NCBI GenBank assembly: GCA_964636545.1
Contig: CAZWSR010000001.1
Span: 80,007 to 144,006 of the forward strand
Reading direction: 5' to 3'
DNA length: 64,000 nt
Origin: Candidatus Undinarchaeota archaeon
Lineage (GTDB): Archaea > Undinarchaeota > Undinarchaeia > Undinarchaeales > UBA543
Part shown: piece by piece, positions 1-64,000 of the stretch
Layout of the letters: each line of letters starts with the position of its first letter
Position numbering within the stretch: the stretch's first letter is position 1
Notes under the pieces: model-generated
What the model saw: only the letters and a program-made list of their open reading frames with translations
What the model was told of the DNA's origin: nothing
Databases searched by the model: none
Translations under genes and position numbers: made by a program

Positions 1-983
1 GAATCTCCAGCTGGCTTAACTCTGATTGTTTTTCCTTTCAACATTTTCTCAACTTCCTCAACATTCTCTGGCCTAGTCAGCACATGCACATTTGGTCCAG
101 CATCAATTGTGTAATAGCATTCCAACCCTCTGCTTCTTGCTTTCTCAACTTTCTTCATTATTTTAAAAGTATCTTGGTTTCGGTAATAAAGCGGAGGTTT
201 TGAAGTTTCCATAACAGCGTGCATTAGTTTGCAGTTCTCTTCAGCAATACTGCCAACTGTTTTAAAATCGTCATCAAGAATGGCTTTCTTGAGTTCAACA
301 ACATGCTCCTGAGACTTTTTGATTTGCGCATTATTAAGAGGGCTGGTTGCAGCTAGTGTGTGGCCAGAATCAGAAGTTGTTGTTTTCGGCTCATCACTAA
401 CAAGTGCAATAACAGCATTCATTTGAAAATCAGTAGGTCCGCAGAGCTGTTCTGCATAAGAAGTTTCATGATCAACACCCTGATGCCAGTGCACAAAACC
501 GCCATGAACCGACCGCGCTGCAGAGCCAGAACCAAGACGCGCATATTTTGAAACATCATCCTTAGATAATTTTAATCCAAGTGCGTCAGAAGTTGCAATT
601 GCAAGAGCAGCGAATCCCGCAGCAGATGAAGCAAGACCACTTTGGGTTGGAAAATCGTTTGTGCTTGCCATCATAAATTTGTGATTAATCCCAGCCATTT
701 CCCGGAGTGGATTAACAACAGCAAGTACTCGCTCCTTGTTTCTGTCAACTAATGATTTTTTATTTAGAAATGCAACATCCTTGACATAATCTTTAGAAAA
801 GAAAATCGTTGTGTGCGCCTTTAGCTCAATATCGCCTAGCCCTTGTTTTGTCATGCTAATACTGTCGTTCATAGGAATATTCAATTCTGAAGAGCGTCCC
901 CAATATTTGATAAGTGCAATGTTTGAGTGAGCAATTGCTGAGGATTTCATTAGCAATACATGACCTAAGGGACTTAATAACAT
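1..983 (-). CDS. mvaD: diphosphomevalonate decarboxylase (GHMP kinase family), 3' end truncated by window edge
   Basis: Minus-strand translation from ATG at 983 gives MLLSPLGHVLLMKSSAIAHSNIALIKYWG...SSAAGFAALA...RLGSGSAARS...TIDAGPNVHVL, the classic MVD/GHMP motifs. GGGGTG SD lies upstream. The ORF runs off position 1. Confidence 0.8.
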   Translation of the reverse strand, partial: MLLSPLGHVLLMKSSAIAHSNIALIKYWGRSSELNIPMNDSISMTKQGLGDIELKAHTTIFFSKDYVKDVAFLNKKSLVDRNKERVLAVVNPLREMAGINHKFMMASTNDFPTQSGLASSAAGFAALAIATSDALGLKLSKDDVSKYARLGSGSAARSVHGGFVHWHQGVDHETSYAEQLCGPTDFQMNAVIALVSDEPKTTTSDSGHTLAATSPLNNAQIKKSQEHVVELKKAILDDDFKTVGSIAEENCKLMHAVMETSKPPLYYRNQDTFKIMKKVEKARSRGLECYYTIDAGPNVHVLTRPENVEEVEKMLKGKTIRVKPAGD

Positions 984-1063
984 TTTCACCCCTGTAAATT
1001 TCTTGCAGAAGCAGATAAGCTTAAATACAATTATCCTCAAGCCAACATCAAGGTGAAATAAAA

Positions 1064-1453
1064 ATGCCAGCAGTAGTTGATAAAACAAAATGTCAAAAGA
1101 ATTACGCTTGTATTGGAGTATGTCCAGTAAAAGCGATTGAGAAAGATGCAGATGGTTTTCCAGTAGTTGAAACTGCAGAGCACAAAGAAAACAAATGTAT
1201 TGAGTGTGGAGCTTGCGAAGCATCATGCCCAACAGCAGCAATCAAAGTGCAGATTGGAGATACAACTCCAGTTCCTGAAGAATCAACAGTGGAAGAACCA
1301 GACCAGCCAGCAGTTACAGAAGTGCCTGTAGAAACTCCAGTTGAGCCAGAACAGCCAGAAGCTTCTCCTGAGCCAGAACCTGTAGCACCTGAACCTCAGC
1401 CAGAACCTGCACCACCATCAGAGCCAGTTCCTGCACCTAAAGAACAAAAATAA
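1064..1453 (+). CDS. ferredoxin (4Fe-4S binding domain) with Pro/Glu-rich C-terminal tail
   Basis: Cys motifs are CQKNYACIGVCP (Cx5Cx3CP, not canonical CxxCxxC) and CIECGACEASCP. The C-terminal 60 aa are low-complexity PEPEP/PVETPV repeats. Confidence 0.75.
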   Translation: MPAVVDKTKCQKNYACIGVCPVKAIEKDADGFPVVETAEHKENKCIECGACEASCPTAAIKVQIGDTTPVPEESTVEEPDQPAVTEVPVETPVEPEQPEASPEPEPVAPEPQPEPAPPSEPVPAPKEQK

Positions 1454-1675
1454 ACGAATTCTAAACAGAATCACTTTTATACTAGAGAATTTTCTAATAA
1501 CAGTGCCAATGATGTACCGACATCGAGCTGATACTCCCAAATGATGATAGATGGGCGGGCAGAGGCAATATTTTTGAAATTGGTTAAGCTAGCAGCTTGC
1601 ATCAAAAATGAAAAAGAAAATTGAAAACACACCACAACAATAACCCTTATAAACCATCGCAGATTATTCAGAATT

Positions 1676-2194
1676 ATGAAAAACAAAGAGGATATTTTCC
1701 TTATTGGATTAATTATCGTAATTATTGTGCTTGTTGTAGCACTTTTTATGACTCCTGCAAGAGTTGCAGTAGTTGATGGAGAAGGAGAAGGTAGTGCATC
1801 AATAAATATTGCAGATCCACCACGCGAAGCAATAGAACGTCAGAACACACCGGACCCAATCATTAGACCAGTAGAAACACCCGTGGTAACATCAGAACCG
1901 GAGCCTGAACCAGAACCTGAGGAAGAACCTGAAGAAGTTATTATAACACTTGCTAGTGGAAGATTTACACCAAATGACATAGAGATAGAATCAGGAACCA
2001 TGGTCACATTTATCAGCGAAGATGATTTCAAAGTATACCAAATTGATCTTGTGTCATATGGAAAACACTCCTATTCACCACGGATACAAGAGGGTGAAAG
2101 CTGGAGCGTAACATTGGTTGGACCACAAGTATTCTACTACAATGCAGTTGGATATGAATCCAGGAAAGCACGAATAACTGTGGATGCACCATAA
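1676..2194 (+). CDS. membrane-anchored protein with PE-rich linker and cupredoxin-like C-terminal domain (no Cu ligands)
   Basis: N-terminal TM helix, then PVETPVVTSEPEPEPEPEEEPEE linker, then a beta-rich domain (FTPNDIEIESGTMVTF...) lacking Cys/His ligands. Confidence 0.55.
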   Translation: MKNKEDIFLIGLIIVIIVLVVALFMTPARVAVVDGEGEGSASINIADPPREAIERQNTPDPIIRPVETPVVTSEPEPEPEPEEEPEEVIITLASGRFTPNDIEIESGTMVTFISEDDFKVYQIDLVSYGKHSYSPRIQEGESWSVTLVGPQVFYYNAVGYESRKARITVDAP

Positions 2195-2227
2195 GGTTCA
2201 TTAATAAGAAGGGAGGGAGATTTTAGT

Positions 2228-2653
2228 ATGGAGTGCGAACTGTGTGGGAAAGGATTAGAAAACCCAAGAAAGGTTAGTGTGGAAGGTTCTATTTTGAATG
2301 TTTGTGAAAACTGTGTCAAATACGGGACTGAAGTTCAATTTTCAAGACCACAGCCAGCAGCTAGTTCTGGAGCAAGTCAACAATCATATTCTACTGGAAG
2401 GAAAGTGAAAATGCCATATTCTCAGCAGATTGGTCAAGAATTTGAACTTGTTGAGGATTATGGGAAACTGATACAGCAGGCTTGGAACAAGAGTGGGAAA
2501 AAACTTGATGAATTTGCAGCTGACCTTAATGAGAAAAGTTCAGTTATTAGTAAATTGATTTCAGGAAACATGACGCCAGATAATTCACTTGTGAAAAAAC
2601 TTGAGAAAAAACTGAATATAACTCTACGCGAACCTATTTCTGACGAGACTTAA
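2228..2653 (+). CDS. archaeal multiprotein bridging factor 1 (Zn-ribbon + XRE-type HTH)
   Basis: N-terminal CELCG...CENC zinc ribbon and C-terminal HTH (QQAWNKSGKKLDEFAADLNEKSSVISKLISG). SD GGGAGGGAG lies upstream. Confidence 0.8.
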   Translation: MECELCGKGLENPRKVSVEGSILNVCENCVKYGTEVQFSRPQPAASSGASQQSYSTGRKVKMPYSQQIGQEFELVEDYGKLIQQAWNKSGKKLDEFAADLNEKSSVISKLISGNMTPDNSLVKKLEKKLNITLREPISDET

Positions 2654-3455
2654 GGAAGTAAGAAGTTTTGATTATTACGAAAAGAGGCGACAGTATCAAG
2701 AAAGTAAAGATGAACTCAGCTGCCTGTGCAAATATTACCAAACCAAATCCAATCATCAAGTAATTTGCAAGAGTTATGAAAATTTGCTTGAAAACAATGA
2801 ATGCTACAAGTGTGAATAGATATGCACCGAGCAGTAAAAGAACATTTCCAAGATTTTTTCTGATAACATTATAACTTTTCTGAAATGCTGCCCATGCCCA
2901 TAAACCATCAAGAACAATTGCTTGTTTTCCAAAAAATCCAACAAATTGAAGAAGAATAGAAAAGAAAATAACACAAAGTCCAGCAAAAACAAGACCTAAG
3001 AGCCCAAACATGAGTGCAGCTGGAATTGATATTAGAACAGCGGCAATCAATGTGAAACCCCAAATCAAAATCTTGAAAGAAAATACTCGGAGACCAGATC
3101 GAAGAGCAGAAAAACCATGTTGGAGTGTTGGTTTTTTTCCTTTTGCTATTTGTTTAGCTAATCCAATTGAAAATGCATGGAAAAACGAGCTGATGAATGA
3201 AAGGAAGAAGCCGCAGACAATTATCAAAAGAATGTATTTCCCAAAAATACCCATAAGATAAGATGAAGCAGATTCAGAAAGAACAGCAGAACGAACACTT
3301 TCCATAGTTATCTGACTGCTAATTGAATTTAAATACAAACTTGAGATAATACCTAAACCAGTTGTTATCAAACCCATTATTGCAAAAGGAGCTAAGATAA
3401 TAGGATTGTCTAAATAATTCGATACAGATTTTCTCAAGAACTTTCCAATGTTCAT
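2634..3455 (-). CDS. multi-pass membrane protein, function unknown (alternative GTG start at 3647)
   Basis: Long hydrophobic ORF. The ATG at 3455 avoids most of the overlap with the divergent CBS gene; the track ORF extends to 3647. Confidence 0.5.
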   Translation of the reverse strand: MNIGKFLRKSVSNYLDNPIILAPFAIMGLITTGLGIISSLYLNSISSQITMESVRSAVLSESASSYLMGIFGKYILLIIVCGFFLSFISSFFHAFSIGLAKQIAKGKKPTLQHGFSALRSGLRVFSFKILIWGFTLIAAVLISIPAALMFGLLGLVFAGLCVIFFSILLQFVGFFGKQAIVLDGLWAWAAFQKSYNVIRKNLGNVLLLLGAYLFTLVAFIVFKQIFITLANYLMIGFGLVIFAQAAEFIFTFLILSPLFVIIKTSYFLKSRQK

Positions 3456-3957
3456 TAAGAGAAGTACGAATGTCAGTGTTAAAAAGGTTACTAATATAAA
3501 GGTGCGAGAATTAAGAAAAATCATGACAACAATAGAAGAAATAATGAGAAAACACATTGATGTTGAAAAACAAGACACACTTATTATGGATGCAGTAAAA
3601 GCAATGGAAAAACAGAAAGTGCGTTGTGTTTTAGTTGCTTCGGACACAGAGATTTTAGGGATTGTAACAAGTACTGATGTACTTTACAAAGTAGTTGCAA
3701 AAGCAACAGATCCAAAAAAAGTGACACTAAAAGAAATAATGAGTTCTCCAGTTCATGCAATTGGCCCAAGAAATACAGTTCCAGAAGCAGTTGAAATGAT
3801 GGACAAAAATAAGATAAAAAAATTACCTGTGATTAATGAAAAAGGTGAAATTGTTGGAATAGTTACAACAACAGAAATACTTGCAACAGATCCTGAATAC
3901 ATTAATACAATGGTTAATTTGCAATTGCCAGTAGAACACACAAGTGTTGGAAGCTAG
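3448..3957 (+). CDS. CBS domain pair protein (alternative start 3524)
   Basis: Two CBS motifs (VKAMEKQKVRCVLVASD.EILGIVTSTDV and VEMMDKNKIKKLPVINEKGEIVGIVTTTEIL). Confidence 0.7.
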   Translation: MFIKRSTNVSVKKVTNIKVRELRKIMTTIEEIMRKHIDVEKQDTLIMDAVKAMEKQKVRCVLVASDTEILGIVTSTDVLYKVVAKATDPKKVTLKEIMSSPVHAIGPRNTVPEAVEMMDKNKIKKLPVINEKGEIVGIVTTTEILATDPEYINTMVNLQLPVEHTSVGS

Positions 3958-4454
3958 AATTTTGCTTCTCTTTCTTGAACAAAACCGTAATGCCGTAGAA
4001 CATCTCTTAATTCGCGATTATTGTTGTAATGCTCATTAACACCTTTTAGAATTGAATCCAAATCTACAAAAACTAATTTTCCTCGTTCTTTTTTGTATTC
4101 TTCATAAGGCGTTCCACTTGGAGTAATTACAAACAAGTCATCGCGCTCTGGAACAAATATTTTTGTTTTTGCCATTTGCGCAGCATATTCAGAATAATTA
4201 TCAATATCAATTTTCTTGATGAATGAATTGGCGTCGTGTTCAATTACAAAGATTTTCTTAACAATTTCATCAGGTAATTCGCATTCAAGAATAACAGCAG
4301 CTCGTACACTGTAACCAATTGGAACATCAATATCAACGCCAATTTGTTTTTTAGTAAAATTCTGGTGCTCTGCCTGAAACAATGCACCTAACATCTGTTC
4401 TCTGTGCTCTTTCTGCATTCCCATAAATTTTTTCTTGTCGATAATCATTATCAT
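3954..4454 (-). CDS. hypothetical protein
   Basis: 166-aa ORF with GGGGAG SD 9 nt upstream of the ATG. No recognisable motif. Confidence 0.5.
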   Translation of the reverse strand: MIMIIDKKKFMGMQKEHREQMLGALFQAEHQNFTKKQIGVDIDVPIGYSVRAAVILECELPDEIVKKIFVIEHDANSFIKKIDIDNYSEYAAQMAKTKIFVPERDDLFVITPSGTPYEEYKKERGKLVFVDLDSILKGVNEHYNNNRELRDVLRHYGFVQEREAKF

Positions 4455-4522
4455 AAAGTATTAATACTCCCCTATTTAAAAATTTGTTGTTCTTAGAATT
4501 TGTTGGGGGAGCGTATGCTATA

Positions 4523-6100
4523 ATGGAAAAAATAATACCAGACACAAGCGTGTTGATAAAAGGAAATCTTTCAGAACTAGTGGAAACTGGAAAACTGAAA
4601 GGAGAGATAATTATTCTAGAAATAGTTCTTTCTGAGCTTGAGAATCAGGCAAACAAGAAACAGAAGATTGGTTTTAAAGGACTAGAGGAACTTGGAAAGC
4701 TGAAAAAGTTTTCTGATGATAAGAAAATCACATTAACTTTTCATGGAAACAGGCCAACTCCTGATGAAATAAAGGCAGCAAAATTCGGAGCAATTGATTC
4801 TGCAATTCGGGATGCTGCAGTGAAGTTGGAAGCAAAATTACTAACTGCTGATTATGTTATGTTTTTGACTGCAAAAGCAAGAGGAATTGAGTGCGAGCAT
4901 ATTGAAACAGAAGTTGCAGAAACACTTGAGATTGAGAAACTTTTTGATAAGGAAACAATGAGCATTCATCTGAAACTCGGAACTAAACCGCTTGCGAAAA
5001 AAGGAATGCCCGGAAAAGTCAGATTGGAGAAAATTTCTGATAAAGAAACTACTGAAGAAGAGCTTGATAGACTAATCAAGGAAATTATTGATTATGGCAG
5101 AGAGAACAAGAGAATAGAAATCAGTATGCGCGGAGCAACTGTTGTGCAGATGGAAAATATTCGGATTTCAATTACAGAACCCCCATTTTCAGATGCTACT
5201 GAAATTACTGCTGTTAGACCGATTATTAAGGTTAGTTTGAATGATTACAAAATGAGCGATAAACTGCGAAAACGATTAGAGGAAAAAGCAGAAGGTGTTT
5301 TCATTTGCGGACCACCTGGTGCAGGAAAATCCAGTTTTGCAGCTGCTCTTGCTGAATTTTATCAGAGACGTGGCGCTATTGTGAAAACAATGGAGAATCC
5401 ACGAGATTTGCAAGTTAATAAAAATATTACACAGTATGCACCACTTGAAAAATCAATGGAGAAAACTTCAGATATTTTGCTTTTGGTTAGACCTGACTAT
5501 ACAATTTATGATGAAGTTAGGAAAAGCGTAGACTTTAGAATTTTCGGAGATATGCGATTAGCAGGTGTTGGAATGGTTGGAGTAACGCATGCAAGTGAGC
5601 CAATTGACGCAATTCAGCGAATGGTTAGCAGACTAGAGCTTGGGCAGATTCCACACATTGTTGATACAATAATTTACATTAAGGATGCTAAGATTCGTAA
5701 GATTTACGAAACTAGAATGTCTGTGAAAGTTCCTGGTGGAATGAAAGATGATGACTTGGCAAGACCAGTTGTTGAAGTTCTTGATTTTGAAACTGGAAAA
5801 GTTGAGTATGAAATTTACACTTTTGGAGACCAGACAGTTGTTATGGGAACTGATAATCAGCCAACTGAAGTTGAAGCAAATATGACTGAAGGAAGATCAG
5901 AGTATATTATTAATTTTAACTCTGAAGCTGCTGGGAAAGAAATTACTTGCTATGCTGGACGGAACTTTTTGTTTAAAGTGCGACTAGGAAAAAGAGGAGA
6001 AGTTCGGATTCCGAAAAAGAATGCTGTTGGTGGAAAGATTAAAAGAAGTCAGAGGTATGGAGATAGGATTAAGGGTTATCTGGCGGAGAATTTAGAGTAA
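4523..6100 (+). CDS. PIN + P-loop ATPase + KH domain protein (COG1855-type PilT-family ATPase)
   Basis: N-terminal PIN-like region (IIPDTSVLIKG), Walker A FICGPPGAGKSSFAAALAEF, and C-terminal KH-like region. ATG at 4523 has a GGGGGAG SD; the track ORF starts upstream at a TTG. Confidence 0.75.
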   Translation: MEKIIPDTSVLIKGNLSELVETGKLKGEIIILEIVLSELENQANKKQKIGFKGLEELGKLKKFSDDKKITLTFHGNRPTPDEIKAAKFGAIDSAIRDAAVKLEAKLLTADYVMFLTAKARGIECEHIETEVAETLEIEKLFDKETMSIHLKLGTKPLAKKGMPGKVRLEKISDKETTEEELDRLIKEIIDYGRENKRIEISMRGATVVQMENIRISITEPPFSDATEITAVRPIIKVSLNDYKMSDKLRKRLEEKAEGVFICGPPGAGKSSFAAALAEFYQRRGAIVKTMENPRDLQVNKNITQYAPLEKSMEKTSDILLLVRPDYTIYDEVRKSVDFRIFGDMRLAGVGMVGVTHASEPIDAIQRMVSRLELGQIPHIVDTIIYIKDAKIRKIYETRMSVKVPGGMKDDDLARPVVEVLDFETGKVEYEIYTFGDQTVVMGTDNQPTEVEANMTEGRSEYIINFNSEAAGKEITCYAGRNFLFKVRLGKRGEVRIPKKNAVGGKIKRSQRYGDRIKGYLAENLE

Positions 6101-6163
6101 CATACCTCATAAACTCACCCCAGTTGGTGAAATTGTATAAACCCCAAATGCACCCGCTCTTTT

Positions 6164-6415
6164 ATGCATTCAGACATACAGAAAGCAATACTCAGGAAAC
6201 TGTACATGCTTGACTACTGGGGAGGAAGGCACACTTCTATTGACAATCTGCAAAAAGGTTTTGAAGGGCACTTGAAAGGGTTGGTAAAGAAAGAAGCAAA
6301 AGAGCTGCTTAAACTAGGATTAATTCTCTGCAAACCGAAGCCAGACAGTTTACATGTTTTCCTGAATCCAAGGCGGGTTGAAGAGATAAGGAGGATAGTT
6401 GCGACAATAAAATGA
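6164..6415 (+). CDS. hypothetical small protein (possible winged-helix)
   Basis: 83-aa ORF whose stop overlaps the next ORF by ATGA (operon-like). Confidence 0.4.
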   Translation: MHSDIQKAILRKLYMLDYWGGRHTSIDNLQKGFEGHLKGLVKKEAKELLKLGLILCKPKPDSLHVFLNPRRVEEIRRIVATIK

Positions 6416-6792
6416 CCATTACAGAAACGAAACACATATATACCAAAATAGAGGAAGATAATAGCATGGAAGATCAAACTCTTTTCGTAAAAGTGATGGG
6501 AGCGTATCCAATAATCAAAGTCCTAGACTTCCTGATAATGTTTCAGGATTTTGACTACTCACTTTCAGATATTTGCAAGAACGCTGGTGTTGGATGGAGT
6601 ACTTTGCACAGGTTCTGGCCTCAATTGGAAAAATATGAATTAGTGAAAAAGACCAGGGAGGTCGGAAATGCGAATATGTACAAACTGAACACTGAGAACG
6701 AGATTTCCAAACAGATAATGCAACTGAACTTGACAATTTGTGAGAAATTTGGAGGACCTGAGAAGCAGAGAATAGAAAAGGTTGTTAAGTGA
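6412..6792 (+). CDS. winged-helix DNA-binding protein
   Basis: HTH-like SLSDICKNAGVGWSTLHRFWPQLEKYELVKKTRE followed by a wing VGNANMYKL. Confidence 0.5.
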   Translation: MTITETKHIYTKIEEDNSMEDQTLFVKVMGAYPIIKVLDFLIMFQDFDYSLSDICKNAGVGWSTLHRFWPQLEKYELVKKTREVGNANMYKLNTENEISKQIMQLNLTICEKFGGPEKQRIEKVVK

Positions 6793-7113
6793 TTATTTTC
6801 TCCTCTTTTCTAATTCTCCTATTATTTCACTCAATTTTATATCTTTCCCAGTGAGTTGAACCATAACAAAATACAGTAAATCCGCTGTTTCTTCTATTGT
6901 TCTCTGCCTCCCTTCTTTTCATTTTAATCTCCTACAGTTCTTTGAAAGAACCACTCCGTCAAGAAACTCTGAATTTTTCAAATAAGCAACACCGTTATCT
7001 AGTACTACAGAAACTGCATTAGAAATTCCTAGTTTTTTGCGAATAGAAAAAGGCACAACTAATCTAAACTTGTTGTCCAGTTTGCAGACAAATGTGAAGG
7101 CAATCCCTTCTTT

Positions 7114-8436
7114 TCATTTTAGTAACCTCTTGTCTGATTTTCCCACTATATTTAACTTGCTGATAATCTGGTCAATTGAAAGAAGTTCTTGTTCGCCAGT
7201 TTCCATGTTTTTCAATGCGTATTTCTTTGCCTTAATTTCCTTTTCACCAATTATAACAACAAATGGAATTCCACTTGAGTTTGCAAAATCCAGATTCTTT
7301 GAAATACTTCTTGCTTTTGTATCAAAATCAGTATTGATTCCAGCTTTTCGAAGCTGCTGAGCAATTTCAATTGCTTTCTCATTACAATTTGGGAAATAAC
7401 ATACAAGTGCTTTGATTGCTCCTGATTTCTTTAATTTTCCAACTTGCTCAAGAACTTGAACTAAACGATCAATTCCAATTGAAAGACCTGTAGCTGGAAT
7501 TTTTTCTCCACCAGCAAGCGAAACTAAATTGTCAAACCGTCCGCCACCAGTAATTGAACCAATTTTCGCATCCTTTGCTTTGAATTCATAAACCATTCCA
7601 GTGTAATAAGCTAGTCCACGAGCCATGCTCAAATTCAATCTAAGATAATCAGAAATTCCATATGACTTTGCTAATTTGAAAAATTCTTCTAATTCAGCTA
7701 GTCCTTCTTTTGCAATATCATTCTTTGCAATATTTTTGGCTGTTTTCAGAACTTCAGTTGGTTTTCCTTCTGCAAGAAGTGCATTCAAAAGATTCCTACC
7801 CTTTTCTTCATCAAGTTTCTTGTCTTTCATTTCAGCAATAACTGCATCTTCTCCAATTTTGTCAAGCTTGTCAATGCATCTAAGTAAGTTTGGAACTTCT
7901 TTTTCAGTAAAACCATAATCAAGTGCAATTCCTTCAACAAGCTTTCTGTTATTTATGTCAACATAAAATTCTTTGAAATCTAATTCAAGCATTACATTAG
8001 TTGCGCAAGCAACAGCTTCCAAATCTGCTTCTACACCTTCTGCACCGAATGTATCAATATCTGCTTGCCAAAATTCTCTGTACCTTCCAGCTTGTGGCCT
8101 CTCGTATCTCCAAACCGGACTGATTATGAATCTCTTGAATGGTTTTGGTAATTGTGAATTATTTGCAACTAAACGTGAAGTTGGAACTGTTTGGTCAAAT
8201 TTCATTCCAAGCATTCTGCCGCTCTGATCTTTTAATGAAAAAATTTCTTTAGCAACTTCTTCTCCACCACCAGACTTTGCAGTAAGCAAACTTAAATTCT
8301 CAAGCGCTGGTGTCTGTATTTCGCGGAAACCGTATTTGGAATAAACAGTTCTGATAGTGTCGATTACATACCTGCGCTTTTCCATGTCCTCTGGTAAGAA
8401 GTCACGCATTCCTCGTGGTGTTTCAAATTTAGGCAT
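7114..8436 (-). CDS. hisS: histidyl-tRNA synthetase
   Basis: MPKFETPRGMRDFLPEDM... with class II aaRS motifs. AGGAGG SD is 7 nt upstream of the ATG at 8436. The track ORF extends upstream into the tRNA gene. Confidence 0.9.
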   Translation of the reverse strand: MPKFETPRGMRDFLPEDMEKRRYVIDTIRTVYSKYGFREIQTPALENLSLLTAKSGGGEEVAKEIFSLKDQSGRMLGMKFDQTVPTSRLVANNSQLPKPFKRFIISPVWRYERPQAGRYREFWQADIDTFGAEGVEADLEAVACATNVMLELDFKEFYVDINNRKLVEGIALDYGFTEKEVPNLLRCIDKLDKIGEDAVIAEMKDKKLDEEKGRNLLNALLAEGKPTEVLKTAKNIAKNDIAKEGLAELEEFFKLAKSYGISDYLRLNLSMARGLAYYTGMVYEFKAKDAKIGSITGGGRFDNLVSLAGGEKIPATGLSIGIDRLVQVLEQVGKLKKSGAIKALVCYFPNCNEKAIEIAQQLRKAGINTDFDTKARSISKNLDFANSSGIPFVVIIGEKEIKAKKYALKNMETGEQELLSIDQIISKLNIVGKSDKRLLK

Positions 8437-8440
8437 TTTT

Positions 8441-8477
8441 CCTCCTGTTAGCTGATAGCTGCCAGCTGTAAGCTGAA
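8441..8477. repeat. family-A tRNA-flanking octamer-word element (CAGCTAAC/TAGCTGAT words)
   Basis: Copies also at 8555-8600, 13217-13250, 18629-18686 and 55561-55596. Every copy abuts a tRNA gene. Confidence 0.6.
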
Positions 8478-8478
8478 A

Positions 8479-8554
8479 TGGGGCCCGGGCCGGGAATTGA
8501 ACTCGGGTCTGAAGATCCACAGTCTTCCATCCTAACCATTAGACTACCCGGGCC
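8479..8554 (-). tRNA. tRNA-His (GTG) with encoded G-1 and CCA
   Basis: Hand-folded: G-1, acceptor GCCCGGG/CCCGGGC, anticodon stem GAAGA/TCTTC, loop CTGTGGA, T-loop TTCAATT, discriminator C, CCA present. Confidence 0.85.
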
Positions 8555-8742
8555 AAATATATAGCTATCAGCTACCTGCTTGCAGCTAACAGAAATAGAA
8601 ACTTTCCTACTACTTAAAACTTTGTCAAAACTAAAACTAGACGAACTTCCTTGTTCAACAATGAAGGCAATCCCTTCTGTTCATCATAGTAGTGACATAT
8701 GCCATATTGGTAGTATATAAAGTTTGTTATGTTGGTTAAGGC

Positions 8743-8793
8743 GTCAGCCCTCGGCCCTCAGGTCCTGACTGCTGATGGCTGATACCTGACACC
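8743..8793. repeat. family-B GC-rich element GTCAGCCCTCGG...GCTGATGGCTGATACCTGACACC
   Basis: Four copies (8743-8793, 11508-11558, 21456-21519, 31453-31502), each within a few nt of a stop codon. Internal GTCAG/CTGAC inverted repeats. Confidence 0.6.
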
Positions 8794-8800
8794 TGTTTCC

Positions 8801-9544
8801 CTATCCATCTTGGATACAATAAATTCTAAAATCACGATTACAGCTAGTTACGCCAGCATCTGTCCATCTGTCATCAGTGCTTGATGCTAAACCATAACTT
8901 CCTGAAAGAGTAGAGGCGCTGTAAGTCCAGTCATAGCATTGAGGTAATGCACCTTTAGTTTTCTCTTTTGTAAAACCCATGTCCTGCGTACCAGTCAAAA
9001 CCATTGCAGCTGGTGGGACTTTATCTCCATTCTCGTCAAACATAATTGGATTTACTAAATTTCCATACGCTAAGTCATCCAAATTTGCAGCAACTGGTTG
9101 ACCCTGCATATTGTAATACGGTCTGTCGCCAGCTCTAAACCGTGTTATAGCATCTAATTGCCTTTCTGAAAGCCATGCCTTAAAATCGCCATCAAGAGAA
9201 GCAGTTTGTGCCATTTCATTACAGCGCTGGTCAGCAGTACGAACACCACGGAGATCTCCTGAAAATTCTTTTGAAGAAACAAAAATCATATTTCCTGGAC
9301 CAGAAATAACTCCATCTGCATTCTTAACCCATTTAATTGGCTCAGCGTCTTTGATATCGAGACCTGAAGCTTCATCAAATGGTAAATTAGAGTATTGTGA
9401 CATGTCAGCTCTAGGGCCAGAACCACCACCCTCATAAAATTTTCCAACAAAACCAAGAGGAGTAGCAGTGAAAAGAAATGCTCCAGCAACAACTATTATA
9501 ATAAGAAATGTTCCGCCAATCACAAGCATCTTGCTACTTTCCAT
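8801..9544 (-). CDS. TM-anchored secreted protein with 4 Cys, possible C-type-lectin-like (FGE-like) C-terminal domain
   Basis: N-terminal TM helix. C-terminus ...QCYDWTYSASTLSGSYGLASSTDDRWTDAGVTSCNRDFRIYCIQDG resembles the W.D..C...F.C end of CLec folds. Confidence 0.6.
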   Translation of the reverse strand: MESSKMLVIGGTFLIIIVVAGAFLFTATPLGFVGKFYEGGGSGPRADMSQYSNLPFDEASGLDIKDAEPIKWVKNADGVISGPGNMIFVSSKEFSGDLRGVRTADQRCNEMAQTASLDGDFKAWLSERQLDAITRFRAGDRPYYNMQGQPVAANLDDLAYGNLVNPIMFDENGDKVPPAAMVLTGTQDMGFTKEKTKGALPQCYDWTYSASTLSGSYGLASSTDDRWTDAGVTSCNRDFRIYCIQDG

Positions 9545-9585
9545 TAGTTAGAATAGTGTAATGGCACATATAAAAAGTTGGTGAT

Positions 9586-10362
9586 TTAGATCATCACTTC
9601 AACAAACGCGCCAATTACAATTAGAACTAACGCTACCATGAACATTCCCATTGAGTCAAACATTATACGCTCCGCTGTTTGCTTCAAACGCTCACGCTCG
9701 TGCAGCACCAAGATGGATATCAACCCGCCTGAAATAGCTGCGAAAAAGAACGCAATAAATTCCATTCCTGTGTGAGGGATGAATGCAATAAAGGACGTTA
9801 ATTTTCCAAAACTGCCAATGAAAACACCGAGTACAGATGCGTTCCATGCAAGCAAGAGAATTGAACCACTACCATACAATAATGAAAGCACCATACAAAC
9901 AAACACGACTTTAAGATTATTAAGAAGAATTGGCATGAACATATTCATGTGAGAACCAGAAAATTGGCCAAGCATTCCACCAGAACCGCCACCGAAAACT
10001 GCTAGCTGTTTGCTGAAAATCAAGTTTTTCATGAAGATTGGAAGAATCATGTACCAAAGCATGTATGCTGCAGTCATTCCAATGAAAAACATTCCGTAAA
10101 TATAGATTATCCACAAGTTTCGCTTGAGAATTTGTTTTGAATTGGTAAGTCCAGCTCTTGCAATTTCCTCAAGGTCAAGGATTTTCTTGAAAAACGGAAC
10201 AGCAGAAATTGTTGTGAATAAAACACCGGCGATACTGGCGTCTTCTGTGAAAATTAAAGCTCCAACCCAAATACCAATAGTGGTTAGACAAACTCCAAGA
10301 AGTAGCGCATATAATGGACTTCGTTCAACCCATTCTGGTTTTATCAGGTTCTCAACAACCAT
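9586..10362 (-). CDS. SpoIIM/DUF95-family membrane protein
   Basis: Multi-TM protein with GGGSGGMLGQFSG and LAWNASVLGVFIGS..IPHTGMEFIAFFFAAISG, typical of COG1300. Confidence 0.65.
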   Translation of the reverse strand: MVVENLIKPEWVERSPLYALLLGVCLTTIGIWVGALIFTEDASIAGVLFTTISAVPFFKKILDLEEIARAGLTNSKQILKRNLWIIYIYGMFFIGMTAAYMLWYMILPIFMKNLIFSKQLAVFGGGSGGMLGQFSGSHMNMFMPILLNNLKVVFVCMVLSLLYGSGSILLLAWNASVLGVFIGSFGKLTSFIAFIPHTGMEFIAFFFAAISGGLISILVLHERERLKQTAERIMFDSMGMFMVALVLIVIGAFVEVMI

Positions 10363-10410
10363 AGGTGCGAATAGGAAATCGCAGGTTATAAAGGTTAGGT
10401 TTTATTCAGA

Positions 10411-10481
10411 TAGGTAGTGGGTAGTAGGCAGTTGGCAGTAGGTCAGTTCCACTACCTAGTGCCCAGTGCCTACTGCCTGTG
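10411..10481. repeat. family-D GC-rich imperfect hairpin built of GGCAGTAGG / TAGGTAGTGG words
   Basis: Sits in the divergent promoter region between the SpoIIM-like gene and trxB. A second copy lies inside the dtdA ORF at 40491-40516. Confidence 0.55.
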
Positions 10482-10530
10482 AAAATTGCAAAGCTGTTTT
10501 TAACAACAAATATAAAGAGGAAAAATAAAC

Positions 10531-11490
10531 ATGGAGACTATGCCAAGCAAATATGAGGTAATAATTGTCGGGTTTGGTCCAGCTGGTCTGACAGCAGGAA
10601 TGTATGCAGCAAGACAAGGACTCAAGACCCTTGTTATTGGAGTTGGGGCACCAGGTGGACAAGTGCTCACCACATTGAAGATTGAGAATTATCCTGGTTT
10701 TGAAGTTGTTAGTGGAAAAGTTTTAAGCATCCTGATGCAGAGACAAGCGCAGAAGCACGGAGCTACTCTTAAAACAGGAGATGTTGTAAAACTGACTAAG
10801 ACTAAGAGTGGAATCGCAGTATATACAGACAAGGGAACAAAATATACTTCAAAAGCAGTTATACTTGCAACTGGAGCAAAATACAAGAATTTAGGTATTC
10901 CAGGAGAAAAAGAATTTATGGGTAAAGGAGTTTCATATTGTACTACTTGTGATGGACCGTTTTTCAAGGGAAAAACAGTTGCTGTAGTTGGTGGCGGGAA
11001 CAGTGCATTAACTTCAGCTATTTATTTAGCTGGATTAGCTAAGAAAGTTTATATTATTCACAGGCGGGATGAATTCCGCGGTGCAGACGCACTTGTTGCA
11101 CAAATAGATGCTAAAGGTATTGAAAAGGTTCTTGATTCTACAAGTGTTGAAGTGAAAGGTGATAAGGTTGTTACTGGACTTGTTGTTGAGAACTTGAAGA
11201 CAAAGAAGAAGAAAGAATTGCCTGTTCAAGGTGTTTTTATCAATATTGGAGTTGCTCCAAGCACAGCAGTTGCTGAGAGTGTTGGAGTTGAATTAGATGA
11301 AGAAAAGTACATTAAAGTAAACAAGAACATGCAGACAAACATACCTGGGGTGTTTGCAGCAGGTGACATGACCGGTGGCATACGGCAGATTGCAACAGCT
11401 GTTGGAGAGGGTTGCTGTGCTGGTTTAATGGCTTACAAGTACATTCGTTCACAAGAAGGAAAGAAGGTTGATGTTGTTGATTGGGATTGA
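10531..11490 (+). CDS. trxB: thioredoxin reductase
   Basis: FAD motif IIVGFGPAGLTAG, redox CTTCDGPFF, NAD(P) motif VVGGGNSA. AGAGGA SD upstream. Confidence 0.85.
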   Translation: METMPSKYEVIIVGFGPAGLTAGMYAARQGLKTLVIGVGAPGGQVLTTLKIENYPGFEVVSGKVLSILMQRQAQKHGATLKTGDVVKLTKTKSGIAVYTDKGTKYTSKAVILATGAKYKNLGIPGEKEFMGKGVSYCTTCDGPFFKGKTVAVVGGGNSALTSAIYLAGLAKKVYIIHRRDEFRGADALVAQIDAKGIEKVLDSTSVEVKGDKVVTGLVVENLKTKKKKELPVQGVFINIGVAPSTAVAESVGVELDEEKYIKVNKNMQTNIPGVFAAGDMTGGIRQIATAVGEGCCAGLMAYKYIRSQEGKKVDVVDWD

Positions 11491-11651
11491 AAAACAGGTG
11501 TCAGCAGTCAGCCCTCGGCAGTCAGGTGCCTGACAGCTGATGGCCGATACCTGATACCTTTCACAAATTTAACCAACACTGACATATGTCATTACTAACA
11601 ACACATAAATACTCTATTTATGTATGGATTAGCTAAGGAGGATGATTAAAC

Positions 11652-11837
11652 ATGGTAAAAGGACAATGTATGAAATGCAAGAAACAAGTTGAAATAAAAG
11701 ATGGTAAGGACACTATAAGCCCAGGTAAAGCAAACCCAGCAATGAGTACAAAAATGATTAAGGGAAAATGCCCAGAATGTGACACAACTGTTTGCAGAAT
11801 TACAGGACGCATTAAAACAGCAGACATAAAGAAATAA
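11652..11837 (+). CDS. small zinc-ribbon protein
   Basis: CMKC...CPEC (two CxxC) in 61 aa. Strong AAGGAGGA SD 8 nt upstream. Confidence 0.55.
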   Translation: MVKGQCMKCKKQVEIKDGKDTISPGKANPAMSTKMIKGKCPECDTTVCRITGRIKTADIKK

Positions 11838-11915
11838 GCTTCTTGTGTAACTAAAAAAATAACATTACTGTGGCATGGAATAAAACACATGCCACGCTTA
11901 ACTTTTTAATTAGCT

Positions 11916-13169
11916 TTATCTATGGCAACTACGTAGTTCTACTGCTTTTGCTACTCTCTGCATAGCTAACACAAATGCTGCAGTGCGCATATGGCACTTT
12001 TTCTCCTTGCAAATAGCAAGAACATCGTCAAAAGCTGTCACCATTCGCTTCTCAAGTCGCTCAAACACAACCTCTTCTGTCCAATAGTCGCCTGTGCGGT
12101 TCTGAACCCACTCAAAGTAGCTCACAGTCACGCCGCCAGCATTACAAACGATATCTGGAATAATGAAAATATTATTCTTGTGTAAGATTTCATCTGCTTC
12201 AGGTGTAGTAGGACCATTTGCAAGTTCAGCAATGATTTTTGCTTTGATATTTCCAGCATTCTCTTGTGTAATCTGATTCTCAAGAGCTGCAGGAACAAGA
12301 ATATCACACTCAAGCTCAAGAAGAGCTTCGTTGGTAATTGCTTCAGTGCCTTCAAATCCAGCAACAGATTTTGTTTTTTGTTTGTGCTCAAACACTTTTT
12401 CAGGATCAAACCCATCTTTTGAATAGATTCCGCCTTTGGAGTCACTTGCAGCAACAATCTTGAAACCTGCTTCATGAAGTAGAATAGCCATATTGTGTCC
12501 AGCATTACCATATCCTTGAATGGCGACGGTTGCGCCTTTTGGTTTTATTCCAACGTATTTGACTGCTTCTAGTACAGTAAAGACTCCGCCTTTAGCAGTT
12601 GCAGTTCCACGTCCTTGCGAACCACCTAATTCAATTGGTTTTCCAGTAATCATTCCAGGTTCTTTCCTGTCTTTCAGTTTTTCATATTCGTCAAGCATCC
12701 AAGCCATTACTTGCGGAGTTGTGTACACATCAGGAGCAGGAACATCTTTGTTTACTCCAACAACCTCAGCAATTTCACGAATAAAACCACGAGAAATTAA
12801 TTGAAGCTCATGTTCAGAAACTTCTTTTGGATTAAAAATAACTCCACCTTTTGCTCCACCCATTGGAATTCCAACAACTGCAGTTTTCCAAGTCATCCAA
12901 GCAGCTAGTGCTTTGACTTCAGCTAATGAAACATTTTGGTGGAAACGAATTCCGCCTTTCCCAGGTCCGCGCACATCACTGTGTAATACACGCAATCCAT
13001 CGAAAGTTTTTGTTTCACCATTATCCATTTCAATTGGGAAAGAAACTTCAGTAACACGCTGAGGTGTTTTCAAAACTTCGTAGATATTCGCGTCAATCTG
13101 CGCGATGCTCTGGGCTTTTTCAAGCTGTTTTAGTTGGTTTGCGAAAGGGTCAATTACCATTATGTTCAC
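11916..13169 (-). CDS. gdhA: glutamate dehydrogenase
   Basis: GGAKGGVIFNPKE catalytic motif and a dinucleotide fold, 417 aa. Confidence 0.9.
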   Translation of the reverse strand: MNIMVIDPFANQLKQLEKAQSIAQIDANIYEVLKTPQRVTEVSFPIEMDNGETKTFDGLRVLHSDVRGPGKGGIRFHQNVSLAEVKALAAWMTWKTAVVGIPMGGAKGGVIFNPKEVSEHELQLISRGFIREIAEVVGVNKDVPAPDVYTTPQVMAWMLDEYEKLKDRKEPGMITGKPIELGGSQGRGTATAKGGVFTVLEAVKYVGIKPKGATVAIQGYGNAGHNMAILLHEAGFKIVAASDSKGGIYSKDGFDPEKVFEHKQKTKSVAGFEGTEAITNEALLELECDILVPAALENQITQENAGNIKAKIIAELANGPTTPEADEILHKNNIFIIPDIVCNAGGVTVSYFEWVQNRTGDYWTEEVVFERLEKRMVTAFDDVLAICKEKKCHMRTAAFVLAMQRVAKAVELRSCHR

Positions 13170-13263
13170 TAAAGAGTAGGAGGGTTGGGACTTATTTAAA
13201 GTTTGTTGAAAAATATCTGATAGCTGACAGCTGGTAGCTGTAAGCTTTAGCCAATTTCAAAAG

Positions 13264-13340
13264 ATGGTGGGGGTGCCCAGATTTGAACTGGGGACCACTT
13301 GCTCCCAAAGCAAGTATCATACCAAACTAGACTACACCCC
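13264..13340 (-). tRNA. tRNA-Pro (TGG), CCA encoded
   Basis: Hand-folded: GGGGGTG/CACCCCC acceptor, anticodon stem CTTGC/GCAAG, loop TTTGGGA, T-loop TTCAAAT, discriminator A, CCA present. Confidence 0.8.
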
Positions 13341-13449
13341 CGATGGTGTTTCCTGATGAACAAATTTCACACTTAACCAAGCGCGTTATAGCGGCGCAGC
13401 CGCATCTCATCCTCCGCGAGAAGGCGGAGCTACGAATACACCCCCAACT

Positions 13450-13620
13450 TTAGAAAATCGCGCTTCCGTATAGGTGTAGCAGAATTTCGACAACCACTAC
13501 TGTTGCTGCGAATCCAATAACATGTATTGGCTTGAACTTGAAACCACGACTTTCCTCACTACTGACGCGGAAAATTCCTCCGCCAGCACCCGGAATTGAG
13601 ACATTATTCTTTTTTGACAT
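13450..13620 (-). CDS. secG: preprotein translocase subunit Sec61-beta (SecG, archaeal)
   Basis: 56 aa MSKKNNVSIPGAGGGIFRVSSEESRGFKFKPIHVIGFAATVVVVEILLHLYGSAIF, the archaeal Sec61beta pattern. Too short for the ORF track. Confidence 0.7.
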   Translation of the reverse strand: MSKKNNVSIPGAGGGIFRVSSEESRGFKFKPIHVIGFAATVVVVEILLHLYGSAIF

Positions 13621-13660
13621 GAGTTTAGTGTTAGGTTGGGTGTTTTTAAATGTTATTATT

Positions 13661-14545
13661 CTAAATTATTATAAAAACACCTGCGAGAAGTAAAGCAATT
13701 GCAATTAATTTTTGAAGGAAAATAAACCCACTTGTTTTTTCCTTAACAATTTTAGTTGAAAATGCAGTTATGACAGTGACAATAACCAAAACAAAGAAGG
13801 CTTGAATCTCTTCCAATGCAGAAACAAGAGTTACAAAACCAATTGAAAGTGACATGAAATGGAAAATAAAACCAAGGAATGGGAGAATTGAAGAAAATAT
13901 AAGTAAGGTAAGTATTTTTCGTGTCTTGATTTTTGCGAAGAACTCTTGCTTATCTTCAGTTATCCAGAAAACAAGAGGCAAGAATAAACTAGAACCAATA
14001 AAATAGAAAAAGAAAAATGAGTATGGATCAATATATCCAAGGAAATATTTTGTTATAATATTCATTATAGCATACAGGAAAATTGACAAAAGGAAAAACG
14101 CAATTGGTTTTTTATTGAATTTTTCTTTTCTAGATTTTTCATAAGAAATGAGTATAGCTCCACCAACAAGAAAAATCACACCAAAATAAGAAGACACAGG
14201 CAGAATTTCTGAAAGAAAGATAGCTGAAAGAAGAGCCGTTATTACAGGAGTTGTGGCAAATAATGGAGTTAATCTTGTAACTTCTCCTTCTCTAAGTCCA
14301 AGGTAATAAAAAATAACACTGAATCCGGCAAGTCCGCCACCTAAGAAAACCACAAAGCTGAGCCAGGAAAATGTCAAGTCAAATAGGAAAAACATTGGAA
14401 TTGCAAGAACAAGTTTGAAAGGTGCAAACATAAAAATCTGTTTGTAAGACAGATGATCTGTCACAATAATTTTGTCAATAATATTAGTCACTGCCCAGAA
14501 AATTGCAGCAGAAAGCGCAAATATTGCCCAGAGTGGAAAGTTCAT
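13661..14545 (-). CDS. EamA/DMT-family transporter
   Basis: 10 predicted TM helices with internal duplication, 294 aa. Confidence 0.7.
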   Translation of the reverse strand: MNFPLWAIFALSAAIFWAVTNIIDKIIVTDHLSYKQIFMFAPFKLVLAIPMFFLFDLTFSWLSFVVFLGGGLAGFSVIFYYLGLREGEVTRLTPLFATTPVITALLSAIFLSEILPVSSYFGVIFLVGGAILISYEKSRKEKFNKKPIAFFLLSIFLYAIMNIITKYFLGYIDPYSFFFFYFIGSSLFLPLVFWITEDKQEFFAKIKTRKILTLLIFSSILPFLGFIFHFMSLSIGFVTLVSALEEIQAFFVLVIVTVITAFSTKIVKEKTSGFIFLQKLIAIALLLAGVFIII

Positions 14546-15165
14546 TCTTTATCAGGGATTGGATAGCCATTACTATTTAAAAATTCTTGCACTGCTTTAA
14601 TAACAGAATCCTTAACAGCCATTTTGTCAGGCATGGCATCAATGCGTTTGAAATTATTTGATTTGTCATTTGCTAGCTCTTCATAAACACCCCTAACTTT
14701 TGTTAGGAATTCAATATTTTCAAATTTTTCACCTTTGTCACAGCGATTGACTCCTTCTTCAGGAGTCACATCAAGATAAATAGTAAGGTCTGGATCTCTT
14801 GCAAAAAAGTGAATGTCCTTGAGCATTTTAAGGTCTTGCCCTTGAGCAGTCTGATATGCAAAACTTGAGTATTTGTAACGCTCACACACAACAACTTTTC
14901 CTTCATTGATAGCTGGACCGATTTCATGTTCCAGGTGCTCGGCGCGGTCTGCTGCAAAAAGAAATGCATCAGCCAATGACAAACTTGATTCATCCTTGAG
15001 ATATTCGCGAATTAATCTTCCAATTCTTCCGCGTGACGGTTCTTCAGTATAGAATACTTTGTAGCCTCTTCTGCGAAGGTAGTCAGTAATAAAACCAGCA
15101 TGCTCCGACTTACCACAACCATCAATTCCTTCTATTGCAATAAATAATCCCTTTTTTTCTCCCAT
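14542..15165 (-). CDS. tmk: thymidylate kinase
   Basis: FIAIEGIDGCGKS P-loop and DRAEHLE lid region. 4-nt overlap with the downstream gene. Confidence 0.85.
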   Translation of the reverse strand: MGEKKGLFIAIEGIDGCGKSEHAGFITDYLRRRGYKVFYTEEPSRGRIGRLIREYLKDESSLSLADAFLFAADRAEHLEHEIGPAINEGKVVVCERYKYSSFAYQTAQGQDLKMLKDIHFFARDPDLTIYLDVTPEEGVNRCDKGEKFENIEFLTKVRGVYEELANDKSNNFKRIDAMPDKMAVKDSVIKAVQEFLNSNGYPIPDKE

Positions 15166-15389
15166 CCTGAGCTGAGATTGTGATAAGTTTGTTATAAAGT
15201 TTTGGGGGTGTTGGAGAAATGTAGAAAACTATATAACCGACGATACGGAATTTTATAAGGCTATTTTGTAGCCAGGATTGGATGTAAAGAGTGAAGACTG
15301 GAACTGGAATTAGGAATCGGGGAATATTAGATACAGTTTCATCTCTAAAAAAACCTGGCAAGAATATACTACTTCAGAAAGAAACCTGG

Positions 15390-15932
15390 ATGGTGATTGG
15401 GGCAGTTGCTATTGCGCTAGTCATTGTATCTTTTGTATTCGCATTTCTTTGGAATAAATTTATATTAATGTTTTACTGGGTTATTGGAGCACTTGCAATA
15501 TTCCTGACAAGAAGAAAAGATTTCTGGTATATGGGAATTGAAATTCATTTTCCACTAGCATTTTACATGACTTACGCATTTGGGTGGATGTTTGCATTTA
15601 GTATGGTGATAATCGCATATTTGTGTGTATGGAAAGTTAGACCAGACCAAGGGCACGGAATTATGATTCAGATGACATCGTTGAATGTAATGATGTTACT
15701 AAGCTTGGTAATGAAACATTTCTATGGAACTAGTTTAGGTGCAGGAAAATTCTTATTCATATTTCTGATTTGTTTCATAAGTGTGCAATTACTGGATGGA
15801 ATTCTTTCAAAAATGTTCTGCCCAAGTCCGCCACTGAAAATTTTAATAATTCACTCACTTGACGTTATAATAAATTTCTATGTTGCAAAATTCATTGGCT
15901 ACAAATTCTTGATGTATTTGTTCACGCTCTAA
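15390..15932 (+). CDS. membrane protein, unknown (track ORF starts at a GTG at 15291)
   Basis: Hydrophobic multi-TM ORF. The first internal ATG is at 15390. Confidence 0.4.
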   Translation: MVIGAVAIALVIVSFVFAFLWNKFILMFYWVIGALAIFLTRRKDFWYMGIEIHFPLAFYMTYAFGWMFAFSMVIIAYLCVWKVRPDQGHGIMIQMTSLNVMMLLSLVMKHFYGTSLGAGKFLFIFLICFISVQLLDGILSKMFCPSPPLKILIIHSLDVIINFYVAKFIGYKFLMYLFTL

Positions 15933-17149
15933 CCTTTGTATTCTGTGTTTTCTTCAACATCTTTGTAAATAACAACGCCAGGCCATATTCGTGACCCTGC
16001 ACCAATCTTTTTTCCAGGATTTATCACAACATTTGAACCGAACTTGACATTATCCCCAACAATTCCGCCGAGTTTTCTCAAGCCAGTATCAACTTGTTTT
16101 CCTTTGACATTCACAAGAACATTGTTGTCATCATGCCGTAGGTTTGTCATAATTGCCCCAGCACCGAAATTTACATTTTGTCCAATTACTGAATCTCCAA
16201 CATAAGAAAGATGAGGAATACAAGTTCCATTCATCACAATTGAATTCTTGACTTCAACGCCTTGTCCGATTTTGCAGTTGTCACCAATGCAAGTGTAAGG
16301 CCTGATGAAAGCATTTGGACCAATTGTACAGTTCTTTCCGATTATTACAGGACCTTCAATATAAACACCAGATTTGATAACAGTCCCTTCACCGGCGACT
16401 AATTTTCCGGTTACATGAACAAATTCCTCAACAGTTGCTTTGTTTTCTTCAGGTGCTTCGTCAATGAATTTCTTACTAGCTGTGATAAGTTCCCATGGAT
16501 AATTTATTGAGCGCCAATATTCAACTGGGATTACAGTAACACCATCTGGAATAAGTTTAGTGATTGCGTCAGTAATTTCATATTCGCCTCGCTTAGATTT
16601 TTCAAGAGTGTCAATTACTTTGAAAATTTCAGGAGAGAATGCGTAAATTCCAACATTAACAAAATGCTCGCCTTCTGCATGTTCTGGTTTTTCAACAAGA
16701 CTTTTAACAAAATTCATTTCAACTTCAACAACACCAAGACCTTTTGGATTTACTTTTTTTGTTATAGAAACAGTTGCTTTGGTTTTGTGTGCTTCCATTA
16801 CATTTTTTAGATGCTCAGAAGTGCTGAAATCATCACCATTTAGAACAAGGAAATCTTCAGTGAATTTATCTTTTGCCAAGCCAATTGCATTTGCTGTTCC
16901 AATTGGTTTAGCTTGAATTGCATATGAAAGTGAAACGCCTTCTTGCTCGCTACCTAGTGCTTTTTCAACTTCACTTTCTGGATTTACAACAATAAGTACT
17001 TCAGAAATTCCAGCTTGTTTTAGAGCAGACAAACTGCGGGATATAATTGGCTTGTTTGCAACAGGAAGTAGACATTTGTTTCTAGTGTCACTTAGCGGCT
17101 TCATCCGTTGACCTTTTCCTGCAGCAAGTATCAATGCTTTTGTTATCAT
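15929..17149 (-). CDS. bifunctional sugar-1-phosphate nucleotidyltransferase / acetyltransferase (GlmU-like)
   Basis: N-terminal LILAAGKGQRMKP nucleotidyltransferase motif and C-terminal left-handed beta-helix hexapeptide repeats. Confidence 0.8.
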   Translation of the reverse strand: MITKALILAAGKGQRMKPLSDTRNKCLLPVANKPIISRSLSALKQAGISEVLIVVNPESEVEKALGSEQEGVSLSYAIQAKPIGTANAIGLAKDKFTEDFLVLNGDDFSTSEHLKNVMEAHKTKATVSITKKVNPKGLGVVEVEMNFVKSLVEKPEHAEGEHFVNVGIYAFSPEIFKVIDTLEKSKRGEYEITDAITKLIPDGVTVIPVEYWRSINYPWELITASKKFIDEAPEENKATVEEFVHVTGKLVAGEGTVIKSGVYIEGPVIIGKNCTIGPNAFIRPYTCIGDNCKIGQGVEVKNSIVMNGTCIPHLSYVGDSVIGQNVNFGAGAIMTNLRHDDNNVLVNVKGKQVDTGLRKLGGIVGDNVKFGSNVVINPGKKIGAGSRIWPGVVIYKDVEENTEYKG

Positions 17150-17206
17150 TGTACAGAGAAAGACTGATTTGGCTTTATAAAGTATTGCTAAAAAAAAATC
17201 TAAAGT

Positions 17207-17274
17207 GGAGCTGGGGCGCAGGGGCGCCGTGTTGTTTTTCGACTCTCCAGCCCTGCGGCTCTACGGTGCCCCAG
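17207..17274. repeat. family-C GC-rich element containing tandem GGGGCGCA octamers
   Basis: GGAGCTGGGGCGCAGGGGCGCCGTG...ACGGTGCCCCAG imperfect hairpin in a divergent promoter region. GGGGCGCA x3 recurs in frame in dtdA (40284-40316). Confidence 0.55.
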
Positions 17275-17316
17275 ACAATAGTATTTATAAACCAGTGACA
17301 GATACAAATTGAAGGA

Positions 17317-17817
17317 ATGAAAAAGATAAAAGAGCGTTACAAAAATGTAGCTGATTTGTGGGTCGACATAGAGAATTTGTTCATACTTATTTATCTTGGA
17401 ATTGGAGCATATGGAATGAGATCGCTATTGTTTAGAGGAGCCCCGATTGTTTCAATATTTTATGTTTCTTGTGCGATTGTGCTTGTGATGGGATTGACTT
17501 TGATGCACAGGCGTGCCAGTGGATTCTGTTTTGGAAAACGGTATGCAAGTGCTTGGGGAATTGTAGCTGCTGAATTATATAGAAAAGGTGACTGCAAGAA
17601 CCAGACTGCAAGGAGATTGGCGTTTATTACTTTAGTTGTTGTGACTGCGCTCCCAATATTTGCAATGGGATATTTGCTGTATTGCTGCTACACAAAAGCA
17701 ATATTGAATCTTTTTGTGATTTTCCTTGCACTAAGTATTGTACAGTTTGGAATTAACAAGCAGTTTAGGAAAAAGTTCAGTATGGACTACAGCAAGGCGC
17801 CGGAAGAGTACAAGTAA
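17317..17817 (+). CDS. membrane protein, unknown
   Basis: 166-aa hydrophobic ORF. Confidence 0.45.
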   Translation: MKKIKERYKNVADLWVDIENLFILIYLGIGAYGMRSLLFRGAPIVSIFYVSCAIVLVMGLTLMHRRASGFCFGKRYASAWGIVAAELYRKGDCKNQTARRLAFITLVVVTALPIFAMGYLLYCCYTKAILNLFVIFLALSIVQFGINKQFRKKFSMDYSKAPEEYK

Positions 17818-18117
17818 TCAACTGCATTTTTTTGAAAGAATATCATATGCCTTCAGTGCATCTTCTTTTTCAACAATGAAAATTGTATCAGTGTAGCAGG
17901 ACAGAACTTCAACTATATTTATTCCATTCTCAGCTAGGAGGCCTGTTGTGTATTGCACAAAACCGTGAGTGGATTCCACATTTGAATTTGGAATGATTGG
18001 TCTTGCTGATGAAGTTTGCACATCAAGTTCCATAATGCCGCAGAAAAAGAACCCTGACCCACTGGAAGTTCTGCATGCAAAAACCACTGAAGTACATAGT
18101 TTGCTATTCCAGAACAT
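17818..18117 (-). pseudogene. ORF whose C-terminal 40 aa form an ACT-domain fragment (aspartokinase-like); likely gene remnant
   Basis: ...GLLAENGINIVEVLSCYTDTIFIVEKEDALKAYDILSKK. The N-terminal part is antisense to the argH fragment. Confidence 0.3.
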
Positions 18118-18385
18118 GATGACTCTGAAATCACTGACGTCTGGGTATCACAAAGATATGCAACAGACGAAAAAAACAGTGATAAATGGATTTAGTATTG
18201 TTTTAAAGAGCTTGAAAGTGATGGAAATTGTTGTGAAAGGAATTACAGCAAATAAGGAAAAAATGCAGGAAATAATTGAAAAAAGCGGATGCTTAGCCAC
18301 AAACGAGGTAGATAAGTTGGTGTTGGAAGGAATTCCGTTCAGACAAGCGTACAAGCAGGTAAGAATAGCTTATAACAACAAATAA
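17969..18385 (+). pseudogene. argH: argininosuccinate lyase C-terminal fragment (about 138 of about 460 aa)
   Basis: Fumarate-lyase signature SSIMPQKKNPD plus LATNEVDKLVLEGIPFRQAYKQV. An in-frame stop lies immediately upstream and there is no room for the N-terminal two thirds. Confidence 0.6.
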
Positions 18386-18414
18386 AAAGCACCTGTTTTA
18401 GAATAATGTGCTAT

Positions 18415-18626
18415 GGGCCTATAGCCTAGTCTGGATAAGGCGGCAGCCTTCTAACGGCCGCAAAATCGGCCGGCGCTTTGCGCTGCATTCAGCAGAACCT
18501 CAACAGGTTAAGCTGAAGCAGCGTGGCTCGCACACATAGGTGAAAAACCAAATATGTGCGCGCTCGCCGGACCTTTGAGGTTTGGAAGAGAGCTGCAAAT
18601 CGGGGGTTCAAATCCCCTTGGGCCCA
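18415..18626 (+). tRNA. tRNA-Arg (TCT) with about 137-nt intron (about 18454-18590) at canonical 37/38
   Basis: 5' exon GGGCCTA-TA-GCCT..AGGC-G-GCAGC-CTTCTA. 3' exon A-GCTGC-AAATC-GGGGG-TTCAAAT-CCCCT-TGGGCCC-A. Intron GAAG pairs with exon CTTC (BHB-compatible). Confidence 0.75.
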
Positions 18627-18698
18627 TCTCAGCTAACAGCTACCTGCTAACAGCTAACCTGTTCTGGTAGCTGGAAGCTGTAACCAACAATTAGCATT

Positions 18699-18775
18699 GG
18701 GCCTGTAGTGTAGCTTGGATATCACGGGAGGCTTCGGACCTCCAAAGCGGGGTTCAAATCCCTGCAGGCCCACCA
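18699..18775 (+). tRNA. tRNA-Arg (TCG), CCA encoded
   Basis: GGGCCTG/CAGGCCC acceptor, anticodon stem GGAGG/CCTCC, loop CTTCGGA, T-loop TTCAAAT. Confidence 0.85.
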
Positions 18776-18815
18776 ATACACCCATTTAAAAACTAATCAA
18801 ACATAGAGGTTAAAT

Positions 18816-20561
18816 ATGGTAACAGATCCTTGGCAAAAAGCAAGAGAAGATGTCACAAAAGCAGTGGCAGAAGTTATACCTCAATTGGCAATCCCAAAAA
18901 CACGATTAAAGAAAATAAAGCTGGTAAACCACATTGATGAGCCACCTAGCTACAAAATGGGAGACCTTGCTTGTAGTATTTCATTTCCATTTGGAAAAAT
19001 AAAAAAAGTCAGTCCAAGGAAGATTGCAGAAGATATTATTGACAAAATTCACAGACCACGCAGTGTTTACTTAATAAAACTGGCAGGTGCATATGTTAAT
19101 TTTTTCCTGAAATTCGGAGAATTTGCAAAAGCGGTTGTTACTGAAGCATCAAAAGATACTTTCGGAAAAGGCGAGAAAAAGAAAGAGAAAGTAATGATTG
19201 AGTACAGTCAGCCAAATCCACTAAAAGCATTCCACATCGGACATGTTAGAAATACTGTTCTTGGAGAAAGTTTGAGCAGAATAATGAAAGAAGCTGGATT
19301 TGATGTTATTCAAGCAAATTTGTTTAATGATATTGGAATGCATGTTGCAAAAACACTGTGGTGCTACAAGAAATACCACGATGGAGAAAAGGCGCACACT
19401 AATGTTTCTAAATGGATTGGAACAATTTACAGAGATGCTTGCAAAAAAATTGAAGAAGATCCTAAAAACAAAGAAGAAGCAGATGAAATTCTAAAACATT
19501 TAGAAGCGCAAGATAATGAGGAAATCACTAAATTGTGGAAGCAATTCAGAAAATGGAGTGTTGATGAGTTCAAGGAAATTTACAAAGAATTAGATGCGCA
19601 CTTTGATGTTGACTTTTATGAAAGCGATTTGAAACCAAGAGGAAGAGAACTTGTTGAAGAGCTGAAGAAAAAGAAAATCGCGAAAAAGAGTAAGGGCGCC
19701 ATTATTATTGATTTGAAAAAAGATGACTTACCAGTTTGGTTGTTGCTGAAAAGTGACGGAACAGCACTTTATTCAACACAAGACCTTGCACTTGCTGAAG
19801 AAAAATTCAAGAAATTCAAAATTGACAAGTCAATTTATGTTGTTGGGTCAGAGCAAAGATTGCATTTCCAGCAATTGTTTAAGACATTACAGAAAATGGG
19901 TTTCAGAAAAGCAAAGAAATGTTACCATTTGGCATATGCTTTGGTTGCTTTGCGAAGTGGAAAAATGTCATCCAGAGAAGGAACCGCAATATTATATTCT
20001 GATTTGAAACATGAAATGCTCAAAAAAGCAATGAATGAAGTTGCTGAGAGAAACCCTGAAATGGCTGTAAAAACTCAGAACGAACTTGCTGAAAAGATAA
20101 TGATGTCTGCTATGAAATACAGCATGCTTAATGTTGGAAACAACAAGACAATCTTTTTTGACTGGGACACTGCACTTGAATTTGAAGGTAATACTGGACC
20201 GTACTTGCAATATGCAACTGTTCGTGCAAAAAGAATTTTGGAGAAAGCTGGCAAGAAACCAACACTAGCTGGGATTCAGTTCAAGTTATTGGATAGTAAG
20301 GATGCACAGCGCTTAATAAAACAAATAGCAAAACTGCCATCTGTGATAAGAGAAGCTGCAGAAACATACCAACCACATATTATTTCAAATTACGCATATT
20401 CTTTAGCTGACAAATTCAGCACATTTTACACAACAAATCCAGTTATTGAGGCAGAAACACCTGAACTAAAAGCAGCTCGGATTGCACTAGTAAACGCAAC
20501 ATATAAAACCCTCCAGAAAGCCCTTTATCTCCTTGGAATTGAAGAGCCAAAGAGGATGTAG
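18816..20561 (+). CDS. argS: arginyl-tRNA synthetase
   Basis: Class I HIGH motif (AFHIGHVRNT) and a DALR-type C-terminal region, 581 aa. Confidence 0.9.
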   Translation: MVTDPWQKAREDVTKAVAEVIPQLAIPKTRLKKIKLVNHIDEPPSYKMGDLACSISFPFGKIKKVSPRKIAEDIIDKIHRPRSVYLIKLAGAYVNFFLKFGEFAKAVVTEASKDTFGKGEKKKEKVMIEYSQPNPLKAFHIGHVRNTVLGESLSRIMKEAGFDVIQANLFNDIGMHVAKTLWCYKKYHDGEKAHTNVSKWIGTIYRDACKKIEEDPKNKEEADEILKHLEAQDNEEITKLWKQFRKWSVDEFKEIYKELDAHFDVDFYESDLKPRGRELVEELKKKKIAKKSKGAIIIDLKKDDLPVWLLLKSDGTALYSTQDLALAEEKFKKFKIDKSIYVVGSEQRLHFQQLFKTLQKMGFRKAKKCYHLAYALVALRSGKMSSREGTAILYSDLKHEMLKKAMNEVAERNPEMAVKTQNELAEKIMMSAMKYSMLNVGNNKTIFFDWDTALEFEGNTGPYLQYATVRAKRILEKAGKKPTLAGIQFKLLDSKDAQRLIKQIAKLPSVIREAAETYQPHIISNYAYSLADKFSTFYTTNPVIEAETPELKAARIALVNATYKTLQKALYLLGIEEPKRM

Positions 20562-20572
20562 ATTCCAAAACT

Positions 20573-20647
20573 ACCACCGTAGCCTAGTTTGGATAAGGCG
20601 TTTCCCTCCTAAGGAAAAGGTCGAGAGTTCAAATCTCTCCGGTGGTG
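20573..20647 (+). tRNA. tRNA-Arg (CCT)
   Basis: ACCACCG/CGGTGGT acceptor, D-stem GCCT/AGGC, anticodon stem TTTCC/GGAAA, loop CTCCTAA, T-arm GAGAG-TTCAAAT-CTCTC. Confidence 0.8.
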
Positions 20648-20697
20648 CTCTTTATTTTAAAATTAAACAGGACGAACCAATTTCTACAGAATTGTTT

Positions 20698-20820
20698 AAG
20701 CCCCTTCGCGTAAGCGAACGCGATTAATCTTCAGCGAAAAAACAAAGATATATCCTGAAGATTCATCGTGTAGGGGCTTCATGCAGTGCGCGCTGCACTC
20801 TGGAGCGCCACTCAAGAACA
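20698..20820. ncRNA. candidate structured RNA (GC-rich, nested helices), identity unknown
   Basis: 8-bp helix AAGCCCCT/AGGGGCTT enclosing a 9-bp helix AATCTTCAG/CTGAAGATT and a CGCG helix, then a TGCAG-TGCGCG-CTGCA hairpin. GC far above the local background. Confidence 0.25.
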
Positions 20821-20915
20821 AATTAACCAACTTCACCAATTCAAATATCAGCAGAGTACCAGAACATTAATAAAGTTTGGAAAACAAAATAGTGGAATAA
20901 TAGGGGGCAGTAACC

Positions 20916-21449
20916 GTGGTATTGAAAGGACACACATTGGACATCATATCTTTAGTGCTAATTTTCGTTCTTTCACGGTTTGTAATGCCAGAACACACTC
21001 GTCTTTTGATCTTGATAATTTTTATATGTATTTTAAGTAGATCAAATTTTGTTTATCATTCAGTAAATCTAGAGATTCATAGTATTTTGATGGTGTTTAT
21101 CGCAATAACATATGGATTCTGGCCTTGTTTTTTTATTGCGATAATGTCAACGTGGCCAGCAAAAAGTTTGAGTGGATGGATGGGAATTTACAATCCAATA
21201 TTGACAGGAATGGATACAATACACATGGTTTTTGTTGCGTTATTTGCTAGCTTGCTATCGATTCACACTTATTTCATACCTGCTATGCTGATACTATTCT
21301 TTGCTGAATTTATTAGAGAAGGATTTAGATTCTTCACATTCCATGAAAACTTTATTAAATACACAATAATGGGTACATTTTTCATGATAATGTTTTATTT
21401 AGCAATGAAGAACATCCCACATATTTTCATAAATTTCATTGGTGGATAA
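20916..21449 (+). CDS. membrane protein, unknown (GTG start in track)
   Basis: Hydrophobic 177-aa ORF. Confidence 0.5.
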   Translation: MVLKGHTLDIISLVLIFVLSRFVMPEHTRLLILIIFICILSRSNFVYHSVNLEIHSILMVFIAITYGFWPCFFIAIMSTWPAKSLSGWMGIYNPILTGMDTIHMVFVALFASLLSIHTYFIPAMLILFFAEFIREGFRFFTFHENFIKYTIMGTFFMIMFYLAMKNIPHIFINFIGG

Positions 21450-21542
21450 AGACAGGTAACAGCCCTGAGCCCTCAGGTGTCAGGTCGTCCTGACTGCTGA
21501 TGGCTGAATGCTGACACCCTAACCAATTTCAAAAAAGATGAG

Positions 21543-21616
21543 CAGGCCCGCCGGAATTTGAATCCGGGTCTGCGGCTCCGCAAGCCACTATGATATCCAA
21601 GCTACACTACGGGCCT
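21543..21616 (-). tRNA. tRNA-Arg (GCG)
   Basis: AGGCCCG/CGGGCCT acceptor, anticodon stem GTGGC/GCCGC, loop TTGCGGA, T-arm CCGGA-TTCAAAT-TCCGG, discriminator G. One D-stem mismatch. Confidence 0.7.
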
Positions 21617-21709
21617 AATAGCAGGACAATAAGAGTAGAGAGGTTATTTAATAATGTTGTCGTGTAGCGAACAGTTAACTAAATAACATAGGACCTGCAT
21701 TATCTTTTT

Positions 21710-22564
21710 ATGGTCAAGAGAATATTAGAAGATTACTGGATTCCTATTGAGAATCCACTAATTGGTAAAGTTGCTGCTGCTTTTATTGAAGCAATCACTT
21801 GGTCACCCATTAATCCCCATGGTTTGAAAGATATACGGCATCCTGTTTACATATACAAAAATCTTAATGTAAATAAAGGAAAATCATATCATGATGGCAG
21901 GTATGCTGAGAACAAAAAATTCTTCCCAATTAAGTTTCAAAAAATAATGGAACGTAAGCGTTTCAATCTGATTTTTTTAATAATTGCTGAAAACAATCAG
22001 CAATATGTGATAAAACCTTTCCAATACTCACCTGAAATGGATGAAGAATGGAAAATTGCAAACGAAATGACTACTGAAAATATGGGACCTAAATTAATTC
22101 CTCATAAATTCAAGTGCAACATAGGCAGATTTCATGGAAATCTTATTGTTGAGTCTTGTTTATCAAGACCAGGGGGTTGGAGACCTGCTTATCTTGTGGA
22201 AAAACACATACAGAATCACAAGTGGTTTATATCTCCGTTTGCCAATCTTATTAAAAAATTGCATCAGAAAGGTATATTCTTTTTTGAGGATTTTTACACA
22301 CACTTGTTTGTTAACATAATGACCCATGACCTGAAGCTTGTTGATTTTGGAATGTCTTTTTATCCCCCTGAGGAGGAAAAAACAAAACGATTTGATATTG
22401 AAATTGGACTTGCCCTTGATAATTTAAAAAGATCTAGATTCAAACCAGCATATCAACTCGCTTTTTTGAAAATATATCAAAAAAAGTTCAGGCAAATTAA
22501 AAAAACTCTAAGAACAGATACAATTATTCTTGAAGGGAAAGAATATAAGTTTAAACGAGGATAA
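21710..22564 (+). CDS. hypothetical protein with degenerate protein-kinase-like (Bud32/RIO/KdoK-like) C-terminal motifs
   Basis: LHQKGIFFEDFYTHLFVNIMTHDLKLVDFGMS resembles LH.xGIxHGDLxxxNxxx...xLIDFGLS, with the catalytic His and Gly replaced. Confidence 0.5.
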   Translation: MVKRILEDYWIPIENPLIGKVAAAFIEAITWSPINPHGLKDIRHPVYIYKNLNVNKGKSYHDGRYAENKKFFPIKFQKIMERKRFNLIFLIIAENNQQYVIKPFQYSPEMDEEWKIANEMTTENMGPKLIPHKFKCNIGRFHGNLIVESCLSRPGGWRPAYLVEKHIQNHKWFISPFANLIKKLHQKGIFFFEDFYTHLFVNIMTHDLKLVDFGMSFYPPEEEKTKRFDIEIGLALDNLKRSRFKPAYQLAFLKIYQKKFRQIKKTLRTDTIILEGKEYKFKRG

Positions 22565-22678
22565 CCTTTTGGTTGCAGAATGTAGTTCAAAGCGCAAATT
22601 GAGACAAGCTTAATTGTGCGAGCGAACTAAGTAGGGAAAAGTTTTTATGATGCATCTTCCTAACCAAATAGAAGTAAA

Positions 22679-22837
22679 ATGAGTAATTTCCTAAAACGAA
22701 TTGGAATCGGTGAAACATTCAGCGCAGTGCTGATGATAGCAGTTGGAGTACTGGTTTTAATCTGGCCAAAACTTCTGACTACTCTAATAGCTGTTTATTT
22801 GATAATTGTCGGTGTTGTGAAATTAGTTTCAAATTAA
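22679..22837 (+). CDS. DUF3096-like small membrane protein (52 aa)
   Basis: MSNFLKRIGIGETFSAVLMIAVGVLVLIWPKLLTTLIAVYLIIVGVVKLVSN. Not in the ORF track because it is under 60 aa. Confidence 0.4.
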   Translation: MSNFLKRIGIGETFSAVLMIAVGVLVLIWPKLLTTLIAVYLIIVGVVKLVSN

Positions 22838-24192
22838 ATTTTCTTAACAAAACCTAATTCAGCATTAACCTCAACCCCATCTCCATCTTTTAGAACTTTT
22901 GTTGCAGTTTTAGTTCCAACTAAACAAGGTACTCCTAATTCTCGTGAAACAATTGCAGCATGGCAAGTTACTCCACCTTCGTCAGTTACGATTGCTGCTG
23001 CTTTCTGCATTGCTGTAACATAATCTGGGTGAGTTGTTACTGCAACTAAAATATCGCCTTTTTTAACTTTTTTAAGATCAGCAACTCCGCGAACAATCAC
23101 CACTTTGCCTTTTGCAGTTCCTTTGGATGCAATTGTTCCAATCAGTTCGTCAGTTTTTGCTTCTTCAATTGGCAAATTAAATTCTTGGATAATTGAAAGT
23201 GCTTTGTCTCCATGCTCGCACTGGATATTGCGATCACTGTCATAATAAATTGAAAATCCGTTCTTGCGCTCTGCAATAATATTTGAATCAAATTTTCCCC
23301 CATTCTGCAAGAAATCCATAATTTCATTTTTTAGAACATAACTCATGTCAAGTGTCCCAATTCCTATTCTCTTTCCAATTTCTGAAAATAGTTTTTGAGC
23401 AAGGAAAACACTTTTTCTGCGGAAATCATCTTTGATATCCTTGAGATATGCAAATCCCTTTGCAATATCAATCATTTTCTTGTCTTCATCAGAAATCGCT
23501 AGCTGACTAATGAATTCATCATAAGTTATTGAATGTTTTTCAAGTGGTTTCAAGTTTGCAAGATAATCTTCAAACTCTTCCATTGTCCATGGGTCATTGT
23601 GCAAATCAAGACAAGACATCCATTTGTATTCTTCAAAAAGCATAGTCTTGTCCTTTCCAGCTGCTGCATGTTCCTGAAGTTTGAAAACAGCTGCTTGGCC
23701 ACGTGGGCTGAGTGCTATTTTGTATAATTCTGCTTCATTTACCATGTTCTCAAAATATTTACTGAGGATATCACTTGCTTTTTTTGAAACAAGATTATTG
23801 ATAATGAAACTAGTCCAAATCAGAGTGCAGTAAGGCAATTGTGCTTTGTAATATTGCTCATAAAGATCAGCAAGTTCAGAATTTTCAAGAGCTGAAAGAT
23901 TTTTGCTTGCTATTTTTTCTGATGTGTTCAGATATTCTTCACCAAGCTTGACAAATAATTTTTCATATTCTTTTAATTTTGGAAGAGTAGAATATTCTTT
24001 TTCAAGTGACTGAACAAGATTATTCCAGTTTTCTTCATGAAAAAAGCACACCTCATTCTGGTTATCAGGAACATAGATCTGGCTGTAAATCGGTTCTGGG
24101 AGTAAATCTTTGCATTCCTCTGACAAACAGCGGAGAGAAACTTCAGTATATTGCACACCATATTCTCTTGAAATTATTTTCATCCACTTCAT
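22834..24192 (-). CDS. PEP-utilizing enzyme mobile (phosphohistidine swivel) domain protein with unknown 340-aa N-terminal region
   Basis: C-terminus ...VTTHPDYVTAMQKAAAIVTDEGGVTCHAAIVSRELGVPCLVG is the PEP-utilizers His domain. No ATP-grasp or TIM-barrel partner domains are seen. Confidence 0.7.
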   Translation of the reverse strand: MKWMKIISREYGVQYTEVSLRCLSEECKDLLPEPIYSQIYVPDNQNEVCFFHEENWNNLVQSLEKEYSTLPKLKEYEKLFVKLGEEYLNTSEKIASKNLSALENSELADLYEQYYKAQLPYCTLIWTSFIINNLVSKKASDILSKYFENMVNEAELYKIALSPRGQAAVFKLQEHAAAGKDKTMLFEEYKWMSCLDLHNDPWTMEEFEDYLANLKPLEKHSITYDEFISQLAISDEDKKMIDIAKGFAYLKDIKDDFRRKSVFLAQKLFSEIGKRIGIGTLDMSYVLKNEIMDFLQNGGKFDSNIIAERKNGFSIYYDSDRNIQCEHGDKALSIIQEFNLPIEEAKTDELIGTIASKGTAKGKVVIVRGVADLKKVKKGDILVAVTTHPDYVTAMQKAAAIVTDEGGVTCHAAIVSRELGVPCLVGTKTATKVLKDGDGVEVNAELGFVKKI

Positions 24193-24710
24193 TCAATTCC
24201 AAGCTCCTTTTTCACATTAGCAAATCTTTTCATGTATTCTTTTGCAATTTCAGGTGGCTTTTCTTTATTGTAAACAGTTTCGTCGTAGAGGCAGCAGTCC
24301 AAAGTGTCTGCATCCTTGATTAATTCAGTGTAGACATCTTCAGAATAAATCTGCTTGTCACTGTGACTCTTGATAGCGTTTATTATAATTTCTTTTTCTT
24401 CGTCATTGTAATCAGTTAGTAATTCTTTTGCTAATTCACCACTTTTGATAGCATGTTCTTTGTAAGAGCCAGTGTCAAGAACGGCTAAGTCGTAGAGAGC
24501 TGCAATTGTTGTTGCTAAGTCGCGATCCAAATTCCTTTTCATTGCAAGAAGTCGAGTAATTTGAATGCAACTATTGATGTGCTTTAATTCAAATGTTTTG
24601 GACTCTTCTCGATTTTCATCAGAAACTTTACTGGAAAGAATCCGGTTTACAACAAGTTGTTCAATTTTTTCAGAGCGGGATAAATTATCCCCTTTGAAGT
24701 GATGGTACAT
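24189..24710 (-). CDS. HD-domain-like protein (HD dyad reads YD)
   Basis: H..(28 aa)..LYDLAV..H..H..D pattern. 4-nt overlap with the upstream gene. Confidence 0.5.
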   Translation of the reverse strand: MYHHFKGDNLSRSEKIEQLVVNRILSSKVSDENREESKTFELKHINSCIQITRLLAMKRNLDRDLATTIAALYDLAVLDTGSYKEHAIKSGELAKELLTDYNDEEKEIIINAIKSHSDKQIYSEDVYTELIKDADTLDCCLYDETVYNKEKPPEIAKEYMKRFANVKKELGIE

Positions 24711-24766
24711 AACAAAATACTGCGTTAAAAGAGAATATATAATTTGTTGTATTAAAAATAAATTAA

Positions 24767-27700
24767 CTAATCTGCGTAGTATTCTTTTAATGATTTGATT
24801 CCAAAACTTTTTTCTCGGTTTCTTTTGATTGCCTCAAGTACAATTTTTGCTCCAGCCAATGTTGTGATACATGGAACTTTCTTGAAAATACAGGCATGTC
24901 GTATCTTGTATCCGCCCCTGCTTGCGACTTCTCCACGAGTTGGCGTATTTATTACAAGCTGGATACTATCATTATTTATTACATCAACAACATTTGGAGA
25001 ACCTTGACTTGGTTTAAGGAGTTTCTGATTCTTGATACCATCCACATGAAGTATTTTTGATGTGTGACCAACTGCGGCAATTTTAAAACCAAGATCTTTG
25101 AATCCTTTAGCAACAGCATAGATGTGTTCCTTGTCCTGATCTCGAACTGCAAAAAATACTCGTCCAGAATCAGGAAGCTTAGTTCCAGCACCAAGCTGGG
25201 CTTTGTAAAATGCTTCTGCGAAATTATCTGCAATACCCATACTCTCCCCTGTGCTCTTCATTTCAGGCCCAAGACGAGAGTCAGAACCTGGAATTTTGTT
25301 AAATGGGAAAACAATAGACTTTACAGAAACATGTTTTGGTGTTTTTTCAGTGTAGCCGAGCTCTTTCAGGGTTTTTCCAGCAAGAACCTTAGCTGCTATT
25401 TTTGCAATTGGGAGATTTGTAGCTTTGCTGATGAATGGAACAGTCCTACTGCTTCTTGGATTTGCCTCAAGCACATAAACAGTATCACCTTTTACTGCAT
25501 ATTGCATATTCATTAATCCAATTACATTCATCTCAAGTGCGAGTTTTCTTGTGTAATCTTTTATTTTATTTACAATATCAGTGCCGAGGGTTTGTGGAGG
25601 AACAACACATGAGGAATCGCCAGAATGAATACCTGCTTCTTCAATATGCTCCATGATCCCGCCAATTAAAACATCCTTGCTATCGCAAACACAATCCACA
25701 TCAACTTCAATTGCGTTCTGGAGAAACTTGTCAATTAAAATTGGCTGATTTTCTGAAACACTAACAGCTTCTCTGACATAGGATTCTAACTGAGAATCTT
25801 CGTGAATGATTTCCATTGCTCGGCCACCAAGAACATAACTTGGACGAACCAGAACAGGATAACCCAGCCTTTCAACTATTTTCTGAGCATCTTCTAAACT
25901 GCGTGCAATGCCGTTTTCAGCTTGTGGAATGTTTAGTTTAGTGAGAATTTGTGTAAATTTATCCCTGTCTTCGGAAAGATCCATATCTTCAGGAGAGGTT
26001 CCAATAATATTGACTCCTGCTTTTTTCAGTGGCAAGGACAAGTTAACTGCAGTTTGACCACCGAATTGAGTTATGACGCCGAATGGTTTTTCCTCGCGAA
26101 CCACATTCATCACATGCTCAAAATCAACTGGCTCAAAATAGAGTTTATCAGCAGTGTCATAATCAGTGCTGACGGTTTCAGGATTGTTGTTGAGAATTAT
26201 TGTTTCAATACCTTCTTCTCGCAATGCCCAAACTGCATGAACAGTGCAATAATCAAATTCTATTCCCTGGCCGATTCGGATTGGTCCTGCGCCAAGAATT
26301 AACACTTTTTTATTATCAGTGTGCCGTGTTTCTGTTTCAGTCCCTGATGTACTGTAGTAATATGGCGTTTTTGATTCAAACTCTGCAGCACAAGTATCAA
26401 CCATTTTGAAACAAACATTCTTTTTTTCTTTAGGAGAATCAATAATATTCTTTATTTTTTCAAGGAACCATAAATCAATATTTGTTAGCTCGTGGATTTC
26501 TTCAAGAGTAAAACCAATTCTTAAAGCATCTGCAATATAGAAGAGCCGCTTGTGAGTGGGTGTTCTTAAAAGTCTCTTGAGAAGTCGAGGATCTGTTATA
26601 CCGGTTGTTTCAAAACCTTTTCTTTTTATGTCAAGACTGCAAATTGCTTTCAAAAGAGATTCTTCAAAAGTTCGACCAATTGCCATAACCTCGCCAGTAG
26701 AACGCATTTCAGTACCGAGCTCGCATTTTGCAAGACGAAACTTTTCAAATGGCCAGCGAGGAATTTTGACAATAATATAATCAAGCGCTGGCTCAAAGCT
26801 GGCAGAAGTGTCCTGAGTGATTGGGTTTGGGATATCTGTGAGAGTTTTCCCAATTGCGATTTTTGTTGTTATGAGTGCGATTGGATAGCCAGTTGCTTTG
26901 CTTGCAAGAGCAGAAGATCTGGAAACACGCGGATTAACTTCAATTATGCAATATTCATTGCTTTTTGGATTAAGACCATATTGAATATTGCATCCACCTT
27001 CCACCCCAAGGGCTCGGATTATTTTAATGGATGCAGACCTGAGCATCTGGTATTCATCATCACTCAAAGTTTGCGACGGAGCAACAACAATACTTTCACC
27101 AGTGTGGATACCCATTGGATCAAAGTTTTCCATGTTACAGATCGTAATGCAATTGTCATCAGAATCTCGCATAACTTCATACTCTACTTCTTTCCAGCCA
27201 GAAACACACTTTTCAATTAGAACCTGACTTATTCTGCTGAGAGTAATTCCTTTTTTAGCTATTTTTTCCAGATCAGTGATTGTGTGTGCGATTCCCCCAC
27301 CAGATCCCCCAAGTGTGTAGGCTGGGCGAATAACAACTGGATACCCTATTTCGCTTGCATACACTTTTGCATCCTCAACAGTATTAACTGCTTTTGACGG
27401 GAGAACAGGTTCTCCGATTTCAATTAGCAGTTTCTTGAATTCATTCCGGTCCTCACACAATTTTATTGCTGAAATTGGAGTTCCAAGAACAGCCACATTG
27501 TGTTTTTTCAGAATTCCTTTTTCCCCAAGCTCAGATACAAGATTCAAAGCAGTTTGACCACCAAGACTTGACAAAATTCCATCTGGTTTTTCCTTTTCAA
27601 TTACTTTTTCAACAAACTCAAGAGTCAGTGGTTCAATGTAAACTGAATCTGCCATGTCTGAATCTGTTTGGATTGTTGCTGGATTGGAATTAATCAGAAC

Positions 27701-27823
27701 TGTTTTGATTCCTTCTTCTTTCAGAGCTTTGAGAGCCTGTGAACCAGAGTAGTCAAATTCTGCAGCTTGACCGATTATGATTGGTCCAGAACCTATTAGG
27801 AGAACTTTTTTAATTTGTTTCAT
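24767..27823 (-). CDS. carB: carbamoyl-phosphate synthase large subunit
   Basis: 1018 aa with two ATP-grasp halves (LIGSGPIIIGQAAEFDYSGSQA / LILGAGPIRIGQGIEFDYC) and an MGS-like C-terminus. Confidence 0.95.
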   Translation of the reverse strand: MKQIKKVLLIGSGPIIIGQAAEFDYSGSQALKALKEEGIKTVLINSNPATIQTDSDMADSVYIEPLTLEFVEKVIEKEKPDGILSSLGGQTALNLVSELGEKGILKKHNVAVLGTPISAIKLCEDRNEFKKLLIEIGEPVLPSKAVNTVEDAKVYASEIGYPVVIRPAYTLGGSGGGIAHTITDLEKIAKKGITLSRISQVLIEKCVSGWKEVEYEVMRDSDDNCITICNMENFDPMGIHTGESIVVAPSQTLSDDEYQMLRSASIKIIRALGVEGGCNIQYGLNPKSNEYCIIEVNPRVSRSSALASKATGYPIALITTKIAIGKTLTDIPNPITQDTSASFEPALDYIIVKIPRWPFEKFRLAKCELGTEMRSTGEVMAIGRTFEESLLKAICSLDIKRKGFETTGITDPRLLKRLLRTPTHKRLFYIADALRIGFTLEEIHELTNIDLWFLEKIKNIIDSPKEKKNVCFKMVDTCAAEFESKTPYYYSTSGTETETRHTDNKKVLILGAGPIRIGQGIEFDYCTVHAVWALREEGIETIILNNNPETVSTDYDTADKLYFEPVDFEHVMNVVREEKPFGVITQFGGQTAVNLSLPLKKAGVNIIGTSPEDMDLSEDRDKFTQILTKLNIPQAENGIARSLEDAQKIVERLGYPVLVRPSYVLGGRAMEIIHEDSQLESYVREAVSVSENQPILIDKFLQNAIEVDVDCVCDSKDVLIGGIMEHIEEAGIHSGDSSCVVPPQTLGTDIVNKIKDYTRKLALEMNVIGLMNMQYAVKGDTVYVLEANPRSSRTVPFISKATNLPIAKIAAKVLAGKTLKELGYTEKTPKHVSVKSIVFPFNKIPGSDSRLGPEMKSTGESMGIADNFAEAFYKAQLGAGTKLPDSGRVFFAVRDQDKEHIYAVAKGFKDLGFKIAAVGHTSKILHVDGIKNQKLLKPSQGSPNVVDVINNDSIQLVINTPTRGEVASRGGYKIRHACIFKKVPCITTLAGAKIVLEAIKRNREKSFGIKSLKEYYAD

Positions 27824-28928
27824 GTTTCTCCATTATTTTTACAAGCCTGTCAAATTCATCGAGCTTGTCGTATGGCCCAGGTCTTGCTTCTGGGTGGTAT
27901 TGTGTTGAAAAAATTGGAAGGGATTCGTGCTCTATTGCTTCTACAGTTTGATCATTGCAGTCAGTTTCAGTTACAGTAAGGCCTGTTCCTTTTAGAGAGT
28001 CTGCATCAACACAGAAACTGTGGTTTTGGGAAGTTACAAAAACTTTTCCAGTTTTGAGATTTTTTACAGCGTGATTTCCGCCGCGATGACCGAATTTGAG
28101 TTTGAAATTCATTCCACCACACGCAGCCGCAATTATCCCATTGCCAAGACAGATTCCATTGAGTGGAACTTTTCCAACAAGCTCCTTAACAGTTTTGATT
28201 GTGTAGGTTATCATTTCAGGGTTTCCAGGACCATTAGAAATGTGAACGCACGTTGGTTTGAGTGATAGAATTTTCTCTGCGCTTGTTTCAGGATGAACTC
28301 GTGTGACTTCAATATTTCTCTTAACCATTTCCCTGACAATGCTGAGTTTGACACCGCAGTCAATCATTACAAGTTTGTGCTTGTTGCCCTGGCCGTGGAT
28401 TATTTCTTTTTTGTCTTTGTACTCTACTTCTGCATAATCCTTCACAAGGTCCGTGTTTGCATAGTCAAATGATTTTATTTCTTCAATAATTTTTGTAATG
28501 TCTGCTGTTGGATCCTGTATTATTTTGCCAACCATTGTGCCTTTGTTTCGGATTTGGATTGTAAGAGCTCTGGTGTCAATACCATGAATTCCAGGAACAT
28601 CATGTTCTTTTAAAAATTCATCTAATGATTTGACTGACTTGTAGTGAGAGGGAGTGTGACATAAATTATTAACAATCATTCCGCTAGCCCATACTTTGCT
28701 CCCTTCAAAACTTTCTTCATTAATGCCATAGTTGCCAATAAGTGGATAAGTTTGTGTTAGAATTTGTCTGTGGTATGATGGATCTGTTAGAGATTCCTGA
28801 TAACCAGTCATGGCTGTGTTAAAAACAACTTCTGCAACAATATCCTTGTGAGCACCAAAAGGGTGACCCTCGTAGACTGTCCCGTCTTCCAGCACTAACC
28901 GTATCGTATCTCCCATTAATCTCTCCAA
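27810..28928 (-). CDS. carA: carbamoyl-phosphate synthase small subunit (glutamine amidotransferase)
   Basis: VVFNTAMTGYQESLTDPSY...TYPLIGNYGIN N-terminal domain and a GATase C-terminal domain. Overlaps the carB start. Confidence 0.9.
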   Translation of the reverse strand: MERLMGDTIRLVLEDGTVYEGHPFGAHKDIVAEVVFNTAMTGYQESLTDPSYHRQILTQTYPLIGNYGINEESFEGSKVWASGMIVNNLCHTPSHYKSVKSLDEFLKEHDVPGIHGIDTRALTIQIRNKGTMVGKIIQDPTADITKIIEEIKSFDYANTDLVKDYAEVEYKDKKEIIHGQGNKHKLVMIDCGVKLSIVREMVKRNIEVTRVHPETSAEKILSLKPTCVHISNGPGNPEMITYTIKTVKELVGKVPLNGICLGNGIIAAACGGMNFKLKFGHRGGNHAVKNLKTGKVFVTSQNHSFCVDADSLKGTGLTVTETDCNDQTVEAIEHESLPIFSTQYHPEARPGPYDKLDEFDRLVKIMEKHETN

Positions 28929-28993
28929 TAATTAGGTATAACCTTAAGGCGTTCTCCCTTTAAAATGTTTTGGTTATTTTGAGACAACTGTCT

Positions 28994-29926
28994 TTATAAT
29001 TTGTCAAGTAAGAATAGCATAATTGCTTTTTGAATATGCAAGCGGTTTTCTGCTTGATCAAATACAATGCTTTTTGAACCGTCAATTACATCAGCTGCTT
29101 GCTCATAACCGCGCTTTGCAGGTAAGCAGTTCATGAAAATCACATCATCTTTTGCTAAGTTTACTAATTCAGTTGTGACTTGGTATGGTTTGAAAGTTTC
29201 AACTCGTTTCTGCTCTTCCTTTTCTGGAATTCCGTAGCTCATCCAAGAGTCAGTGTAAATCACATCAGCATCTTTTGCAGCTGCTTGTGCATCATGAGAA
29301 ACATAAATATTTGCCTTGCTTGTTTCTGAAATCTTTGCAATTTCATCAAGAACAGCTTGTTCTGGTTCGTATTCTGAACCTTCTGGTCCACATACTGCCA
29401 TTTCCCAGCCAAGTAGTGCAGACAAACGCATTAAATCATAAGTTACATTATTGTGACAGTCGCCAAAGTAAGTCATTTTACGAGGGTTAAGGTCGCCTTT
29501 TTTCTCCTTTATTGTCTGAAAGTCGCACAGAATCTGGCAAGGGTGTGCAAAATCGTCAAGTGCATTGATTACAGGGATTGTTGAGTGTTCTGATAACTTG
29601 ACCAGGTCTTCTTTCTTGAAAACGCGGGCCATCATAATATCAGCATATCGTGAAATACAGCCTGCAGTATCCTCAATGTTTTCCTTTTTGCCAAGTGGTG
29701 AATCCTTAATTGAGTAAAAAATACCGTGACCACCGAGCTGAGTCATGCCAACTTCAAAAGAAACGCGAGTCCTGAGTGACGGTTTTTCAAAAAGCATTAA
29801 CAAGGTTTTGTCTTTCAAATCGCTTGCGTGTGCATCAATATTTGCCTTGATTTCAATAGATTTATCTATGATGTTCAGGCATTCTTCTTTAGTAAAATCA
29901 GTAATTTTTAGTAAATGTCTAACCAT
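28994..29926 (-). CDS. argF: ornithine carbamoyltransferase-family enzyme
   Basis: SLRTR, HPCQ, DSWMSYG and NCLPAKRGYE match OTC motifs STRTR/HPxQ/DxWxSMG/HCLP, with S-L-RTR and N-CLP substitutions. Confidence 0.8.
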   Translation of the reverse strand: MVRHLLKITDFTKEECLNIIDKSIEIKANIDAHASDLKDKTLLMLFEKPSLRTRVSFEVGMTQLGGHGIFYSIKDSPLGKKENIEDTAGCISRYADIMMARVFKKEDLVKLSEHSTIPVINALDDFAHPCQILCDFQTIKEKKGDLNPRKMTYFGDCHNNVTYDLMRLSALLGWEMAVCGPEGSEYEPEQAVLDEIAKISETSKANIYVSHDAQAAAKDADVIYTDSWMSYGIPEKEEQKRVETFKPYQVTTELVNLAKDDVIFMNCLPAKRGYEQAADVIDGSKSIVFDQAENRLHIQKAIMLFLLDKL

Positions 29927-30044
29927 TTTTCCACCCTTGACAGATAATACAAGTTGTAGATTAAATAATATTCGGTTGGTTTAAAACAATTACCTAGATT
30001 AGTATACTCTTCACTCTTAGAGTAAACTTTTCCCACTAGCTTCC

Positions 30045-30272
30045 TTACATTAACTGTTCTATTTTGCGGATTAAAGGCACTGTGAACAGCAGTAAGCCAA
30101 GCCATATTATAAAGACACCAAGGATGAAATTCGCAACCCAGCTTTCTGCAGCGTTTCCGATAACCATGACACCGAATGCCATGACGAGAGCGCCGACAAA
30201 ACTGAGGATTATCTCCTCAACTGCGAACATTATTCTTTTTTCCTGTTTGGATGTCTTTCTCTTTTTTGCCAT
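30045..30272 (-). CDS. small membrane protein, unknown
   Basis: 75 aa, basic N-terminus then two TM helices. Confidence 0.4.
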   Translation of the reverse strand: MAKKRKTSKQEKRIMFAVEEIILSFVGALVMAFGVMVIGNAAESWVANFILGVFIIWLGLLLFTVPLIRKIEQLM

Positions 30273-30359
30273 GATTCAGGGTATGTTAAGTTGTTTTATA
30301 AAGGTTATTATATGACACTAAAAACAAGATATATATACAGGAGTATACACTTTTTAAAC

Positions 30360-31136
30360 ATGAAAAGGATGGCATTTACTGCTTTCGCAGTTTTCTTTCT
30401 GGTTTTAGCTAGCGCAGTTAGTGCAGGGCCAACTGACTCGTGTTCTGTAGATAAGCTCAAAGTTGAAAACATTGCAACAGAACTTACTACAAAAACAAAG
30501 CTTACTTATTATGTTGAATGTAGCCCAACAGCAGATGCTGGGCAGATAAACCGACTTGTTGTGACAGTTCCTTATCGTGATGTTTACAATGTTGAAGCAG
30601 AAGATGCTCTTGGAGGAATGAAAGTTTTTGAAGGACCAGGATATGCTGGTTTTACAAGCACTGACACTGACTCAACAATTGGAAGTTTTTTCAGAAAAGC
30701 AATTGTGCTGGAAAGCAATAACACAACTGGTTACATGATGACTCTTGGTTTCCAGAGCGACTTGATGGTTTATGAAGCAGAAAAGATTTTCAGGATTACT
30801 CCATCTGGTTTGGGTGCAAACCCAAAAGTAACTGCAGTTGGAACAGGAATTACTGAAGCTCAGATTTCAATTAACAGTGTTGATTATTCACTCTCACTTC
30901 CTCTTGGAAGCGCAGTAACTTCATCCCCAAGTGGATGTTCAGTTACAGATGGTTTTGTAAATTGTACTGGAATTAGTGCAAGTGTATTAGATAGTATGGA
31001 AATAAAATGGACAGGTAGCGGACCAGGAGTACTCTTCACACAAGTGCGAGAGTTCACTTATGACCTTCCAGACTTCTTCACAAGCTTTTTTAATGGGCTA
31101 AAGAGTACTATAGATAGGTTATTGAACAGAGATTAA
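30360..31136 (+). CDS. secreted protein, unknown
   Basis: Signal-peptide-like MKRMAFTAFAVFFLVLASAVSAG, then a Ser/Thr/Gly-rich domain with 4 Cys. Confidence 0.55.
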   Translation: MKRMAFTAFAVFFLVLASAVSAGPTDSCSVDKLKVENIATELTTKTKLTYYVECSPTADAGQINRLVVTVPYRDVYNVEAEDALGGMKVFEGPGYAGFTSTDTDSTIGSFFRKAIVLESNNTTGYMMTLGFQSDLMVYEAEKIFRITPSGLGANPKVTAVGTGITEAQISINSVDYSLSLPLGSAVTSSPSGCSVTDGFVNCTGISASVLDSMEIKWTGSGPGVLFTQVREFTYDLPDFFTSFFNGLKSTIDRLLNRD

Positions 31137-31137
31137 A

Positions 31138-31422
31138 ATGGGGATAGGAATTTACTTCTTTGCAGGAGTGGCGATAGTAGTTGCTGTTTTAGCTTATTTA
31201 ATATATTTTCAAAAGGACCCATTTAAGGTTATTACAAAGCATCCAAGCTTATCAGGAAGGATTGAGCCGATAAAACCAAGTGGGAAAGAATCAGCACCAG
31301 TAACTGGTGTTTGTGGAATGTGTGGCGACCAGGTGACAATGCCGTTTAAGTGTAAATTCTGTAAAGGGCTTTATTGTGAGAATCATCGGTTGCCTGAAGA
31401 TCATGATTGTGACGGGGTTTAG
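31138..31422 (+). CDS. membrane protein with AN1-type zinc finger
   Basis: N-terminal TM helix, then CGMCGDQVTMPFKCKFCKGLYCENHRLPEDHDC (AN1 pattern). Confidence 0.65.
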   Translation: MGIGIYFFAGVAIVVAVLAYLIYFQKDPFKVITKHPSLSGRIEPIKPSGKESAPVTGVCGMCGDQVTMPFKCKFCKGLYCENHRLPEDHDCDGV

Positions 31423-31577
31423 CTTGGATAACGAATTTAGTTACTTTGGTATCGGCTGTCAGCCCTCAGCAGTCAGGGCCTGATGGCTGAATGCTGACAC
31501 CTTAACCAATAGGGCAAACCTTTATATACCAAATACACTACTCCAAAGTAGTGACAAACGTCACTGGTGGTTAAAAA

Positions 31578-32423
31578 ATGGTTATGTGGATGCTCATAGC
31601 AATACCAATAATTCTCGTGTTCGGAGGACTAGGACTTATTGTAAAGTCTCCAAAGAATCTTATTCTTGGAAAAGTTTTGTTTGAATTTAAGGAATATGAA
31701 CGAGGAGTTATCTACAGATTCGGTAAATACCATCGTGTTGCAGAACCTGGATGGAAATTTATTATACCAGTTATTGAGAGTTTTATCAAGTACGATCTTC
31801 GTACTGAAACAATTGACATTCCACCACAATCAGTTATCACACGCGACGCAGTTAAATTAAATATTGACGCTATTATTTATCTTAGAGTTGACGATCCAGT
31901 AAAAGCAGAACTTTATGTTGAAGAAGATTACAGAAAGGCAATTGAAGAGCACGTAAAAGGTCGTATTCGTAACCTTGTCGGAAGCATGGAACTTGATGAA
32001 CTTTATGGAAAAATTGACACAGTTAACAAACAGCTCAGAGAAGATGTTCAGAAACTCGCAATTGAGTGGGGCGTAATGATTGTTAACGTGGAACTTATCT
32101 CAGTTGCACCGCCACAGCAAATGGTTGATGCAATGCAAGCAGAAGAAATTGCAGAGAGATACAAACGTGCAGAAATGCAGACAGCAGAAACAACCAAGAT
32201 TAGAATTGGCGCAATTGAAGAAGCTGCTGGAAAATTGTCAACTCCTGCTTTGAATTATCTTTACATAAAAGCATTGAAAGATATGGCAGACGGCAGAGCA
32301 ACAAAGATTGTGTTCCCAATGGAGCTTACAAAAGCAGTTGAGAAACTTGCTGGTGGGCTTGGTGGAAAAGACAAATCAGATCTTGCAAGCACTGCAGAAA
32401 AGCTATTGGAGAGAATCAAATAA
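31578..32423 (+). CDS. SPFH/band-7 (stomatin/prohibitin-like) protein
   Basis: TM anchor plus SPFH core (YRFGKYHRVAEPGWKFIIPVIESF...IDAIIYLRVDDP) and a coiled-coil C-terminus. Confidence 0.85.
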   Translation: MVMWMLIAIPIILVFGGLGLIVKSPKNLILGKVLFEFKEYERGVIYRFGKYHRVAEPGWKFIIPVIESFIKYDLRTETIDIPPQSVITRDAVKLNIDAIIYLRVDDPVKAELYVEEDYRKAIEEHVKGRIRNLVGSMELDELYGKIDTVNKQLREDVQKLAIEWGVMIVNVELISVAPPQQMVDAMQAEEIAERYKRAEMQTAETTKIRIGAIEEAAGKLSTPALNYLYIKALKDMADGRATKIVFPMELTKAVEKLAGGLGGKDKSDLASTAEKLLERIK

Positions 32424-32429
32424 AGTTTT

Positions 32430-32497
32430 TTAGAGTTTAGATTTTGGAATTTAGAATTTAGAGTACTCCAAATTCTAAACTCTTAATTCCAAATTCC
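32430..32497. repeat. family-E AT-rich palindromic element of GAATTTAGA octamers
   Basis: Left arm of tandem (g)a(g/a)tttaga units, right arm of tctaaatt complements. Second copy at 48650-48717. Confidence 0.55.
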
Positions 32498-32555
32498 ATT
32501 CAGAAAATATTAACAAAACCCAACACTATTTATAAAAAAACAAACTAGCCCCACT

Positions 32556-32924
32556 GTGAAACAAATTATTGCTGAAACTAAGGAAGATATTTGGAGAATC
32601 CCTGCAGACACTAATGAGCTTATTGTGGAGTTTCAGTTGTCATTGCAAGGTGCGCATGAGATTTTCAAGAGATGTGGTGAGCTTGAGAGAATTATTTTTA
32701 ATGGGAAAGTTTATGGATTGATGAGTCAAGATGTGAAGGATTATGTTGGAGAAAATTTTCATGTTGAAGTTAGAGGAGAGATTGGGAAAAGGCGGATGGA
32801 CCCTGTAATTGAGAAAGAGATTAGAAATAAGTACGAAGGCGGAATGGTTAGTATTGAGCACATTGCAGAAGAATATGGAATTGATTATGATGTTGTGAAG
32901 AAGGTTATTGAGGGAAGATATTAA
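32556..32924 (+). CDS. hypothetical protein
   Basis: 122 aa with a possible C-terminal HTH (MVSIEHIAEEYGIDYDVVKKVI). Confidence 0.45.
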   Translation: MKQIIAETKEDIWRIPADTNELIVEFQLSLQGAHEIFKRCGELERIIFNGKVYGLMSQDVKDYVGENFHVEVRGEIGKRRMDPVIEKEIRNKYEGGMVSIEHIAEEYGIDYDVVKKVIEGRY

Positions 32925-33640
32925 TATTCCTTAAGAAGTTTTTTCAATTTAGAGCTTTTCTTTAGCAACCTGAGTTTTCGTTTAGTATATTTTCCTCTTC
33001 TTGCAACTATTTTTACAAAATATTGTTTTCCAGCATCTAAAGTAAATGGAGATACTGGATAGAGAAAAGGATCTTCTCCCGTTTCTATTAGAACTTCGAT
33101 TTGTCTCGCATTTAGAACACGACCTTTCACAAGAGCTTCTTGTTGTCCCAAATCAACAATATCAACCACAACCTCAAATCCCTTGTCCTCTAAAATTTTT
33201 TTGATTATTTTGACATTTTTTGGATCATCAATTTTTCTCCATCGACCATGATGGAAAGTTCCACTAGTTGCTTCATCAGGCCATAATCTTATGTAAACAC
33301 TTGAGTCATCCTCTAATTCATCAAGAGCTTCTGAAAAATATTTTTGAAAATAAAGATCATCACTTAAATCATCTTTCTTAGCTATGTGCTCCAGAGCGAA
33401 ATTGAAGAAGAGAATATCTGGCTTGCCTTTTGGAACTTTGAAAGTTTCAATTGTTTTGTTAAAAATAACTATTTGGTTTTGGAGATTCGCCTTTTTCAAG
33501 TTATTTTTGGCAAGCAGCCTATTCTCTAGATTAGGGTCAATGGCATAAATTTTAGCTTTGGGACACCACTTTGCAATTGCTAATACCATTTCACCAGCAC
33601 CACAACCATAATCAACAATTACTTGCTTTCCGTTATGCAT
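32921..33640 (-). CDS. class I SAM-dependent methyltransferase
   Basis: Motif I VIVDYGCGAGEM and motif post-I IYAIDPN. Confidence 0.75.
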   Translation of the reverse strand: MHNGKQVIVDYGCGAGEMVLAIAKWCPKAKIYAIDPNLENRLLAKNNLKKANLQNQIVIFNKTIETFKVPKGKPDILFFNFALEHIAKKDDLSDDLYFQKYFSEALDELEDDSSVYIRLWPDEATSGTFHHGRWRKIDDPKNVKIIKKILEDKGFEVVVDIVDLGQQEALVKGRVLNARQIEVLIETGEDPFLYPVSPFTLDAGKQYFVKIVARRGKYTKRKLRLLKKSSKLKKLLKEY

Positions 33641-33766
33641 ATTGATTATTAGATAAAACAGATATTTATAATGTGTGTTCGTTTCGTGACACTAACCTTA
33701 AATACGATTACAAACTTTTAGATTGCACTATGAATAACAACTCTACGCGGAGGCATCTTTTCCTAC

Positions 33767-34003
33767 ATGAAGAAGGTGGTAGCCTGTGGCCTCGGTATCA
33801 AAGTAGAAGTGGTAGCGGAACCAGTCGGAAGCCTTTGCAGTAGAGAGGAATCTAGTTCTAATAAAATTGGAAGACCATCAAAACTAGATCAAAGAGATCG
33901 TGATGAAATTCTTAGAATAAAACCATTTTACTCAATTCGACAATTAGCCCGAATTTTCGAGGTTTCTCGGAGCAGTATAATGAGGGTGTTGAAAAATGGG
34001 TGA
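33767..34003 (+). mobile_element. orphan resolvase/IS630-type HTH domain ORF (GRP..KL + HTH), likely mobile-element remnant
   Basis: GRPSKLDQRDRDEILRIKPFYSIRQLARIFEVSRSSIMRVLKNG matches a serine-recombinase HTH_7 or IS630 second HTH. No catalytic domain is present. It opens an AT-rich stretch. Confidence 0.45.
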
Positions 34004-34221
34004 AGATTGGTCGTGCTGGGAAATTGACGGGAACAAATTCGCTTTCAGAGTTGGAATAGGATTCTTAGTTTTCCTTTTTGTATTATGCTATGCAGTTTAC
34101 TGGGTAGGTCGAGATATTGTAAATGCTATACTTTGAAGTAGTTAGTGAGATTTCTTGAAACAAAAGTTTAAAACGAAGTTGAATACTATTGAGAGTTATA
34201 ATGGTATATAGGAAATGAAAA

Positions 34222-34851
34222 ATGAGTAAGGATGAAACATGGGAAAAGATAAATATTCCAAAAAAAACACTTTGGAGAATATATTTGAAAGAGGTAAAAC
34301 CGTACAACAAGCAGGTAATTGCTAGTAGATATGTAAAAAAAGATCTTTTTAAGATAGTGGAGGAATTGAGAACAGAGCAGGTACTTATAGAAAATCTTGA
34401 AAAAGTTATTAAAAAAAAGATTACAGAAGGATCTCTTGTTGTTGATGCATTGGAGACGAAAATAATTACTAAAGGAATTATCACAGTTATGTATTGCCTA
34501 CTTATCCAAGAAAATCGCGCGCAAAAACAGACACCAGTTGTTGCAATAGATGACGCAGAATATAAGGGAACTGAGGTGATTACTATAATTAAATTTAAAA
34601 TTAACACAAGAAGACGATATATAGGTAAAATAAAAAATATGGAGACAAAGAAAAACCAGTTTGAAAATCTGAAAAAGAAGCACAACATCAACCAAATAAT
34701 ATGTAAAAGAATTGAGAGTAAATGGTGGAGGGAGAAAAAGTTTCAAATAATGGAAAGTATGTTAAAAGATATAAATTTTTCAGATGTGAAACATATTTTC
34801 TGTTGTAATCTGAATCTACAGAGGGATGATCTGCTGGTGGAATTTTTATAA
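34222..34851 (+). CDS. Lys-rich hypothetical protein in AT-rich island
   Basis: 209-aa ORF. The competing minus-strand ORF is a low-complexity artefact. Confidence 0.35.
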   Translation: MSKDETWEKINIPKKTLWRIYLKEVKPYNKQVIASRYVKKDLFKIVEELRTEQVLIENLEKVIKKKITEGSLVVDALETKIITKGIITVMYCLLIQENRAQKQTPVVAIDDAEYKGTEVITIIKFKINTRRRYIGKIKNMETKKNQFENLKKKHNINQIICKRIESKWWREKKFQIMESMLKDINFSDVKHIFCCNLNLQRDDLLVEFL

Positions 34852-35069
34852 AAATATATAGAAAAAAACAAAATTTATATTGGATATACTCATGGGAAAA
34901 ATAGGGAAAAAGGAAAAACTGAATTAGAACGACAAGTAAACAAGTGGGTAGATGTGGCAGGAAATATAGGAAGAGCAATCTTAATAGAAAAACCAGAATT
35001 AATTTTGGAATGATCTCACCCCGGGCTTCACGATAATTATATAAGTTCAGATTCTAAGAGGTGTTTGTT

Positions 35070-36989
35070 ATGAAAGAGCTGATTCAGCATGTTGACTATG
35101 TGCAATGGCAAGCAAAGAAAAAGACCAAACTAGCTGGGGAACTGAAGGATGATCAGAAAAAAGGTCGGATGGAAGAGTGTTTGTTTGCTCGTTTTGCAAC
35201 TGAAGTTGAGGATGAAGGTCATGAAAAGGAAGTTGCAAAGAAAGCAGTTGCTGATTTAATTAAGATTTCTGACCAGCTTAAGACAAAAAATGTTGTATTT
35301 TATCCATATGTTCACTTGCTTTATGGTTCAAAGCCGTCAAAACCAAGAACTGCACTTGAAATTCAGAATTTAGTGAAAGAAGGACTTGAGAAAAAGGGTT
35401 TGAAAGTTAAGCTAAGTCCGTTTGGATGGTATAAAGAATTTGAAATGAAGTGTAAAGGCCATCCATTAAGTGAGTGGTCTAGGATTATTCGCGCTGGAGA
35501 AGGTGAGGGCGGAGAAGGAGAGCAGGAAGTTTCAGATGCAGTTAAAAAAGAAGAGACTTTGAAATCAAAATTCTATATTCTTGAACCAACTGGAAAGAAG
35601 CACGAGATTAAAATTGATAATGGAAAGATTAAGGGATATGATTTTGGAAAATATCCAAAACTTGAGAAACTGTGTTTGTATGAATTAGCAAAGAACAGAA
35701 CTGTTGACAAAGCACCACCACATATTGAATTAATGAAGAAACTGGAAATTGCTGATTATGAACCAGGCAGTGATCCAGGAAACTTGAGATTTTATCCAAA
35801 TGGACGATTGATTAAGGGCTTGCTTGAAGATTATACCACCAGAGAAGTTATTGATTATGGTGGTATGGAAGTTGAAGCACCAATAATGTATGATTATGAG
35901 CATCCGGTTTTGAAAAAATACTTGAATCGTTTCCCAGCAAGGCAATATATTGTCAAAACCCCGAATAAAGAATGTTTCTTGAGGTTTTCAGCTTGCTTTG
36001 GACAATTTTTAATGGCACATGATGCAACTATTTCGTATAAGAACATGCCAATGCGAATTTACGAGATGACTAAGTACAGTTTCAGGACTGAAAAGCGCGG
36101 GGAATTGGCAGGTTTAAGGCGATTACGAGCATTTACCATGCCAGATGTTCATGCACTGTGCACTGATGTTAAGAGTGCGAGTGAGGAGCTTTTAGTTAGG
36201 TTTAATCTTGCTGAAAGGGTACTGAAAGGCTATGGTTTTGATAAGAAAACTGATTTGGAATTTGCAATGCGTTGGGTTAAGGACTTTGAAGATGAACATC
36301 CTGAAGTAATTAAAGATCTTGCAAAGAAATGGGGAAGGCCAATGCTTGTTGAAGTTTGGGACAAACGCTTTTTCTATTTTGTTTTGAAATATGAAATTAA
36401 TTTTGTTGATGCTTTAGATAAGGCAGCAACTTTGACAACTGATCAGATTGATGTCGAGAATGGAGAAACTTATGATTTGAATTATATTGGCGAAGATGGA
36501 AAAGAGCACAGGCCAGTTATTTTGCACATGTCACCAGGTGGAGCTATTGAGCGAGCGATTTATGCTTTACTTGAAAAAGCGTACATGGATCAGCAGAAAG
36601 GAAAGAAAGTTATTTTGCCACTTTGGTTGTCTCCAACACAGGTTCGTATTTGCGCTGTTTCAGATTCTCATGTTAAGGCATGTTTGAAAATTGCTGATGA
36701 ACTGGATAAAGCAACTATTCGTGTTGATGTTGATGACAGAGGAGAAAGTGTTGGCAAGAAGATTTCTGGAAGTGAGAAAGAGTGGGTGCCTTATACTTTA
36801 GTTATTGGAGACAAGGAACTGAAAGCAAAGAAGATTCCTGTTAGAGTTCGGGAAGAAGGAAAAGTTGTTGACATGAGTTTGGATGAGCTTGTTAAAGTGA
36901 TTCAGAAAGAAACTGAGGGAATGCCATTTAAGAAATTGAGTTTGCCAAGAGAATTGTCAAAAAGACCTAAGTTTACTGGTGGGAATTAA
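35070..36989 (+). CDS. thrS: threonyl-tRNA synthetase (archaeal type)
   Basis: Archaeal editing domain N-terminus, class II core and anticodon-binding C-terminus. ATG at 35070 with a GAGGTG SD. Confidence 0.9.
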   Translation: MKELIQHVDYVQWQAKKKTKLAGELKDDQKKGRMEECLFARFATEVEDEGHEKEVAKKAVADLIKISDQLKTKNVVFYPYVHLLYGSKPSKPRTALEIQNLVKEGLEKKGLKVKLSPFGWYKEFEMKCKGHPLSEWSRIIRAGEGEGGEGEQEVSDAVKKEETLKSKFYILEPTGKKHEIKIDNGKIKGYDFGKYPKLEKLCLYELAKNRTVDKAPPHIELMKKLEIADYEPGSDPGNLRFYPNGRLIKGLLEDYTTREVIDYGGMEVEAPIMYDYEHPVLKKYLNRFPARQYIVKTPNKECFLRFSACFGQFLMAHDATISYKNMPMRIYEMTKYSFRTEKRGELAGLRRLRAFTMPDVHALCTDVKSASEELLVRFNLAERVLKGYGFDKKTDLEFAMRWVKDFEDEHPEVIKDLAKKWGRPMLVEVWDKRFFYFVLKYEINFVDALDKAATLTTDQIDVENGETYDLNYIGEDGKEHRPVILHMSPGGAIERAIYALLEKAYMDQQKGKKVILPLWLSPTQVRICAVSDSHVKACLKIADELDKATIRVDVDDRGESVGKKISGSEKEWVPYTLVIGDKELKAKKIPVRVREEGKVVDMSLDELVKVIQKETEGMPFKKLSLPRELSKRPKFTGGN

Positions 36990-39040
36990 AAGTTATTTTT
37001 CTTTTTAACATATAATAAAGCAATTACTCCACCAACCATTATAAAACCAATAACAGCAGAGAATGTTCCACCGCGGCTCCCAGTAACCAATCCAGACATT
37101 CCTGAAAGCTCACCAATATTCACTTCAGGGTCAGCTTCTTTTAAAATATCTTCAATTGGCTCAATATTCAGCTGAGGAATTGTTCCAGGTGAAGTTTCGC
37201 TGAGTAATTGGATTTTTGAAAGTAATGCTTGCCTTGTTTCTTCAACATCTGCACTGATTTCATCTTTCCGGTTGTTTACTTTGAGAATTTCTGTTTTTTC
37301 ATTGTCATTTGGATCAGTTGCTCTGACAATTATTTCCTGTTCTCCTGTTTTTAGTGGAATTATTGTCAGAAATCCGCCATTTTTATCAATTAAAACATCC
37401 TCGTCAACTCCAGAAATGTGCATTGTTGCATCAGGATCTGTTATTCCAGCAACAACCATCATGTCTTGTGAAACTTTTGATTCAAAACCAGGTTGGACAA
37501 TCTCTAATTTCAATTCTAAATCTCTTGCAGTGTCGCTAACTGAACGCTGATTAGTGTCCTCGTTTCCTGCTGTATCTTCTGCTCTAACAATGTAATAATA
37601 ATCTTGTCTGTGTATTAATTCAGTGTCTGTAAAGCTGTTCAGTGTAGTGATTTTGTGAGGAACTGAAAAGTCGAATGTGCTAATTGTTGAACGGTAAATA
37701 TTGTATTGCTTGAAATCTGAATCTTCAGAAGCTGGCCAAGTTAAAGTGATGCTTGAGTCAGGATTTGCAACTGCAGATAAGTCAGAAACGGCTTGAGGAG
37801 CTGAGGAATCTGGTGCGAGTTTAACTATATTTGAAATTTCAGCTTCGTTTCCTGCTTCATCAACTGCAGCAATTGCGTAATATGTTTCACTTTGTGGAAA
37901 ATGTGTGTAAGTTGTGATTTCGCCTGTGATAATAATTGGATCTGTGTCTAAGTTTCGGGTTGACGAAGCATAAACATGATAATAATCAGCACCAGCAACT
38001 TCAGTCCATTCTAAAACAATTTTTCCACCTTTTTGACTGGAGGCAGTTAATTCAGTTTCTAATGGTGGATCTTCATCTGAAACTGCACTTAGAATTTGAG
38101 AAGGATCTCCGATATTTCCTGAAGTATCAACAGCAGCGATTGCATAGAAATATTCTCTACCATCTTTTGCTTTTTCATCAGTGTAAGTTAGCTCACGAGT
38201 TGCTTCATCTGGGTCATCAAGGTCAATTTCATCAGAAAGTGATTTTAATTTGTAAATATTGTATTCCTGCACTTCAACATTGTCTTCAGAAGCTTGCCAG
38301 CGAAGTTTGATGTCTCCACCTTGAATTGGAGATACAACCAAACCAGTTACTGAGCTTGGTGCTGTTTCATCTTTTAAATCAATACACCCAATATTTGAGA
38401 TTGGTGCAATATTTCCTGCTAAATCAACTGCAGAAATTCCATAACAGTAGGTTTGGCCGTCTCTGGCTGTTGAATCTTCATACTCAGTTTGTTTAGTTGT
38501 GAAAATGTCAGCGAGTTGCTTGTTTTCGTCAGTGAATTCTGAAATACTTCTGTAAATATTGTATTGTAGTAATCCAATTTCTGGAGAAACTTCATCCCAC
38601 TCAAGATTTACTCTGTCTTTGAGTTCTGCATCCATTTCAGTTGAATCTGGTTTGATGTAGTAAGCTGAAATATCTGAAGTGCGTTTGTAAATTGGAGTAA
38701 ATTCAACTTCAATACTTGCTGATTCGCCATTTGCCATTTGAACTGAACCATCTTTTACATCTGAACTAATTGTAAAACTGCCTTTGTAGAAACCATTGTT
38801 GATATCAGTGAGCTTGATAGTGGTTTTTTCAATATCGTTTATTGAGATTTTTGCATTTATTTCAGTACAGCAAGTGATGCTGTTGGATGCTAGAATGTAA
38901 ACTGTTGAGCCATCAGTGAAATAATCAGATTGGATTGTGTATTCTGAATCGCGGTAGGTTTTAACTTCAGATGATGCAAGCGCAGGGCTGGATAAGATTA
39001 TTAGAAATAATAGTGTAAATATTACTGTTCTCCCCCACAT
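36986..39040 (-). CDS. cell-surface protein with multiple fibronectin type III repeats and C-terminal TM anchor
   Basis: Signal peptide, at least four Fn3-like modules (LEWDEVSPEIGLLQYNIYRS, LRWQASEDNVEVQEYNIYK, TLTWPASEDSDFKQYNIYRS) and a C-terminal TM helix. Confidence 0.75.
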   Translation of the reverse strand: MWGRTVIFTLLFLIILSSPALASSEVKTYRDSEYTIQSDYFTDGSTVYILASNSITCCTEINAKISINDIEKTTIKLTDINNGFYKGSFTISSDVKDGSVQMANGESASIEVEFTPIYKRTSDISAYYIKPDSTEMDAELKDRVNLEWDEVSPEIGLLQYNIYRSISEFTDENKQLADIFTTKQTEYEDSTARDGQTYCYGISAVDLAGNIAPISNIGCIDLKDETAPSSVTGLVVSPIQGGDIKLRWQASEDNVEVQEYNIYKLKSLSDEIDLDDPDEATRELTYTDEKAKDGREYFYAIAAVDTSGNIGDPSQILSAVSDEDPPLETELTASSQKGGKIVLEWTEVAGADYYHVYASSTRNLDTDPIIITGEITTYTHFPQSETYYAIAAVDEAGNEAEISNIVKLAPDSSAPQAVSDLSAVANPDSSITLTWPASEDSDFKQYNIYRSTISTFDFSVPHKITTLNSFTDTELIHRQDYYYIVRAEDTAGNEDTNQRSVSDTARDLELKLEIVQPGFESKVSQDMMVVAGITDPDATMHISGVDEDVLIDKNGGFLTIIPLKTGEQEIIVRATDPNDNEKTEILKVNNRKDEISADVEETRQALLSKIQLLSETSPGTIPQLNIEPIEDILKEADPEVNIGELSGMSGLVTGSRGGTFSAVIGFIMVGGVIALLYVKKKNNF

Positions 39041-39065
39041 AAGAATATTGTAGTAGAGGTGGTTT

Positions 39066-39410
39066 TTATATGTTTATGTGCTTCGGTAGCTTGTGGATGT
39101 CATGCTTTCGCAAACCACCTGTGAACTTTTTTGGAATATGCATTAATTCGTGAATAAGAATTTCATCTTGTTTTTCTTTTGGAAGAGGGTCAAACCGTTC
39201 GCCAATGATTTCAATGACATACCGCGGTTCCATGTAGAGTGCTAATTGCCAGATTTTCGGGAAAGACCAAATTCTTGCGAGAACTCGTTCTGCAGCTGAA
39301 CCAGAACTGCGGAAACAGTAAACACGATCAGCATTAACATTATTGAAATCTTTAGCTAGTTCTATTATTCGCAATTTAATATCTGGTGCGCGGTGGTACT
39401 TTATGGGCAT
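39066..39410 (-). CDS. putative zinc metallopeptidase (HExxH; SprT/WLM-like)
   Basis: IHELMHIPKKFTGGLRKH motif in a 114-aa protein. Confidence 0.55.
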   Translation of the reverse strand: MPIKYHRAPDIKLRIIELAKDFNNVNADRVYCFRSSGSAAERVLARIWSFPKIWQLALYMEPRYVIEIIGERFDPLPKEKQDEILIHELMHIPKKFTGGLRKHDIHKLPKHINI

Positions 39411-39448
39411 AGAAAGAAATAGGTTGAGTGGGTTTAAAGAGTTTTAGT

Positions 39449-40153
39449 CTACATTTCGATTTTATATTTTTTAAAATCCTTAATTGCTTGTTGATCGCGA
39501 TTTGAGTTCTTGTAGTCAGTATATTTCAAATCAACAACAACATCAAATCCAAGTTCCCGGAACATTTTTGCATAAGTGCGAACGCAAGCACCGAATTCGA
39601 CACCCGTTATAAAGATAGCATGGTCATCTTTGTGTAGAGAATGGTCAATACAAATTTGTGTGACAACAGCTTTTGGCCATGGCCATTTTTTATCTTCTTC
39701 CAATTCCTCACCATCTTTTTTAACCTCTCCTTTTCTTGGATCAATGTAGAATTTCCGGTAAGTAACATATTTTTCATCAAAATGAACAGGAATAAGAATT
39801 GGTTGTTTTTTCCCTCGTTCAGTAAACTGAGCATAGAAAAGTTTTTCCATGGCTCTGTACATTTTTGGATCAGTAAGCTGAACAGGCCAAGGCCTTGTTT
39901 CTTGAACTTCGTCGAAAAGAATTTTGAGGGGGCCGTGATCAAATTCTGACTTGCTAGAAGTATCTAAAATTATTATAGGTTCTTCTTTGGAATCAATTAA
40001 TTCCTCCATTTTCTTTACATGCTTGGAAAAATCCTTTTTAGTCTCAATATTAAATGATCCTGCATTTGGATGCACAAGCACATAGACATTCGTTTTGCGA
40101 CCCATAACATTTTTAATATGGTAGAGGAAGTATATAATTCTTAACATGAACAC
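39449..40153 (-). CDS. isochorismatase-family-like hydrolase (divergent)
   Basis: C-terminal AIFITGVEFGACVRTYAKMFRELGFDVVV resembles the isochorismatase Cys region. Confidence 0.45.
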   Translation of the reverse strand: MFMLRIIYFLYHIKNVMGRKTNVYVLVHPNAGSFNIETKKDFSKHVKKMEELIDSKEEPIIILDTSSKSEFDHGPLKILFDEVQETRPWPVQLTDPKMYRAMEKLFYAQFTERGKKQPILIPVHFDEKYVTYRKFYIDPRKGEVKKDGEELEEDKKWPWPKAVVTQICIDHSLHKDDHAIFITGVEFGACVRTYAKMFRELGFDVVVDLKYTDYKNSNRDQQAIKDFKKYKIEM

Positions 40154-40967
40154 AAAAATCCTTTACTGGACCAAGAATCCAGCAGCTCAGAATATTATGA
40201 AACAGTTTAATGAGCTTGGAGTAGATGTAGAAGTTTTTGAAACAGAGAAGGATTTTTTGTATTTGACTGATGAGGATATTAACGGGGCGCAGGGGCGCAG
40301 GGGCGCAGGGGCTCAGACTGATTTATTGATATTTCCAAGCACGCACAAGAGCGCTGCAAATAAAAAGTCATTAACTATTCACGCTACAGGTAATTTTGGG
40401 AATGCTGATTATGGTGGAGAGCCAAAGAAATTGAATCCAACAAGTTCTGAGGCGATTGCAATAGGACTACGCAGTATGGCGAATCAGGCACTAGGTAGTA
40501 GGCAGGGGGCAGTAGGTTTTGAAGTTTGTTTGGAAGTAACACATCATGGACCGACAATTAAAACTCCGTTAGTTTTTATTGAAATTGGTTCAACTGAAGA
40601 AGAATGGGGAAATGTGGAAGCTGGGAAGGTTATTGCAAATGCTATTAAGGATATTATTGAATACCTCAAACCCCCAACCCCAAACCCCAAACCTTTCACA
40701 AACTACATCGGCTTCGGCGGTCCTCACTATGCACCAAGCTTTACAAAAAAAATTATTGAAAATGAGAATATTGCAATTGGCCATATTTTGCCAAAATATC
40801 AGCAAGATAATGTTACTAAAGATATTATTCAGCAAATGTTAGATGGAAGTAATGCAAAGAAAGCTGTTTTTGATTGGGATGGAATGAATTCTGAGCAGAG
40901 GAATAAGGCTGTTGGGATTTTAGATGAGTTGGGGATTGAGTGGTGTAAGACAAAGGAATTAGTTTAA
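40146..40967 (+). CDS. dtdA: D-aminoacyl-tRNA deacylase, archaeal type (DtdA)
   Basis: THHGPT, FIEIGSTEEEWG, GFGGPHYAP, IGHILPKY as in Pyrococcus DtdA. Two GC-rich repeat insertions lie in frame. Confidence 0.8.
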   Translation: MNTKILYWTKNPAAQNIMKQFNELGVDVEVFETEKDFLYLTDEDINGAQGRRGAGAQTDLLIFPSTHKSAANKKSLTIHATGNFGNADYGGEPKKLNPTSSEAIAIGLRSMANQALGSRQGAVGFEVCLEVTHHGPTIKTPLVFIEIGSTEEEWGNVEAGKVIANAIKDIIEYLKPPTPNPKPFTNYIGFGGPHYAPSFTKKIIENENIAIGHILPKYQQDNVTKDIIQQMLDGSNAKKAVFDWDGMNSEQRNKAVGILDELGIEWCKTKELV

Positions 40968-40984
40968 ACTTTCTTAAAAATATC

Positions 40985-41633
40985 CTACTTTTTTTTATCA
41001 TCCTCTACAATAGAATTTAATTTTTTCCAGTGTTCTTTACAATAACCTTCTATGTAATCTTCAGCTATTTTGTTTGGAGATATTTCAGTAAGGTTTGCGA
41101 TATCTTCAGAGATTGTCATTGAACAGAATTTTTTTCGACCACTTTTATTATGACAGTGACCTAATCCAAATAAATGTCCTATTTCATGTAGTGATCTTTT
41201 TAAGATCATATGTAGAAGTTGATCTTTAGACACATCTGAATCAAGCTGCCATGTGCTTACGAGACAATCTGGAGCATCTGCAAAACCAAGCCATGGCGAG
41301 AGTGGACCATATGCATGATACTCTGAAAGAATTTTTAAGTTTGGTTAAAACAAGAAGGTCATAACCTGAATTTTTTTGAATATTTTTCCGAAAAAGAGGA
41401 AAATCGCCAGCAAATGGCCCATCCCCACGTAATAAATCAAGATGGAGAAAAAAAGAACGATCACCGTTAGTATCTTTAACGAAATAAGAATTATCATTAA
41501 AATCAAAAACAGGCCTTATTTCTATACTTTCGTACTGTTTTACTAAGATATTTGAAAGATGTTCCTTTAAGCCGTCTAAGAGATTGGAAGGAAGATTAGA
41601 ATGGAACGTTGTGAGGATCAGTTTTCTTTTCAC
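40985..41633 (-). pseudogene. amzA: archaemetzincin (M54 peptidase) disrupted by +1 frameshift near a homopolymer
   Basis: The downstream ORF has HEIGHLFGLGHCHNKSGRKKFCSM (HExxHxxGxxHC...C.M). The upstream ORF has an AmzA-like N-terminus. The reading frame switches around 41336-41352 (aaacttaaaaattctttc). Confidence 0.55.
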
Positions 41634-41682
41634 ATGAAAGATATAAGTGAGCTATCTTAAATAAGTTGAGATTTTGAAAGAG

Positions 41683-41755
41683 TAGCCCCGAGCAGATTCG
41701 AACTGCTGTCAAGAGATCCAGAATCTCTCATGCTTGACCACTACACTACGGGGCT
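41683..41755 (-). tRNA. tRNA-Gln (CTG)
   Basis: AGCCCCG/CGGGGCT acceptor, anticodon stem AGAGA/TCTCT, loop TTCTGGA, T-arm AGCAG-TTCGAAT-CTGCT. Confidence 0.8.
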
Positions 41756-41837
41756 AACAACACTTTTGATAATAGTAACCCTTTATAATTTTTTTTCTAT
41801 TGAAAAACTATATTTAGATGGAAAACAAGTATTGTTT

Positions 41838-42761
41838 ATGGAATTTTACTTCCTGACACTAGAGCCAGAAGAATATGATGAACCAGATGAGGAGCTCTAC
41901 AAAATTCATTATGAACTTCTGAAAAAACTAATTGAGAGAATTAAGAAACGACCAGGTGAAGGGCCAATATTCATAACACTTCCAGAATTTGCATATGCTT
42001 TTATTGATGATAAAGATATTGAAAAGGAACAAAAAAAATTAATAAACCTTTTGAAAAAAATAAACAGACCAGTGTTTCTTTCACTAAACGCACTGATTGT
42101 TAAGAAGCAAACAACACACCCAACAGCACAACAGTTTGAGAATATGCTTGAAAAATCCGGCACTTGGGGTTGGCTTATCACAAATAACAATAAAGGAGAG
42201 GTTAATATGAACCACAAAACAGGTTTTGGTGATGGGTTGAAAAGAATATATAAATTTTATAAAAAAAGGAACACGGTTGCTGACGGGTATACAAATGACG
42301 ATTGTTTTACATTCTGCAGGAAAAAATGGTGGTATAGAATATATATGAGGACGATGCTTGCACTGGAAGAATATAAAATTGGAGTATGTGCATTAACTTG
42401 TTCTGACCTAATGAATGAGAGTTTTTTGCGGCCGCAGAAAGGTTGGAAGAAAGTGTATCTTGCACCCGCACAACATTTATCAGTTAGACAAATGGACATT
42501 GTTAAAAGACAACTAAAAAAACAGAGAGACGAAAACATACTTGTAGCAATAATGGATCCCTTCAAAACAATAGGTAAAACAATTAAGTTTTTCAAAAGAA
42601 AATGTGGAGTTTTCAGTTACTCAAAAGAGAAAGATAAAATTCTTCAGTACAAAGGAGTAGATATTGGAGAAGTAACTGCGGAGATTAGCAAATGCAAAAT
42701 TGAAGCAGAAGTTTATCACATTGAAATACTTGACCGCAGTGATTTGAAGGAGTTTGTTTAG
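41838..42761 (+). CDS. hypothetical protein (weak carbon-nitrogen hydrolase-like Cys motif)
   Basis: KIGVCALTCSDLMNESF resembles the nitrilase Cys region. The track ORF start at 41730 lies inside the tRNA-Gln gene, so an internal Met was chosen. Confidence 0.45.
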   Translation: MEFYFLTLEPEEYDEPDEELYKIHYELLKKLIERIKKRPGEGPIFITLPEFAYAFIDDKDIEKEQKKLINLLKKINRPVFLSLNALIVKKQTTHPTAQQFENMLEKSGTWGWLITNNNKGEVNMNHKTGFGDGLKRIYKFYKKRNTVADGYTNDDCFTFCRKKWWYRIYMRTMLALEEYKIGVCALTCSDLMNESFLRPQKGWKKVYLAPAQHLSVRQMDIVKRQLKKQRDENILVAIMDPFKTIGKTIKFFKRKCGVFSYSKEKDKILQYKGVDIGEVTAEISKCKIEAEVYHIEILDRSDLKEFV

Positions 42762-42803
42762 ATATAGCAAACTTCATATACACCTTATTTTTACGGAAAG
42801 AAC

Positions 42804-43892
42804 ATGAATGTAGATATTAACAAGCTTTGGAATGATATGGATTATTCTGACAAACTCAGAAACCATTGTTATGCTGTTAACAAAAAAGCACTGGAGCTGG
42901 CAGACTCACTTATTGCTGACGGGATTAAAGTTAATAGAGATATTGTTGATGCAGGTTCACTACTTCACGATTTTGGTAGAGCAAAAAAACATGAATTAAA
43001 TCACGGAGTTCTTGGTTATGAGAAACTTGTAGAACTTGGTGTTGATGAGGAAATTGCACGTATTGCAAGAAATCATGTTGGTGCTGGAATACGAAAAGAA
43101 GAAGCTGAAAAACTCAGCTTACCTGATGAAGATTTCATGCCAACCACAATTGAGCAGAAAATTGTTTCTTATGCTGACAACCTAATTGATAATAACAAAT
43201 TAGTTGGATATGAAAAAGAACTAGTTGGTTGGAAAAAGCGTTGGGGAAATAACGCAGTTCAAGTTCAAAGGTTCAGAATGCAACATGAGGAATTGGAAAA
43301 TTATATTGATTCTGCTGGAATGATTGCGCTTGAAGAAAGTGCAGGAATTCCAAAAAAAGATTTGATGGAGAAAGCAGGAAAAGGTGTTGCAGAATTTGTG
43401 AAAACATTTGATCTTGAAAACAAGAAAGTTTTGGTGTTCTGCGGCTCTGGAAATAATGGCGGAGATGGTTTTGTAACTGCACGATATTTGAAAGAAGCTG
43501 GAATTAGTGTTGAAATGGCTGTTTTTGACGAGCAGAAAACAAAATTATCTAAAGAGAATTTCAAAAAAGCTGAAGAGCTTGGTATACCATTCCATACAAT
43601 TCTTGCACCAGAGAGTGTTGGGGGGTATGGAGCAGATATTGTTGTTGATGCTATTTGTGGAACTGGTTTGCGAGGAGAAGCACGAGAGCCGCTTGCTAGC
43701 GTTATTGACTGGATAAATCGGAAAGAAGTAATAACTATTTCTGTTGATATTCCATCTGGATTAAACCCAGATAATGGCGAGGCTAATGGTATTTCAGTGA
43801 ATGCAGATTATACAATTTGTGTGCACAAAGTGAAAAAAGGCCTTGTTGGAAATGAAAATGCTGGTGAAATGCGAATTGTGAAGATTTTTTAG
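42804..43892 (+). CDS. HD-domain phosphohydrolase fused to NAD(P)HX epimerase (YjeF-N) domain
   Basis: N-terminal HCYAV...LLHDFGR...H (HD), C-terminal VLVFCGSGNNGGDGFVTARYL (YjeF_N). Confidence 0.7.
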   Translation: MNVDINKLWNDMDYSDKLRNHCYAVNKKALELADSLIADGIKVNRDIVDAGSLLHDFGRAKKHELNHGVLGYEKLVELGVDEEIARIARNHVGAGIRKEEAEKLSLPDEDFMPTTIEQKIVSYADNLIDNNKLVGYEKELVGWKKRWGNNAVQVQRFRMQHEELENYIDSAGMIALEESAGIPKKDLMEKAGKGVAEFVKTFDLENKKVLVFCGSGNNGGDGFVTARYLKEAGISVEMAVFDEQKTKLSKENFKKAEELGIPFHTILAPESVGGYGADIVVDAICGTGLRGEAREPLASVIDWINRKEVITISVDIPSGLNPDNGEANGISVNADYTICVHKVKKGLVGNENAGEMRIVKIF

Positions 43893-43933
43893 AATCGAAA
43901 GCAGTTTAAAGAAGTAAAACCATAGGAAAAAGC

Positions 43934-44203
43934 ATGGCAGGAAGATATAAGCATACAGAAGATGTTTTGGATAGATTAGAACAGTATGTTGACGACCTAG
44001 AGGTATTTGAACGGAACGAAGATGAGGAATCTATACACAGATTTATAATAGAAAACAGTTTGGATGGATGGCTTGAGAATCAGTTTGGAGATACTGAGTG
44101 TAAAAACTTAAAAACAAGAAAACTTGGAGATGATGAGGATGCAGTTGGTGTGGTATCTTGGCTTGGTATTGCTGGTTTTTTATTACAATTGGACAGATTT
44201 TGA
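43934..44203 (+). CDS. hypothetical protein
   Basis: 89-aa acidic ORF overlapping the next ORF in another frame. Confidence 0.35.
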   Translation: MAGRYKHTEDVLDRLEQYVDDLEVFERNEDEESIHRFIIENSLDGWLENQFGDTECKNLKTRKLGDDEDAVGVVSWLGIAGFLLQLDRF

Positions 44204-45144
44204 AAAGGAATATTTATGACAAATATGATTACGTCCCTTTGTGGAGAAAAGGAAGAGATGATAAAAAATATTCATATGAGTTTACAAAAGAAAAGGGTGC
44301 AGGGGAAGAAACAAAGGTTTTTGAGAATTTCCTTAAAAAAGTAATAAAAGATGAAAGTCCAAAATTCGGATTTCTTTTTGGAGATCGCAAAGAGGATAAA
44401 AAAGGAAAGAAGATAATAATTGAAGCAGTAATGCCAGCAAAAGAACTTGCAGAAGTTCTAGATGAATTTGTTGATAAACTTCCTGAAAACTATAGAGGAC
44501 CACGCTGGAAAATAAAGAAAAGGGAAAATGAGAAAGATAAGAAATTAAAGGAAGTACTGGAAAAAATAGCACTTCACGGACCAAAAGAAGAAGATGTTAG
44601 AACCGCGATTCATTATCTCTTATCATTAAAAGAAAGTATAAAATTTTCAAAAGAAAAAATTAAGAGAGTGAAAGAAAAACTTGCGTATCTGACACGTACA
44701 GGTGTATGGAAAAGTTTGAAAAACCACAGATGGCGTGAAATCACTTATTTAAGAAATAAATTTTTGGGAACTTATTATTATGAGCCAGGGCTTTTGAAAC
44801 ATTCATGGGCCAAAGAGAATATTTTAAAGAAAATGAAGGAAGGGAAGCTTAAAACAAGATTAACTTCCGAAGAATTGAAAGAAAAAATAAAGGTATTAAA
44901 AACTAAATGCAAGATTGAAAACACAATGCCAAAATTCTTGTTCTTTGACAATGACCAGTTTGCTAAAATTGATGGAATAATGAAAGGAAGTATGACCTTC
45001 TTTAGTACTCGTAGAAAAAATAGCAAGAATTTGCCAATACTTGTTTGTATGGACAAAAACAGTGTGACTGCAAAGTGTATGTGTCTTGGTTATAGGACAG
45101 ATGAAAAGGTTTACAAAAGAATACGAAGATATCAGAAAAAGTAA
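44158..45144 (+). CDS. Lys-rich hypothetical protein
   Basis: 328-aa ORF. The true start is uncertain. Confidence 0.45.
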   Translation: MAWYCWFFITIGQILKRNIYDKYDYVPLWRKGRDDKKYSYEFTKEKGAGEETKVFENFLKKVIKDESPKFGFLFGDRKEDKKGKKIIIEAVMPAKELAEVLDEFVDKLPENYRGPRWKIKKRENEKDKKLKEVLEKIALHGPKEEDVRTAIHYLLSLKESIKFSKEKIKRVKEKLAYLTRTGVWKSLKNHRWREITYLRNKFLGTYYYEPGLLKHSWAKENILKKMKEGKLKTRLTSEELKEKIKVLKTKCKIENTMPKFLFFDNDQFAKIDGIMKGSMTFFSTRRKNSKNLPILVCMDKNSVTAKCMCLGYRTDEKVYKRIRRYQKK

Positions 45145-45882
45145 TTATTCTTTAACTGGTTCTTCTAATTCCTGAACTTTCTCTTCCACTTTCTTTTCTG
45201 CTTCATCAATATTCTCAACATATAATTCTTTGAAAAATTCTTCTTGATGCAGAGTAACTTTGTGCTCATTTGCTAAATGAAGAAGTGGGAGGAAGGTTTC
45301 AATAATTCCTCGGCAGTTCTTTTTCTCAGTGAGATTTGAGAATGGGATTTTCTTTAAGCTGTGGGTGACGATTTGCTTGTAAAGATTATCGATTTTTTCA
45401 GAAATGTCTTCTTCTGGAAGGTCTAGCTTGAACTTTATCTTTCTTCCTCGTGGTTTTGGCGGCTCCATTGAAACTTTTAATTTGTCAATTAAGTCACCAA
45501 GAGTTATTTTTCTGATGTGTTTTCGCTTGACATTTATGTTAAGATCTGGCACATCTGCCATTAATTCGCGCTCATCGCCGTCTTGGTCAAACAGATCCTC
45601 GTCAGTGAAATCAGTAAAATCATCATCAGAACCAGAAACATCTAGCGAAAGCAAAAGTTCTGACTTCATTTTTAAGAGAATTGAAACAGTAAGAATAAGA
45701 CGAGCTGGAACTCGCAAGTCAAGTTGTTTCATTTCATTAACTCGAGCTGTGTATTTTGAAGTTAGTTTAGAAATATCAATGTCCCAAGGATCAAGGTCTT
45801 CAGCTTTTACAATATCAAGTAAAACAAATTCCCATGCATTTTCGCTCTGAAGCATCTGCTCAATATTAGATTCTATATCCAT
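45145..45882 (-). CDS. scpA: segregation and condensation protein A (kleisin)
   Basis: WEFVLLDIVKAEDLDPWDIDISKL N-terminal ScpA pattern. Immediately downstream of smc. Confidence 0.75.
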   Translation of the reverse strand: MDIESNIEQMLQSENAWEFVLLDIVKAEDLDPWDIDISKLTSKYTARVNEMKQLDLRVPARLILTVSILLKMKSELLLSLDVSGSDDDFTDFTDEDLFDQDGDERELMADVPDLNINVKRKHIRKITLGDLIDKLKVSMEPPKPRGRKIKFKLDLPEEDISEKIDNLYKQIVTHSLKKIPFSNLTEKKNCRGIIETFLPLLHLANEHKVTLHQEEFFKELYVENIDEAEKKVEEKVQELEEPVKE

Positions 45883-45884
45883 TT

Positions 45885-48602
45885 TTATTCCCCCTGTGGT
45901 GGCTTTTCTGGCTGTTCAACAGGAACTTCTTGGGGACTGTCAAGATTTGGCACATCAAGGTTTTCAATTGGTGTTTCAGTAGGTGCTTCAGGTTCTAGAT
46001 TGGGTAATTCAAGTGGAATGTCTTCAAGCATTGGCTCATTTGATTCTTCCACTGCCTCCTGCCCACTGCCTTCTGCCTCGTCTTCTATAATTTCTTCCAT
46101 CTTTGGCTCTTCAACTTCTTTTTCTGCAATCTCGTCATTCGTTCCAATTTCAATTCCAACAAGTTTGGAAGTGCCATCTGATTGCATTGAAACACCGAAT
46201 AGGCGCTCTGCATTTCTGACAACAGAATTATTGTGACTGATAATTAGAAGTTGGGATTTTTTTGCTCGCTCTTGCATTAAAGTGACGAATCGCATTGAGT
46301 TTGCTTGGTCAAGAGCAGCATCAACTTCGTCAAGAACATAAAATGGGGATGGTTTGTAGCTCTGGAGAGCAATTAAGAATGCTAATGCAGTCATTGTTTT
46401 TTCACCACCAGACAAGGAATCAATACTGAGAATCTTTTTTCCAGCTGGTTTTGCTTCAACAAACAATCCGCTTGCTAGTGGATCTTCTGGATCTTCAATT
46501 ATTAAACGAGCTTCTCCCTCAGGTGAAAGTTTTGGGAAAACTTGTGAAAATTCTTCTCCGACCTTGTTGAAAACTTCAAAGAAAACTTCCTTTTTACGTT
46601 TTTCAATATCTTCAATAAAGTCAATAATGGAATTGCGCTCACTCTTGAGAGTATTGAATTTTTCTTCAAATACTTGGAATTCTTTCATGTGCTGACCATA
46701 CAGTTCAATTGCTTTCATATTCACTGGCTCAAGTTTTATGACATTATTGTTAACTTTGATTAAGCGCTCATCCATTTTTTCAATGTCGCCTTCTTCAAAG
46801 TCCATATCCTTGAACTTCTCCATGTTCAGGCGAATGTCAGTGAGTTTTGCATCAATTTGCGCTTTTTCAATTCTAATATCAGAAATTTTGCGGGTTGCGG
46901 ATTCTTTTTGAAGGCGAACTTGATCACATTTTTCTCTGAGCTTGTCAATTTCCAAATCAAGAACTTCAGAATCTCTCTGCATAGATTCCATTGTGTTTCC
47001 AACTTCCTTGTCCTTTTTCAAATAATCTTCATATTCTTTTTTGAGTGCCTCGTTACTGAGTGAAAGATCTTCAATTTCATCAAGGAGCTTGTCTCTGGTT
47101 TTGACATATTCCTCAATTTCTGAACCTGAACCTTTCTTTCCTCTTTTCTGAGATCCGCCACTAATTGATCCAGCTCTTTCTGCAATATCACCAAGAAGAG
47201 AAACCATTCTGATTTTACCAATGTGTGATTTTACTTTGTCAATATCTTCAACAATGTGAGTATTTCCAAAAGCGTATTGGAAGGCTTTATCGAATTTGCT
47301 GTCGTATTTCACAAGATTAAGTGCAAGTCCGATAATTCCAGCCCCATTTGTTTCCCTGATTTCTTTTGGTGGTTGGATTTTGTTGAGCGGGAGGAAAGTT
47401 GCGCGACCCATGCTGTTTTCTCTAAGGAAATTAACGCACTTGATTGCAGTATCGTCACTGTCAACAATCACAAAATGACTTCGTTTTCCAAGAGAATTTT
47501 CAATTGCACTTGCATATTTTGCATCGTGAGTCATTAATTCAGAAACTGTTCCATGAATTCCTTCAATTTCTGATTTGAGATTGGAAATAAATCGTGCAGG
47601 AGTTGAACTGCGGGCTTGCAGGTTTGAGACCATCCCATCTATTCTTGAAATTTCAGATTGTTTGCTCTCTATTTTGCTTTCGTTAATTGAAATTCGGCCT
47701 TTAATGCGCTCTGCTTCGAATTTGACACCGACTTGCTCTGTGCTACCTTCGTGAATGAGCTTGGTATCAATTCCTTTTTTGCGTGATTGTTTTTCAGTGA
47801 GCTTGTTGTTGATATCTGAAAATTCAGATGCAAATTTCTGCTCTTCTGTTTGTTCTAAACTTATTTTTTCCTGAATTTTGGATTCAATTACTTCTGCGTT
47901 TTTTAATTTAGTAAATGCTAATTGTCCTTCAAGCCCAGCTGCCTCATCTTTGAGTGCTTTGTATTTTTCAGCATCTTCTTTTTCTTTCCTTAGTGATTCT
48001 ACATGCTTTTTGCGCTCAGACATCACAATTACAATTTCTTTTATGTGAACTTCAACTGCACCAAGATCTTTCTGTGCTTTGTCTCGCTTTTCATCGTATT
48101 CTGAAATTCCACAGATTTCATCAAGAACTTGTCTTCGGCCAAATGGGTCCATTTCAATGAAGTTCGTGACATCTCCTTGCAAGACAATGTTGTGACCACT
48201 GGCCTTGAACATGTGAGAAGAAAGAAGGTCAACCATTTGCTGTTTTGTGCATTTTTGGTTATTGACTTTGTAAGACATTGTACCGTTTCTGGTGAGACGG
48301 CGAGTTACGCGGACTTCGTCATTTTCAAAAGGTAGTTCTCGCTTTTTGTTATCTAAAACTAGAGTGACTTCCATAGCAGTGGCTGGTGGATTACCTTTGC
48401 CCCCGTTGTAGATGAGATGCGCAAGCCGTTCTGCCCTCATTGAGCGTGCAGATGAACGCCCAAGAACAAAACAGATGGAGTCACAAATGTTTGACTTTCC
48501 AGAACCATTTGGTCCAACGAATGCTGTTAGGCCTTCGGAAAGCGGGATAACGACCTTCTTGTTGAAGGATTTGAAGCCCTGCATCTCTAAGCTCTTAATC
48601 AC
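45885..48602 (-). CDS. smc: chromosome segregation ATPase SMC (short form with acidic C-terminal tail)
   Basis: Walker A FVGPNGSGKSN, hinge region, signature LSGGEKTMTALAF, Walker B VLDEVDAALD. Confidence 0.85.
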   Translation of the reverse strand: MIKSLEMQGFKSFNKKVVIPLSEGLTAFVGPNGSGKSNICDSICFVLGRSSARSMRAERLAHLIYNGGKGNPPATAMEVTLVLDNKKRELPFENDEVRVTRRLTRNGTMSYKVNNQKCTKQQMVDLLSSHMFKASGHNIVLQGDVTNFIEMDPFGRRQVLDEICGISEYDEKRDKAQKDLGAVEVHIKEIVIVMSERKKHVESLRKEKEDAEKYKALKDEAAGLEGQLAFTKLKNAEVIESKIQEKISLEQTEEQKFASEFSDINNKLTEKQSRKKGIDTKLIHEGSTEQVGVKFEAERIKGRISINESKIESKQSEISRIDGMVSNLQARSSTPARFISNLKSEIEGIHGTVSELMTHDAKYASAIENSLGKRSHFVIVDSDDTAIKCVNFLRENSMGRATFLPLNKIQPPKEIRETNGAGIIGLALNLVKYDSKFDKAFQYAFGNTHIVEDIDKVKSHIGKIRMVSLLGDIAERAGSISGGSQKRGKKGSGSEIEEYVKTRDKLLDEIEDLSLSNEALKKEYEDYLKKDKEVGNTMESMQRDSEVLDLEIDKLREKCDQVRLQKESATRKISDIRIEKAQIDAKLTDIRLNMEKFKDMDFEEGDIEKMDERLIKVNNNVIKLEPVNMKAIELYGQHMKEFQVFEEKFNTLKSERNSIIDFIEDIEKRKKEVFFEVFNKVGEEFSQVFPKLSPEGEARLIIEDPEDPLASGLFVEAKPAGKKILSIDSLSGGEKTMTALAFLIALQSYKPSPFYVLDEVDAALDQANSMRFVTLMQERAKKSQLLIISHNNSVVRNAERLFGVSMQSDGTSKLVGIEIGTNDEIAEKEVEEPKMEEIIEDEAEGSGQEAVEESNEPMLEDIPLELPNLEPEAPTETPIENLDVPNLDSPQEVPVEQPEKPPQGE

Positions 48603-48713
48603 TGTGAAATAGTATAGCGCCTAGTGTATTTAAGAGTTTTGTCAAAATGGAGTTTGGAGTTTAGAATTTAGAGTTTAGAGTAACTCCAAATTCCAAAATC
48701 TAAATTCTAAATT

Positions 48714-50021
48714 CTACGGAGTTAATCTCTTAGCATCTCTTGGGAACAAAACAGCTTCCCGTACATTTGGCAAGCCAAGCATGACCATAACCAATCTGTC
48801 AACACCAATAGCCCAGCCAGCATGTGGCGGCATTCCGTATTTGTAAAACTCAATTGTTGATTCAAAGCCCTTTGGATTCATGCCTTTTGATTTCAAACCA
48901 GCAATGTACATGTCAGGATCGTGGATTCTGCGGCCACCTGAAGCTAATTCCATTCCTTCAAAAATTAAATCAAATCCGTATGATAGTTTTTTGTCTTTCT
49001 CATGTGGGTGGATGTAGTACGGTTTTTGCTCCATTGGCATTTCAGAAACTATCACAGGCCCTTTGTAAAGTTCTTGAATTATTCTCTCTCCCTCAGGTGG
49101 GATGTCCTCACCCCATTTTAGTTTAAGTCCTTTGCCTGCAATTTGTTTTAGAATTTCAGTATAAGTTTTCACAACCATTTTCTTTGGCTGAGTAAGTGTG
49201 ACTTTGAGGGTTTCAAGTTCTTTTTTGCAATTCTTTGCAACATCTGAGTAAATTCGCTTTAGGATGCCTTCTGCAACTGACCAAGTTGCTGTTTCATCAA
49301 CAAAACCCATTTCAATATCAAGTTGTGTTACTTCTGCTAAATGTTGAGTTGTGTCAGATGGTTCTGCGCGGAATACCTGACCAATTTCAAATACTTTTTC
49401 AAAACAAGATGTCATTAATTCTTTGTAGATTTGCGGGCTTTGTCGCAAAAATGCTTCTTTATCAAAATAATTAATTGGGAAAAGTTCTGCACCACCTTCT
49501 GTGGCGCTTGCAATCATTTTTGGTGTCTCAATTTCGCGGAAATCGCCTTCAGTTAGGTAATCGCGAGCTGATTTAAGAACTTGAGCGCGAATTGCGAAAA
49601 TTGCCGATATTCGTGGTTTTCGGAGGTCAAGAACACGTGCGTCAAGGCGTGTGTCAAGCTCTGCCAAAACCTTCTCATTTACTTCAAGTGGTAGTGGTGT
49701 TTTGGACTTGTTTAGCAAAAGAATGTCGTCCAGGATGACTTCAACGCCCCTGTTTGTCTTATCTGTCTTTTTTACTGTTCCTTTTACTGCGACAGCAGAC
49801 TCTCGTGTGATTTCTGAGAGTTTTTCAAAGGCCTTTGGTGCATTTTTCTTAAGAACCGTTACTTGAGCATCGCCTTCGCGGTCTGCAAGAACTAGAAAAG
49901 CTAGGTTTCCGTGGAGGCGAACGTCTCGCAACCAACCCATTAATGTTACTTTTTTCCCATCTAGAGCTGGAACTATTTCATTAGTGAAGTGTGTTTTAGT
50001 CCAGTTGGATAGTGAGTCCAT
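48714..50021 (-). CDS. aspS: aspartyl-tRNA synthetase (archaeal/eukaryal type)
   Basis: OB-fold N-terminus, class IIb motif 2 FRAEPSDTTQHLAEVTQLDIEMGF, motif 3 GMPPHAGWAIGVDRLVM. Confidence 0.9.
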   Translation of the reverse strand: MDSLSNWTKTHFTNEIVPALDGKKVTLMGWLRDVRLHGNLAFLVLADREGDAQVTVLKKNAPKAFEKLSEITRESAVAVKGTVKKTDKTNRGVEVILDDILLLNKSKTPLPLEVNEKVLAELDTRLDARVLDLRKPRISAIFAIRAQVLKSARDYLTEGDFREIETPKMIASATEGGAELFPINYFDKEAFLRQSPQIYKELMTSCFEKVFEIGQVFRAEPSDTTQHLAEVTQLDIEMGFVDETATWSVAEGILKRIYSDVAKNCKKELETLKVTLTQPKKMVVKTYTEILKQIAGKGLKLKWGEDIPPEGERIIQELYKGPVIVSEMPMEQKPYYIHPHEKDKKLSYGFDLIFEGMELASGGRRIHDPDMYIAGLKSKGMNPKGFESTIEFYKYGMPPHAGWAIGVDRLVMVMLGLPNVREAVLFPRDAKRLTP

Positions 50022-50344
50022 TAGATTATGTTATAAAACAAAACCCAGTAGAACAGCCAGAATATTATGAATGGGTAGAAGCCGTTTGCGAGCCACCATT
50101 TTTTTGTGCGTTTTTCAGTGCCGTCTGCTTGTTTTTCTAGCGGATGCCACTTTGTGAATTTCTGTATTCCCTGACCAGTTGCCCAGGAAAATACTACCAT
50201 CATTATTAAAGCAAGTTTTCCACTTGTTAAAACACTTGACACCAAGCCGACTAGTGAGCCGACAGCTGCGTGAACCAGAGTTGACTTTAACTCAGGAGTC
50301 CATTTTAATTCAAAGTTCCAGTTAAGTTTCATTTGTGAAATCAC
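50021..50344 (-). CDS. small membrane protein, unknown
   Basis: 107 aa, 3 TM helices. Confidence 0.45.
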   Translation of the reverse strand: MISQMKLNWNFELKWTPELKSTLVHAAVGSLVGLVSSVLTSGKLALIMMVVFSWATGQGIQKFTKWHPLEKQADGTEKRTKKWWLANGFYPFIIFWLFYWVLFYNII

Positions 50345-50993
50345 CTAATTGTTTTTGTTTTACATCTCCGATGAGATTTTCAATTGTTTCCCACGTATGC
50401 CTTACGATTTTTGGGAAGCCAGGATGTTCATTAAGCCAGTTCCTTAAAAAGGTTTGCGTCTTTGGATCGGACGGGTAGCCAGAGCCAAGATCACCATACA
50501 AATGTTTTAAGGATGCAACTTCAGCATCACGGTCAACTTTTGCAAGTATGGAAGCTGCTGAGACAATTGGATAAGTGTCGTCTGCTTTGCATTCTGCAAT
50601 GACTTTACAATCAACTGTGAGCTGTGGAGTTAGTTTTGCAACAACATTCATTGTGTTTGCTTCAATTGAATCTAGATAAACAACATCTGGCTTAAGTTCA
50701 TTGATTATTTTTGCCATATTTGAAAGTTCAAGAGCATTAAGATTGCCTTCAGCTCGCTTGTTATTGTCAATTTCTTCAGGTGAAATCTTGACAACGCGAT
50801 GAGATTTTACTTTGGTTCGGATTTTGTGGTACAAATCAGCTCGCTGTTTTGGAGTATGTCTTTTTGAGTCCCTTACTCCGAGTTTTTGAAGGTCTTTTAA
50901 TTTGTCTTCTTCCATCATAGCTCCAGCTATCACTAATGGACCAATTACTGCACCACGTCCTGCCTCATCAATACCAAGAATTAATTTTGTCAT
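50322..50993 (-). CDS. rnhB: ribonuclease HII
   Basis: GIDEAGRGAVIGPLVIAG catalytic motif. Confidence 0.85.
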   Translation of the reverse strand: MTKLILGIDEAGRGAVIGPLVIAGAMMEEDKLKDLQKLGVRDSKRHTPKQRADLYHKIRTKVKSHRVVKISPEEIDNNKRAEGNLNALELSNMAKIINELKPDVVYLDSIEANTMNVVAKLTPQLTVDCKVIAECKADDTYPIVSAASILAKVDRDAEVASLKHLYGDLGSGYPSDPKTQTFLRNWLNEHPGFPKIVRHTWETIENLIGDVKQKQLGDFTNET

Positions 50994-51058
50994 TTCCCTC
51001 TCAATGAAAATGATTGGAAGTATTTATGTAGTTTTGTATTAATGAGAATATGTAGAAA

Positions 51059-52387
51059 ATGACAGAAGTAGACCATGAAAGACTGGAAAAGTTTTTAGCT
51101 AAAGGTGGTAGTCTGAAACCTCCTCCGCAACTCTGGTTCGATCAAGATGATTTTAATAGAGTAAGGCCTAGAACAATAAAAAGTGGAACTGATGTTGTGC
51201 TGGCAATGGATTTGCCTTCAAAAATAAAGAGATTTGAAAGAATACGATGGAAGAGCGACTATGTTGCTATACTCAATATAAATAATCAAGACAGAAATAT
51301 GTTGATATTTAATAAGGATTTTGACACGAAAAATTGGATAGCTCTGCAAAAAATACTTTCACCAGTTTTGTCTACGAAAATGACTAGAGAGGAAGCGCTT
51401 TCCATTTTGATATTTTGCACTAGTCTTGCATATTCATACTCATTAAATCAGTTTGTGTTTTCAAAAGGTGTTGTTAAAAAAATGAATTCAGCTCTTGGTA
51501 ATCGTTTGCAAGTGAAAGAGACAAACAAGACAGATACACTGCTGAAACAATTGAAAATAAAAAAGGACGAGCTGAAGAAAATTGTTTTGGATCAATTACA
51601 ATTATTCCTTGAAAAAACAGAATCAAATAGAGAGTTCCCAGTTCCAATGGAACTGTTTAGGATGGGGCGTTTGATTTCAACTAGAGAGAATTCGTTTGTA
51701 AGTATGATTAAAAAACAAGCAGAACGAAAATGCAAAAACGTGATTGTGGATGTTGGATGTTTCAAAAGTGTGTTTTTCCACACCTTGATGGAAAAGCAAG
51801 AAAAACTTTTGAAAAACAGTTGCCTAGTTGGACTTGATATTGGTGGAATCTCAGAACCAGTGTGGAGACTTTACAAGGAAGTAAAAGATTTTGATGAGAT
51901 AAGAAAAGTAATTCAAAACGCTGGAGCATTTCGGCCGGGCGCAGAGCAGTGGTTCAGGTACACTGACATAAAGAAAATTCCAAAAACGGAACGGAATAAG
52001 TTGTTTGTTAATAGAAAATATCCAAATGTAATACTTATTGTTGGGAAGAGAGGGATGAATGAATATGAACATCGAAAGTACAGAAGTGGGCCTGGAGATT
52101 ATAGAAAAATTGGACGAATATTTTCAGATGAAGTTTTGAAGAATCGGTTTGGAATGGTGACTTACAGGAGAATGTTCAAGCACGAGCACAATATTGTAGG
52201 AAATCCATTAGAATTTCTTGAAAAATATTCAAATGCATTTTACATTTGTTCAGAAAGGTATGAAAATGACCAGAGGAGAATAAGAAGAGGAATTGGAAAT
52301 GCAAGAAAAGTGTTGAAAGATTGGAGAACAAAAGAGTGGAAAGAAGAACACTCATACTTTTTATTTGCTGAGAGGAAGAAGAAATGA
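51059..52387 (+). CDS. basic hypothetical protein, 442 aa
   Basis: No clear domain. Weak NVIVDVGCFKSV / CLVGLDIGG motifs. 4-nt overlap with the next gene. Confidence 0.5.
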   Translation: MTEVDHERLEKFLAKGGSLKPPPQLWFDQDDFNRVRPRTIKSGTDVVLAMDLPSKIKRFERIRWKSDYVAILNINNQDRNMLIFNKDFDTKNWIALQKILSPVLSTKMTREEALSILIFCTSLAYSYSLNQFVFSKGVVKKMNSALGNRLQVKETNKTDTLLKQLKIKKDELKKIVLDQLQLFLEKTESNREFPVPMELFRMGRLISTRENSFVSMIKKQAERKCKNVIVDVGCFKSVFFHTLMEKQEKLLKNSCLVGLDIGGISEPVWRLYKEVKDFDEIRKVIQNAGAFRPGAEQWFRYTDIKKIPKTERNKLFVNRKYPNVILIVGKRGMNEYEHRKYRSGPGDYRKIGRIFSDEVLKNRFGMVTYRRMFKHEHNIVGNPLEFLEKYSNAFYICSERYENDQRRIRRGIGNARKVLKDWRTKEWKEEHSYFLFAERKKK

Positions 52388-53094
52388 AATTCGAAATAAA
52401 CCCTGAAATATTTGAGAAGTTCCCAGGACTGAATCTGGGTGTAGTTATTGCAAAAAATGTTGATAATGCTGGTGAGAATGTTGAGATTATTAAGTTTTTG
52501 AGGGAACAAGAAAAGGCAGTTGCTGATACGTTGGAAACTGAAACTCTTTCCCAAAACCCGAAGATAGCGCCATGGAGAGCAGCTTATTCAAGTTTTGGAG
52601 CAAAGCCGAAAAAATACAAATGCTCAGTTGAAGCACTGATGAGGAGAGCAATTAAAGGTGAAGAGCTTCCACATATTAGTAAATTAGTTGATGTTTACAA
52701 TGCACTGAGTTTGAAGCATATTTTGCCAATGGGTGGAGACGATATTGACAATATTGATGGGAATGTTATGCTGAAAATTGCTGACGGAACTGAGAAATTT
52801 GTTCCACTATTGTCTAAAGAAGTTGAAAATCCACATGCAGGTGAAGTTGTTTATGAAGATGATAAAGATATTTTGTGCAGAAGATGGAACTGGCGGGAAT
52901 GTGATAAGAGTAAAATGACTGAGGAGACCAAGAATGTTATTTTGTATGTTGAGGGTTTGGTTCCTGTTGAAAAAGCTGAGGTTGAAAGTGCTATTTCAGA
53001 GTTGGCTGAGCTTGTGAAGAAGTATTGTGGAACTGAGACAACTGAAATTGTTACTAAGATTTTGAGTAAGGAAGATTCGAGTGTTGAATTTTAA
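52384..53094 (+). CDS. stand-alone B3/B4 tRNA-binding-domain protein (COG3382-like)
   Basis: VDVYNALSLKHILPMGGDDIDNIDGNVMLKIADGTEKF...GEVVYEDDKDILCRRWNWRE...MTEETKNVILYVEG matches the PheT B3/4 pattern. Confidence 0.65.
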   Translation: MKFEINPEIFEKFPGLNLGVVIAKNVDNAGENVEIIKFLREQEKAVADTLETETLSQNPKIAPWRAAYSSFGAKPKKYKCSVEALMRRAIKGEELPHISKLVDVYNALSLKHILPMGGDDIDNIDGNVMLKIADGTEKFVPLLSKEVENPHAGEVVYEDDKDILCRRWNWRECDKSKMTEETKNVILYVEGLVPVEKAEVESAISELAELVKKYCGTETTEIVTKILSKEDSSVEF

Positions 53095-53690
53095 GCCATT
53101 CCAAAACCGTATAGAACTGCCATGAAATTACCAGCTGCAAAAATTATTGTTGCTAAGATTAGATTAGGACGAAAATGATAAGCAGTTGATATTAGTAATC
53201 CAAAAAAGAATGTCAGAATTACAAACAACAGGCTTGGATATATTGAATGCATTAGTGCAAAAATTATAGAAGTTATGAGAATTGCCAGCCAAGGTTTTGA
53301 GGTTAAATTTTCAAGACGTGGTAAGAGAAAACCAAGATAAAGAAAAGCTTCCGCAAATGCTACAAGAATGAACAAGCCGTAAAAATGATAGTATGAAGTA
53401 TAACCTGGAAAAAAAGATAAATTAAGAAACTGTGTAACAATAGCAAGGCCGAGGATTGCAGAAAATAGAGTTGCACCATAGAAGGGTAATGCTTTAAGAA
53501 GATTGTCAACACGCAGGCCAATATCTTTTATGTGGATTTTTTCGTGGAAAAGTATTGCAAGTATGGAGATCAGAACAACTGCAACTGCACCCCAGCGGAA
53601 AGCATATGGAATTAGATTAAAATAAATTAAAAGAATTGGAAGTGGGAATAGTAAGATGATTTGGAGCCATTTGAGGAATTGTTTGTTCAT
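53091..53690 (-). CDS. CPBP-family intramembrane metalloprotease (CAAX protease/Abi-like)
   Basis: AFAEAFLYLGFLLPRL (EExxxR-like) and FALMHS (FxxxH) within a multi-TM protein. Confidence 0.65.
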   Translation of the reverse strand: MNKQFLKWLQIILLFPLPILLIYFNLIPYAFRWGAVAVVLISILAILFHEKIHIKDIGLRVDNLLKALPFYGATLFSAILGLAIVTQFLNLSFFPGYTSYYHFYGLFILVAFAEAFLYLGFLLPRLENLTSKPWLAILITSIIFALMHSIYPSLLFVILTFFFGLLISTAYHFRPNLILATIIFAAGNFMAVLYGFGMA

Positions 53691-53764
53691 TAGAGAATAT
53701 TGCTGTTTTTAACTTATAAAACAATCCCACAAAGTATTTAACACCAGAATAATTAGCCCACTGC

Positions 53765-55381
53765 ATGGAAACAAAAACCATTGTGCGTAATGTGCAGATA
53801 ATAATTGTATTAGCACTCTTCACCTACTTTTCTTGGTGGAAGAGCTTAAGTGTTCAAGTTGTTTACACGAACCTTTTCTTTATTTTACCAATAGCACTTT
53901 TGATGTTTAATGCATTCAAATGGCAAGGCAAGGGCAAAATGCCGTTCCAAATGGGGAGCGGTTCCAAGAAGATAGGAACATATATTTTCCTTATTGTGAT
54001 TGCAGCAGTTGCGTGGAATGTTGTCTGGGTAGGAATGTCAACGGGCTTTTATGGCGTAGATGATGCAGTTGATTTTGAAGCACAAGACATAACACTTGGA
54101 AATATTGATAATGTTAATTTGTTCCAGACAGATGTGATAAGAAAAGTTCCGCACAATACAGGTGAAATTAGGTTGCGTGCTAACCGTTTTGGTTGGGCAG
54201 ATGTTGTGAATACTGATCCATTATATGAAAATGGAAAACTGGTTTGGAGAGCGGTTATTGAACCAAAAGGTTTGATAAATCAATTAACAAAGAGTGCTCC
54301 AGCTGTTGCAGAGACCTCTGCAGAAATTGAAAGCAGTCCAACAGTTATTGAAAAAGATTTGAAATATTCAGAAGCTAAATTATTTACACAGTTTTCAATG
54401 AGACGGGCTTGGTATGCTAACAGGTTCTTGCTTGTTGATGATGGTTATATTACAACAGGAGCTGATGGTTCTTATTGGTGGGTTTACCCAAGAATTGGAA
54501 TTAAATGGTTCCTTTTCACTTACAAAAAAGAGTTCCGAGGAGTTACTTTAGTGAGTGCAGAAAGTAGTGAGATAAAACATTATGATGAGAATGAATTAGG
54601 CGAAGCAGAGGCGTTCCTTGGAAAAGATCATTTGAGAGTTTATCCAGAATCACTTGCGCTTCAACAAGCCGATATTTATGGAACTAACAGATTTGGATGG
54701 TGGGCAAAGTATGTTACTCAGAGATCTGGAGATGGAGAGTCACTTTATGAAATTCCAGGCGGACAACTACAAGCTGGTGCTGGATGGTGGCAGAAATATC
54801 CATTCTTGACAGTTTATTCTGATGAATTGTACTGGGTTACTGTTTACGAGCCAGTTGGAGGAGAAATTAGCGGTGCGCGTATTGCTGCAATTCTCTTAGT
54901 AGGTGCTGAGAGTAGCAATTCTGGTGAAATTACAATGCTGAAATTTGATAAATTAGAGAAGAACTTGCCAGGAGTGAATAAGATTTTGAGGTTTGCAAGA
55001 GCAGAAGTGCAGAATTTCGAGGGCTGGATACCTCAGCAAGTTCAGATTTATCAAGATAATGGGAACTGGTATGCACTTTCTTCAATTGTGAGCGGTTCCG
55101 GAAGTGGTCAGAGGATAATGGCTCTTGCTGGAGTTGATTTACTTGGTGAAGAGGAGAGAGCATATGTGGTGAAAACATCTGATTATGAGAATTTAGATGC
55201 AGCTCACAGTGCATTAGTTGCTAGAATGTTTGGAGGCGCTGAACTACTACCAATTCGAGAAGAAATTGACGATCCAGGAATTGTTGTGAGTGATCCTGCT
55301 CAAGAAAATGATGTTGAAGAACGGCTTGATGAAATGGATGCTAAGCTGGACAAGATTATGGAGAAACTGGAAATAGAATAA
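53765..55381 (+). CDS. membrane-anchored hypothetical protein with C-terminal coiled coil
   Basis: 538 aa, 3 N-terminal TM helices, then a large Trp/Tyr-rich domain. Confidence 0.5.
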   Translation: METKTIVRNVQIIIVLALFTYFSWWKSLSVQVVYTNLFFILPIALLMFNAFKWQGKGKMPFQMGSGSKKIGTYIFLIVIAAVAWNVVWVGMSTGFYGVDDAVDFEAQDITLGNIDNVNLFQTDVIRKVPHNTGEIRLRANRFGWADVVNTDPLYENGKLVWRAVIEPKGLINQLTKSAPAVAETSAEIESSPTVIEKDLKYSEAKLFTQFSMRRAWYANRFLLVDDGYITTGADGSYWWVYPRIGIKWFLFTYKKEFRGVTLVSAESSEIKHYDENELGEAEAFLGKDHLRVYPESLALQQADIYGTNRFGWWAKYVTQRSGDGESLYEIPGGQLQAGAGWWQKYPFLTVYSDELYWVTVYEPVGGEISGARIAAILLVGAESSNSGEITMLKFDKLEKNLPGVNKILRFARAEVQNFEGWIPQQVQIYQDNGNWYALSSIVSGSGSGQRIMALAGVDLLGEEERAYVVKTSDYENLDAAHSALVARMFGGAELLPIREEIDDPGIVVSDPAQENDVEERLDEMDAKLDKIMEKLEIE

Positions 55382-55485
55382 CACCCAGACCTTGTAATTT
55401 ATGACTGGGTGAATCTTGAAGCGGCTGTGGCCACTTCAAGATAAGCAATAAACTTTAAATAGCCACGACTTCAGAAAATCCGTAT

Positions 55486-55560
55486 AGCGGGGTAGGGCAG
55501 CCTGGAGTGCCCGTCGGGCTCATAACCCGGAGGTCGGTGGTTCAAGTCCACCCCCCGCTA
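55486..55560 (+). tRNA. initiator tRNA-Met (CAT)
   Basis: A1:U72, anticodon stem TCGGG/CCCGG with three G:C, loop CTCATAA, T-arm GGTGG-TTCAAGT-CCACC. Confidence 0.8.
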
Positions 55561-55603
55561 CTCATCAGCTATCGGCTAACAGCCAACAGCTATCAAACTT
55601 GTT

Positions 55604-56167
55604 ATGACCAAATCCAACCTAATCAAACCAGCAATTCCGAAAGACCTTTTCAAATACATTGCAGTTTTTGCAGGGATTGTTTTGATTGTTATTTACGGAA
55701 TCTTTTTCCTGAAAATTAATTTTAAAACAGTGATGATACTGTTTGGTTTTGTGTTGATAGGCGCTGTTTCACGATTACCGCAAAGGATGGCGCCAGTTGC
55801 AATTGGTATTGAACTGGTTTCGCTAGTTACAATTGTTTCAGCAATGAAGTATAGTCCAGTTATTGGTGCTTTAGTTGGCGTTTCAGCAGCTGCTTTGTCT
55901 GGATTTTATACAATTGAAAGGCCACAGGACGTTATTGTGATGAGTATTGGATTTATTGGAATGGGTTTGCTGACTCCGCTGTTAGTTAATTGGTTTGGAT
56001 TAGGAATTGGTGTTGTGGTGATTACAGCAATTTATGATTTGTTTACTGGAATTTTCTATTCTTTGACTGGGCATAGTTGGGTTGGAGTAATTAGGTTTGC
56101 AGCAATGCATATCCCATTCAACTTTTTTGTAGTAATAGGACTAAGTCCGATGTTGATGGTATTGTAA
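55604..56167 (+). CDS. membrane protein, unknown
   Basis: 187 aa, 5-6 TM helices. Confidence 0.45.
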   Translation: MTKSNLIKPAIPKDLFKYIAVFAGIVLIVIYGIFFLKINFKTVMILFGFVLIGAVSRLPQRMAPVAIGIELVSLVTIVSAMKYSPVIGALVGVSAAALSGFYTIERPQDVIVMSIGFIGMGLLTPLLVNWFGLGIGVVVITAIYDLFTGIFYSLTGHSWVGVIRFAAMHIPFNFFVVIGLSPMLMVL

Positions 56168-56233
56168 AAAATAAAATTAGGGCGCAGATTTTACACTACA
56201 CCCTTTTAGATTGTGTCTAGCACAGTTCAAAGC

Positions 56234-56542
56234 TTAAAGCTTCTTTATGTGCTCAACTCTTACCTTTGACACTACTGGTTTCCAAACTTGTGCTGGGAGC
56301 CAGCTTGGCCTGTTTTCAGGGGACTTGACTTTCTTTCTTGATCCCTTGAACACGTGAATAGAGTATGATCCGTCTGAATTTCTCCTTCCACGCTGTCGTA
56401 GCCTGATGTCAGTTAGGTTTCGAGTTGCTGCTTTTAGAGCTGCCTGTCGTGGAGCAGATCCAGTGAAAACTCTCTCAGAGTCTTTGGACTTGTTCCTCAA
56501 AACGTAGGTCTTTTTTGCTCTTGTTTTTCTTTTTTTTGCCAT
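56234..56542 (-). CDS. chromosomal protein MC1
   Basis: KTYVLRNKSKDSERVFTGSAPRQAALKAATRN...IRLRQRG...HVFKG...NRPSWLP closely matches Methanosarcina MC1. ATG at 56542 has a GGAGGTG SD; the track ORF extends upstream. Confidence 0.8.
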   Translation of the reverse strand: MAKKRKTRAKKTYVLRNKSKDSERVFTGSAPRQAALKAATRNLTDIRLRQRGRRNSDGSYSIHVFKGSRKKVKSPENRPSWLPAQVWKPVVSKVRVEHIKKL

Positions 56543-56761
56543 TTTTATTCCACCTCCTTTGGACATTCGAAATATTAACAAAAACGGTAAGCTAGAACCA
56601 TATATAAGCATATCGACACGCTTGGTGCCGGTTTTGAGTAGTAAAGTATATATACTAGGATTTACTCGCGTTTTTCCCGCAACAAAAACGATAGCAAGCG
56701 AAGTATTTTTGAAAAGGGTTTTCCCAGTGAAGTATTAAGTAAATTCCCGGAAGAACTGAGT

Positions 56762-57157
56762 GTGGTGAAAAACATGGATGAAATGATAGCGTATCTTAGA
56801 AGATTAGGATTAACAGAATACCAAGCAAGGGTGATGATTGTACTGTTTTGCAAACATGAAACAACTGCAAAAGAGATTTGCAAGTATGGTGGATTGCCAA
56901 ACTCAAAAGTATATCAGGTACTGAAACGGCTTGAGGACAAAGGTTTTGTGTCTTACAATTACACAAGCCCGCGGGAGTATGTTGGAATGAGACCAGGGAA
57001 AGCACTGAACATGCTGTTGAAAAAGCAAGAGAAAGAACTAGATAAGCTGAAAGAATTTAAGAAAAAGCGGATTGATACACTCAAAAAACTAGAGTTGCAT
57101 GAGATAAAAAGAGAGAGTCCGCATCCTATGTGGAGTACAGAACAGTACAAACAATGA
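56762..57157 (+). CDS. TrmB-family winged-helix transcriptional regulator
   Basis: LGLTEYQARVMIVLFCKHETTAKEICKYGGLPNSKVYQVLKRLEDKGFV. Confidence 0.65.
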   Translation: MVKNMDEMIAYLRRLGLTEYQARVMIVLFCKHETTAKEICKYGGLPNSKVYQVLKRLEDKGFVSYNYTSPREYVGMRPGKALNMLLKKQEKELDKLKEFKKKRIDTLKKLELHEIKRESPHPMWSTEQYKQ

Positions 57158-57508
57158 TTACTCTTCTTTCAAATCTAAAATAGCTTTTGCCAAATCCCCG
57201 CCAGATGCTTGAAGAGCAGATTTTGCAGCTTCAGGAGTTGAGCCAGTCTGTGATGTGACCATTTCTACATCGCCTTCATCAACTTCAGCTTCAGCAGCAG
57301 CTCCACCTTCAGATGAACTACCAGAAACCTGATACATTTCCTTACCCTGTACATTCATCTTGGAAACATCAGGATTTGTAATGACAATTTGGGTTCCATC
57401 AGCTTTCTTAATAATAACTTCAGTAGCGTCGATCTCGTCAACACTCATACCGAGTTTCTGCATCATCTTCTGCATATTTCTTGGATTCATGTTCATTCCT
57501 GGAAACAT
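57158..57508 (-). CDS. nac: nascent polypeptide-associated complex alpha subunit
   Basis: NAC domain (MQKMMQKLGMSVDEIDATEVIIK...) plus a C-terminal UBA (EAAKSALQASGGDLAKAILDL). Confidence 0.85.
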   Translation of the reverse strand: MFPGMNMNPRNMQKMMQKLGMSVDEIDATEVIIKKADGTQIVITNPDVSKMNVQGKEMYQVSGSSSEGGAAAEAEVDEGDVEMVTSQTGSTPEAAKSALQASGGDLAKAILDLKEE

Positions 57509-58920
57509 TATTTTTTCACCTCTTTCTTTGTTGCAACTTTCTTAATTATAGGTTTCGGTGCAGGTGGAATTGTGCTAGTGCCAGCAGTTTTGACAATTTC
57601 ACGAGTACTTAGAACATTCAAACCAGGAACTCTTTTCATTCTAAATGGTTTTGTGTGGCCAAGAACAAATTTGATTCCTTTTGAATGTGCATTGTTGATT
57701 AGCACTTGTTCAATAGGAGAATCAATCACGAGTGCCTGAGCAGCGCCGTTTTGCAAATTCTTCATTACACTTGAAAGTTCAGTTAATGGAACTCTTCCAA
57801 TTTCTCTGAAGCTTGCACCAGATTGTTTCAAAAGGCAGGCGTTCTTGCTTCCAGCAATTCCAGAAGCGATTTTTCCAAGTGCCTTGTAGTTTGGCTTGAA
57901 CTCTGTTTTTGGATCTAGAAGCTCTCGAGGAGTTGCAGTTGCTGGATATGAAGAAGCTGGACTTCTCCTATCTGTTCTCTGGGCGTCTCTTCGATCAGGG
58001 GTTCTTCGGTCAGTTCTGTACTCTGTTCTTTGTCTTGAGTATGGTCTGGTTGGAGAACGTGTTGAAACTGATCTTGGAGCATAGGTTGTAGTTGCTTTTT
58101 GGCGCATGACAGTTTCTATTGTTAATTTGCTTCTAAGTGCTTTGATGAGGTCTTTTTGAGTCATTTCCTCAACTTCCATTCCAGATGGAGCTTTTGCAAC
58201 ATATTCGATTTTGACAAATTGCATCAAGCTCTTCAAAATAAGATCTCCACCGCGGTCTCCGTCAAGGAAAACTGTTATTTCCTTGCCAGCGCACAAATCC
58301 TTGATTGATGCGTGGATGTTGGTTCCGCCAACACTGAGAACATTTGGCATGTTTGATCTAAGAAGATTTATAACATCTGCTCTACCTTCAACAAGAATTA
58401 GATCTTTTGCACTGCCGATATCAGGACCGCCTGCAAGTTTTGCAGGTCCGTATTCCTTCAATTCTCCAGTACGAACACTTACTTTGACTTTGTCACTGAG
58501 CTCGTTTGAGCCAGGTGAACCTTGTCCAAGTGAAGAAAGTAGTGCTTTTGCACGGTCAACAACATAATCGCGCTTTGCAGTGCGGACATCCTCAATCTCG
58601 CTAATTGCAATTTTTGAATCGCATGGACCGATTCTTTCAATTGTTTCAAGAGCAGCTGCAATTAAAGCAGTGTCTTCTTTACTGAGCGAAGTTGGAATGT
58701 CAATTGAACCAGTGCTTTTGCCGTCAGCAGAAGAAACCTTGACCTCTATTCGTCCAATTCTTCCGCCTTTTTGCAATTCTCTGAGCTCTAACTCATTTCC
58801 GAGTAGACCTTCTGTTTGTCCAAAAATAGCGCCGATAACATCCGGTCTCTCAACAACTCCAGTTGTCGCTATTTTTGCTTTAATTATGTATTTTGTGGCT
58901 GAAACGCCTATTTTACCCAT
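57508..58920 (-). CDS. dnaG: archaeal DnaG primase (Toprim)
   Basis: VVERPDVIGAIFGQTEGLLG and Toprim ILVEGRADVINLLRSN...VFLDGDRGGDLIL. Confidence 0.85.
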   Translation of the reverse strand: MGKIGVSATKYIIKAKIATTGVVERPDVIGAIFGQTEGLLGNELELRELQKGGRIGRIEVKVSSADGKSTGSIDIPTSLSKEDTALIAAALETIERIGPCDSKIAISEIEDVRTAKRDYVVDRAKALLSSLGQGSPGSNELSDKVKVSVRTGELKEYGPAKLAGGPDIGSAKDLILVEGRADVINLLRSNMPNVLSVGGTNIHASIKDLCAGKEITVFLDGDRGGDLILKSLMQFVKIEYVAKAPSGMEVEEMTQKDLIKALRSKLTIETVMRQKATTTYAPRSVSTRSPTRPYSRQRTEYRTDRRTPDRRDAQRTDRRSPASSYPATATPRELLDPKTEFKPNYKALGKIASGIAGSKNACLLKQSGASFREIGRVPLTELSSVMKNLQNGAAQALVIDSPIEQVLINNAHSKGIKFVLGHTKPFRMKRVPGLNVLSTREIVKTAGTSTIPPAPKPIIKKVATKKEVKK

Positions 58921-59028
58921 TAGTGCCTCCTTTGGAAATTATCTAAAAATCAACATCAAACAATATAGAAATAAATCATTACTGTGCTATTCTAGTGAGC
59001 ATGCATCGTGATTCTATTTCTTTTGAGT

Positions 59029-59304
59029 TTAGTCGTGAGTAACAGCAGATATTGCTGTCTTGACTTGTGACCACAGGCAGTTTATTTCAACAATCTTTGT
59101 TGTTGATGTTTTTCCTGTGATGATGTCGATTTTTGGAATTGTTCCTATATGTTTTTTTATTGTTTTTTTCAGGAACTGTGTGATTTCCGTATTTGCTTTT
59201 CCATTGATTGGCTTGGAATTTACCCAAACCTTGAGTTTGTGATCGCCTAAAACCTGAATTTTCTGTCTTGTTGCGTTGGTTTTGGCAATGACTGTAACTT
59301 TCAT
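59029..59304 (-). CDS. DUF167/YggU-family protein
   Basis: LKVWVNSKPINGKANTEITQFLKK...IDIITGKTSTTKIVEI. Confidence 0.65.
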   Translation of the reverse strand: MKVTVIAKTNATRQKIQVLGDHKLKVWVNSKPINGKANTEITQFLKKTIKKHIGTIPKIDIITGKTSTTKIVEINCLWSQVKTAISAVTHD

Positions 59305-59410
59305 GGAATTGCTCTTAGACCGGTACTAACACCCAGATTCACAGCATGACAAGGTCGTACTCCACTGAGTAACCCTCGCACCGGGCTAAAAAGCAATATA
59401 AATTGGTGGA
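59305..59410. ncRNA. GC-rich leader/possible small RNA upstream of DUF167 gene
   Basis: GC-rich against the background. Contains the D-arm-like TACTCAGTGGAGTA on the minus strand and CTGA/ATGACA words on the plus strand. No complete tRNA or C/D fold. Confidence 0.15.
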
Positions 59411-59436
59411 AAATGAGTATATAATAGTTATGGTGA

Positions 59437-60348
59437 CTAAACTTGTACTGCTTTTATCAAATCCTTTGCAGTTATCATTCCAACACATTTTTCCCCTTCC
59501 ATTACAGGCAAACCACTAATATTGTGCTGAGTCATGAGCTGAGCAGCGTCCTGAAGAGTTGCATTTAGGTCAATTGTTTTTGGTTTGCTCATTAATCGAG
59601 AAATTTGCGTGTTCAAGAAGTCTCTTGAGAATTGGCGAGCGAATTCAAATACTAAATCCTTTGATGTGACTATTCCAACTAAGTGCCTTTCTTGAAGAAT
59701 TGGGATTCTGCGGAAGCTGTTTCGAGCCATTGTTTTGGAAATATCAAGAACAGTTTCACCAGGAGTACCGAAAATGATTTCTTTTGCCATATGATCTTTG
59801 ACCAGTTGGCCGGTGAGGGATTTTGACATTAAATTCACTATTCGCTTTTCAGTAATCATCCCAATAAGTACATCATTACGCTCAACAGGAACTCCGCCAA
59901 GCCCTGTTTTTTTCAAATGAGCTAGGGCATCCTTGAGTGAATTTGAGCTTTTGAGAGCAGTTACGCGCTGAGTCATTATTTCGCGAACTGGCTCATTCAT
60001 TGCAGCTGTTAAATTACCTTGGTGCTTTTCCTTAATGAGGTTGTAGTGTTCTCCGCCGCCAAGGAAATTCATAATGTCTTTACAAGTGACAACTCCTTCA
60101 ATTCTGCCTACAGAGTCAATTAGAAAAACTCGTCTTGTTTGAAGAGAAAGCATTTTTTCTGCAGCATGTTTGATTGTGTCTTCTTTACGCATTGATGCGG
60201 TGTTGCGGACTGTAGCAAGAATTGAACCATCTGGGGACGCATCACGGCGCTTTCGCTCGTACTTTGGACTCCAGTCAAAAGACAAGATTTTATTTTTCAG
60301 ATTTTTGAATGTATTCATGTTATTCAGTTGATTCGCGACAGTTCTCAC
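59437..60348 (-). CDS. protein with four CBS domains
   Basis: Four CBS repeats, 303 aa. Confidence 0.7.
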   Translation of the reverse strand: MRTVANQLNNMNTFKNLKNKILSFDWSPKYERKRRDASPDGSILATVRNTASMRKEDTIKHAAEKMLSLQTRRVFLIDSVGRIEGVVTCKDIMNFLGGGEHYNLIKEKHQGNLTAAMNEPVREIMTQRVTALKSSNSLKDALAHLKKTGLGGVPVERNDVLIGMITEKRIVNLMSKSLTGQLVKDHMAKEIIFGTPGETVLDISKTMARNSFRRIPILQERHLVGIVTSKDLVFEFARQFSRDFLNTQISRLMSKPKTIDLNATLQDAAQLMTQHNISGLPVMEGEKCVGMITAKDLIKAVQV

Positions 60349-60877
60349 AAATAAAGGCTTCGTTCACTTCAAAAAGTTTCTCAGCATAATTTCCACAGGT
60401 TTCACAATTTCCTTCTGTTGGAGAATCGCGGAATGAGATATCTTCGCTCTTTATGTTTGTGAGTTCGCGGAGCGTCTCCATTTCAGCTGGAGCTGCTTTT
60501 ACAATATCGTCTGCAGTTAGGATTCCAATGAGATTTCCCTTGTCCATTACAGGGAGTTTCCTCTTGCCAGTTTTTACAATAAGTTTTGCAACATCCATTA
60601 ATCCTTCTTCAGGTGAAACTGTGATTAATTTTTTAGACATAACTTGCTTGACAAGTATGTCACCAGGATCTTTTTTATGAGCCAATAAACCAACAAAATC
60701 ACGTTCTGTGATAATGCCAACTGGCTTGTGATCGTCTACAACAACTAGACCGCCGATGCCGTTTTTAAGCATTGTCTTGGCTGCATCATTTACAGTGTCC
60801 TCTGGAGTGATTGTAATCACTGGAGAAACCATTACATCTCTAATTGGAATTTTTGAACTTACCATTTTAACCCACAT
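60320..60877 (-). CDS. CBS-pair protein with C-terminal zinc ribbon
   Basis: Two CBS motifs, then CETCGN...CENC. Confidence 0.7.
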   Translation of the reverse strand: MWVKMVSSKIPIRDVMVSPVITITPEDTVNDAAKTMLKNGIGGLVVVDDHKPVGIITERDFVGLLAHKKDPGDILVKQVMSKKLITVSPEEGLMDVAKLIVKTGKRKLPVMDKGNLIGILTADDIVKAAPAEMETLRELTNIKSEDISFRDSPTEGNCETCGNYAEKLFEVNEAFICENCRESTE

Positions 60878-60911
60878 AAGACGATAGTGTGTTGAGGTTT
60901 AAAAAGTTTGC

Positions 60912-61373
60912 TTAAGAAAAATCTTTGGCTACAATAGGAGGAACAAACTGTTGCCAAGGTTGTCCGTTCTTTTTTAATTCTCGAATTTTTGTAGCAGAAA
61001 TTCCGTCAAGAAAGTCAACTTCTTTTACTTCAAACCCGCAGGACTTGATAAAATCAAGTCGGACATTGTCTCCAGAAACATACATAGTATCAAATGGATT
61101 TGCTTTTTTTCTGACCTCATCAGCCCATAGCTGATGGGTTTCTTGATCATTTATGAGAACAATTCGGTAATTTGTTATGTTTTCAGATTGTAGTACTTGT
61201 TCAATTAATTCTTTTCTTTTAGTTGAAGTTAGGGGGTTTTGTTCCGTGATTTCGCTGTTTGCTGAACCAATCCCGATTATGATTTTGTCACATTCTTTCA
61301 AAATCTGCTTAATGACATGCAAGTGCCCGTTATGGAATGGCTGAAATCTGCCAATGAATAATCCAGTTGTCAT
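60912..61373 (-). CDS. nadM: nicotinamide-nucleotide adenylyltransferase (archaeal NMNAT)
   Basis: GRFQPFHNGH motif and ISATKIR. Confidence 0.85.
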   Translation of the reverse strand: MTTGLFIGRFQPFHNGHLHVIKQILKECDKIIIGIGSANSEITEQNPLTSTKRKELIEQVLQSENITNYRIVLINDQETHQLWADEVRKKANPFDTMYVSGDNVRLDFIKSCGFEVKEVDFLDGISATKIRELKKNGQPWQQFVPPIVAKDFS

Positions 61374-61424
61374 TGAAATAACAGCGGGTGTTCTATTTAA
61401 TAAAAGTTTTGATAAAGGGAAAAA

Positions 61425-62111
61425 TTGTTAAAGCAGGAAAGTGTAGTAAGAACTGTGACTGAGAAAGGAATTGTTTCATGGGATAGAATATTTTACATTA
61501 GCGCCGGTCTTGCAGGTTTAGGAATTTTAACTGGATTTTTCAGTGATACAATTTCATTTATTTGTTGGGTTCTTATTCTTGCTTTGTGGAGTGAGATTCC
61601 AGGATTCATTAACATACACCTGAATGAAATAAACATCTCAGAATTCATAGTGGTACTGCTTGCAATACACTTTGGAGGAATACCAATGGGGCTTCTGGCA
61701 GCAGTTTATGTTGCAGCTTTGCCGATTTGTAGCAGAATGTGGAAGCCAGCATTTGCAATAAAGGGAGCAGTTGCCACATTTATTGCAATTTCAACTTCTC
61801 CATTGTTTTATTATTATGTTTTTAATCAGAATTTATTATGGACTTTATACACGTACACAGCTATTTTGTTTATAACATTTGGTTTGTTTTCTTTGTTTTT
61901 GACAACTGGGGCTTTTTTTGAAGACCTTAGGCTTTGTATGATTTCTCTACCTATTGCTTATTTGACAAACTTGATTTATGTTTATGCTCTAGAGGATTGG
62001 GTTGGTGGATGGTTTGTTCCAACACCACACTTCCCAGGCGCGTATAAATTAATAATAATCGCGTTTATGCTAGCAATTGGTGGAGTTGCGATTGTTAATC
62101 GGAAAAAGTAA
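61425..62111 (+). CDS. membrane protein, unknown
   Basis: 228 aa, 6 TM helices. Confidence 0.45.
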   Translation: MLKQESVVRTVTEKGIVSWDRIFYISAGLAGLGILTGFFSDTISFICWVLILALWSEIPGFINIHLNEINISEFIVVLLAIHFGGIPMGLLAAVYVAALPICSRMWKPAFAIKGAVATFIAISTSPLFYYYVFNQNLLWTLYTYTAILFITFGLFSLFLTTGAFFEDLRLCMISLPIAYLTNLIYVYALEDWVGGWFVPTPHFPGAYKLIIIAFMLAIGGVAIVNRKK

Positions 62112-62164
62112 ACTGTAGAGAGTTAAGAAAATTATAATAAGGAGTAAGATTACACTTTACAAAA

Positions 62165-63556
62165 ATGTTTATGAAGAAACAGCTTGGGGAAGCGACACGA
62201 CTTGTTAAAAATGCGAAGAGCATACAGGTTATTACTCACTTGGATGCTGACGGCCTGTCTGCAGGCGGTATTATTTCTCAAGCACTTGAAAGAGCAGGGA
62301 AAAAGTTTGAGATTAAAGCAATTCCGGGAATACACAAGGAAAATGTTGGAGATCTTCCAAAAGCTGATTTAACTATTTTCACAGATTTGGGTTCTGGACA
62401 GCTTGATATTTTAAATCCGCATTTCAAAAATGATAATGTTTTGATTTTAGATCACCATATGCCGTTTGGGAATACATGGAACAAATTAGTTCAGATTAAT
62501 CCGCATTTGATTGGAAAAGATGGATCAAGAGAAATAAGTGGAGCTGGTGTTGCTTATCATTTTGCAATTGAAATGAGTTCTGAAAATGTTGATTTAAGTC
62601 AATTGGCAGTTGTAGGAGCTGTTGGCGATATTCAGAATTTCTGGGGGAAGCTGGAAGGTATGAATGCAGAGATTTTGGATGATGCAGTTGAGGCAGGAAT
62701 TGTTTCAACTGAAAAGGATATTTTGTTTTATGGCAGACATACAAGACCGATTTTCAAAACACTTCAATATTTTACTGACCCATATGTTCCAGGAGTTTCA
62801 AATAATGAAAACGGGGCTATTGCACTGCTTGGAATGCTTGGAATTCCGTTTAAGCAAGATGGAAAGTGGCGGTCGCCAGTTGATTTAAATGAAGATGAAA
62901 AGCGGGCGCTTGCAGATGAATTGATTCGTAGAGCAATGGCAGATGTTCCGCCTGAGTTGATGGCGCATATCCCCGGAATTGTTATTGGAGAGCAGTATAC
63001 TTTAGAGAAGGAAGATCCACGAACTGAACTTCGGGATGCTTCTGAATTTTCAACTTGTTTGAATGCAACTGGACGAAATGATAGACCAGAAGTTGGTTTG
63101 GAAATTGCAAAAGGGAACAAAAAAGAGTATAGAACTGAAATGCTGAGAATACTTGCAAAACATAGGAAAGGTATTGCAACGAGCTTGCGAGTTGTTGAAG
63201 AATCTGGAACCCAAGTTGGGCCAAATGATCATGTTCAGTGGTTTGATGGAGGAGAGGAGATTAGTGCAAAGATTATTGGAACTATTGCAAGTATGACACT
63301 TGGAAGCGAAGGAACTGATCCTTACAAACCAATGGTTGGAATGGCAAGAACTGAATTTGGAACTAAAGTTTCTGCAAGGTGTTCAAGGTTGTTGGTTTTG
63401 AATGGAATTGACTTGGCAACATCTTTGAGAGCTGCTGCTGGAAAAGTTGGCGGAACTGGAGGCGGACACATGGTTGCTTGTGGTGGAAATATCCCAGAAG
63501 GCAAAGAGGAAAAGTTTATTGCTGAGTTTGAGAAGGAATTATTGAGGGAAAAATGA
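62165..63556 (+). CDS. RecJ-like DHH/DHHA1 phosphoesterase (archaeal RecJ/GAN-type)
   Basis: DHH motif VITHLDADGLSA, DHH-core LDHH, DHHA1 GGGH (GTGGGHMVACGG). Confidence 0.8.
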   Translation: MFMKKQLGEATRLVKNAKSIQVITHLDADGLSAGGIISQALERAGKKFEIKAIPGIHKENVGDLPKADLTIFTDLGSGQLDILNPHFKNDNVLILDHHMPFGNTWNKLVQINPHLIGKDGSREISGAGVAYHFAIEMSSENVDLSQLAVVGAVGDIQNFWGKLEGMNAEILDDAVEAGIVSTEKDILFYGRHTRPIFKTLQYFTDPYVPGVSNNENGAIALLGMLGIPFKQDGKWRSPVDLNEDEKRALADELIRRAMADVPPELMAHIPGIVIGEQYTLEKEDPRTELRDASEFSTCLNATGRNDRPEVGLEIAKGNKKEYRTEMLRILAKHRKGIATSLRVVEESGTQVGPNDHVQWFDGGEEISAKIIGTIASMTLGSEGTDPYKPMVGMARTEFGTKVSARCSRLLVLNGIDLATSLRAAAGKVGGTGGGHMVACGGNIPEGKEEKFIAEFEKELLREK

Positions 63557-64000
63557 TATTATCAAATTCTGAAATCAAAAAACTAGTGGATGAGAAAGCA
63601 CTGTTAGAGAATCACGAGGAAAAGAATATTGGTGGTGCTGGAGTTGATTTGCGAGTTGGAAAGTTTTACAGAATGAAGACGGGTGCGAAACTGGGTGTTG
63701 ATGAGCGAGAACTGCCTGAGATTGAGGAAATTTCGGAAGATTGGATTGAAGTTCAGCCATCAGAGTATATTTTAGTTGAAACTGTGGAGAAAGTTAATAT
63801 GCCAAATGATATTGCAGCTTGGATGCGGCACAGGAGCACTTTGCAGAGGAGTGGGGTTGGTTTGTTGACTGCGTTGATTGATCCTGGTTTTAAAGGAACT
63901 CTGACTTTTGGATTACGGAATTTTGGAGCTCATTCATTTAAATTGCAGAGAGGTGCAAGAGTTGGGCAGATTATTTTCTCAAAAATGTCTGGTGCTGGGA
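63553..64000 (+). CDS. dcd: dCTP deaminase, 3' end beyond window
   Basis: LIDPGFKGTLTFGLRNFG...RVGQIIF dUTPase-fold motifs. The start overlaps the recJ-like stop (ATGA). Confidence 0.85.
   Translation, partial: MILSNSEIKKLVDEKALLENHEEKNIGGAGVDLRVGKFYRMKTGAKLGVDERELPEIEEISEDWIEVQPSEYILVETVEKVNMPNDIAAWMRHRSTLQRSGVGLLTALIDPGFKGTLTFGLRNFGAHSFKLQRGARVGQIIFSKMSGAG

Follow-up and report, generated by a model that had tools for sequence, protein, structure and literature searches.

The four GC-rich elements found in the window, i.e. the whole 64-kb stretch of archaeal DNA analysed here, are probably, though by no means certainly, copies of one non-coding, non-autonomous dispersed palindrome, which is REP/MITE-like in its behaviour and whose two arms are degenerate heptamer arrays. 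They do not behave like a dedicated terminator or a small-RNA gene.

A 22-nt consensus (CTGATGGCYGAWWSCTGAYACC) has four exact matches in the window, with none expected from 100 shuffles, and a profile built from the four copies recovered the same four (45-61 bits, E 1e-12 to 1e-17 in the 64-kb window), with no fifth copy above noise. Both searches confirm the four places given in the first-pass annotation. The accompanying statements that the elements are about 60% GC in an AT-rich genome and carry GTCAG/CTGAC inverted repeats are also correct: their GC content is 0.58-0.60 versus 0.376 window-wide, and each copy is one long imperfect hairpin. The limits of 50-60 nt, however, were too narrow, as the palindromes, some 60-80 nt long, extend over approximately 8732-8800, 11491-11579, 21450-21526 and 31446-31509. 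Over its full length the core is 80-90% identical among the copies, and this extends to the irregular unit AGCCCTC and to the order in which the variable positions occur. Their general form is an AAACAGG or TTGGTTAAGG end, (NNNTCAG)3-4, a short loop, (CTGANNN)3-4 and a CCTTAACCAA end. The non-heptamer ends AAACAGGT and CCTTAACCAA are common to the copies, and the stop-proximal ends are similar in three of them. The outer ends of the element are TTGGTTAAGGYGTCAG and CTGACRCCTTAACCAA, and the element as a whole is an imperfect inverted repeat. All four copies are extragenic and lie between the end of a gene and the next promoter or a convergent tRNA, the hairpin beginning 3-25 nt from the stop codon.

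Copy 1 (8732..8800), as read from the sequence, consists of a TTGGTTAAGG end (8732-8741), a 5' arm of TCAG-type heptads (8740-8762), a loop at 8763, a 3' arm of CTGA-type heptads (8764-8793) and a ACCTGTTT end reaching 8800, and it folds at -30.1 kcal/mol (z -3.9). The CLec/Endostatin-like gene (8801..9544; Pfam PF06482), which had been described as preceding this element, is in fact encoded on the minus strand; its stop codon (8801-8803) adjoins copy 1, 7 nt from the right end of the element originally reported at 8743. Flank alignment suggested that copy 1 is a reverse-complement copy, but for the core this was ruled out by pairwise identity (46/51 with the copy at 11508, versus 35/51 as reverse complement) and by nhmmer (58 bits on the plus strand, 25 bits on the minus). 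As the core is on the plus strand and the gene on the minus, the core is antisense to it, and only the outer ends of the copy follow the gene orientation.

Copy 2 (11491..11579, plus strand; nhmmer 61 bits) lies behind trxB (stop 11488-11490) and comprises the head AAAACAGG (11491-11498), a 5' arm (11496-11526), a loop (11527-11528), a 3' arm of four heptads (11529-11559) and the tail TTCACAAATTTAACCAACAC (11560-11579), followed by a conserved TGACATATGTCA box and the promoter of a DUF5679 gene. It is the most stable of the four (-37.1 kcal/mol, z -5.4). Copy 3 (21450..21526, plus strand; 56.5 bits) lies behind the gene of a 177-aa protein (stop 21447-21449), is convergent with the minus-strand tRNA-Arg(GCG) (21542-21616), and is composed of the head AGACAGG, arms at 21453-21484 and 21489-21518 around a loop (21485-21488) and the tail CTAACCAA (21519-21526); it folds at -32.2 kcal/mol (z -4.7). 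Copy 4 (31446..31509, plus strand; 45 bits) is placed behind the AN1 zinc-finger gene (stop 31420-31422) and before the Band_7 promoter. Its TTTGG end is followed by the 5' arm (31448-31477), a loop at 31478, a 3' arm (31479-31501) of three heptads, one fewer than in the other copies, and the tail TTAACCAA (31502-31509), with a fold of -27.2 to -33.8 kcal/mol. The elements had been said to begin 1-20 nt after a stop codon; measured to the first paired base, the distance is about 5-6 nt for trxB, 3-5 nt for the 177-aa gene and 25 nt for AN1, where it is 30 nt to position 31453. Similarly, CCTTAACCAA, which had been said to follow three copies, follows only two on the plus strand (exactly at 31500, and with one mismatch at 21517); at 8732 it is located on the opposite side of the element, as the reverse complement, and at the 11508 copy it is interrupted (CCTTTCACAAATTTAACCAA).

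The first-pass annotation missed the 7-nt periodicity of the elements, their kinship with heptamer tracts flanking tRNAs, and their spread in bacteria and phages (see below). Both arms are degenerate heptamer arrays, arranged as (NNNTCAG)n, loop, (CTGANNN)n, in which the unit core (G/C)CTGA is conserved and 2-3 spacer positions vary. Lag-7 identity is 0.54-0.60 in all four copies, compared with 0.1-0.3 at other lags, and CTG recurs at period 7 in 10 tracts of the window versus 0.16 in shuffles. The copies differ by whole heptads (the one at 31453 is one heptad short), as do their orthologues in two relatives, L251 and L271. AGCTG-heptamer tracts found around tRNAs of the same genome are related to the elements. 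A tract of family A (AGCTGNN units; 8445..8479) separates tRNA-His from the HisRS start codon and contains CTG at period 7 five times (lag-7 identity 0.78); its complementary partner (8563..8592) lies on the other side of tRNA-His, and the resulting leader/trailer duplex has an energy of -40.6 kcal/mol versus -16 when shuffled. Further tracts occupy the 3' trailer of the minus-strand tRNA-Pro (13217..13246, lag-7 identity 0.78) and that of tRNA-Met (55563..55596, plus strand), and a heptamer hairpin (CAGCTAA... then CTGGTAG...; 18626..18686, plus strand) is located between the intron-containing tRNA-Arg(TCT) and tRNA-Arg(TCG). The tRNA flank tracts are absent in relatives. The idea that these flanks and the hairpins are BHB or processing stems was rejected on this ground and also because the predicted internal loops are symmetric, 1x1 or 2x2, and not 3-nt bulges 4 bp apart.

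Folding, which had been proposed as a check, yielded a stable structure for every copy, i.e. an imperfect hairpin of 24-30 bp with -27 to -37 kcal/mol and z of -3.3 to -5.4. The companion check for conserved structure and covariation gave a divided answer: every copy folds, but covariation is not significant. In an alignment of six sequences, 24 consensus pairs were obtained with 87.9% of cells paired versus 85.0% in shuffles, a value reached by 11/500 shuffles; three pairs were changed on both sides, which 154/500 shuffles also reached, and the RNAalifold covariation term was +2.06. Conservation of the arms between copies exceeds complementarity within a copy, and in chimeric hairpins, where the two arms stem from different copies, pairing is at least as good as in the native ones (mean -37.8 vs -33.8 kcal/mol). 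The mismatches are therefore probably inherited rather than compensated and, as covariation does not exceed controls, compensatory evolution finds no support here.

Oligo-T is the established archaeal termination signal. With a criterion of a T run directly after the stem (bacterial type) or at least five T (archaeal type), no such run was found after any of the four stems, which are followed by CCTTAACCAA or TGTTTCC, and a scan for terminators of the bacterial type reported none of the four elements. An Rfam search detected tRNAs alone, whether run at the gathering threshold or at E<=1, and nothing for the elements, including no snoRNA or C/D match. A C/D-box RNA was defined by box C (RUGAUGA) and box D (CUGA) near the ends, C'/D' boxes and 10-12-nt guides; no boxes at canonical spacing were found. 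The remark in the first-pass annotation that the CTGA and TGATGG words do not follow such spacing thus stands, since one continuous stem contains the CTGA words at intervals of 7 nt. No BRE/TATA promoter of their own was seen for the four window copies. Among the three identities offered there, the MITE-like family is the best supported, given the shared core and non-heptamer ends and the filled and empty sites in relatives; a terminator or RNA-stability role would be no more than a generic by-product of having a stable hairpin at the 3' end and not that of a dedicated element, and the small-RNA option is not supported, given the lack of a promoter, of an Rfam match and of a C/D-box arrangement.

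Comparison with syntenic relatives revealed presence/absence polymorphism at four orthologous sites. The trxB site is empty in L243, L245, L247 and L272, where the stop codon directly precedes a conserved TGACAnnTGTCA box, and it is filled in L271 and in the window by diverged elements with a common tail, ACAAATTTAACCAAC. The CLec site is empty in L243 and L245, and the AN1 site in L248 and L253, with a diverged orthologue in L251. At the fourth site the situation is reversed, with an element in L248 (with a TATA-like box ~25 nt upstream) and none in the window. As the stop codon abuts the next promoter at empty sites, the elements are insertions into the stop-promoter spacer. No target-site duplication was consistent at the three filled/empty loci, AAAC being present on both sides at the CLec site only, and a Pfam search of the window ORFs detected no transposase, RAYT, RNase III or other mobilising gene. 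The diverged orthologues of L271 and L251 still fold at -35 to -42 kcal/mol. The L248 element folds at -45.3 kcal/mol on the plus strand versus -17.7 on the minus, with six G.U pairs and no A.C mismatches; the L251 element shows the opposite preference, folding better on the antisense strand (G.U to A.C 0:5), and the overall ratio of G.U to A.C is 15 to 10. Such strand asymmetry of the elements of single relatives is not predicted by a purely DNA-level parasite.

The heptamer architecture occurs not only in this archaeon but is also common in bacterial contigs of many phyla and in viral ones, including phages, usually at gene ends. Among the matches listed, bacterial loci have the hairpin-type arrangement 54 times and the everted one 4 times (11:0 away from the search anchor), and 31 of the 53 unique bacterial hairpins are found no more than 25 nt from where a long ORF ends. 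Viral contigs contain 56 hairpin-type arrangements and no everted one, so that, for the listed bacterial matches and the viral ones together, the TCAG array precedes the CTGA array in 110 cases against 4. The array just downstream of a bacterial ORF end is of the TCAG type in 96 cases and of the CTGA type in 36 (among the matches listed). In at least one viral contig an element is present in almost every stop-to-start gap, the stop codon TAG sharing the phase of the first heptad and the last CTGA-type heptad lying within 11 nt of the next start codon. All-against-all clustering of the ORFs around 236 bacterial loci returned only common families of housekeeping type, a call made by eye on seven representative sequences, and no recurring linked gene. 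Archaeal-specific patterns gave few scattered matches in the viral scans, which we took to be chance by judgement and not from a computed expectation.

On the preferred reading, copies of a defined unit of about 70-85 bp would have entered the very short gap that separates a stop codon from the promoter or tRNA behind it, a gap that is essentially the sole place tolerating insertion in this compact Undinarchaeales (DPANN) genome. The shared non-heptamer ends argue for copying, since slippage in situ cannot produce them; the mobilising activity may act in trans. After insertion, the arms would lengthen or shorten in 7-nt steps via slippage. Because three copies have the same orientation as the gene before them, their transcription as part of its 3' UTR is most likely; there the hairpin might at most form a generic obstacle to 3'->5' decay or to read-through towards the following unit. 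The similar stop-proximal ends of three copies and the high GC content could, on the other hand, reflect selection on the sequence and not neutrality.

Such selection is the basis of a different and rather unlikely explanation, according to which these are 3'-end elements (hairpin terminators, read-through insulators or mRNA-stabilising hairpins) kept for separating packed transcription units. The placement of all four copies, each behind a gene and ahead of a promoter or a convergent tRNA, the sense orientation of three of the four cores relative to the upstream gene and hairpins far more stable than those of shuffles would fit this idea, as would the stable folding of the diverged L271 and L251 orthologues, the one-sided folding of the L248 element through G.U pairs and the excess of TCAG-type arrays downstream of the listed bacterial ORF ends. 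However, close relatives with the same gene order manage without the elements, their stop codons abutting the next promoter. Neither oligo-T after any copy nor covariation above controls is seen, copy 1 has its core antisense to the gene on either side, and the strand preference of stability is inconsistent. That the elements are independent small-RNA genes, i.e. precursors of C/D-box-like or hairpin sRNAs, is highly improbable, although they contain CTGA and TGATGG words, form stable hairpins and, in L248, have a TATA-like box upstream: besides the negative Rfam search and the non-canonical box spacing, the window copies lie 3-25 nt after stop codons with no BRE/TATA of their own, and the elements are absent at orthologous sites.

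The strict polarity of the bacterial and viral pairs, which a mere stem-loop does not need, is one point in favour of an array of DNA or RNA binding sites, in which a factor would read one CTGA unit per 7 nt and the hairpin potential would be secondary. The conserved 4-5-nt core with 2-3 variable spacer positions and the organisation of the tRNA-flanking tracts by the same core agree with it, and MacGregor (PMC4679880) proposed a post-transcriptional regulator for the TAACTGA heptamer repeats. Nevertheless, we regard such an array as unlikely. The window yielded no candidate protein, and none recurs beside the bacterial copies. To serve an archaeon, many bacterial phyla and phages alike, the factor would have to be near-universal, or else several independent factors would be required, and the patchy presence among close relatives speaks against an essential regulon. 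Heptad operators of ribbon-helix-helix repressors and ring-shaped RNA-binding proteins reading triplets at 7-nt spacing might serve as analogies for a CTGA-reading factor. Quite unlikely, in turn, is a broader form of recognition, in which (NNNTCAG)n-loop-(CTGANNN)n would be a cross-domain punctuation of gene boundaries with fixed polarity, read in 7-nt register by conserved machinery. Possible forms of this machinery are a double-strand-specific nuclease, the translation apparatus, if termination and reinitiation take place across the stem, or a hitherto undescribed binding protein; in that case the copies of the archaeon, whether acquired or convergent, would control the coupling, processing or decay of neighbouring messages. 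It is very unlikely that the elements are microsatellite-like 7-nt arrays which replication slippage built up separately at every site, none being copied from another. In prokaryotes, no class of long simple sequence repeats is as over-represented as heptamers (Mrazek 2007, as summarised in PMC4679880 and PMC4692102), the copies and orthologues differ by whole heptads, and the same unit forms simple tracts beside tRNAs of this genome. Yet independent slippage would not reproduce the shared unit order, retained at 80-90% identity over the core with AGCCCTC, or the shared non-heptamer ends.

DPANN genomes are very small, with intergenic spacers of just a few bases. The filled and empty sites show that such a compact genome still gains and loses GC-rich insertions of 70-90 bp, precisely in the gap that separates a stop codon from the promoter behind it. 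Descriptions of dispersed palindromic repeats from archaea are scarce, and none in DPANN genomes were found in our literature searches: queries on Undinarchaeota and repeats returned nothing relevant, and those by sequence words returned only primers. The shared heptamer design with strict polarity at gene ends in bacteria and phages has neither a name nor a known partner protein. If the polarity reflects recognition by a factor, it offers a handle on the origin and role of heptamer repeats. If it does not, the element is an ordinary REP-like repeat and a marker of strain-level turnover, and cautions against naming such hairpins terminators or sRNAs.

The dispersed palindrome which we favour resembles MITEs in being small and non-coding, with inverted-repeat ends, dispersed near-identical copies and filled and empty orthologous sites. 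Unlike MITEs, it showed no target-site duplication consistent at the three filled/empty loci, a search of the window detected no transposase or parent insertion sequence with matching ends, and the whole element is one palindrome instead of terminal repeats around a unique core. REP/BIME sequences (Di Nocera 2013, PMC3733652), which form GTAG and CGTC super-families, named after a conserved tetranucleotide tag at one end, with stems of 8-9 bp in elements of 20-40 bp, are likewise short, GC-rich, imperfect and extragenic palindromes, lying chiefly downstream of genes in gaps that separate unidirectional or convergent ORFs, and their mismatches, too, are kept from copy to copy; transcription and a role as 3' hairpins are assumed for them (PMC3733652). 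CGTC-type REPs lack a dedicated transposase, and none was found in the window either. The palindrome described here is longer (55-65 nt), however, with stems of 24-30 bp made of heptamers, and no RAYT, the Y1 transposase associated with REPs, was found among the window ORFs (Pfam). REPs are extragenic and have a high copy number; the 64 kb contain four copies of the element, all extragenic. GTAG is present in no copy and CGTC only in copy 1 (GGCGTCAG), within a heptad; identity with CGTC-tagged REPs was ruled out by the stem length.

A closer likeness is found among heptamer repeats. The TAACTGA direct repeats of Beggiatoaceae, cyanobacteria and Bacteroidetes (MacGregor 2015, PMC4679880), with 169 direct sets versus 1 indirect, lie upstream of start codons. 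Like our elements they end in CTGA, are intergenic, vary by 7-nt indels, are mixed with other heptamers and have a scattered phylogenetic distribution suggesting transfer; the viral CTGA-type arms, at most 11 nt from start codons, recall their position. In contrast, the archaeal elements are inverted pairs behind stop codons, and their three variable positions are not TAA. The GGGAATC heptamers of Xanthomonas are heterogeneous, with ~4 units per array and 70-75 inverted pairs, lie within 50 bp of stop codons and are transcribed (Rehm et al. 2015, PMC4692102); the GGGGAYT repeats of Nostoc are also heptameric (same source), and both belong to the LSSR class of Mrazek (2007). They share with our elements heterogeneous 7-nt units with a conserved core and variable positions, ~4 units per array, many convergent array pairs able to form a stem-loop, an intergenic location mostly within 50 bp of a stop codon and copy numbers changing in 7-nt steps. 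All four window copies have tandem 7-nt units, a core with length change by whole units and convergent arrays near a stop codon, and the element is thus a member of this known kind of heptameric repeat, carried by a DPANN archaeon. Its unit, (G/C)CTGAYN, is not G-rich and so has no G-quadruplex potential, which sets it apart from the Xanthomonas and Nostoc repeats, as does its host. A further difference is that near-identity of the window copies covers the entire palindrome and that their non-heptamer ends are shared; the copies therefore spread as a unit and not only by growth in place.

The four elements proposed in the first-pass annotation exist, with corrections to their extent, as copies 8743 (8732..8800), 11508 (11491..11579), 21456 (21450..21526) and 31453 (31446..31509). 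A 22-nt consensus of their 3' half has 4 exact matches in the window and 0 in 100 shuffles, and the same four, all on the plus strand, were recovered with a profile HMM trained on their cores (45-61 bits, E 1e-12 to 1e-17 in the 64-kb window), with no further copies above noise in the whole 64 kb. They are GC-rich as described (0.58-0.60 versus 0.376 for the window), and each forms one hairpin, long and imperfect, with a folding energy of -27 to -37 kcal/mol (z -3.3 to -5.4 against dinucleotide shuffles). The window proteins match exactly NCBI MDP7282064.1 and its neighbours, assigned to Candidatus Undinarchaeales (DPANN), and its archaeal features include Sec61-beta, BRE/TATA-type promoters (read by eye) and a tRNA with a large intron.

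The arms of the elements are degenerate heptamer arrays and not arbitrary inverted repeats. The 5' arm follows the pattern (NNNTCAG)3-4, e.g. GGTGTCAG CAGTCAG CCCTCGG CAGTCAGG, and the 3' arm (CTGANNN)3-4, e.g. CCTGACAG CTGATGG CCGATAC CTGATACC. Lag-7 identity is 0.54-0.60, compared with 0.1-0.3 at other lags, and the window holds 10 period-7 CTG tracts versus 0.16 in shuffles. Copies differ in length by whole heptads, the 3' arm having three units in copy 31453 and four in the others. The predicted stems consist of runs of 3-9 pairs, broken about every 7 nt by symmetric 1x1 or 2x2 mismatches located at the variable heptad positions. As each CTGA unit contains TGA, three successive units stop all three reading frames; the TCAG arm is open in all of them. 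The non-heptad ends common to the copies are of two kinds, AAACAGGT(G/A)TCAG and TTGGTTAAGG or its complement CCTTAACCAA.

The flanking genes named in the first-pass annotation were borne out, i.e. a C-type-lectin/Endostatin-fold (CLec-like) protein (8801..9544, minus strand) beside copy 8743, trxB (10531..11490) beside copy 11508, a 177-aa protein with no Pfam match (20916..21449) beside copy 21456 and an AN1 zinc-finger protein (31138..31422) beside copy 31453. From the stop codon to the first paired base the gap is 3-6 nt for trxB and the 177-aa gene and 25 nt for the AN1 gene; in copy 8743 the pairing stops 7 nt short of the stop codon on the minus strand. Three of the elements occupy the gap separating a gene end from the promoter that follows; copy 21456 has a convergent tRNA-Arg in place of the promoter. 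In its core, copy 8743 is plus-oriented like the other three (46/51 identities to the core of copy 11508 versus 35/51 when reversed; profile score 58 versus 25 bits) and is therefore antisense to the gene beside it. Despite this, it resembles two other copies in having its AAACAGGT-type end turned toward the stop codon. No T-run follows any of the four copies, and a terminator scan reported none of them.

The most informative result of the analysis is the comparison of the same gene boundaries, with or without an element, in syntenic contigs of related archaea collected via trxB and Band_7 homologues. The trxB site is empty in L243, L245, L247 and L272 (trxB 62-69% identical), where a conserved box, TGACAnnTGTCATTAG, and the promoter of DUF5679 come immediately after the stop codon; in the window about 88 additional bases precede this box. 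In the closer relative L271 (74%) an element is present at the site and has the tail ACAAATTTAACCAAC in common with the window; its heptads are strongly diverged, and it still folds at -37 kcal/mol. At the CLec-like gene the stop codon is directly joined to the AAACTTTAAATA promoter in L243 and L245. The AN1 site is empty in L248 and L253 (Band_7 89% and 86% identical), and in L251 (86%) a diverged orthologue is present that has one extra heptad and a loop of 12 nt. The reverse case was also found: a divergent intergenic region of L248 carries a heptamer hairpin (8738-8826), which the counterpart region of the window (30296-30330) lacks. This hairpin is preceded, at a distance of about 25 nt, by a TATA-like box. 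It follows from the pattern among the relatives that the elements are gained and lost over short evolutionary time. Judged from these alignments, they are insertions into spacers otherwise just 5-15 nt long; no target-site duplication could be defined from the comparisons. A palindromic box (T)GACAnnnGTCA (TGACATATGTCA, GTGACAAACGTCAC), probably an operator for a transcription factor, adjoins the TATA boxes of three unrelated genes (11580-11591, 31553-31566 and ~8690-8703) and is kept in L243, L245, L247, L248, L253, L271 and L272 with or without the hairpin.

Heptamer tracts of the closely related unit AGCTGNN adjoin tRNA genes in the window (8445-8479, 8563-8592, 13217-13246, 18626-18686 and 55563-55596; lag-7 identity 0.59-0.78). 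CAGCNNN units occur in the 3' trailer of five of the eight tRNAs, one of the five being the reverse side of copy 21456, and the tracts on both sides of tRNA-His are complementary (-40.6 versus -16 kcal/mol for shuffles). These tracts and the elements belong to one lineage-specific expansion. A role as a conserved processing signal was rejected, as L247, L248 and L253 lack them and L243 has different ones.

Several other features of the window were recorded. The tRNA-Arg(TCT) gene (18415-18626, plus strand) has an intron of about 135-140 nt; it was overlooked by ARAGORN and found with the Rfam tRNA model only in an E-value search (45.9 bits), and its orthologue in L253 (399-476) is intronless. 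Upstream of tRNA-Pro (13368-13440, minus strand) lies a GC-rich segment followed by GCTTGGTTAAGTGTGAAA, a motif also present upstream of tRNA-Arg(GCG) in L248 (~130-190). The segment has TTGGTTAAG in common with one hairpin-element end, and resembles the reverse complement of the trxB-site element tails of the window and L271. Between the CLec-like gene promoter and tRNA-His, ACTACTATGATGAACAGAAGGGATTGCCTTCAYTGTTGAACAAGGAAGTT (~8625-8690, minus strand), conserved downstream of BRE/TATA in L243, L245 and L247 and without a canonical box D, may represent either a small RNA or the 10-codon micro-ORF MMNRRDCLHC, which shows a synonymous CAT/CAC difference between genomes. About four tandem repeats of the octamer GGGGCGCA (40283-40329, amid 37.6% GC) lie in the 5' part of a D-aminoacyl-tRNA deacylase ORF, before the Pfam domain; similar GGGGCGC-rich stretches occur at 17204-17242 and in L271 (~200-230). 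A 538-aa protein (4484-6100, plus strand) with an N-terminal PIN domain and a STAND/AAA_16-like NTPase is possibly a defence or toxin-type protein.

Pattern scans of public sequence collections gave matches that, among those listed, are nearly all bacterial contigs (Acidobacteriota, Chitinophagaceae, cyanobacteria, Chloroflexota, Planctomycetota and others; GC 0.36-0.75). Many of them share the design, e.g. GCCGTCAGCCCTCAGCCATCAGG - loop - CTGATGGCTGACGGCTGATGG, and the archaeal profile aligns with bacterial hairpins over its full length at up to 39 bits, as well as it does with the archaeal orthologue in L251. Among the matches listed, a TCAG array precedes a CTGA array in 54 cases versus 4 everted ones (236 bacterial loci), or 11 versus 0 with the search anchor left out; a long ORF ends within 25 nt of 31 of the 53 unique bacterial hairpins, and TCAG-type arrays outnumber CTGA-type ones immediately downstream of ORF ends (96 versus 36). 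No recurrent gene family was found beside the bacterial copies. One bacterial locus (L022, Terriglobales MAG, 1560-2280) has at least 8 tandem copies of a ~94-nt unit, each terminating in a variable number of CTGAYGG heptamers, i.e. a repeat within a repeat. In IMG/VR contigs the arm-only pattern yielded at least 120 stretches, and hairpin-type loci outnumber everted ones by 56 to 0 among the matches listed. In the viral contig IMGVR_UViG_3300045936_000120 (34 kb, GC 0.6) hairpins stand at almost every gene boundary, many with the stop codon TAG in phase with the first heptad (AGCNNTC), and in 7 of 9 cases in its segment L351 no more than 11 nt separate the end of the last CTGA unit (GCTGANN) from the start codon that follows. 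Such a geometry would bring stop and start codons together at the stem base.

Based on these observations, we suggest that a palindromic repeat of the heptameric-repeat kind, dispersed and non-autonomous, best describes the elements; neither a transposase nor a RAYT or RNase III is encoded in the window. A defined unit would be copied into stop codon-promoter spacers and then altered by heptamer slippage and point mutation. Transcription of the upstream gene would yield a stable 3' hairpin, which, if REP elements are a guide, could plausibly offer some generic protection or insulation. The filled and empty sites favour the MITE/REP-like part of the options offered in the first-pass annotation, whereas its small-RNA part is not supported. 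Rfam gave no match for the elements, whether at the gathering threshold or with the cut-off relaxed to E<=1.

The main rival is that they are selected 3'-end elements. The position rule in bacteria speaks for it, as does the L248 element, which is strongly biased to a single strand: it is more stable on the plus strand by 28 kcal/mol (-45.3 versus -17.7), and its mismatches are 6 G.U and 0 A.C. However, strand preference is inconsistent overall: the window copies (by 1-6 kcal/mol) and L271 (by 10) are more stable on plus, L251 is more stable on the other strand (by about 8), and mismatches total 15 G.U versus 10 A.C. The first-pass annotation had made conserved structure or covariation the test of its proposal; structure is conserved, as RNAalifold gave a 24-pair consensus for six sequences, but covariation was not demonstrated, its term being unfavourable (+2.06) and the three pairs changed on both sides being equalled in 154 of 500 shuffles. 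Paired cells in the six sequences reach 87.9% versus 85.0% with shuffled partners (11 of 500 shuffles reach 87.9%). Chimeric hairpins whose 5' and 3' arms come from two different copies average -37.8 kcal/mol (lowest -55) versus -33.8 for native ones; as they equal or exceed native stability, the arms are more conserved among copies than complementary within one. The stem mismatches are inherited from a common template and not compensated. The selected 3'-end reading is weakened by this lack of covariation, by the empty orthologous sites, by the missing T-run and by the antisense core of copy 8743. The strict palindrome polarity across three kinds of genome suggests another, more novel possibility, that the CTGA units may be read in a 7-nt register by some factor.

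The dispersed-repeat case is mainly of note for its DPANN host, its clean filled and empty sites and the unnamed class, spanning domains and viruses with one fixed polarity, to which it points. Heptameric long simple repeats are over-represented in prokaryotes (Mrazek 2007, as cited in PMC4679880 and PMC4692102); for archaea, the open-access literature searched yielded no account of CTGA-heptamer palindromes. GTAG and CGTC REPs (PMC3733652) have 8-9-bp stems and terminal tags, which the window elements lack. TAACTGA repeats (PMC4679880) share the CTGA ending but, unlike the elements, are direct and lie upstream of start codons. The closest description is that of the Xanthomonas GGGAATC repeats (PMC4692102), which have heterogeneous units, mostly four per array, form 70-75 inverted pairs per genome, prefer positions within 50 bp of stop codons and are transcribed.

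Follow-up and report, generated by a model that had tools for sequence, protein, structure and literature searches.

Why do four tRNA-Arg genes lie around the gene of the synthetase whose substrates they encode? Between positions 18415 and 21616 of the window (the whole 64-kb stretch of DNA analysed), tRNA-Arg(UCU), tRNA-Arg(UCG), argS and tRNA-Arg(CCU) lie on the forward strand and tRNA-Arg(GCG) on the opposite strand. The host is a small marine DPANN (Undinarchaeota-like) archaeal genome. The original prediction regarded such tight linkage as uncommon and saw in it the co-regulation or co-mobilisation of an arginine-decoding module. Here we examine the anatomy of the locus, its conservation and its possible origin.

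Results

ARAGORN and the Rfam tRNA model called all tRNA genes in question (Table 1), and the Rfam calls of tRNA-Arg(tcg), tRNA-Arg(cct), tRNA-Arg(gcg) and tRNA-His(gtg) were made at the gathering threshold. The intron-bearing tRNA-Arg(tct) received no call in default mode. It was recovered by ARAGORN with introns allowed (18414-18628, 137-nt intron) and by the Rfam model in E-value mode, which covers 18415-18626 and scores 45.9 bits (gathering score 29), and its spliced exons form a clean cloverleaf. The argS product matches TIGR00456 and carries the Pfam domains Arg_tRNA_synt_N, tRNA-synt_1d and DALR_1. The presence of four tRNA-Arg genes around argS within 3.2 kb is thus confirmed. A spacer of 40 nt separates tRNA-Arg(UCG) from the argS ATG, and 893 nt lie between tRNA-Arg(CCU), which has a T-rich stretch (CTCTTTATTTT) directly 3' of it, and tRNA-Arg(GCG). 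The latter is inverted relative to close relatives, where it lies on the argS strand.

Table 1. Features of the tRNA-Arg/argS locus and of its surroundings in the window.
Feature	Position	Strand	Evidence
hisS, histidine--tRNA ligase, 440 aa from ATG at 8436	7114..8436	-	TIGR00442, Pfam
tRNA-His to hisS spacer, 42 nt	8437..8478	-	pattern search for CAGCTNN heptads
tRNA-His(GUG)	8479..8553	-	ARAGORN; Rfam
argH remnant, native 3' third of argininosuccinate lyase (probable pseudogene)	17969..18385	+	TIGR00838
tRNA-Arg(UCU) 5' exon, positions 1-37	18415..18453	+	ARAGORN intron mode, Rfam tRNA model, direct reading
tRNA-Arg(UCU) intron, 137 nt	18454..18590	+	ARAGORN intron mode
tRNA-Arg(UCU) 3' exon	18591..18626	+	ARAGORN intron mode, Rfam tRNA model, spliced cloverleaf
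Heptad-repeat spacer (CAGCTNN)n, between tRNA-Arg(UCU) and tRNA-Arg(UCG)	18630..18680	+	Tandem Repeats Finder, pattern search
tRNA-Arg(UCG), CCA encoded	18699..18775	+	ARAGORN; Rfam 56.4 bits
TATA-like box TTTAAAAA, putative argS promoter	18785..18792	+	direct reading
argS, arginine--tRNA ligase, 581 aa	18816..20561	+	TIGR00456 493 bits vs cut-off 262
tRNA-Arg(CCU)	20573..20648	+	ARAGORN; Rfam 67.2 bits
GC-rich structured spacer	20649..20915	+	folding vs shuffles, homology to L175 insert
177-aa ORF, membrane-like, conserved	20916..21449	+	ORF list
Palindromic GC-rich intergenic repeat, between 177-aa ORF and tRNA-Arg(GCG)	21451..21520	.	GC-island scan, alignment
tRNA-Arg(GCG)	21542..21616	-	ARAGORN; Rfam 52.3 bits
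carB, carA, ornithine carbamoyltransferase (OTCase)	24767..29926	-	TIGR00658 361 bits
ThrRS	35061-36989
Asp/AsnRS	48714-50021

By standard wobble the anticodons UCU, UCG, CCU and GCG together cover all six Arg codons, and all six are used in the genes of the window. The predicted decoding of AGA, AGG, CGA/CGG and CGU/CGC therefore holds; only its description as "most of" the Arg set fell short. Four is the count in the window and not the genome total, so that a fifth gene may lie elsewhere, and archaea frequently possess a CCG isoacceptor too. For the chance estimate a genome size range of 0.6-1.0 Mb was used (PMC7414124). Five given genes would fall within 3.2 kb with a probability of ~5e-10 to 4e-9, or ~1e-8 to 7e-8 when 20 amino-acid families are allowed for. 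The tRNA-Arg/argS arrangement is real and far above chance expectation. Of the four synthetase genes in the window, only two (HisRS and ArgRS) have a cognate tRNA adjacent to them, and none was found in the window near ThrRS or Asp/AsnRS.

Among loci with an ArgRS at least 52% identical, a tRNA-Arg gene lies within 3.5 kb of argS in 15/15, and at least two do so in 12/15 by automatic calls. These 15 loci come from 11 further lineages, among them Ca. Naiadarchaeum limnaeum and Undinarchaeales MAGs. At more distant ArgRS loci (DPANN or bacterial), any tRNA-Arg within 3.5 kb was seen in 3/155 and two or more in 0/155. Such linkage is thus as uncommon as had been proposed, and in relatives the tRNA-Arg genes are kept at argS rather than dispersed. 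Manual curation added intron-bearing copies in lineages L081, L166, L168 and L001. The complete four-gene set is present in L084, L087, L174 and L166 and, after curation, in L081 and L168. Ca. Naiadarchaeum limnaeum (L170) has UCU, CCU and GCG in 2.4 kb; in L167 the only tRNA-Arg found near argS is GCG, 2.8 kb distant.

The cluster shares its chromosomal neighbours with relatives down to 53% ArgRS identity, with glmU, tmk, gdh, hisS, carAB and OTCase as recurring flanking genes. An intact argG-argH-carB or argG-argH-carA-carB block lies directly 5' of tRNA-Arg(UCU) in L084 and L166, and the block is partly preserved beside the cluster in L175. In the window, the argH remnant noted earlier just upstream of the Arg cluster was verified by its match to TIGR00838 (positions 258-386 of 455, E=2e-36, under the full-length cut-off); the profile match of the intact 400-aa ArgH of L084 likewise ends at position 386. 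No argH sequence was found in the frames upstream of the remnant. Because its 5' two thirds are deleted, the remnant is a probable pseudogene, and it reads as a leftover of an ancestral argG-argH-carAB block. The carB, carA and OTCase genes, which serve arginine and carbamoyl-phosphate metabolism, belong to this conserved neighbourhood as well. The 177-aa ORF gave no Pfam match and has homologues of 175-178 aa at the equivalent place in L081, L174 and L175. The palindromic repeat next to it occurs four times in the window.

Several features bear on how the cluster may be expressed. A TATA-like box stands ~27 nt before the argS ATG, equivalently placed boxes were read in L081, L084, L087, L166, L168, L169 and L174, and such boxes lie 27-35 nt before the ATG in every relative, including all lineages in which tRNA-Arg(CCU) follows argS within 0-16 nt. 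argS thus seems to possess a TATA box of its own, and its mRNA would be leaderless or near-leaderless. No TATA-like box was seen in the heptad-repeat spacer between tRNA-Arg(UCU) and tRNA-Arg(UCG), so these two genes probably form a single transcript. The search for the CAGCTNN pattern gave 18 matches against 0.23 expected. Heptad repeats also occur 3' of several tRNAs.

Between the argS stop and tRNA-Arg(CCU) lie 11 nt in the window, as originally stated, 12 in L081, 10 in both L087 and L174, ~15 in L001, 0 in L168 and 2 in L169. Because a gap of 0-16 nt, found in seven lineages including the window, leaves no room for a promoter, we infer that argS and tRNA-Arg(CCU) are co-transcribed. The gap is 40-59 nt, with AT-rich boxes as possible promoters, in L084, L175, L166 and L002, and 1.6 kb in L170; given these wide gaps and the GCG-only L167, tight coupling is not universal.

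A second cognate pair is formed by tRNA-His(GUG) and hisS. Its placement 42 nt upstream of hisS on the same strand was correctly predicted and is backed by ARAGORN, Rfam and TIGR00442 (404 bits vs cut-off 287). The spacer contains CAGCTNN heptads, then GGAGG before the ATG, and has no TATA-like box, which suggests co-transcription of tRNA-His and hisS. The adjacency is kept in L168, L171 and L172, and in L173 tRNA-His lies beside a HisRS-like gene; hisG-hisD-hisB come after hisS in L171 and L172.

The Arg cluster is not one operon, because argS has its own TATA-like box and tRNA-Arg(GCG) lies on the other strand. Co-regulation is plausible in part, given the 0-16 nt CCU gap and the TATA-less His spacer, but not for the cluster as one full unit. 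Other tRNAs of the window have non-cognate same-strand genes directly 3' of them (tRNA-Pro/gdh; tRNA-Met and tRNA-Gln/unknown ORFs). Considering these adjacencies and the ThrRS and Asp/AsnRS genes without a cognate tRNA, genome compaction may account for part of the pattern.

The tRNA-Arg(UCU) intron lies at the canonical 37/38 site and has a central 4-bp helix (CUUC/GAAG) between 3-nt bulges (UA|A and AG|A), a bulge-helix-bulge-like motif. Homologous are the introns of L166, L001 (UCU) and L001 (CCU). In the alignment 98.9% of cells are paired, and compensatory changes occur at 9 pairs vs 3.5 +/- 1.4 in shuffles. As an RNA, the intron is structured, conserved and covarying. It is matched by no Rfam family, and inspection by eye showed no C/D-box motifs of the kind known from the tRNA-Trp intron guide RNA. 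Archaeal tRNA genes disrupted by bulge-helix-bulge introns, both canonical and non-canonical, are described from Thermoproteales, Nanoarchaeota, ARMAN and other DPANN (PMC5829648). The site, the helix with two bulges and the multi-intron tRNA-Arg genes of relatives agree with this class. In contrast to it, the UCU intron is unusually long (109-137 nt), and compensatory changes preserve its internal hairpins between lineages at only 53% ArgRS identity. Among relatives, introns are found in the D-loop, the T-loop and the anticodon stem, with at most two in one gene, and some different tRNAs share introns that are near-identical.

Discussion

Our analysis favours, as the probable explanation, a vertically inherited neighbourhood peculiar to the Undinarchaeota type of DPANN, in which a tRNA-Arg set stands at argS amid arginine and carbamoyl-phosphate genes (argG, argH, carA, carB, OTCase, carbamate kinase) and is likely expressed in three units. 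Since the flanking genes are common to relatives, and argG-argH-carAB and hisG-hisD-hisB are kept in some of them, we regard the neighbourhood as vertically inherited, amino-acid-themed and partly eroded here. The tRNA-argS linkage has persisted although, locally, tRNA(GCG) was inverted, carAB changed place, argG/argH were deleted and an alaX-like gene or a LAGLIDADG-like ORF was inserted. In the window's own lineage, argG and the greater part of argH would have disappeared, carAB would have come to lie on the opposite side and tRNA-Arg(GCG) would have been inverted, all with the tRNA-argS core left in place.

An unlikely alternative is a neutral frozen accident: local duplication and anticodon change beside argS, combined with rare rearrangement, would have left an adjacency without functional meaning. 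tRNA-Arg(UCU) and tRNA-Arg(CCU) are 82% identical over their 5' 33 nt, and identity reaches 74% for UCU/UCG and 72% for UCG/GCG vs 46-62% for other tRNA pairs. The UCU and CCU genes of L001 share intron type and site, and the D-loop introns of the CCU and GCG genes of L166 are 92% identical. These likenesses and shared introns fit a history of local duplication, or of gene conversion between neighbouring genes, and across the clade the synteny of the wider region is in general well preserved. Duplication, however, accounts for the clustering of the tRNA-Arg genes and not for their site at the cognate synthetase gene. Also, the surroundings have been rearranged repeatedly, small inserts at tRNA(CCU) included, but in every clade locus the tRNAs have remained beside argS; the 0-16 nt junction is kept over ArgRS identities from 53 to 100%; and the independent tRNA-His/hisS pair is conserved too.

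Very improbable is a mobile or horizontally transferred "arginine-decoding module", i.e. argS and its tRNAs moving as a cassette. The pylT-pylS cassette and the tRNA/aaRS sets of giant viruses and phages are precedents, tRNA genes are classic integration sites, and site-specific integration into them duplicates the tRNA end as direct repeats. Such repeats of the tRNA-Arg(CCU) 3' end, 27-29 nt long (29 nt in L175), bound inserts in L174 and L175. The GC-rich spacer of the window folds better than all shuffles (z=-4.0; 0/200 fold equally well), is homologous to the L175 insert, is absent in L081 and has no Rfam match; we regard it as what is left of a small element that had entered at the same 3' end. 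A LAGLIDADG-like ORF adjoins tRNA-Arg(UCU) in L081, and the ArgRS subfamily is also present in Patescibacteria and Chloroflexi (~38-43% identity). However, no repeats bound the whole cluster. The att-like ones enclose inserts of only 90-170 nt, GC-rich, structured and without an integrase, which unlike typical tRNA-gene integrants resemble miniature elements or relics. No integrase, transposase, plasmid or viral genes were found in or next to the cluster, its G+C of 0.37-0.39 equals the window average, all relatives show the same chromosomal neighbours, and where this ArgRS type occurs in bacteria and other DPANN, no tRNA-Arg genes are adjacent. Co-mobilisation is thus unsupported. Partial 5' duplicates, of tRNA-Arg(UCG) in L166 and of tRNA-His in L172, are like the tRNA gene fragments of prokaryotes (subject of PMC9897764).

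An artefact of assembly (a chimeric contig of metagenomic origin) or of annotation (tRNAs called falsely) has next to no probability. The window is probably metagenome-derived and one of the four tRNA-Arg genes was found only by a non-default search mode, but every tRNA was called by two independent methods, and an artefact is refuted by the same arrangement in contigs of ENA, JGI and NCBI samples that were assembled independently.

The vertically inherited neighbourhood can be compared with known systems. In pylT-pylS(-pylBCD), tRNA-Pyl lies beside the pyrrolysyl-tRNA synthetase and pyrrolysine biosynthesis genes. As in that cassette (topic of PMC12626013), a cognate tRNA stands here directly beside the synthetase gene and near biosynthesis genes of the same amino acid; in relatives, argG/argH/carAB with argS and hisG-hisD-hisB with hisS parallel the pyl genes. 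In contrast, pylTS is a dedicated orthogonal pair for a 22nd amino acid, with one tRNA and horizontal transfer as a cassette, whereas the present locus serves canonical amino acids, has a set of four tRNA-Arg and is chromosomal and vertically inherited in one clade.

Mitochondrial transcripts are punctuated by tRNAs, and E. coli has the mixed tRNA-mRNA operon thrU-tyrU-glyT-thrT-tufB. The near-zero spacer between tRNA and coding sequence is common to these systems and to argS, and with so little sequence in between, cleavage by RNase P and RNase Z would free both the tRNA and the mRNA end. Punctuating and mixed-operon tRNAs are not cognate to the neighbouring product, whereas here the flanking tRNAs are substrates of the encoded ArgRS, and tRNA processing at argS is what we infer, unlike in the mitochondrial and bacterial systems. 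tRNA punctuation is discussed in PMC5474008, t-elements in PMC1920247.

Expression in three units would proceed as follows. tRNA-Arg(UCU) and tRNA-Arg(UCG) would form a tandem tRNA transcript. argS would be transcribed from its own TATA box in the 40-nt spacer, with read-through into tRNA-Arg(CCU), whose release by RNase P and RNase Z would set the argS mRNA 3' end in a manner similar to tRNA punctuation. tRNA-Arg(GCG) would be transcribed alone. tRNA-His followed by hisS, 10 kb away and with hisG-hisD-hisB next in relatives, would be a parallel unit. In a genome as small as this one, the benefit of such an arrangement would be that the dosage of ArgRS and that of the tRNAs it charges are coupled.

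Results

The cluster comprises tRNA-Arg(UCU), tRNA-Arg(UCG), argS, tRNA-Arg(CCU) and tRNA-Arg(GCG), the tRNA genes being named by anticodon. Seven tRNA genes of the window were called by both ARAGORN and Rfam. The four tRNA-Arg genes with their anticodons and the tRNA-His gene, all named in the original prediction, were recovered by both programs, tRNA-Arg(UCU) appearing in ARAGORN only when introns were allowed. The latter gene was not picked up by default ARAGORN or by Rfam at gathering thresholds; in E-value mode the Rfam tRNA model spans its intron with 45.9 bits, and all four tRNA-Arg genes and tRNA-His exceed the gathering score of RF00005 (29 bits). After splicing, tRNA-Arg(UCU) forms a normal cloverleaf. 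The genes of the window use all six arginine codons, and the four anticodons can read all of them with ordinary wobble. The argS product contains the N-terminal (PF03485), catalytic class I (PF00750) and DALR (PF05746) domains, and the hisS product an HGTP_anticodon domain. A HisZ paralogue in place of hisS was rejected, since the match to the HisZ model, 221 bits, falls short of that model's cut-off of 271.65. The predicted spacings between the genes were all correct.

Coordinates of the genes, introns, promoter-like element and repeats discussed in the text (window positions unless a locus of a relative is named)
Feature	Position	Strand	Evidence or sequence
tRNA-Arg(tct), intron-bearing	18414-18628 (137-nt intron)	+	ARAGORN, introns allowed
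tRNA-Arg(UCU) exons and intron	exons 18415-18453, 18591-18626; intron 18454-18590	+	sequence reading
Long intron	window 18454-18590; L166 7373-7482; L001 5122-5231 and 7787-7865		
tRNA-Arg(tcg)	18699-18775	+	ARAGORN, Rfam 56.4 bits
argS TATA-like box	18785-18792	+	TTTAAAAA
argS, arginine--tRNA ligase	18816-20561	+	TIGR00456 full-length, 493 bits vs 261.65 cut-off
tRNA-Arg(cct)	20573-20648	+	ARAGORN, Rfam 67.2 bits
tRNA-Arg(gcg)	21542-21616	-	ARAGORN, Rfam 52.3 bits
tRNA-His(gtg)	8479-8553	-	ARAGORN, Rfam 61.1 bits
hisS, histidine--tRNA ligase	7114-8436	-	TIGR00442 full-length, 404 bits vs 286.75 cut-off
Heptad repeats	8443-8475, 8562-8587, 13215-13247, 18630-18680, 55566-55591 (and 21490-21515)		
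GC-rich, partly palindromic intergenic repeats, ~55-60 nt	8730-8788, 11493-11553, 21451-21506, 31447-31501		
Tandem repeats in deacylase-like ORF	40284-40316 and 40663-40693		

Loci of ArgRS relatives (designated L001, L002 and so on) were taken from genome and metagenome collections (at least 165), and eight more were obtained by exact-protein look-ups; the latter supplied the close relatives, few of which are among the matches listed in the pattern-based collection scans. tRNA genes were sought with ARAGORN, introns allowed, up to 3.5 kb from argS. The comparison of synteny confirms that the tRNA-Arg genes are not dispersed in relatives: among the loci listed, all 15 with an ArgRS at least 52% identical (11 lineages besides the window) carry a tRNA-Arg gene within this distance, and 12 of the 15 carry at least two. 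Of the 155 loci with a lower identity, which come from other DPANN, Patescibacteria and Chloroflexi, 3 carry one tRNA-Arg gene and 0 carry two, among the matches listed. Copies hidden by introns were recovered by manual reading, namely tRNA-Arg(UCU) in L081 and L001, tRNA-Arg(CCU) in L168 (called “Gly” by the program), and the UCG, CCU and GCG genes of L166 (one of them called “Phe”). The order UCU - UCG - argS - CCU - GCG is complete in L084, L087, L174 and L166; curation adds L081 and L168. In Candidatus Naiadarchaeum limnaeum (L170), UCU, CCU and GCG all lie no more than 2.4 kb from argS, and the one tRNA-Arg gene found in L167 is GCG, at a distance of 2.8 kb. These counts, together with the curated copies, establish the linkage as a trait of the clade, nearly always tight and occasionally loosened. 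If the genome is as large as those of Undinarchaeota MAGs, 0.6-1.0 Mb (PMC7414124), the probability that five given genes fall inside 3.2 kb is about 1e-9, which becomes about 1e-8 when 20 amino-acid families are taken into account.

Best among the matches listed, the named ArgRS relatives belong to Ca. Undinarchaeales, Undinarchaeota and Ca. Naiadarchaeum (53-56% identity), and marine metagenome proteins reach 66-84% identity to the ArgRS of the window. The window and Undinarchaeota/Naiadarchaeum have the gene order hisS, thioredoxin-reductase-like gene, gdh, tmk, glmU, argS and OTCase in common, including the type MAG of Ca. Naiadarchaeum limnaeum (PMC7414124, Table 1). ArgRS kinship and gene order together point to a marine DPANN archaeon of Undinarchaeota type as the probable source of the window, in a subclade represented by the proteins of 66-84% identity. 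At about 38-45% identity, and among the matches listed, the ArgRS subfamily is common to DPANN archaea, Patescibacteria and Anaerolineales (Chloroflexi). This distribution suggests an old inter-domain transfer of argS. Among the same matches, none of the carriers in Patescibacteria, Anaerolineales or other DPANN has the tRNA-Arg cluster.

The cluster has genes for the biosynthesis of the same amino acid beside it. Directly upstream of tRNA-Arg(UCU) lie argG-argH-carB or argG-argH-carA-carB in L084 and L166, and carB in L175; carB-carA-OTCase are found downstream on the other strand in the window and in L081, and relatives also carry a carbamate kinase gene. The predicted argH remnant holds up, as the ORF at 17969-18385 matches positions 258-386 of 455 of the argH profile only. 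No argH sequence was found upstream of it in any frame. ArgH of L084, a full family member (369 bits), ends at the same profile position, 386, and by this comparison the window ORF is the native 3' third of the gene, which survived a deletion that took argG and the 5' portion of argH. The placement of argG, argH, carAB and OTCase in relatives and in the window means that argS and its tRNAs sit within an arginine/carbamoyl-phosphate neighbourhood that is rearranged and partly lost in the window lineage. Further local changes are the inversion of tRNA-Arg(GCG), which is peculiar to the window, an alaX-like editing-protein gene separating the UCU tRNA from the UCG tRNA in L084, L174 and L175, and a LAGLIDADG-like ORF of L081 at the position of the window argH remnant. 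None of these local changes has parted the tRNAs from argS.

A second cognate pair is formed by tRNA-His and hisS. A tblastn search with hisS gave no match among the ArgRS loci, and the HisRS loci stem from a separate HisRS search. tRNA-His precedes hisS by 42 nt in the window and by 58, 72 and 105 nt in L168, L171 and L172, respectively; in the distant L173 it adjoins a HisRS-like gene. In L171 (3873-6272) and L172 (4040-6290) hisS is followed by hisG-hisD-hisB, the hisG being of the short form (185-196 aa), and no separate hisZ gene was seen beside it. In the window no his biosynthesis genes were found downstream of hisS (1-7113). The His block thus parallels the Arg block in its succession of tRNA, synthetase and biosynthesis genes, of which the window lineage has lost the biosynthesis part. 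The absence of hisG-hisD-hisB, paralleling the loss of argG and argH, suggests ongoing loss of amino-acid biosynthesis in this lineage. The linkage is not a general, genome-wide rule, since no cognate tRNA was found near ThrRS or Asp/AsnRS of the window by a T-arm motif scan, which genes with interrupted T-arms would escape.

Two HisRS loci show further peculiarities. In L172 (~2185-2210) the 5' end of tRNA-His is partly duplicated, about 135 nt upstream of the genuine gene. In L173 (637-1866) the gene of a 380-aa HisRS-like protein comes next after tRNA-His, then a creatininase-family gene and hisS; the 380-aa protein has no anticodon-binding domain and is HisZ-like.

Every relative examined has a TATA-like box 27-35 nt upstream of the argS ATG (TTAATATATAAA in L081 and L084, TTTATAAG in L168 and L169). 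This conservation suggests that argS is probably transcribed from its own promoter, giving a leaderless or nearly leaderless mRNA. A single tRNA-tRNA-argS-tRNA operon is disfavoured, because the conserved box argues for at least two transcription units. At the other end, the distance from the argS stop to tRNA-Arg(CCU) is 11 nt in the window, 12 in L081, 10 in both L087 and L174, about 15 in L001, 0 in L168 and 2 in L169, and ranges over 0-16 nt in six relatives. No TATA-like sequence was found at the argS 3' end of the window, and a T-rich stretch lies 3' of tRNA-Arg(CCU). An economical reading of this layout is that argS and tRNA-Arg(CCU) would form one co-transcript, cut by RNase P and RNase Z. 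Some lineages have gaps of 40-59 nt with AT-rich boxes as possible promoters, which suggests that the coupling may be facultative. The UCU-UCG spacer (72 nt of heptad repeats in the window) contains no TATA-like box and measures 9 nt in L081, and these two tRNAs are on that account probably one transcript. The spacer from tRNA-His to hisS consists of heptads followed by GGAGG, again with no TATA-like box. Short or promoter-poor spacers between genes on the same strand are thus found from argS to tRNA-Arg(CCU), from tRNA-Arg(UCU) to tRNA-Arg(UCG) and from tRNA-His to hisS. The step from tRNA-Arg(UCG) to argS is set apart by its conserved TATA-like box, and tRNA-Arg(GCG) by its strand. Rfam at gathering thresholds returned only tRNAs in the whole window, and no T-box or other cis-regulatory RNA at argS or hisS.

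By ARAGORN placement and sequence reading, the 137-nt intron of tRNA-Arg(UCU) lies at position 37/38, exon 1 ending in ...CUUCUA and exon 2 starting with AGCUGC. The predicted splice sites are located in 3-nt bulges (UA|A and AG|A) flanking a central helix of C32-U-U-C35 with G-A-A-G (18585-18588), and the same helix and bulges occur in L166 and L001. In the minimum-energy fold a multi-helix junction takes the place of the intron-side outer helix, a relaxed BHL-like form compared with the bulge-helix-bulge (BHB) motif of archaeal tRNA introns, which has an outer helix on either side. Homologous introns at 37/38 measure 109 nt in L166 (UCU), and 112 nt (UCU) and 84 nt (CCU) in L001. The 137-nt intron folds into three hairpins: the loop of the first, CAAAnU, is conserved, as are the flanks of the second, C-A-UUC / GAA-G-C, and the third is rich in GC. 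In the alignment of these four sequences, from which the structure was itself drawn, 98.9% of the cells are paired. With the same four sequences and alignment-derived structure, changes on both sides were seen in 9/23 pairs, against 3.5 +/- 1.4 in shuffled alignments (0/500 reaching the observed value), and in only 0-1 when the pairing partners were slid. Judged by these compensatory changes, between lineages of 53% ArgRS identity, the UCU intron is a conserved structured RNA. It matched no Rfam family, and no conserved C/D-box motifs were seen by eye.

The intron is absent from the UCU gene of L084, L087, L174 and L175, and in the UCU gene of L081 (7213-7319) the canonical long intron is replaced by one of 32 nt within the anticodon stem. 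Its absence from the closest relatives makes the distribution patchy, as expected for repeated loss or mobility. Searched with a covariance model, neither the window nor 30 loci yielded additional copies, so the intron is not a dispersed element. In L081 a 249-aa LAGLIDADG-like ORF (6473-7222) ends within the first bases of tRNA-Arg(UCU); its matches are weak, with E=4e-6 to a model of an intein-containing ATPase and a faint hit to LAGLIDADG_3 of Pfam. The idea that this ORF resides inside the UCU intron was discarded, as it ends at the tRNA 5' end and the intron is only 32 nt long.

In L166 (66% identity; 7334-7890, 9775-10057) every tRNA-Arg gene is interrupted: UCU by the 109-nt intron, UCG by a canonical and a ~100-nt T-loop intron, CCU by D-loop and T-loop introns and GCG by D-loop and canonical introns. 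Over 50 nt, the D-loop intron of CCU matches that of GCG at 92% identity, and tRNA-Arg(UCG) is preceded by its own 5' end in two perfect 67-nt tandem copies. ARAGORN missed or misnamed these interrupted genes (e.g. as “Phe”). Disrupted tRNA genes with non-canonical introns are recognised in DPANN, and incomplete tRNA sets have been attributed to them (PMC5829648). Such heavy interruption means that tRNA censuses in Undinarchaeota need manual curation, and long, multiple, non-canonical introns probably explain the low counts, 13-21 tRNAs, reported for Undinarchaeota MAGs (PMC7414124).

Small GC-rich structured inserts adjoin the tRNA-Arg(CCU) 3' end in the window (20649-20915), L175 (5874-6052) and L174 (5835-5924), and are absent from L081. 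Direct repeats of the tRNA end, 29 nt long in L175 and 27 nt in L174, bound the inserts of these two loci, an integration signature, and the L175 and L174 inserts differ from one another. The window element is a relic homologous to the L175 insert, with no distal repeat (fold z=-4.0). At permissive thresholds Rfam gave no credible family in 18380-18830 (E<=10) or 20640-21720 (E<=5), nor for the spacers or the 20649-20915 element.

Several kinds of repeats were observed. Tandem heptads, (CAGCTNN)n, gave 18 pattern matches in the window against 0.23 expected. They are nearly confined to the sense-strand 3' trailers of tRNA-His, tRNA-Pro, tRNA-Arg(UCU) and tRNA-Met, where they bridge each tRNA to the next same-strand gene; the same places in relatives hold other units (TGGTATCT in L171, TTGAAAACC in L081). 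GC-rich, partly palindromic repeats with the consensus ...CAGGTGTCAGC.GTCAGCCCTCAGCAGTCAGG.CCTGA.GGCTGA..GCTGACACC... lie directly 3' of a gene end in at least three copies and are possibly terminator-like or miniature mobile elements. A D-aminoacyl-tRNA deacylase-like ORF (40146-40967) contains perfect tandem repeats (GGGGCGCA x4.1 and ACCCCAA x4.4). Two GC-rich islands amid AT-rich intergenic DNA, at 17202-17282 (between glmU and a 166-aa membrane ORF) and 13376-13445 (just upstream of tRNA-Pro), are possible small RNAs or small ORFs; in relatives the corresponding positions are occupied by an 83-aa ORF and a Sec61-beta gene.

Discussion

Our analysis identifies the tRNA-Arg/argS cluster as a real, clade-specific conserved arrangement that is statistically beyond chance and not an oddity of one contig. 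In prokaryotes the position of a tRNA gene is usually unrelated to that of the synthetase that charges its product. The cluster belongs with kinds of arrangement already known, namely conserved neighbourhoods, mixed tRNA-mRNA units and disrupted archaeal tRNAs, and its nearest analogue is pylT-pylS. As far as an incomplete search of the literature can tell, neither a complete isoacceptor set retained at the gene of its cognate synthetase nor cognate tRNA-aaRS or tRNA-Arg-argS adjacency has been described before, which is absence of evidence only.

A neutral origin of the tRNA-Arg group by local duplication fits the data, as the tRNA-Arg genes are sequence kin and neighbouring ones share intron types. 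Duplication leaves unexplained, however, why the genes stayed at their cognate synthetase through many rearrangements and why there is a second cognate pair, tRNA-His/hisS. Co-mobilisation, as originally proposed, would require a mobile cassette carrying argS and its tRNAs. Att-like repeats do exist, but on the small inserts at tRNA-Arg(CCU) only. The cassette is contradicted by the absence of integrase or transposase genes in or by the cluster and of repeats bounding the whole block, by a G+C content (0.37-0.39) like that of the flanks, and by chromosomal neighbours that are the same in all relatives examined. An assembly artefact is excluded by the same arrangement in independent ENA, JGI and NCBI assemblies.

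Co-regulation, the other part of that proposal, is plausible for argS with tRNA-Arg(CCU) and for tRNA-His with hisS. Its putative benefit would be a matched supply of synthetase and tRNA substrates. ArgRS is among the synthetases that require tRNA for amino-acid activation. A more far-reaching reading regards the Arg and His blocks as “amino-acid units”. Each synthetase and its tRNAs would be produced from shared precursors, the argS mRNA being matured at its 3' end by excision of tRNA-Arg(CCU) and the hisS mRNA at its 5' end by excision of tRNA-His. ArgRS could bind a tRNA still joined to its own mRNA and thereby feed back on expression, and the 109-137-nt UCU intron, conserved and covarying, could be freed as a stable, possibly circular, functional ncRNA and so be more than a passive intron. 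That shared precursors, ArgRS feedback and a functional intron RNA all hold together we consider quite unlikely.

A full isoacceptor set has been kept at its cognate synthetase across a phylum-level clade, by the biosynthesis genes of the same amino acid, and the His pair is alike. The Arg and His blocks therefore offer a concrete, testable case for ultra-small genomes coupling the dosage of tRNAs to that of their synthetase, and for archaeal mRNA maturation by tRNA punctuation.

Follow-up and report, generated by a model that had tools for sequence, protein, structure and literature searches.

What are the short, degenerate repeats that adjoin tRNA genes in this Candidatus Undinarchaeota DNA, and do they act on those tRNAs? 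In the 64,000-nt stretch that was analyzed (the window), a first-pass annotation had described five such elements, here family A, as octamer arrays tied exclusively to tRNA ends, and had proposed a tRNA-processing, termination or promoter element or a tRNA-targeting mini-element. The window has archaeal traits (TATA-type promoters, Sec61-beta, archaeal DnaG and an intron-containing tRNA) and is 99.9–100% identical to MAG GCA_030751255.1 and JGI metagenome 3300048645. Among named relatives of its ArgS, HisS and DnaG, those closest to it are DPANN archaea (Undinarchaeales, Naiadarchaeales, Aenigmarchaeota, Woesearchaeota), at 42–55% identity.

Tandem heptamers beside tRNA genes

All five family-A elements were found at the coordinates assigned to them, and a 30-nt core is indeed common to the tRNA-His and tRNA-Pro trailers (Table 1). 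The unit, which had been read as an octamer, proved in a period scan to be a heptamer, with four to five tandem copies of CAGCTNN per array. Autocorrelation across the window gave 13 segments at lag 7 and 0–4 at the other lags from 4 to 12. Among 23 units compared, CAGCT (positions 1–5) hardly varies, position 6 varies in part (mostly A) and position 7 is free. Scanning for CAGCT at a 7-nt period with at most one mismatch per unit, we counted 13 arrays of at least three units (0.35 expected from Markov shuffles) and eight of at least four units, compared with none in 100 Markov shuffles; CAGCTNNCAGCT with at most one mismatch matched 26 times, compared with 3.7 ± 2.2 expected. CAGCT arrays are absent from the negative background, 825 kb of unrelated loci from a metagenome scan with GdhA (GdhA relatives at ≤60% identity), where lag-7 segments are also about nine times rarer per kb. 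The arrays are thus real and non-random, and every family-A array lies within a non-coding spacer.

Some simple accounts of the arrays were rejected. AGCT is not depleted (296 observed, 278 expected), which speaks against restriction-site avoidance or clustering, and TTAACCAA is not an enriched word, with only seven copies compared with ~4.7 expected. At the gathering score, Rfam returned nothing but tRNAs in the window and no family over the arrays, nor did any Rfam family lie over the bacterial arrays described below, which dismisses a known RNA family.

Table 1 Family-A arrays, neighboring tRNA genes and related features. Positions refer to the window unless a relative is named.
Feature	Position	Strand	Details
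Degenerate A-like remnant, 2 units	1573–1600 (units 1586–1597)	+	TTTGAAATTGGTTA-AGCTAGCAGCTTGC, 3' of ferredoxin ORF
Family-A array, tRNA-His 3' trailer = hisS 5' UTR	8445–8478	-	TTT-CAGCTTA CAGCTGG CAGCTAT CAGCTAA CAG-GAGG; four heptamers at 8448–8475
tRNA-His(GTG)	8479–8554	-	G-1 and CCA encoded
Family-A array, tRNA-His 5' leader	8556–8592	-	tRNA-sense CTGTTAGCTGCAAGCAGGTAGCTGATAGCTATAT; complementary to trailer array; heptamers 8562–8589, read on + strand: TAGCTAT CAGCTAC CTGCTTG CAGCTAA
Family-C hairpin (GGYAGTN units)	10409–10480	.	divergent spacer; in L214, array with different units at same position
Family-A array past tRNA-Pro	13213–13261	-	AAGCTTA CAGCTAC CAGCTGT CAGCTAT CAGATAT at 13213–13247
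tRNA-Pro(TGG)	13265–13341	-	ARAGORN/Rfam
tRNA-end duplications with inserts	13342–13455; L204 9995–10110; L213 100–197; L220 13440–13545	- (window)	
tRNA-Arg(TCT), ~137-nt intron	18415–18626	+	aragorn -i
Full family-A hairpin between tRNA-Arg(TCT) and tRNA-Arg(TCG)	18630–18687	+	left arm 18630–18657: CAGCTAA CAGCTAC CTGCTAA CAGCTAA; right (inverted) arm GGTAGCTGGAAGCTG at 18666–18680; flank TAACCAA
tRNA-Arg(TCG)	18699–18775	+	argS (18816–20561) 40 nt later
Family-B hairpin (TCAGSNN) with CTAACCAATTTCAAAAAAGA module	21470–21533	.	directly 3' of tRNA-Arg(GCG)
Other family-B copies	8741–8800, 11493–11560, 31440–31510		
Family-D hairpin (TTTAGAN units)	32427–32499	.	second copy 48643–48722
tRNA-Met(CAT), initiator-type	55486–55561	+	
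Family-A array, tRNA-Met trailer = 187-aa ORF 5' UTR	55566–55596	+	heptamers 55566–55593: CAGCTAT CGGCTAA CAGCCAA CAGCTAT; ORF ATG ~55604

tRNA genes were called with ARAGORN under default and intron-aware (aragorn -i) settings and with Rfam; intron-aware ARAGORN finds eight in the window. The first of the two tRNA-Arg genes that the annotation had placed around the spacer element is real, an intron-containing tRNA-Arg(TCT) that both default ARAGORN and the Rfam gathering search miss. Its counterpart in the relative L204 carries a shorter intron, placed elsewhere in the gene, with a LAGLIDADG-like ORF just upstream.

All five family-A arrays lie 3–26 nt from a tRNA end, and three arrays, counting relatives, start exactly 3 nt past a tRNA 3' end. 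With about 10% of non-coding bases no more than 80 nt away from a tRNA, p is ~1e-4 for the four independent loci (post hoc), and across nine loci of the lineage, where non-coding arrays number 14 at lag 7 and 0–4 at other lags, 5 of the 14 lie near tRNAs compared with 10% expected (p = 0.01); these p-values are optimistic because the family was defined after the data were seen. The genomic scope of the association is ~82 kb, that is, the window plus 18.5 kb of flanks added by walking from its ends. These flanks contain neither a tRNA nor an array, which agrees with the association but does not decide it.

The clustering of the five arrays at tRNA ends therefore holds in the window, but the exclusivity claimed for it does not. 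A degenerate two-unit remnant follows a protein-coding gene, with no tRNA near it and with the same TTTGAAATTGGTTA module beside it as at family A, and tRNA-Gln and tRNA-Arg(CCT) have no array. Nor do the arrays constitute a tRNA-specific family. They fall within a genome-wide heptamer-periodic class, represented in the window by families A, B, C and D, all in spacers, with B, C and D mostly in tRNA-free ones; the CAGCTNN arrays of bacteria are not tRNA-linked.

Most members of the three sister families form stable predicted hairpins (z −4 to −6), and several of their arrays lie just upstream of TATA boxes or past stop codons. The four family-B copies are clearly homologous dispersed repeats, and no covariation or compensatory changes occur among their hairpins, so a covarying structure was rejected. 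The B copy at tRNA-Arg(GCG) is placed like the A copy at tRNA-Pro: the two share a T-tract/GAAATTGGYTA module, and at both genes the T-tract comes before the array. An exact 14-mer, TTTGAAATTGGYTA, has exactly three copies, at 1573–1586 (+), 13248–13261 (-) and 21520–21533 (-), each just past a gene 3' end with a T-tract before it and heptamer units after it; it may be a terminator-associated module. Separately, an octamer array (GGGGCGCA ×4) and a CCCCAAA-type heptamer array, at 40279–40320 and 40660–40699, lie in or beside a predicted ORF (40146–40967).

Gain and turnover of the arrays among relatives

The closest relatives are L204 (ArgS 84% identical), L210 (HisS 85%) and L213 (HisS 82%). 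Gene order is kept among these close relatives at tRNA-Pro/gdhA, at tRNA-Arg(TCT)/tRNA-Arg(TCG)/argS/tRNA-Arg(CCT) and at tRNA-His/hisS, and none of the three has a CAGCT array at the orthologous loci. The Arg/Arg spacer measures 72 nt in the window and 9 nt in L204, in which the tRNA-Pro trailer also passes directly to the gdhA promoter. The tRNA-His trailer is 42 nt long in the window and 23 nt in L210, and the tRNA-His leaders and trailers of L210 and L213 are short and plain. When the region upstream of tRNA-His is aligned, the leader array appears as an insert at one variable spot, between conserved promoter-proximal sequence and the tRNA. Since close relatives keep the loci without arrays, the arrays are 22–62-nt lineage-specific gains, and therefore no conserved processing, promoter or terminator signal. 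At the level of sequence, this comparison shows that the gain was recent and species-specific. For annotation, family-A arrays are accordingly repeat insertions, not conserved tRNA signals.

The loci themselves link tRNAs with synthetase genes. tRNA-Arg(TCT) and tRNA-Arg(TCG) precede argS, and tRNA-Arg(CCT) lies 11 nt past the argS stop (18415–20648); tRNA-His lies 42 nt upstream of hisS, which in relatives is followed by the his operon (hisG, C, D, B, A, F). Such cognate linkage is kept in L204, L202, L210, L211 and L214 and suggests tRNA-synthetase(-pathway) co-transcription units.

We also compared more distant relatives, at 77–79% and 70% identity. The words of family A, absent as CAGCT arrays from the closest relatives, are replaced by other units in the distant ones. 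At tRNA-His of L214, the leader consists of YTGRTATC ×4 and the trailer of TTTCAGC TGTCAGA GAGCAGA TATCAGA, and the tRNA-Met trailer of L220 reads TTTCAGA TATTAGA TTTCAGA GGACAGA. Past tRNA-Arg, GCTTTCNN and GTTTTCGAG hairpins are found in L202 and L204, and further arrays of other units occupy kept positions in the SpoIIM/Pyr_redox spacer (L214) and past the Pyr_redox ORF (L204). These cases show that arrays recur at the same junctions across species while their unit sequences turn over.

One trait persists through this turnover in some trailers. Five of the 8 trailers in the window and 2 of 16 in relatives, namely L214 tRNA-His (from the scan) and L220 tRNA-Met (read by eye), have CAG in a 7-nt phase in at least 3 of 4 units; among random 70-nt segments the frequency is 0.14%. 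In all seven CAG-phased trailer arrays the motif is on the sense strand, a hint that they may act as RNA where a tRNA adjoins an ORF.

The explanation we consider probable is that family A is a sub-family of fast-evolving, often palindromic, heptamer-periodic intergenic repeats, gained beside tRNAs and with a possible RNA role. The gains were insertions or expansions of 22–62 nt into pre-existing tRNA-adjoining spacers (tRNA-His leader and trailer, Arg/Arg, Pro-gdhA and tRNAi-Met-ORF). The arrays may have grown by slippage or template switching, with the core presumably kept by selection.

The same events could also have left functionless by-products, namely microsatellite-like expansions in decay that arose through slippage or template switching where heavily transcribed tRNA genes stall replication forks, and that are tolerated in unconstrained spacers. 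Such a neutral origin is possible, though we doubt it. It accords with the array-free orthologous sites of the closest relatives, with the fast turnover of unit sequences between species, with the presence of the same arrays in many bacteria in varied contexts, and with the fact that heptamers, which have been ascribed to polymerase slippage, dominate the simple repeats of many prokaryotes (PMC4679880). Against it, variation is concentrated at positions 6–7 (mainly 7) while CAGCT is nearly invariant, and the arrays are therefore not in uniform decay; the sense-strand CAG bias extends to 7 of 7 trailer arrays, and different species have arrays at the same junctions again. Length polymorphism is likewise absent: two strains that are 99.88% identical, a very small divergence, have no indel, SNP or change of unit number in the arrays, and hypervariability was rejected on this comparison. 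The same lack of variation gives no sign of active slippage, a point against the explanation preferred above. If the arrays are neutral, they are a record of a tRNA-associated mutational process.

The mini-element proposed earlier corresponds to a second alternative, in which families A and B are REP- or MITE-like non-autonomous elements moved in trans and preferring tRNA-adjacent sites. What speaks for mobility is that copies are insertion-like, ending fairly sharply and differing in presence between species; L204, L210 and L213 lack them at the orthologous sites, the kind of insertion polymorphism seen with MITEs. Dispersed copies share 25–30-nt cores at ≥80% identity and a common end module (YTAACCAA and TTTGAAATTGGYTA), and family B supplies four clear homologs. 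REP/BIME elements and MITEs are likewise scattered intergenic repeats, small and imperfectly palindromic, that some species have and others lack. A REP/BIME is an imperfect palindrome of 20–40 nt; here the Arg-spacer copy and families B–D form palindromes, the Pro and Met copies being single arms. However, comparing filled with empty sites revealed no clear terminal inverted repeats or target-site duplications, and no RAYT or transposase gene was found in the Pfam annotations of ~34 kb of the region, both in contrast to REP/BIME elements and MITEs. Unit number and arm content also vary, with some half elements and one full hairpin, and the internal 7-nt periodicity of family A is no REP feature. 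Viral contigs gave no real match, and a viral origin was rejected: one search pattern had no matches and the other a single chance match, in a region with neither array nor tRNA. Taking both sides together, we regard a mobile origin as unlikely.

tRNA-targeted insertion does appear to occur in the lineage, a further point for mobility. A tRNA's own 5' or 3' end is copied (9–19 nt) around 65–100-nt inserts that adjoin the intact tRNA (Table 1), and the inserts upstream of the window tRNA-Pro and of L204 tRNA-Arg(GCG) are 77% identical. These duplications look like footprints of, or mini-elements from, tRNA-targeted insertion.

Predicted structures and the tRNA-to-gene junction

At the tRNA-His locus, the trailer array begins 3 nt past the encoded CCA and ends within the hisS Shine-Dalgarno sequence (hisS ATG at 8436). 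Leader and trailer arrays are complementary over ~40 bp, with a predicted duplex of −40.6 kcal/mol, compared with −16.1 ± 3.8 kcal/mol for shuffled leaders, none of 300 of which was as good. The predicted duplex takes in GGAGG, the hisS ribosome-binding site. In L214 the corresponding duplex is marginal, with 24 of 300 shuffles doing equally well, and none was found in L210 or L213.

Further upstream of tRNA-His lies a conserved block (8640–8725 (-); L210 2140–2240; L213 1–60; L214 9660–9745), which combines a promoter (AAACTTTAAATA) with the palindrome TGACAnATGTCAC and a ~45-nt ATGAACAGAAGGGATTGCCTTCAYTGTTGAACAAGGAAGTT that contains a hairpin and an AUGAUGA box. This block could be a non-coding RNA, or it could serve the tRNA-His/hisS/his unit as a regulatory leader.

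The other copies differ in their predicted structure. Inverted copies can form hairpins, as had been proposed: in the Arg spacer, CAGCU pairs with AGCUG, followed by a 2x2 internal loop and then by CAGCUACC/GGUAGCUG, in a predicted fold of −25.8 kcal/mol (z −4.1). The Pro and Met arrays, as single arms, are predicted to be weakly self-structured on the sense strand, and the Met array folds better as antisense (−16.4 kcal/mol) than as sense (−8.1 kcal/mol). The order at the Pro locus is tRNA-CCA, TCTTTTGAAATTGGCTA module, five heptamers and gdhA promoter (AAACTTTAAATAA); an oligo-T tract precedes the array, which may therefore lie outside the tRNA transcript.

These arrangements bear on the proposal of a tRNA-processing, termination or promoter element, in its strongest form a dedicated signal, with the arrays guiding RNase P, RNase Z or the splicing endonuclease to the tRNA or ending its transcription. 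The location at tRNA ends and the exact 3-nt offset of three arrays from the tRNA 3' end are what such a signal would lead one to look for. The tRNA-His helix also resembles rRNA leader-trailer helices and archaeal bulge-helix-bulge stems in its complementary flanks and its length (PMC11404451, PMC7714728), but it flanks a tRNA, is built of simple repeats and is not conserved in the closest relatives. A bulge-helix-bulge (two 3-nt bulges on opposite strands of a 4-bp helix) is absent from the predicted structures, which contain only symmetric 2x2 loops, and a splicing-endonuclease site was ruled out on these predictions. Relatives with near-identical tRNAs have no conserved arrays at orthologous tRNAs, and within the window tRNA-Gln and tRNA-Arg(CCT) do without them. 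Against a terminator speak the Pro copy, which lies beyond the oligo-T tract, and the absence of any T-tract after the arrays; against a promoter element speak TATA boxes that are separate from the arrays. We consider a dedicated maturation or termination signal very unlikely, and the arrays would not be a sequence-specific tRNA maturation signal.

Any effect of the repeats that we favor, fast-evolving heptamers gained beside tRNAs, would most likely be exerted as RNA. The arrays would be transcribed within tRNA precursors and tRNA-mRNA co-transcripts and could serve as spacer or stem modules at the junctions between tRNAs and downstream genes. Complementary arrays would pair, giving a leader-trailer helix around tRNA-His over the hisS ribosome-binding site and a hairpin between the tRNA-Arg genes, and single arrays would become the CAG-phased 5' UTR of the downstream ORF after tRNA excision. 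Points against this reading are the better antisense fold of the Met array, the oligo-T tract ahead of the Pro array, a His duplex that is strong in this species only and the lack of compensatory changes in family B. If the arrays are functional, tRNA processing would be tied to the expression of neighboring genes, which would provide a handle on the roles of heptamer repeats.

A more specific possibility is that the arrays are a platform on which a multimeric RNA-binding protein or nuclease binds or cuts CAG(CU) heptads and so controls how stable the downstream ORF (e.g. hisS) is or how well it is translated. Candidates are a Csp/S1-like protein, an Sm-like protein or aCPSF1, which is a CA-preferring beta-CASP nuclease. 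A conserved 5-nt core next to a free spacer position would suit repeated protein contacts, as would a motif that is strand-specific in trailers. The arrays also stop 7–14 nt short of the hisS and 187-aa ORF start codons, and likewise in L214 and L220, and the TAACTGA repeats upstream of bacterial start codons offer a parallel (PMC4679880). On the other side, no candidate protein was identified, and the closest relatives live without the arrays. The Pro copy and families B, C and D lie outside 5' UTRs, and bacterial arrays occur in either orientation to start codons. Such a platform seems improbable to us. It is not mutually exclusive with the neutral or the REP/MITE-like mobile reading.

The broadest form of this idea, that heptad-phased CAG arrays are a lineage-wide RNA platform coupling tRNA excision to the stability or translation of downstream genes, including hisS, strikes us as quite a long shot. 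If it were true, the TCAG/CTGA heptamers of unrelated bacteria (TAACTGA, MTYCTGA, TCAGCTN) would point to a widespread, undescribed heptad-recognition system.

Relation to heptanucleotide repeats and other known systems

We searched one genome per species with a four-unit CAGCTNN pattern and obtained at least 120 loci, compared with ~17 expected by chance. Among the matches listed, all are bacterial (Acidobacteriota, Planctomycetota, Omnitrophota, Bacteroidota and others); an inverted partner accompanies many of them, and many lie beside start codons, in both orientations. Only 1 of the 129 bacterial arrays listed lies within 150 nt of a tRNA, and a general tRNA link of CAGCTNN arrays was rejected on this count.

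Bacterial heptanucleotide repeats are abundant, often lie just upstream of start codons and are of unknown function (PMC4679880, PMC2700814, PMC4692102). Family A has the head-to-tail 7-nt units of such repeats, at least 3–4 copies per array, an excess over base composition, many arrays and an intergenic location; its units, however, are not near-identical but differ mainly at positions 6–7. It resembles bacterial LSSR (Mrazek et al. 2007), cyanobacterial STRR and the Geobacter 'four tandem heptanucleotide' in having 7-nt units in ~4–5 copies, and shares with them the intergenic location, the many families per genome and the favored heptamer (PMC4679880, PMC2700814, PMC4692102). Unlike LSSR and STRR, family A is archaeal and enriched at tRNA flanks, and has imperfect units, a fixed 5-nt core and often inverted arms. 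The kind of repeat is thus already known, and the archaeal, tRNA-flank-biased variant of prokaryotic heptanucleotide repeats is new. Few unexplained non-coding features of prokaryotes are as common as heptanucleotide repeats, for which family A provides a compact, testable archaeal case.

A close parallel is the TAACTGA repeat of marine Beggiatoaceae (MacGregor 2015, PMC4679880), which occurs as 2–6 direct copies mostly a few nt upstream of start codons and has been proposed as a post-transcriptional site. The family-A His and Met copies similarly occupy the 5' UTR as far as the ribosome-binding site or the start codon. An array end within a few nt of a start codon is seen at the hisS and 187-aa ORF copies and at the L214 and L220 trailers, but not at the copies beside tRNA-Pro, in the Arg spacer or in the His leader. 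The reverse complement of TAACTGA, TCAGTTA, contains the TCAG theme that is common to families A and B. The family-A unit differs in being CAGCTNN, in the opposite orientation relative to the ORF, and its UTR starts at a tRNA 3' end. The short tandem repeats linked to tRNA genes in Entamoeba (PMC2652664) also fill tRNA spacers and evolve fast between species; they belong to a eukaryote with large tandem tRNA array units and have no heptamer hairpins, so that homology is not implied.

The bacterial arrays themselves follow the imperfect pattern (N)TCAGCTN, often with an inverted partner 20–60 nt away, in Acidobacteriota and many other bacterial phyla (L002–L121). One of them lies between the 23S and 5S rRNA genes (L022, 7082–7106).
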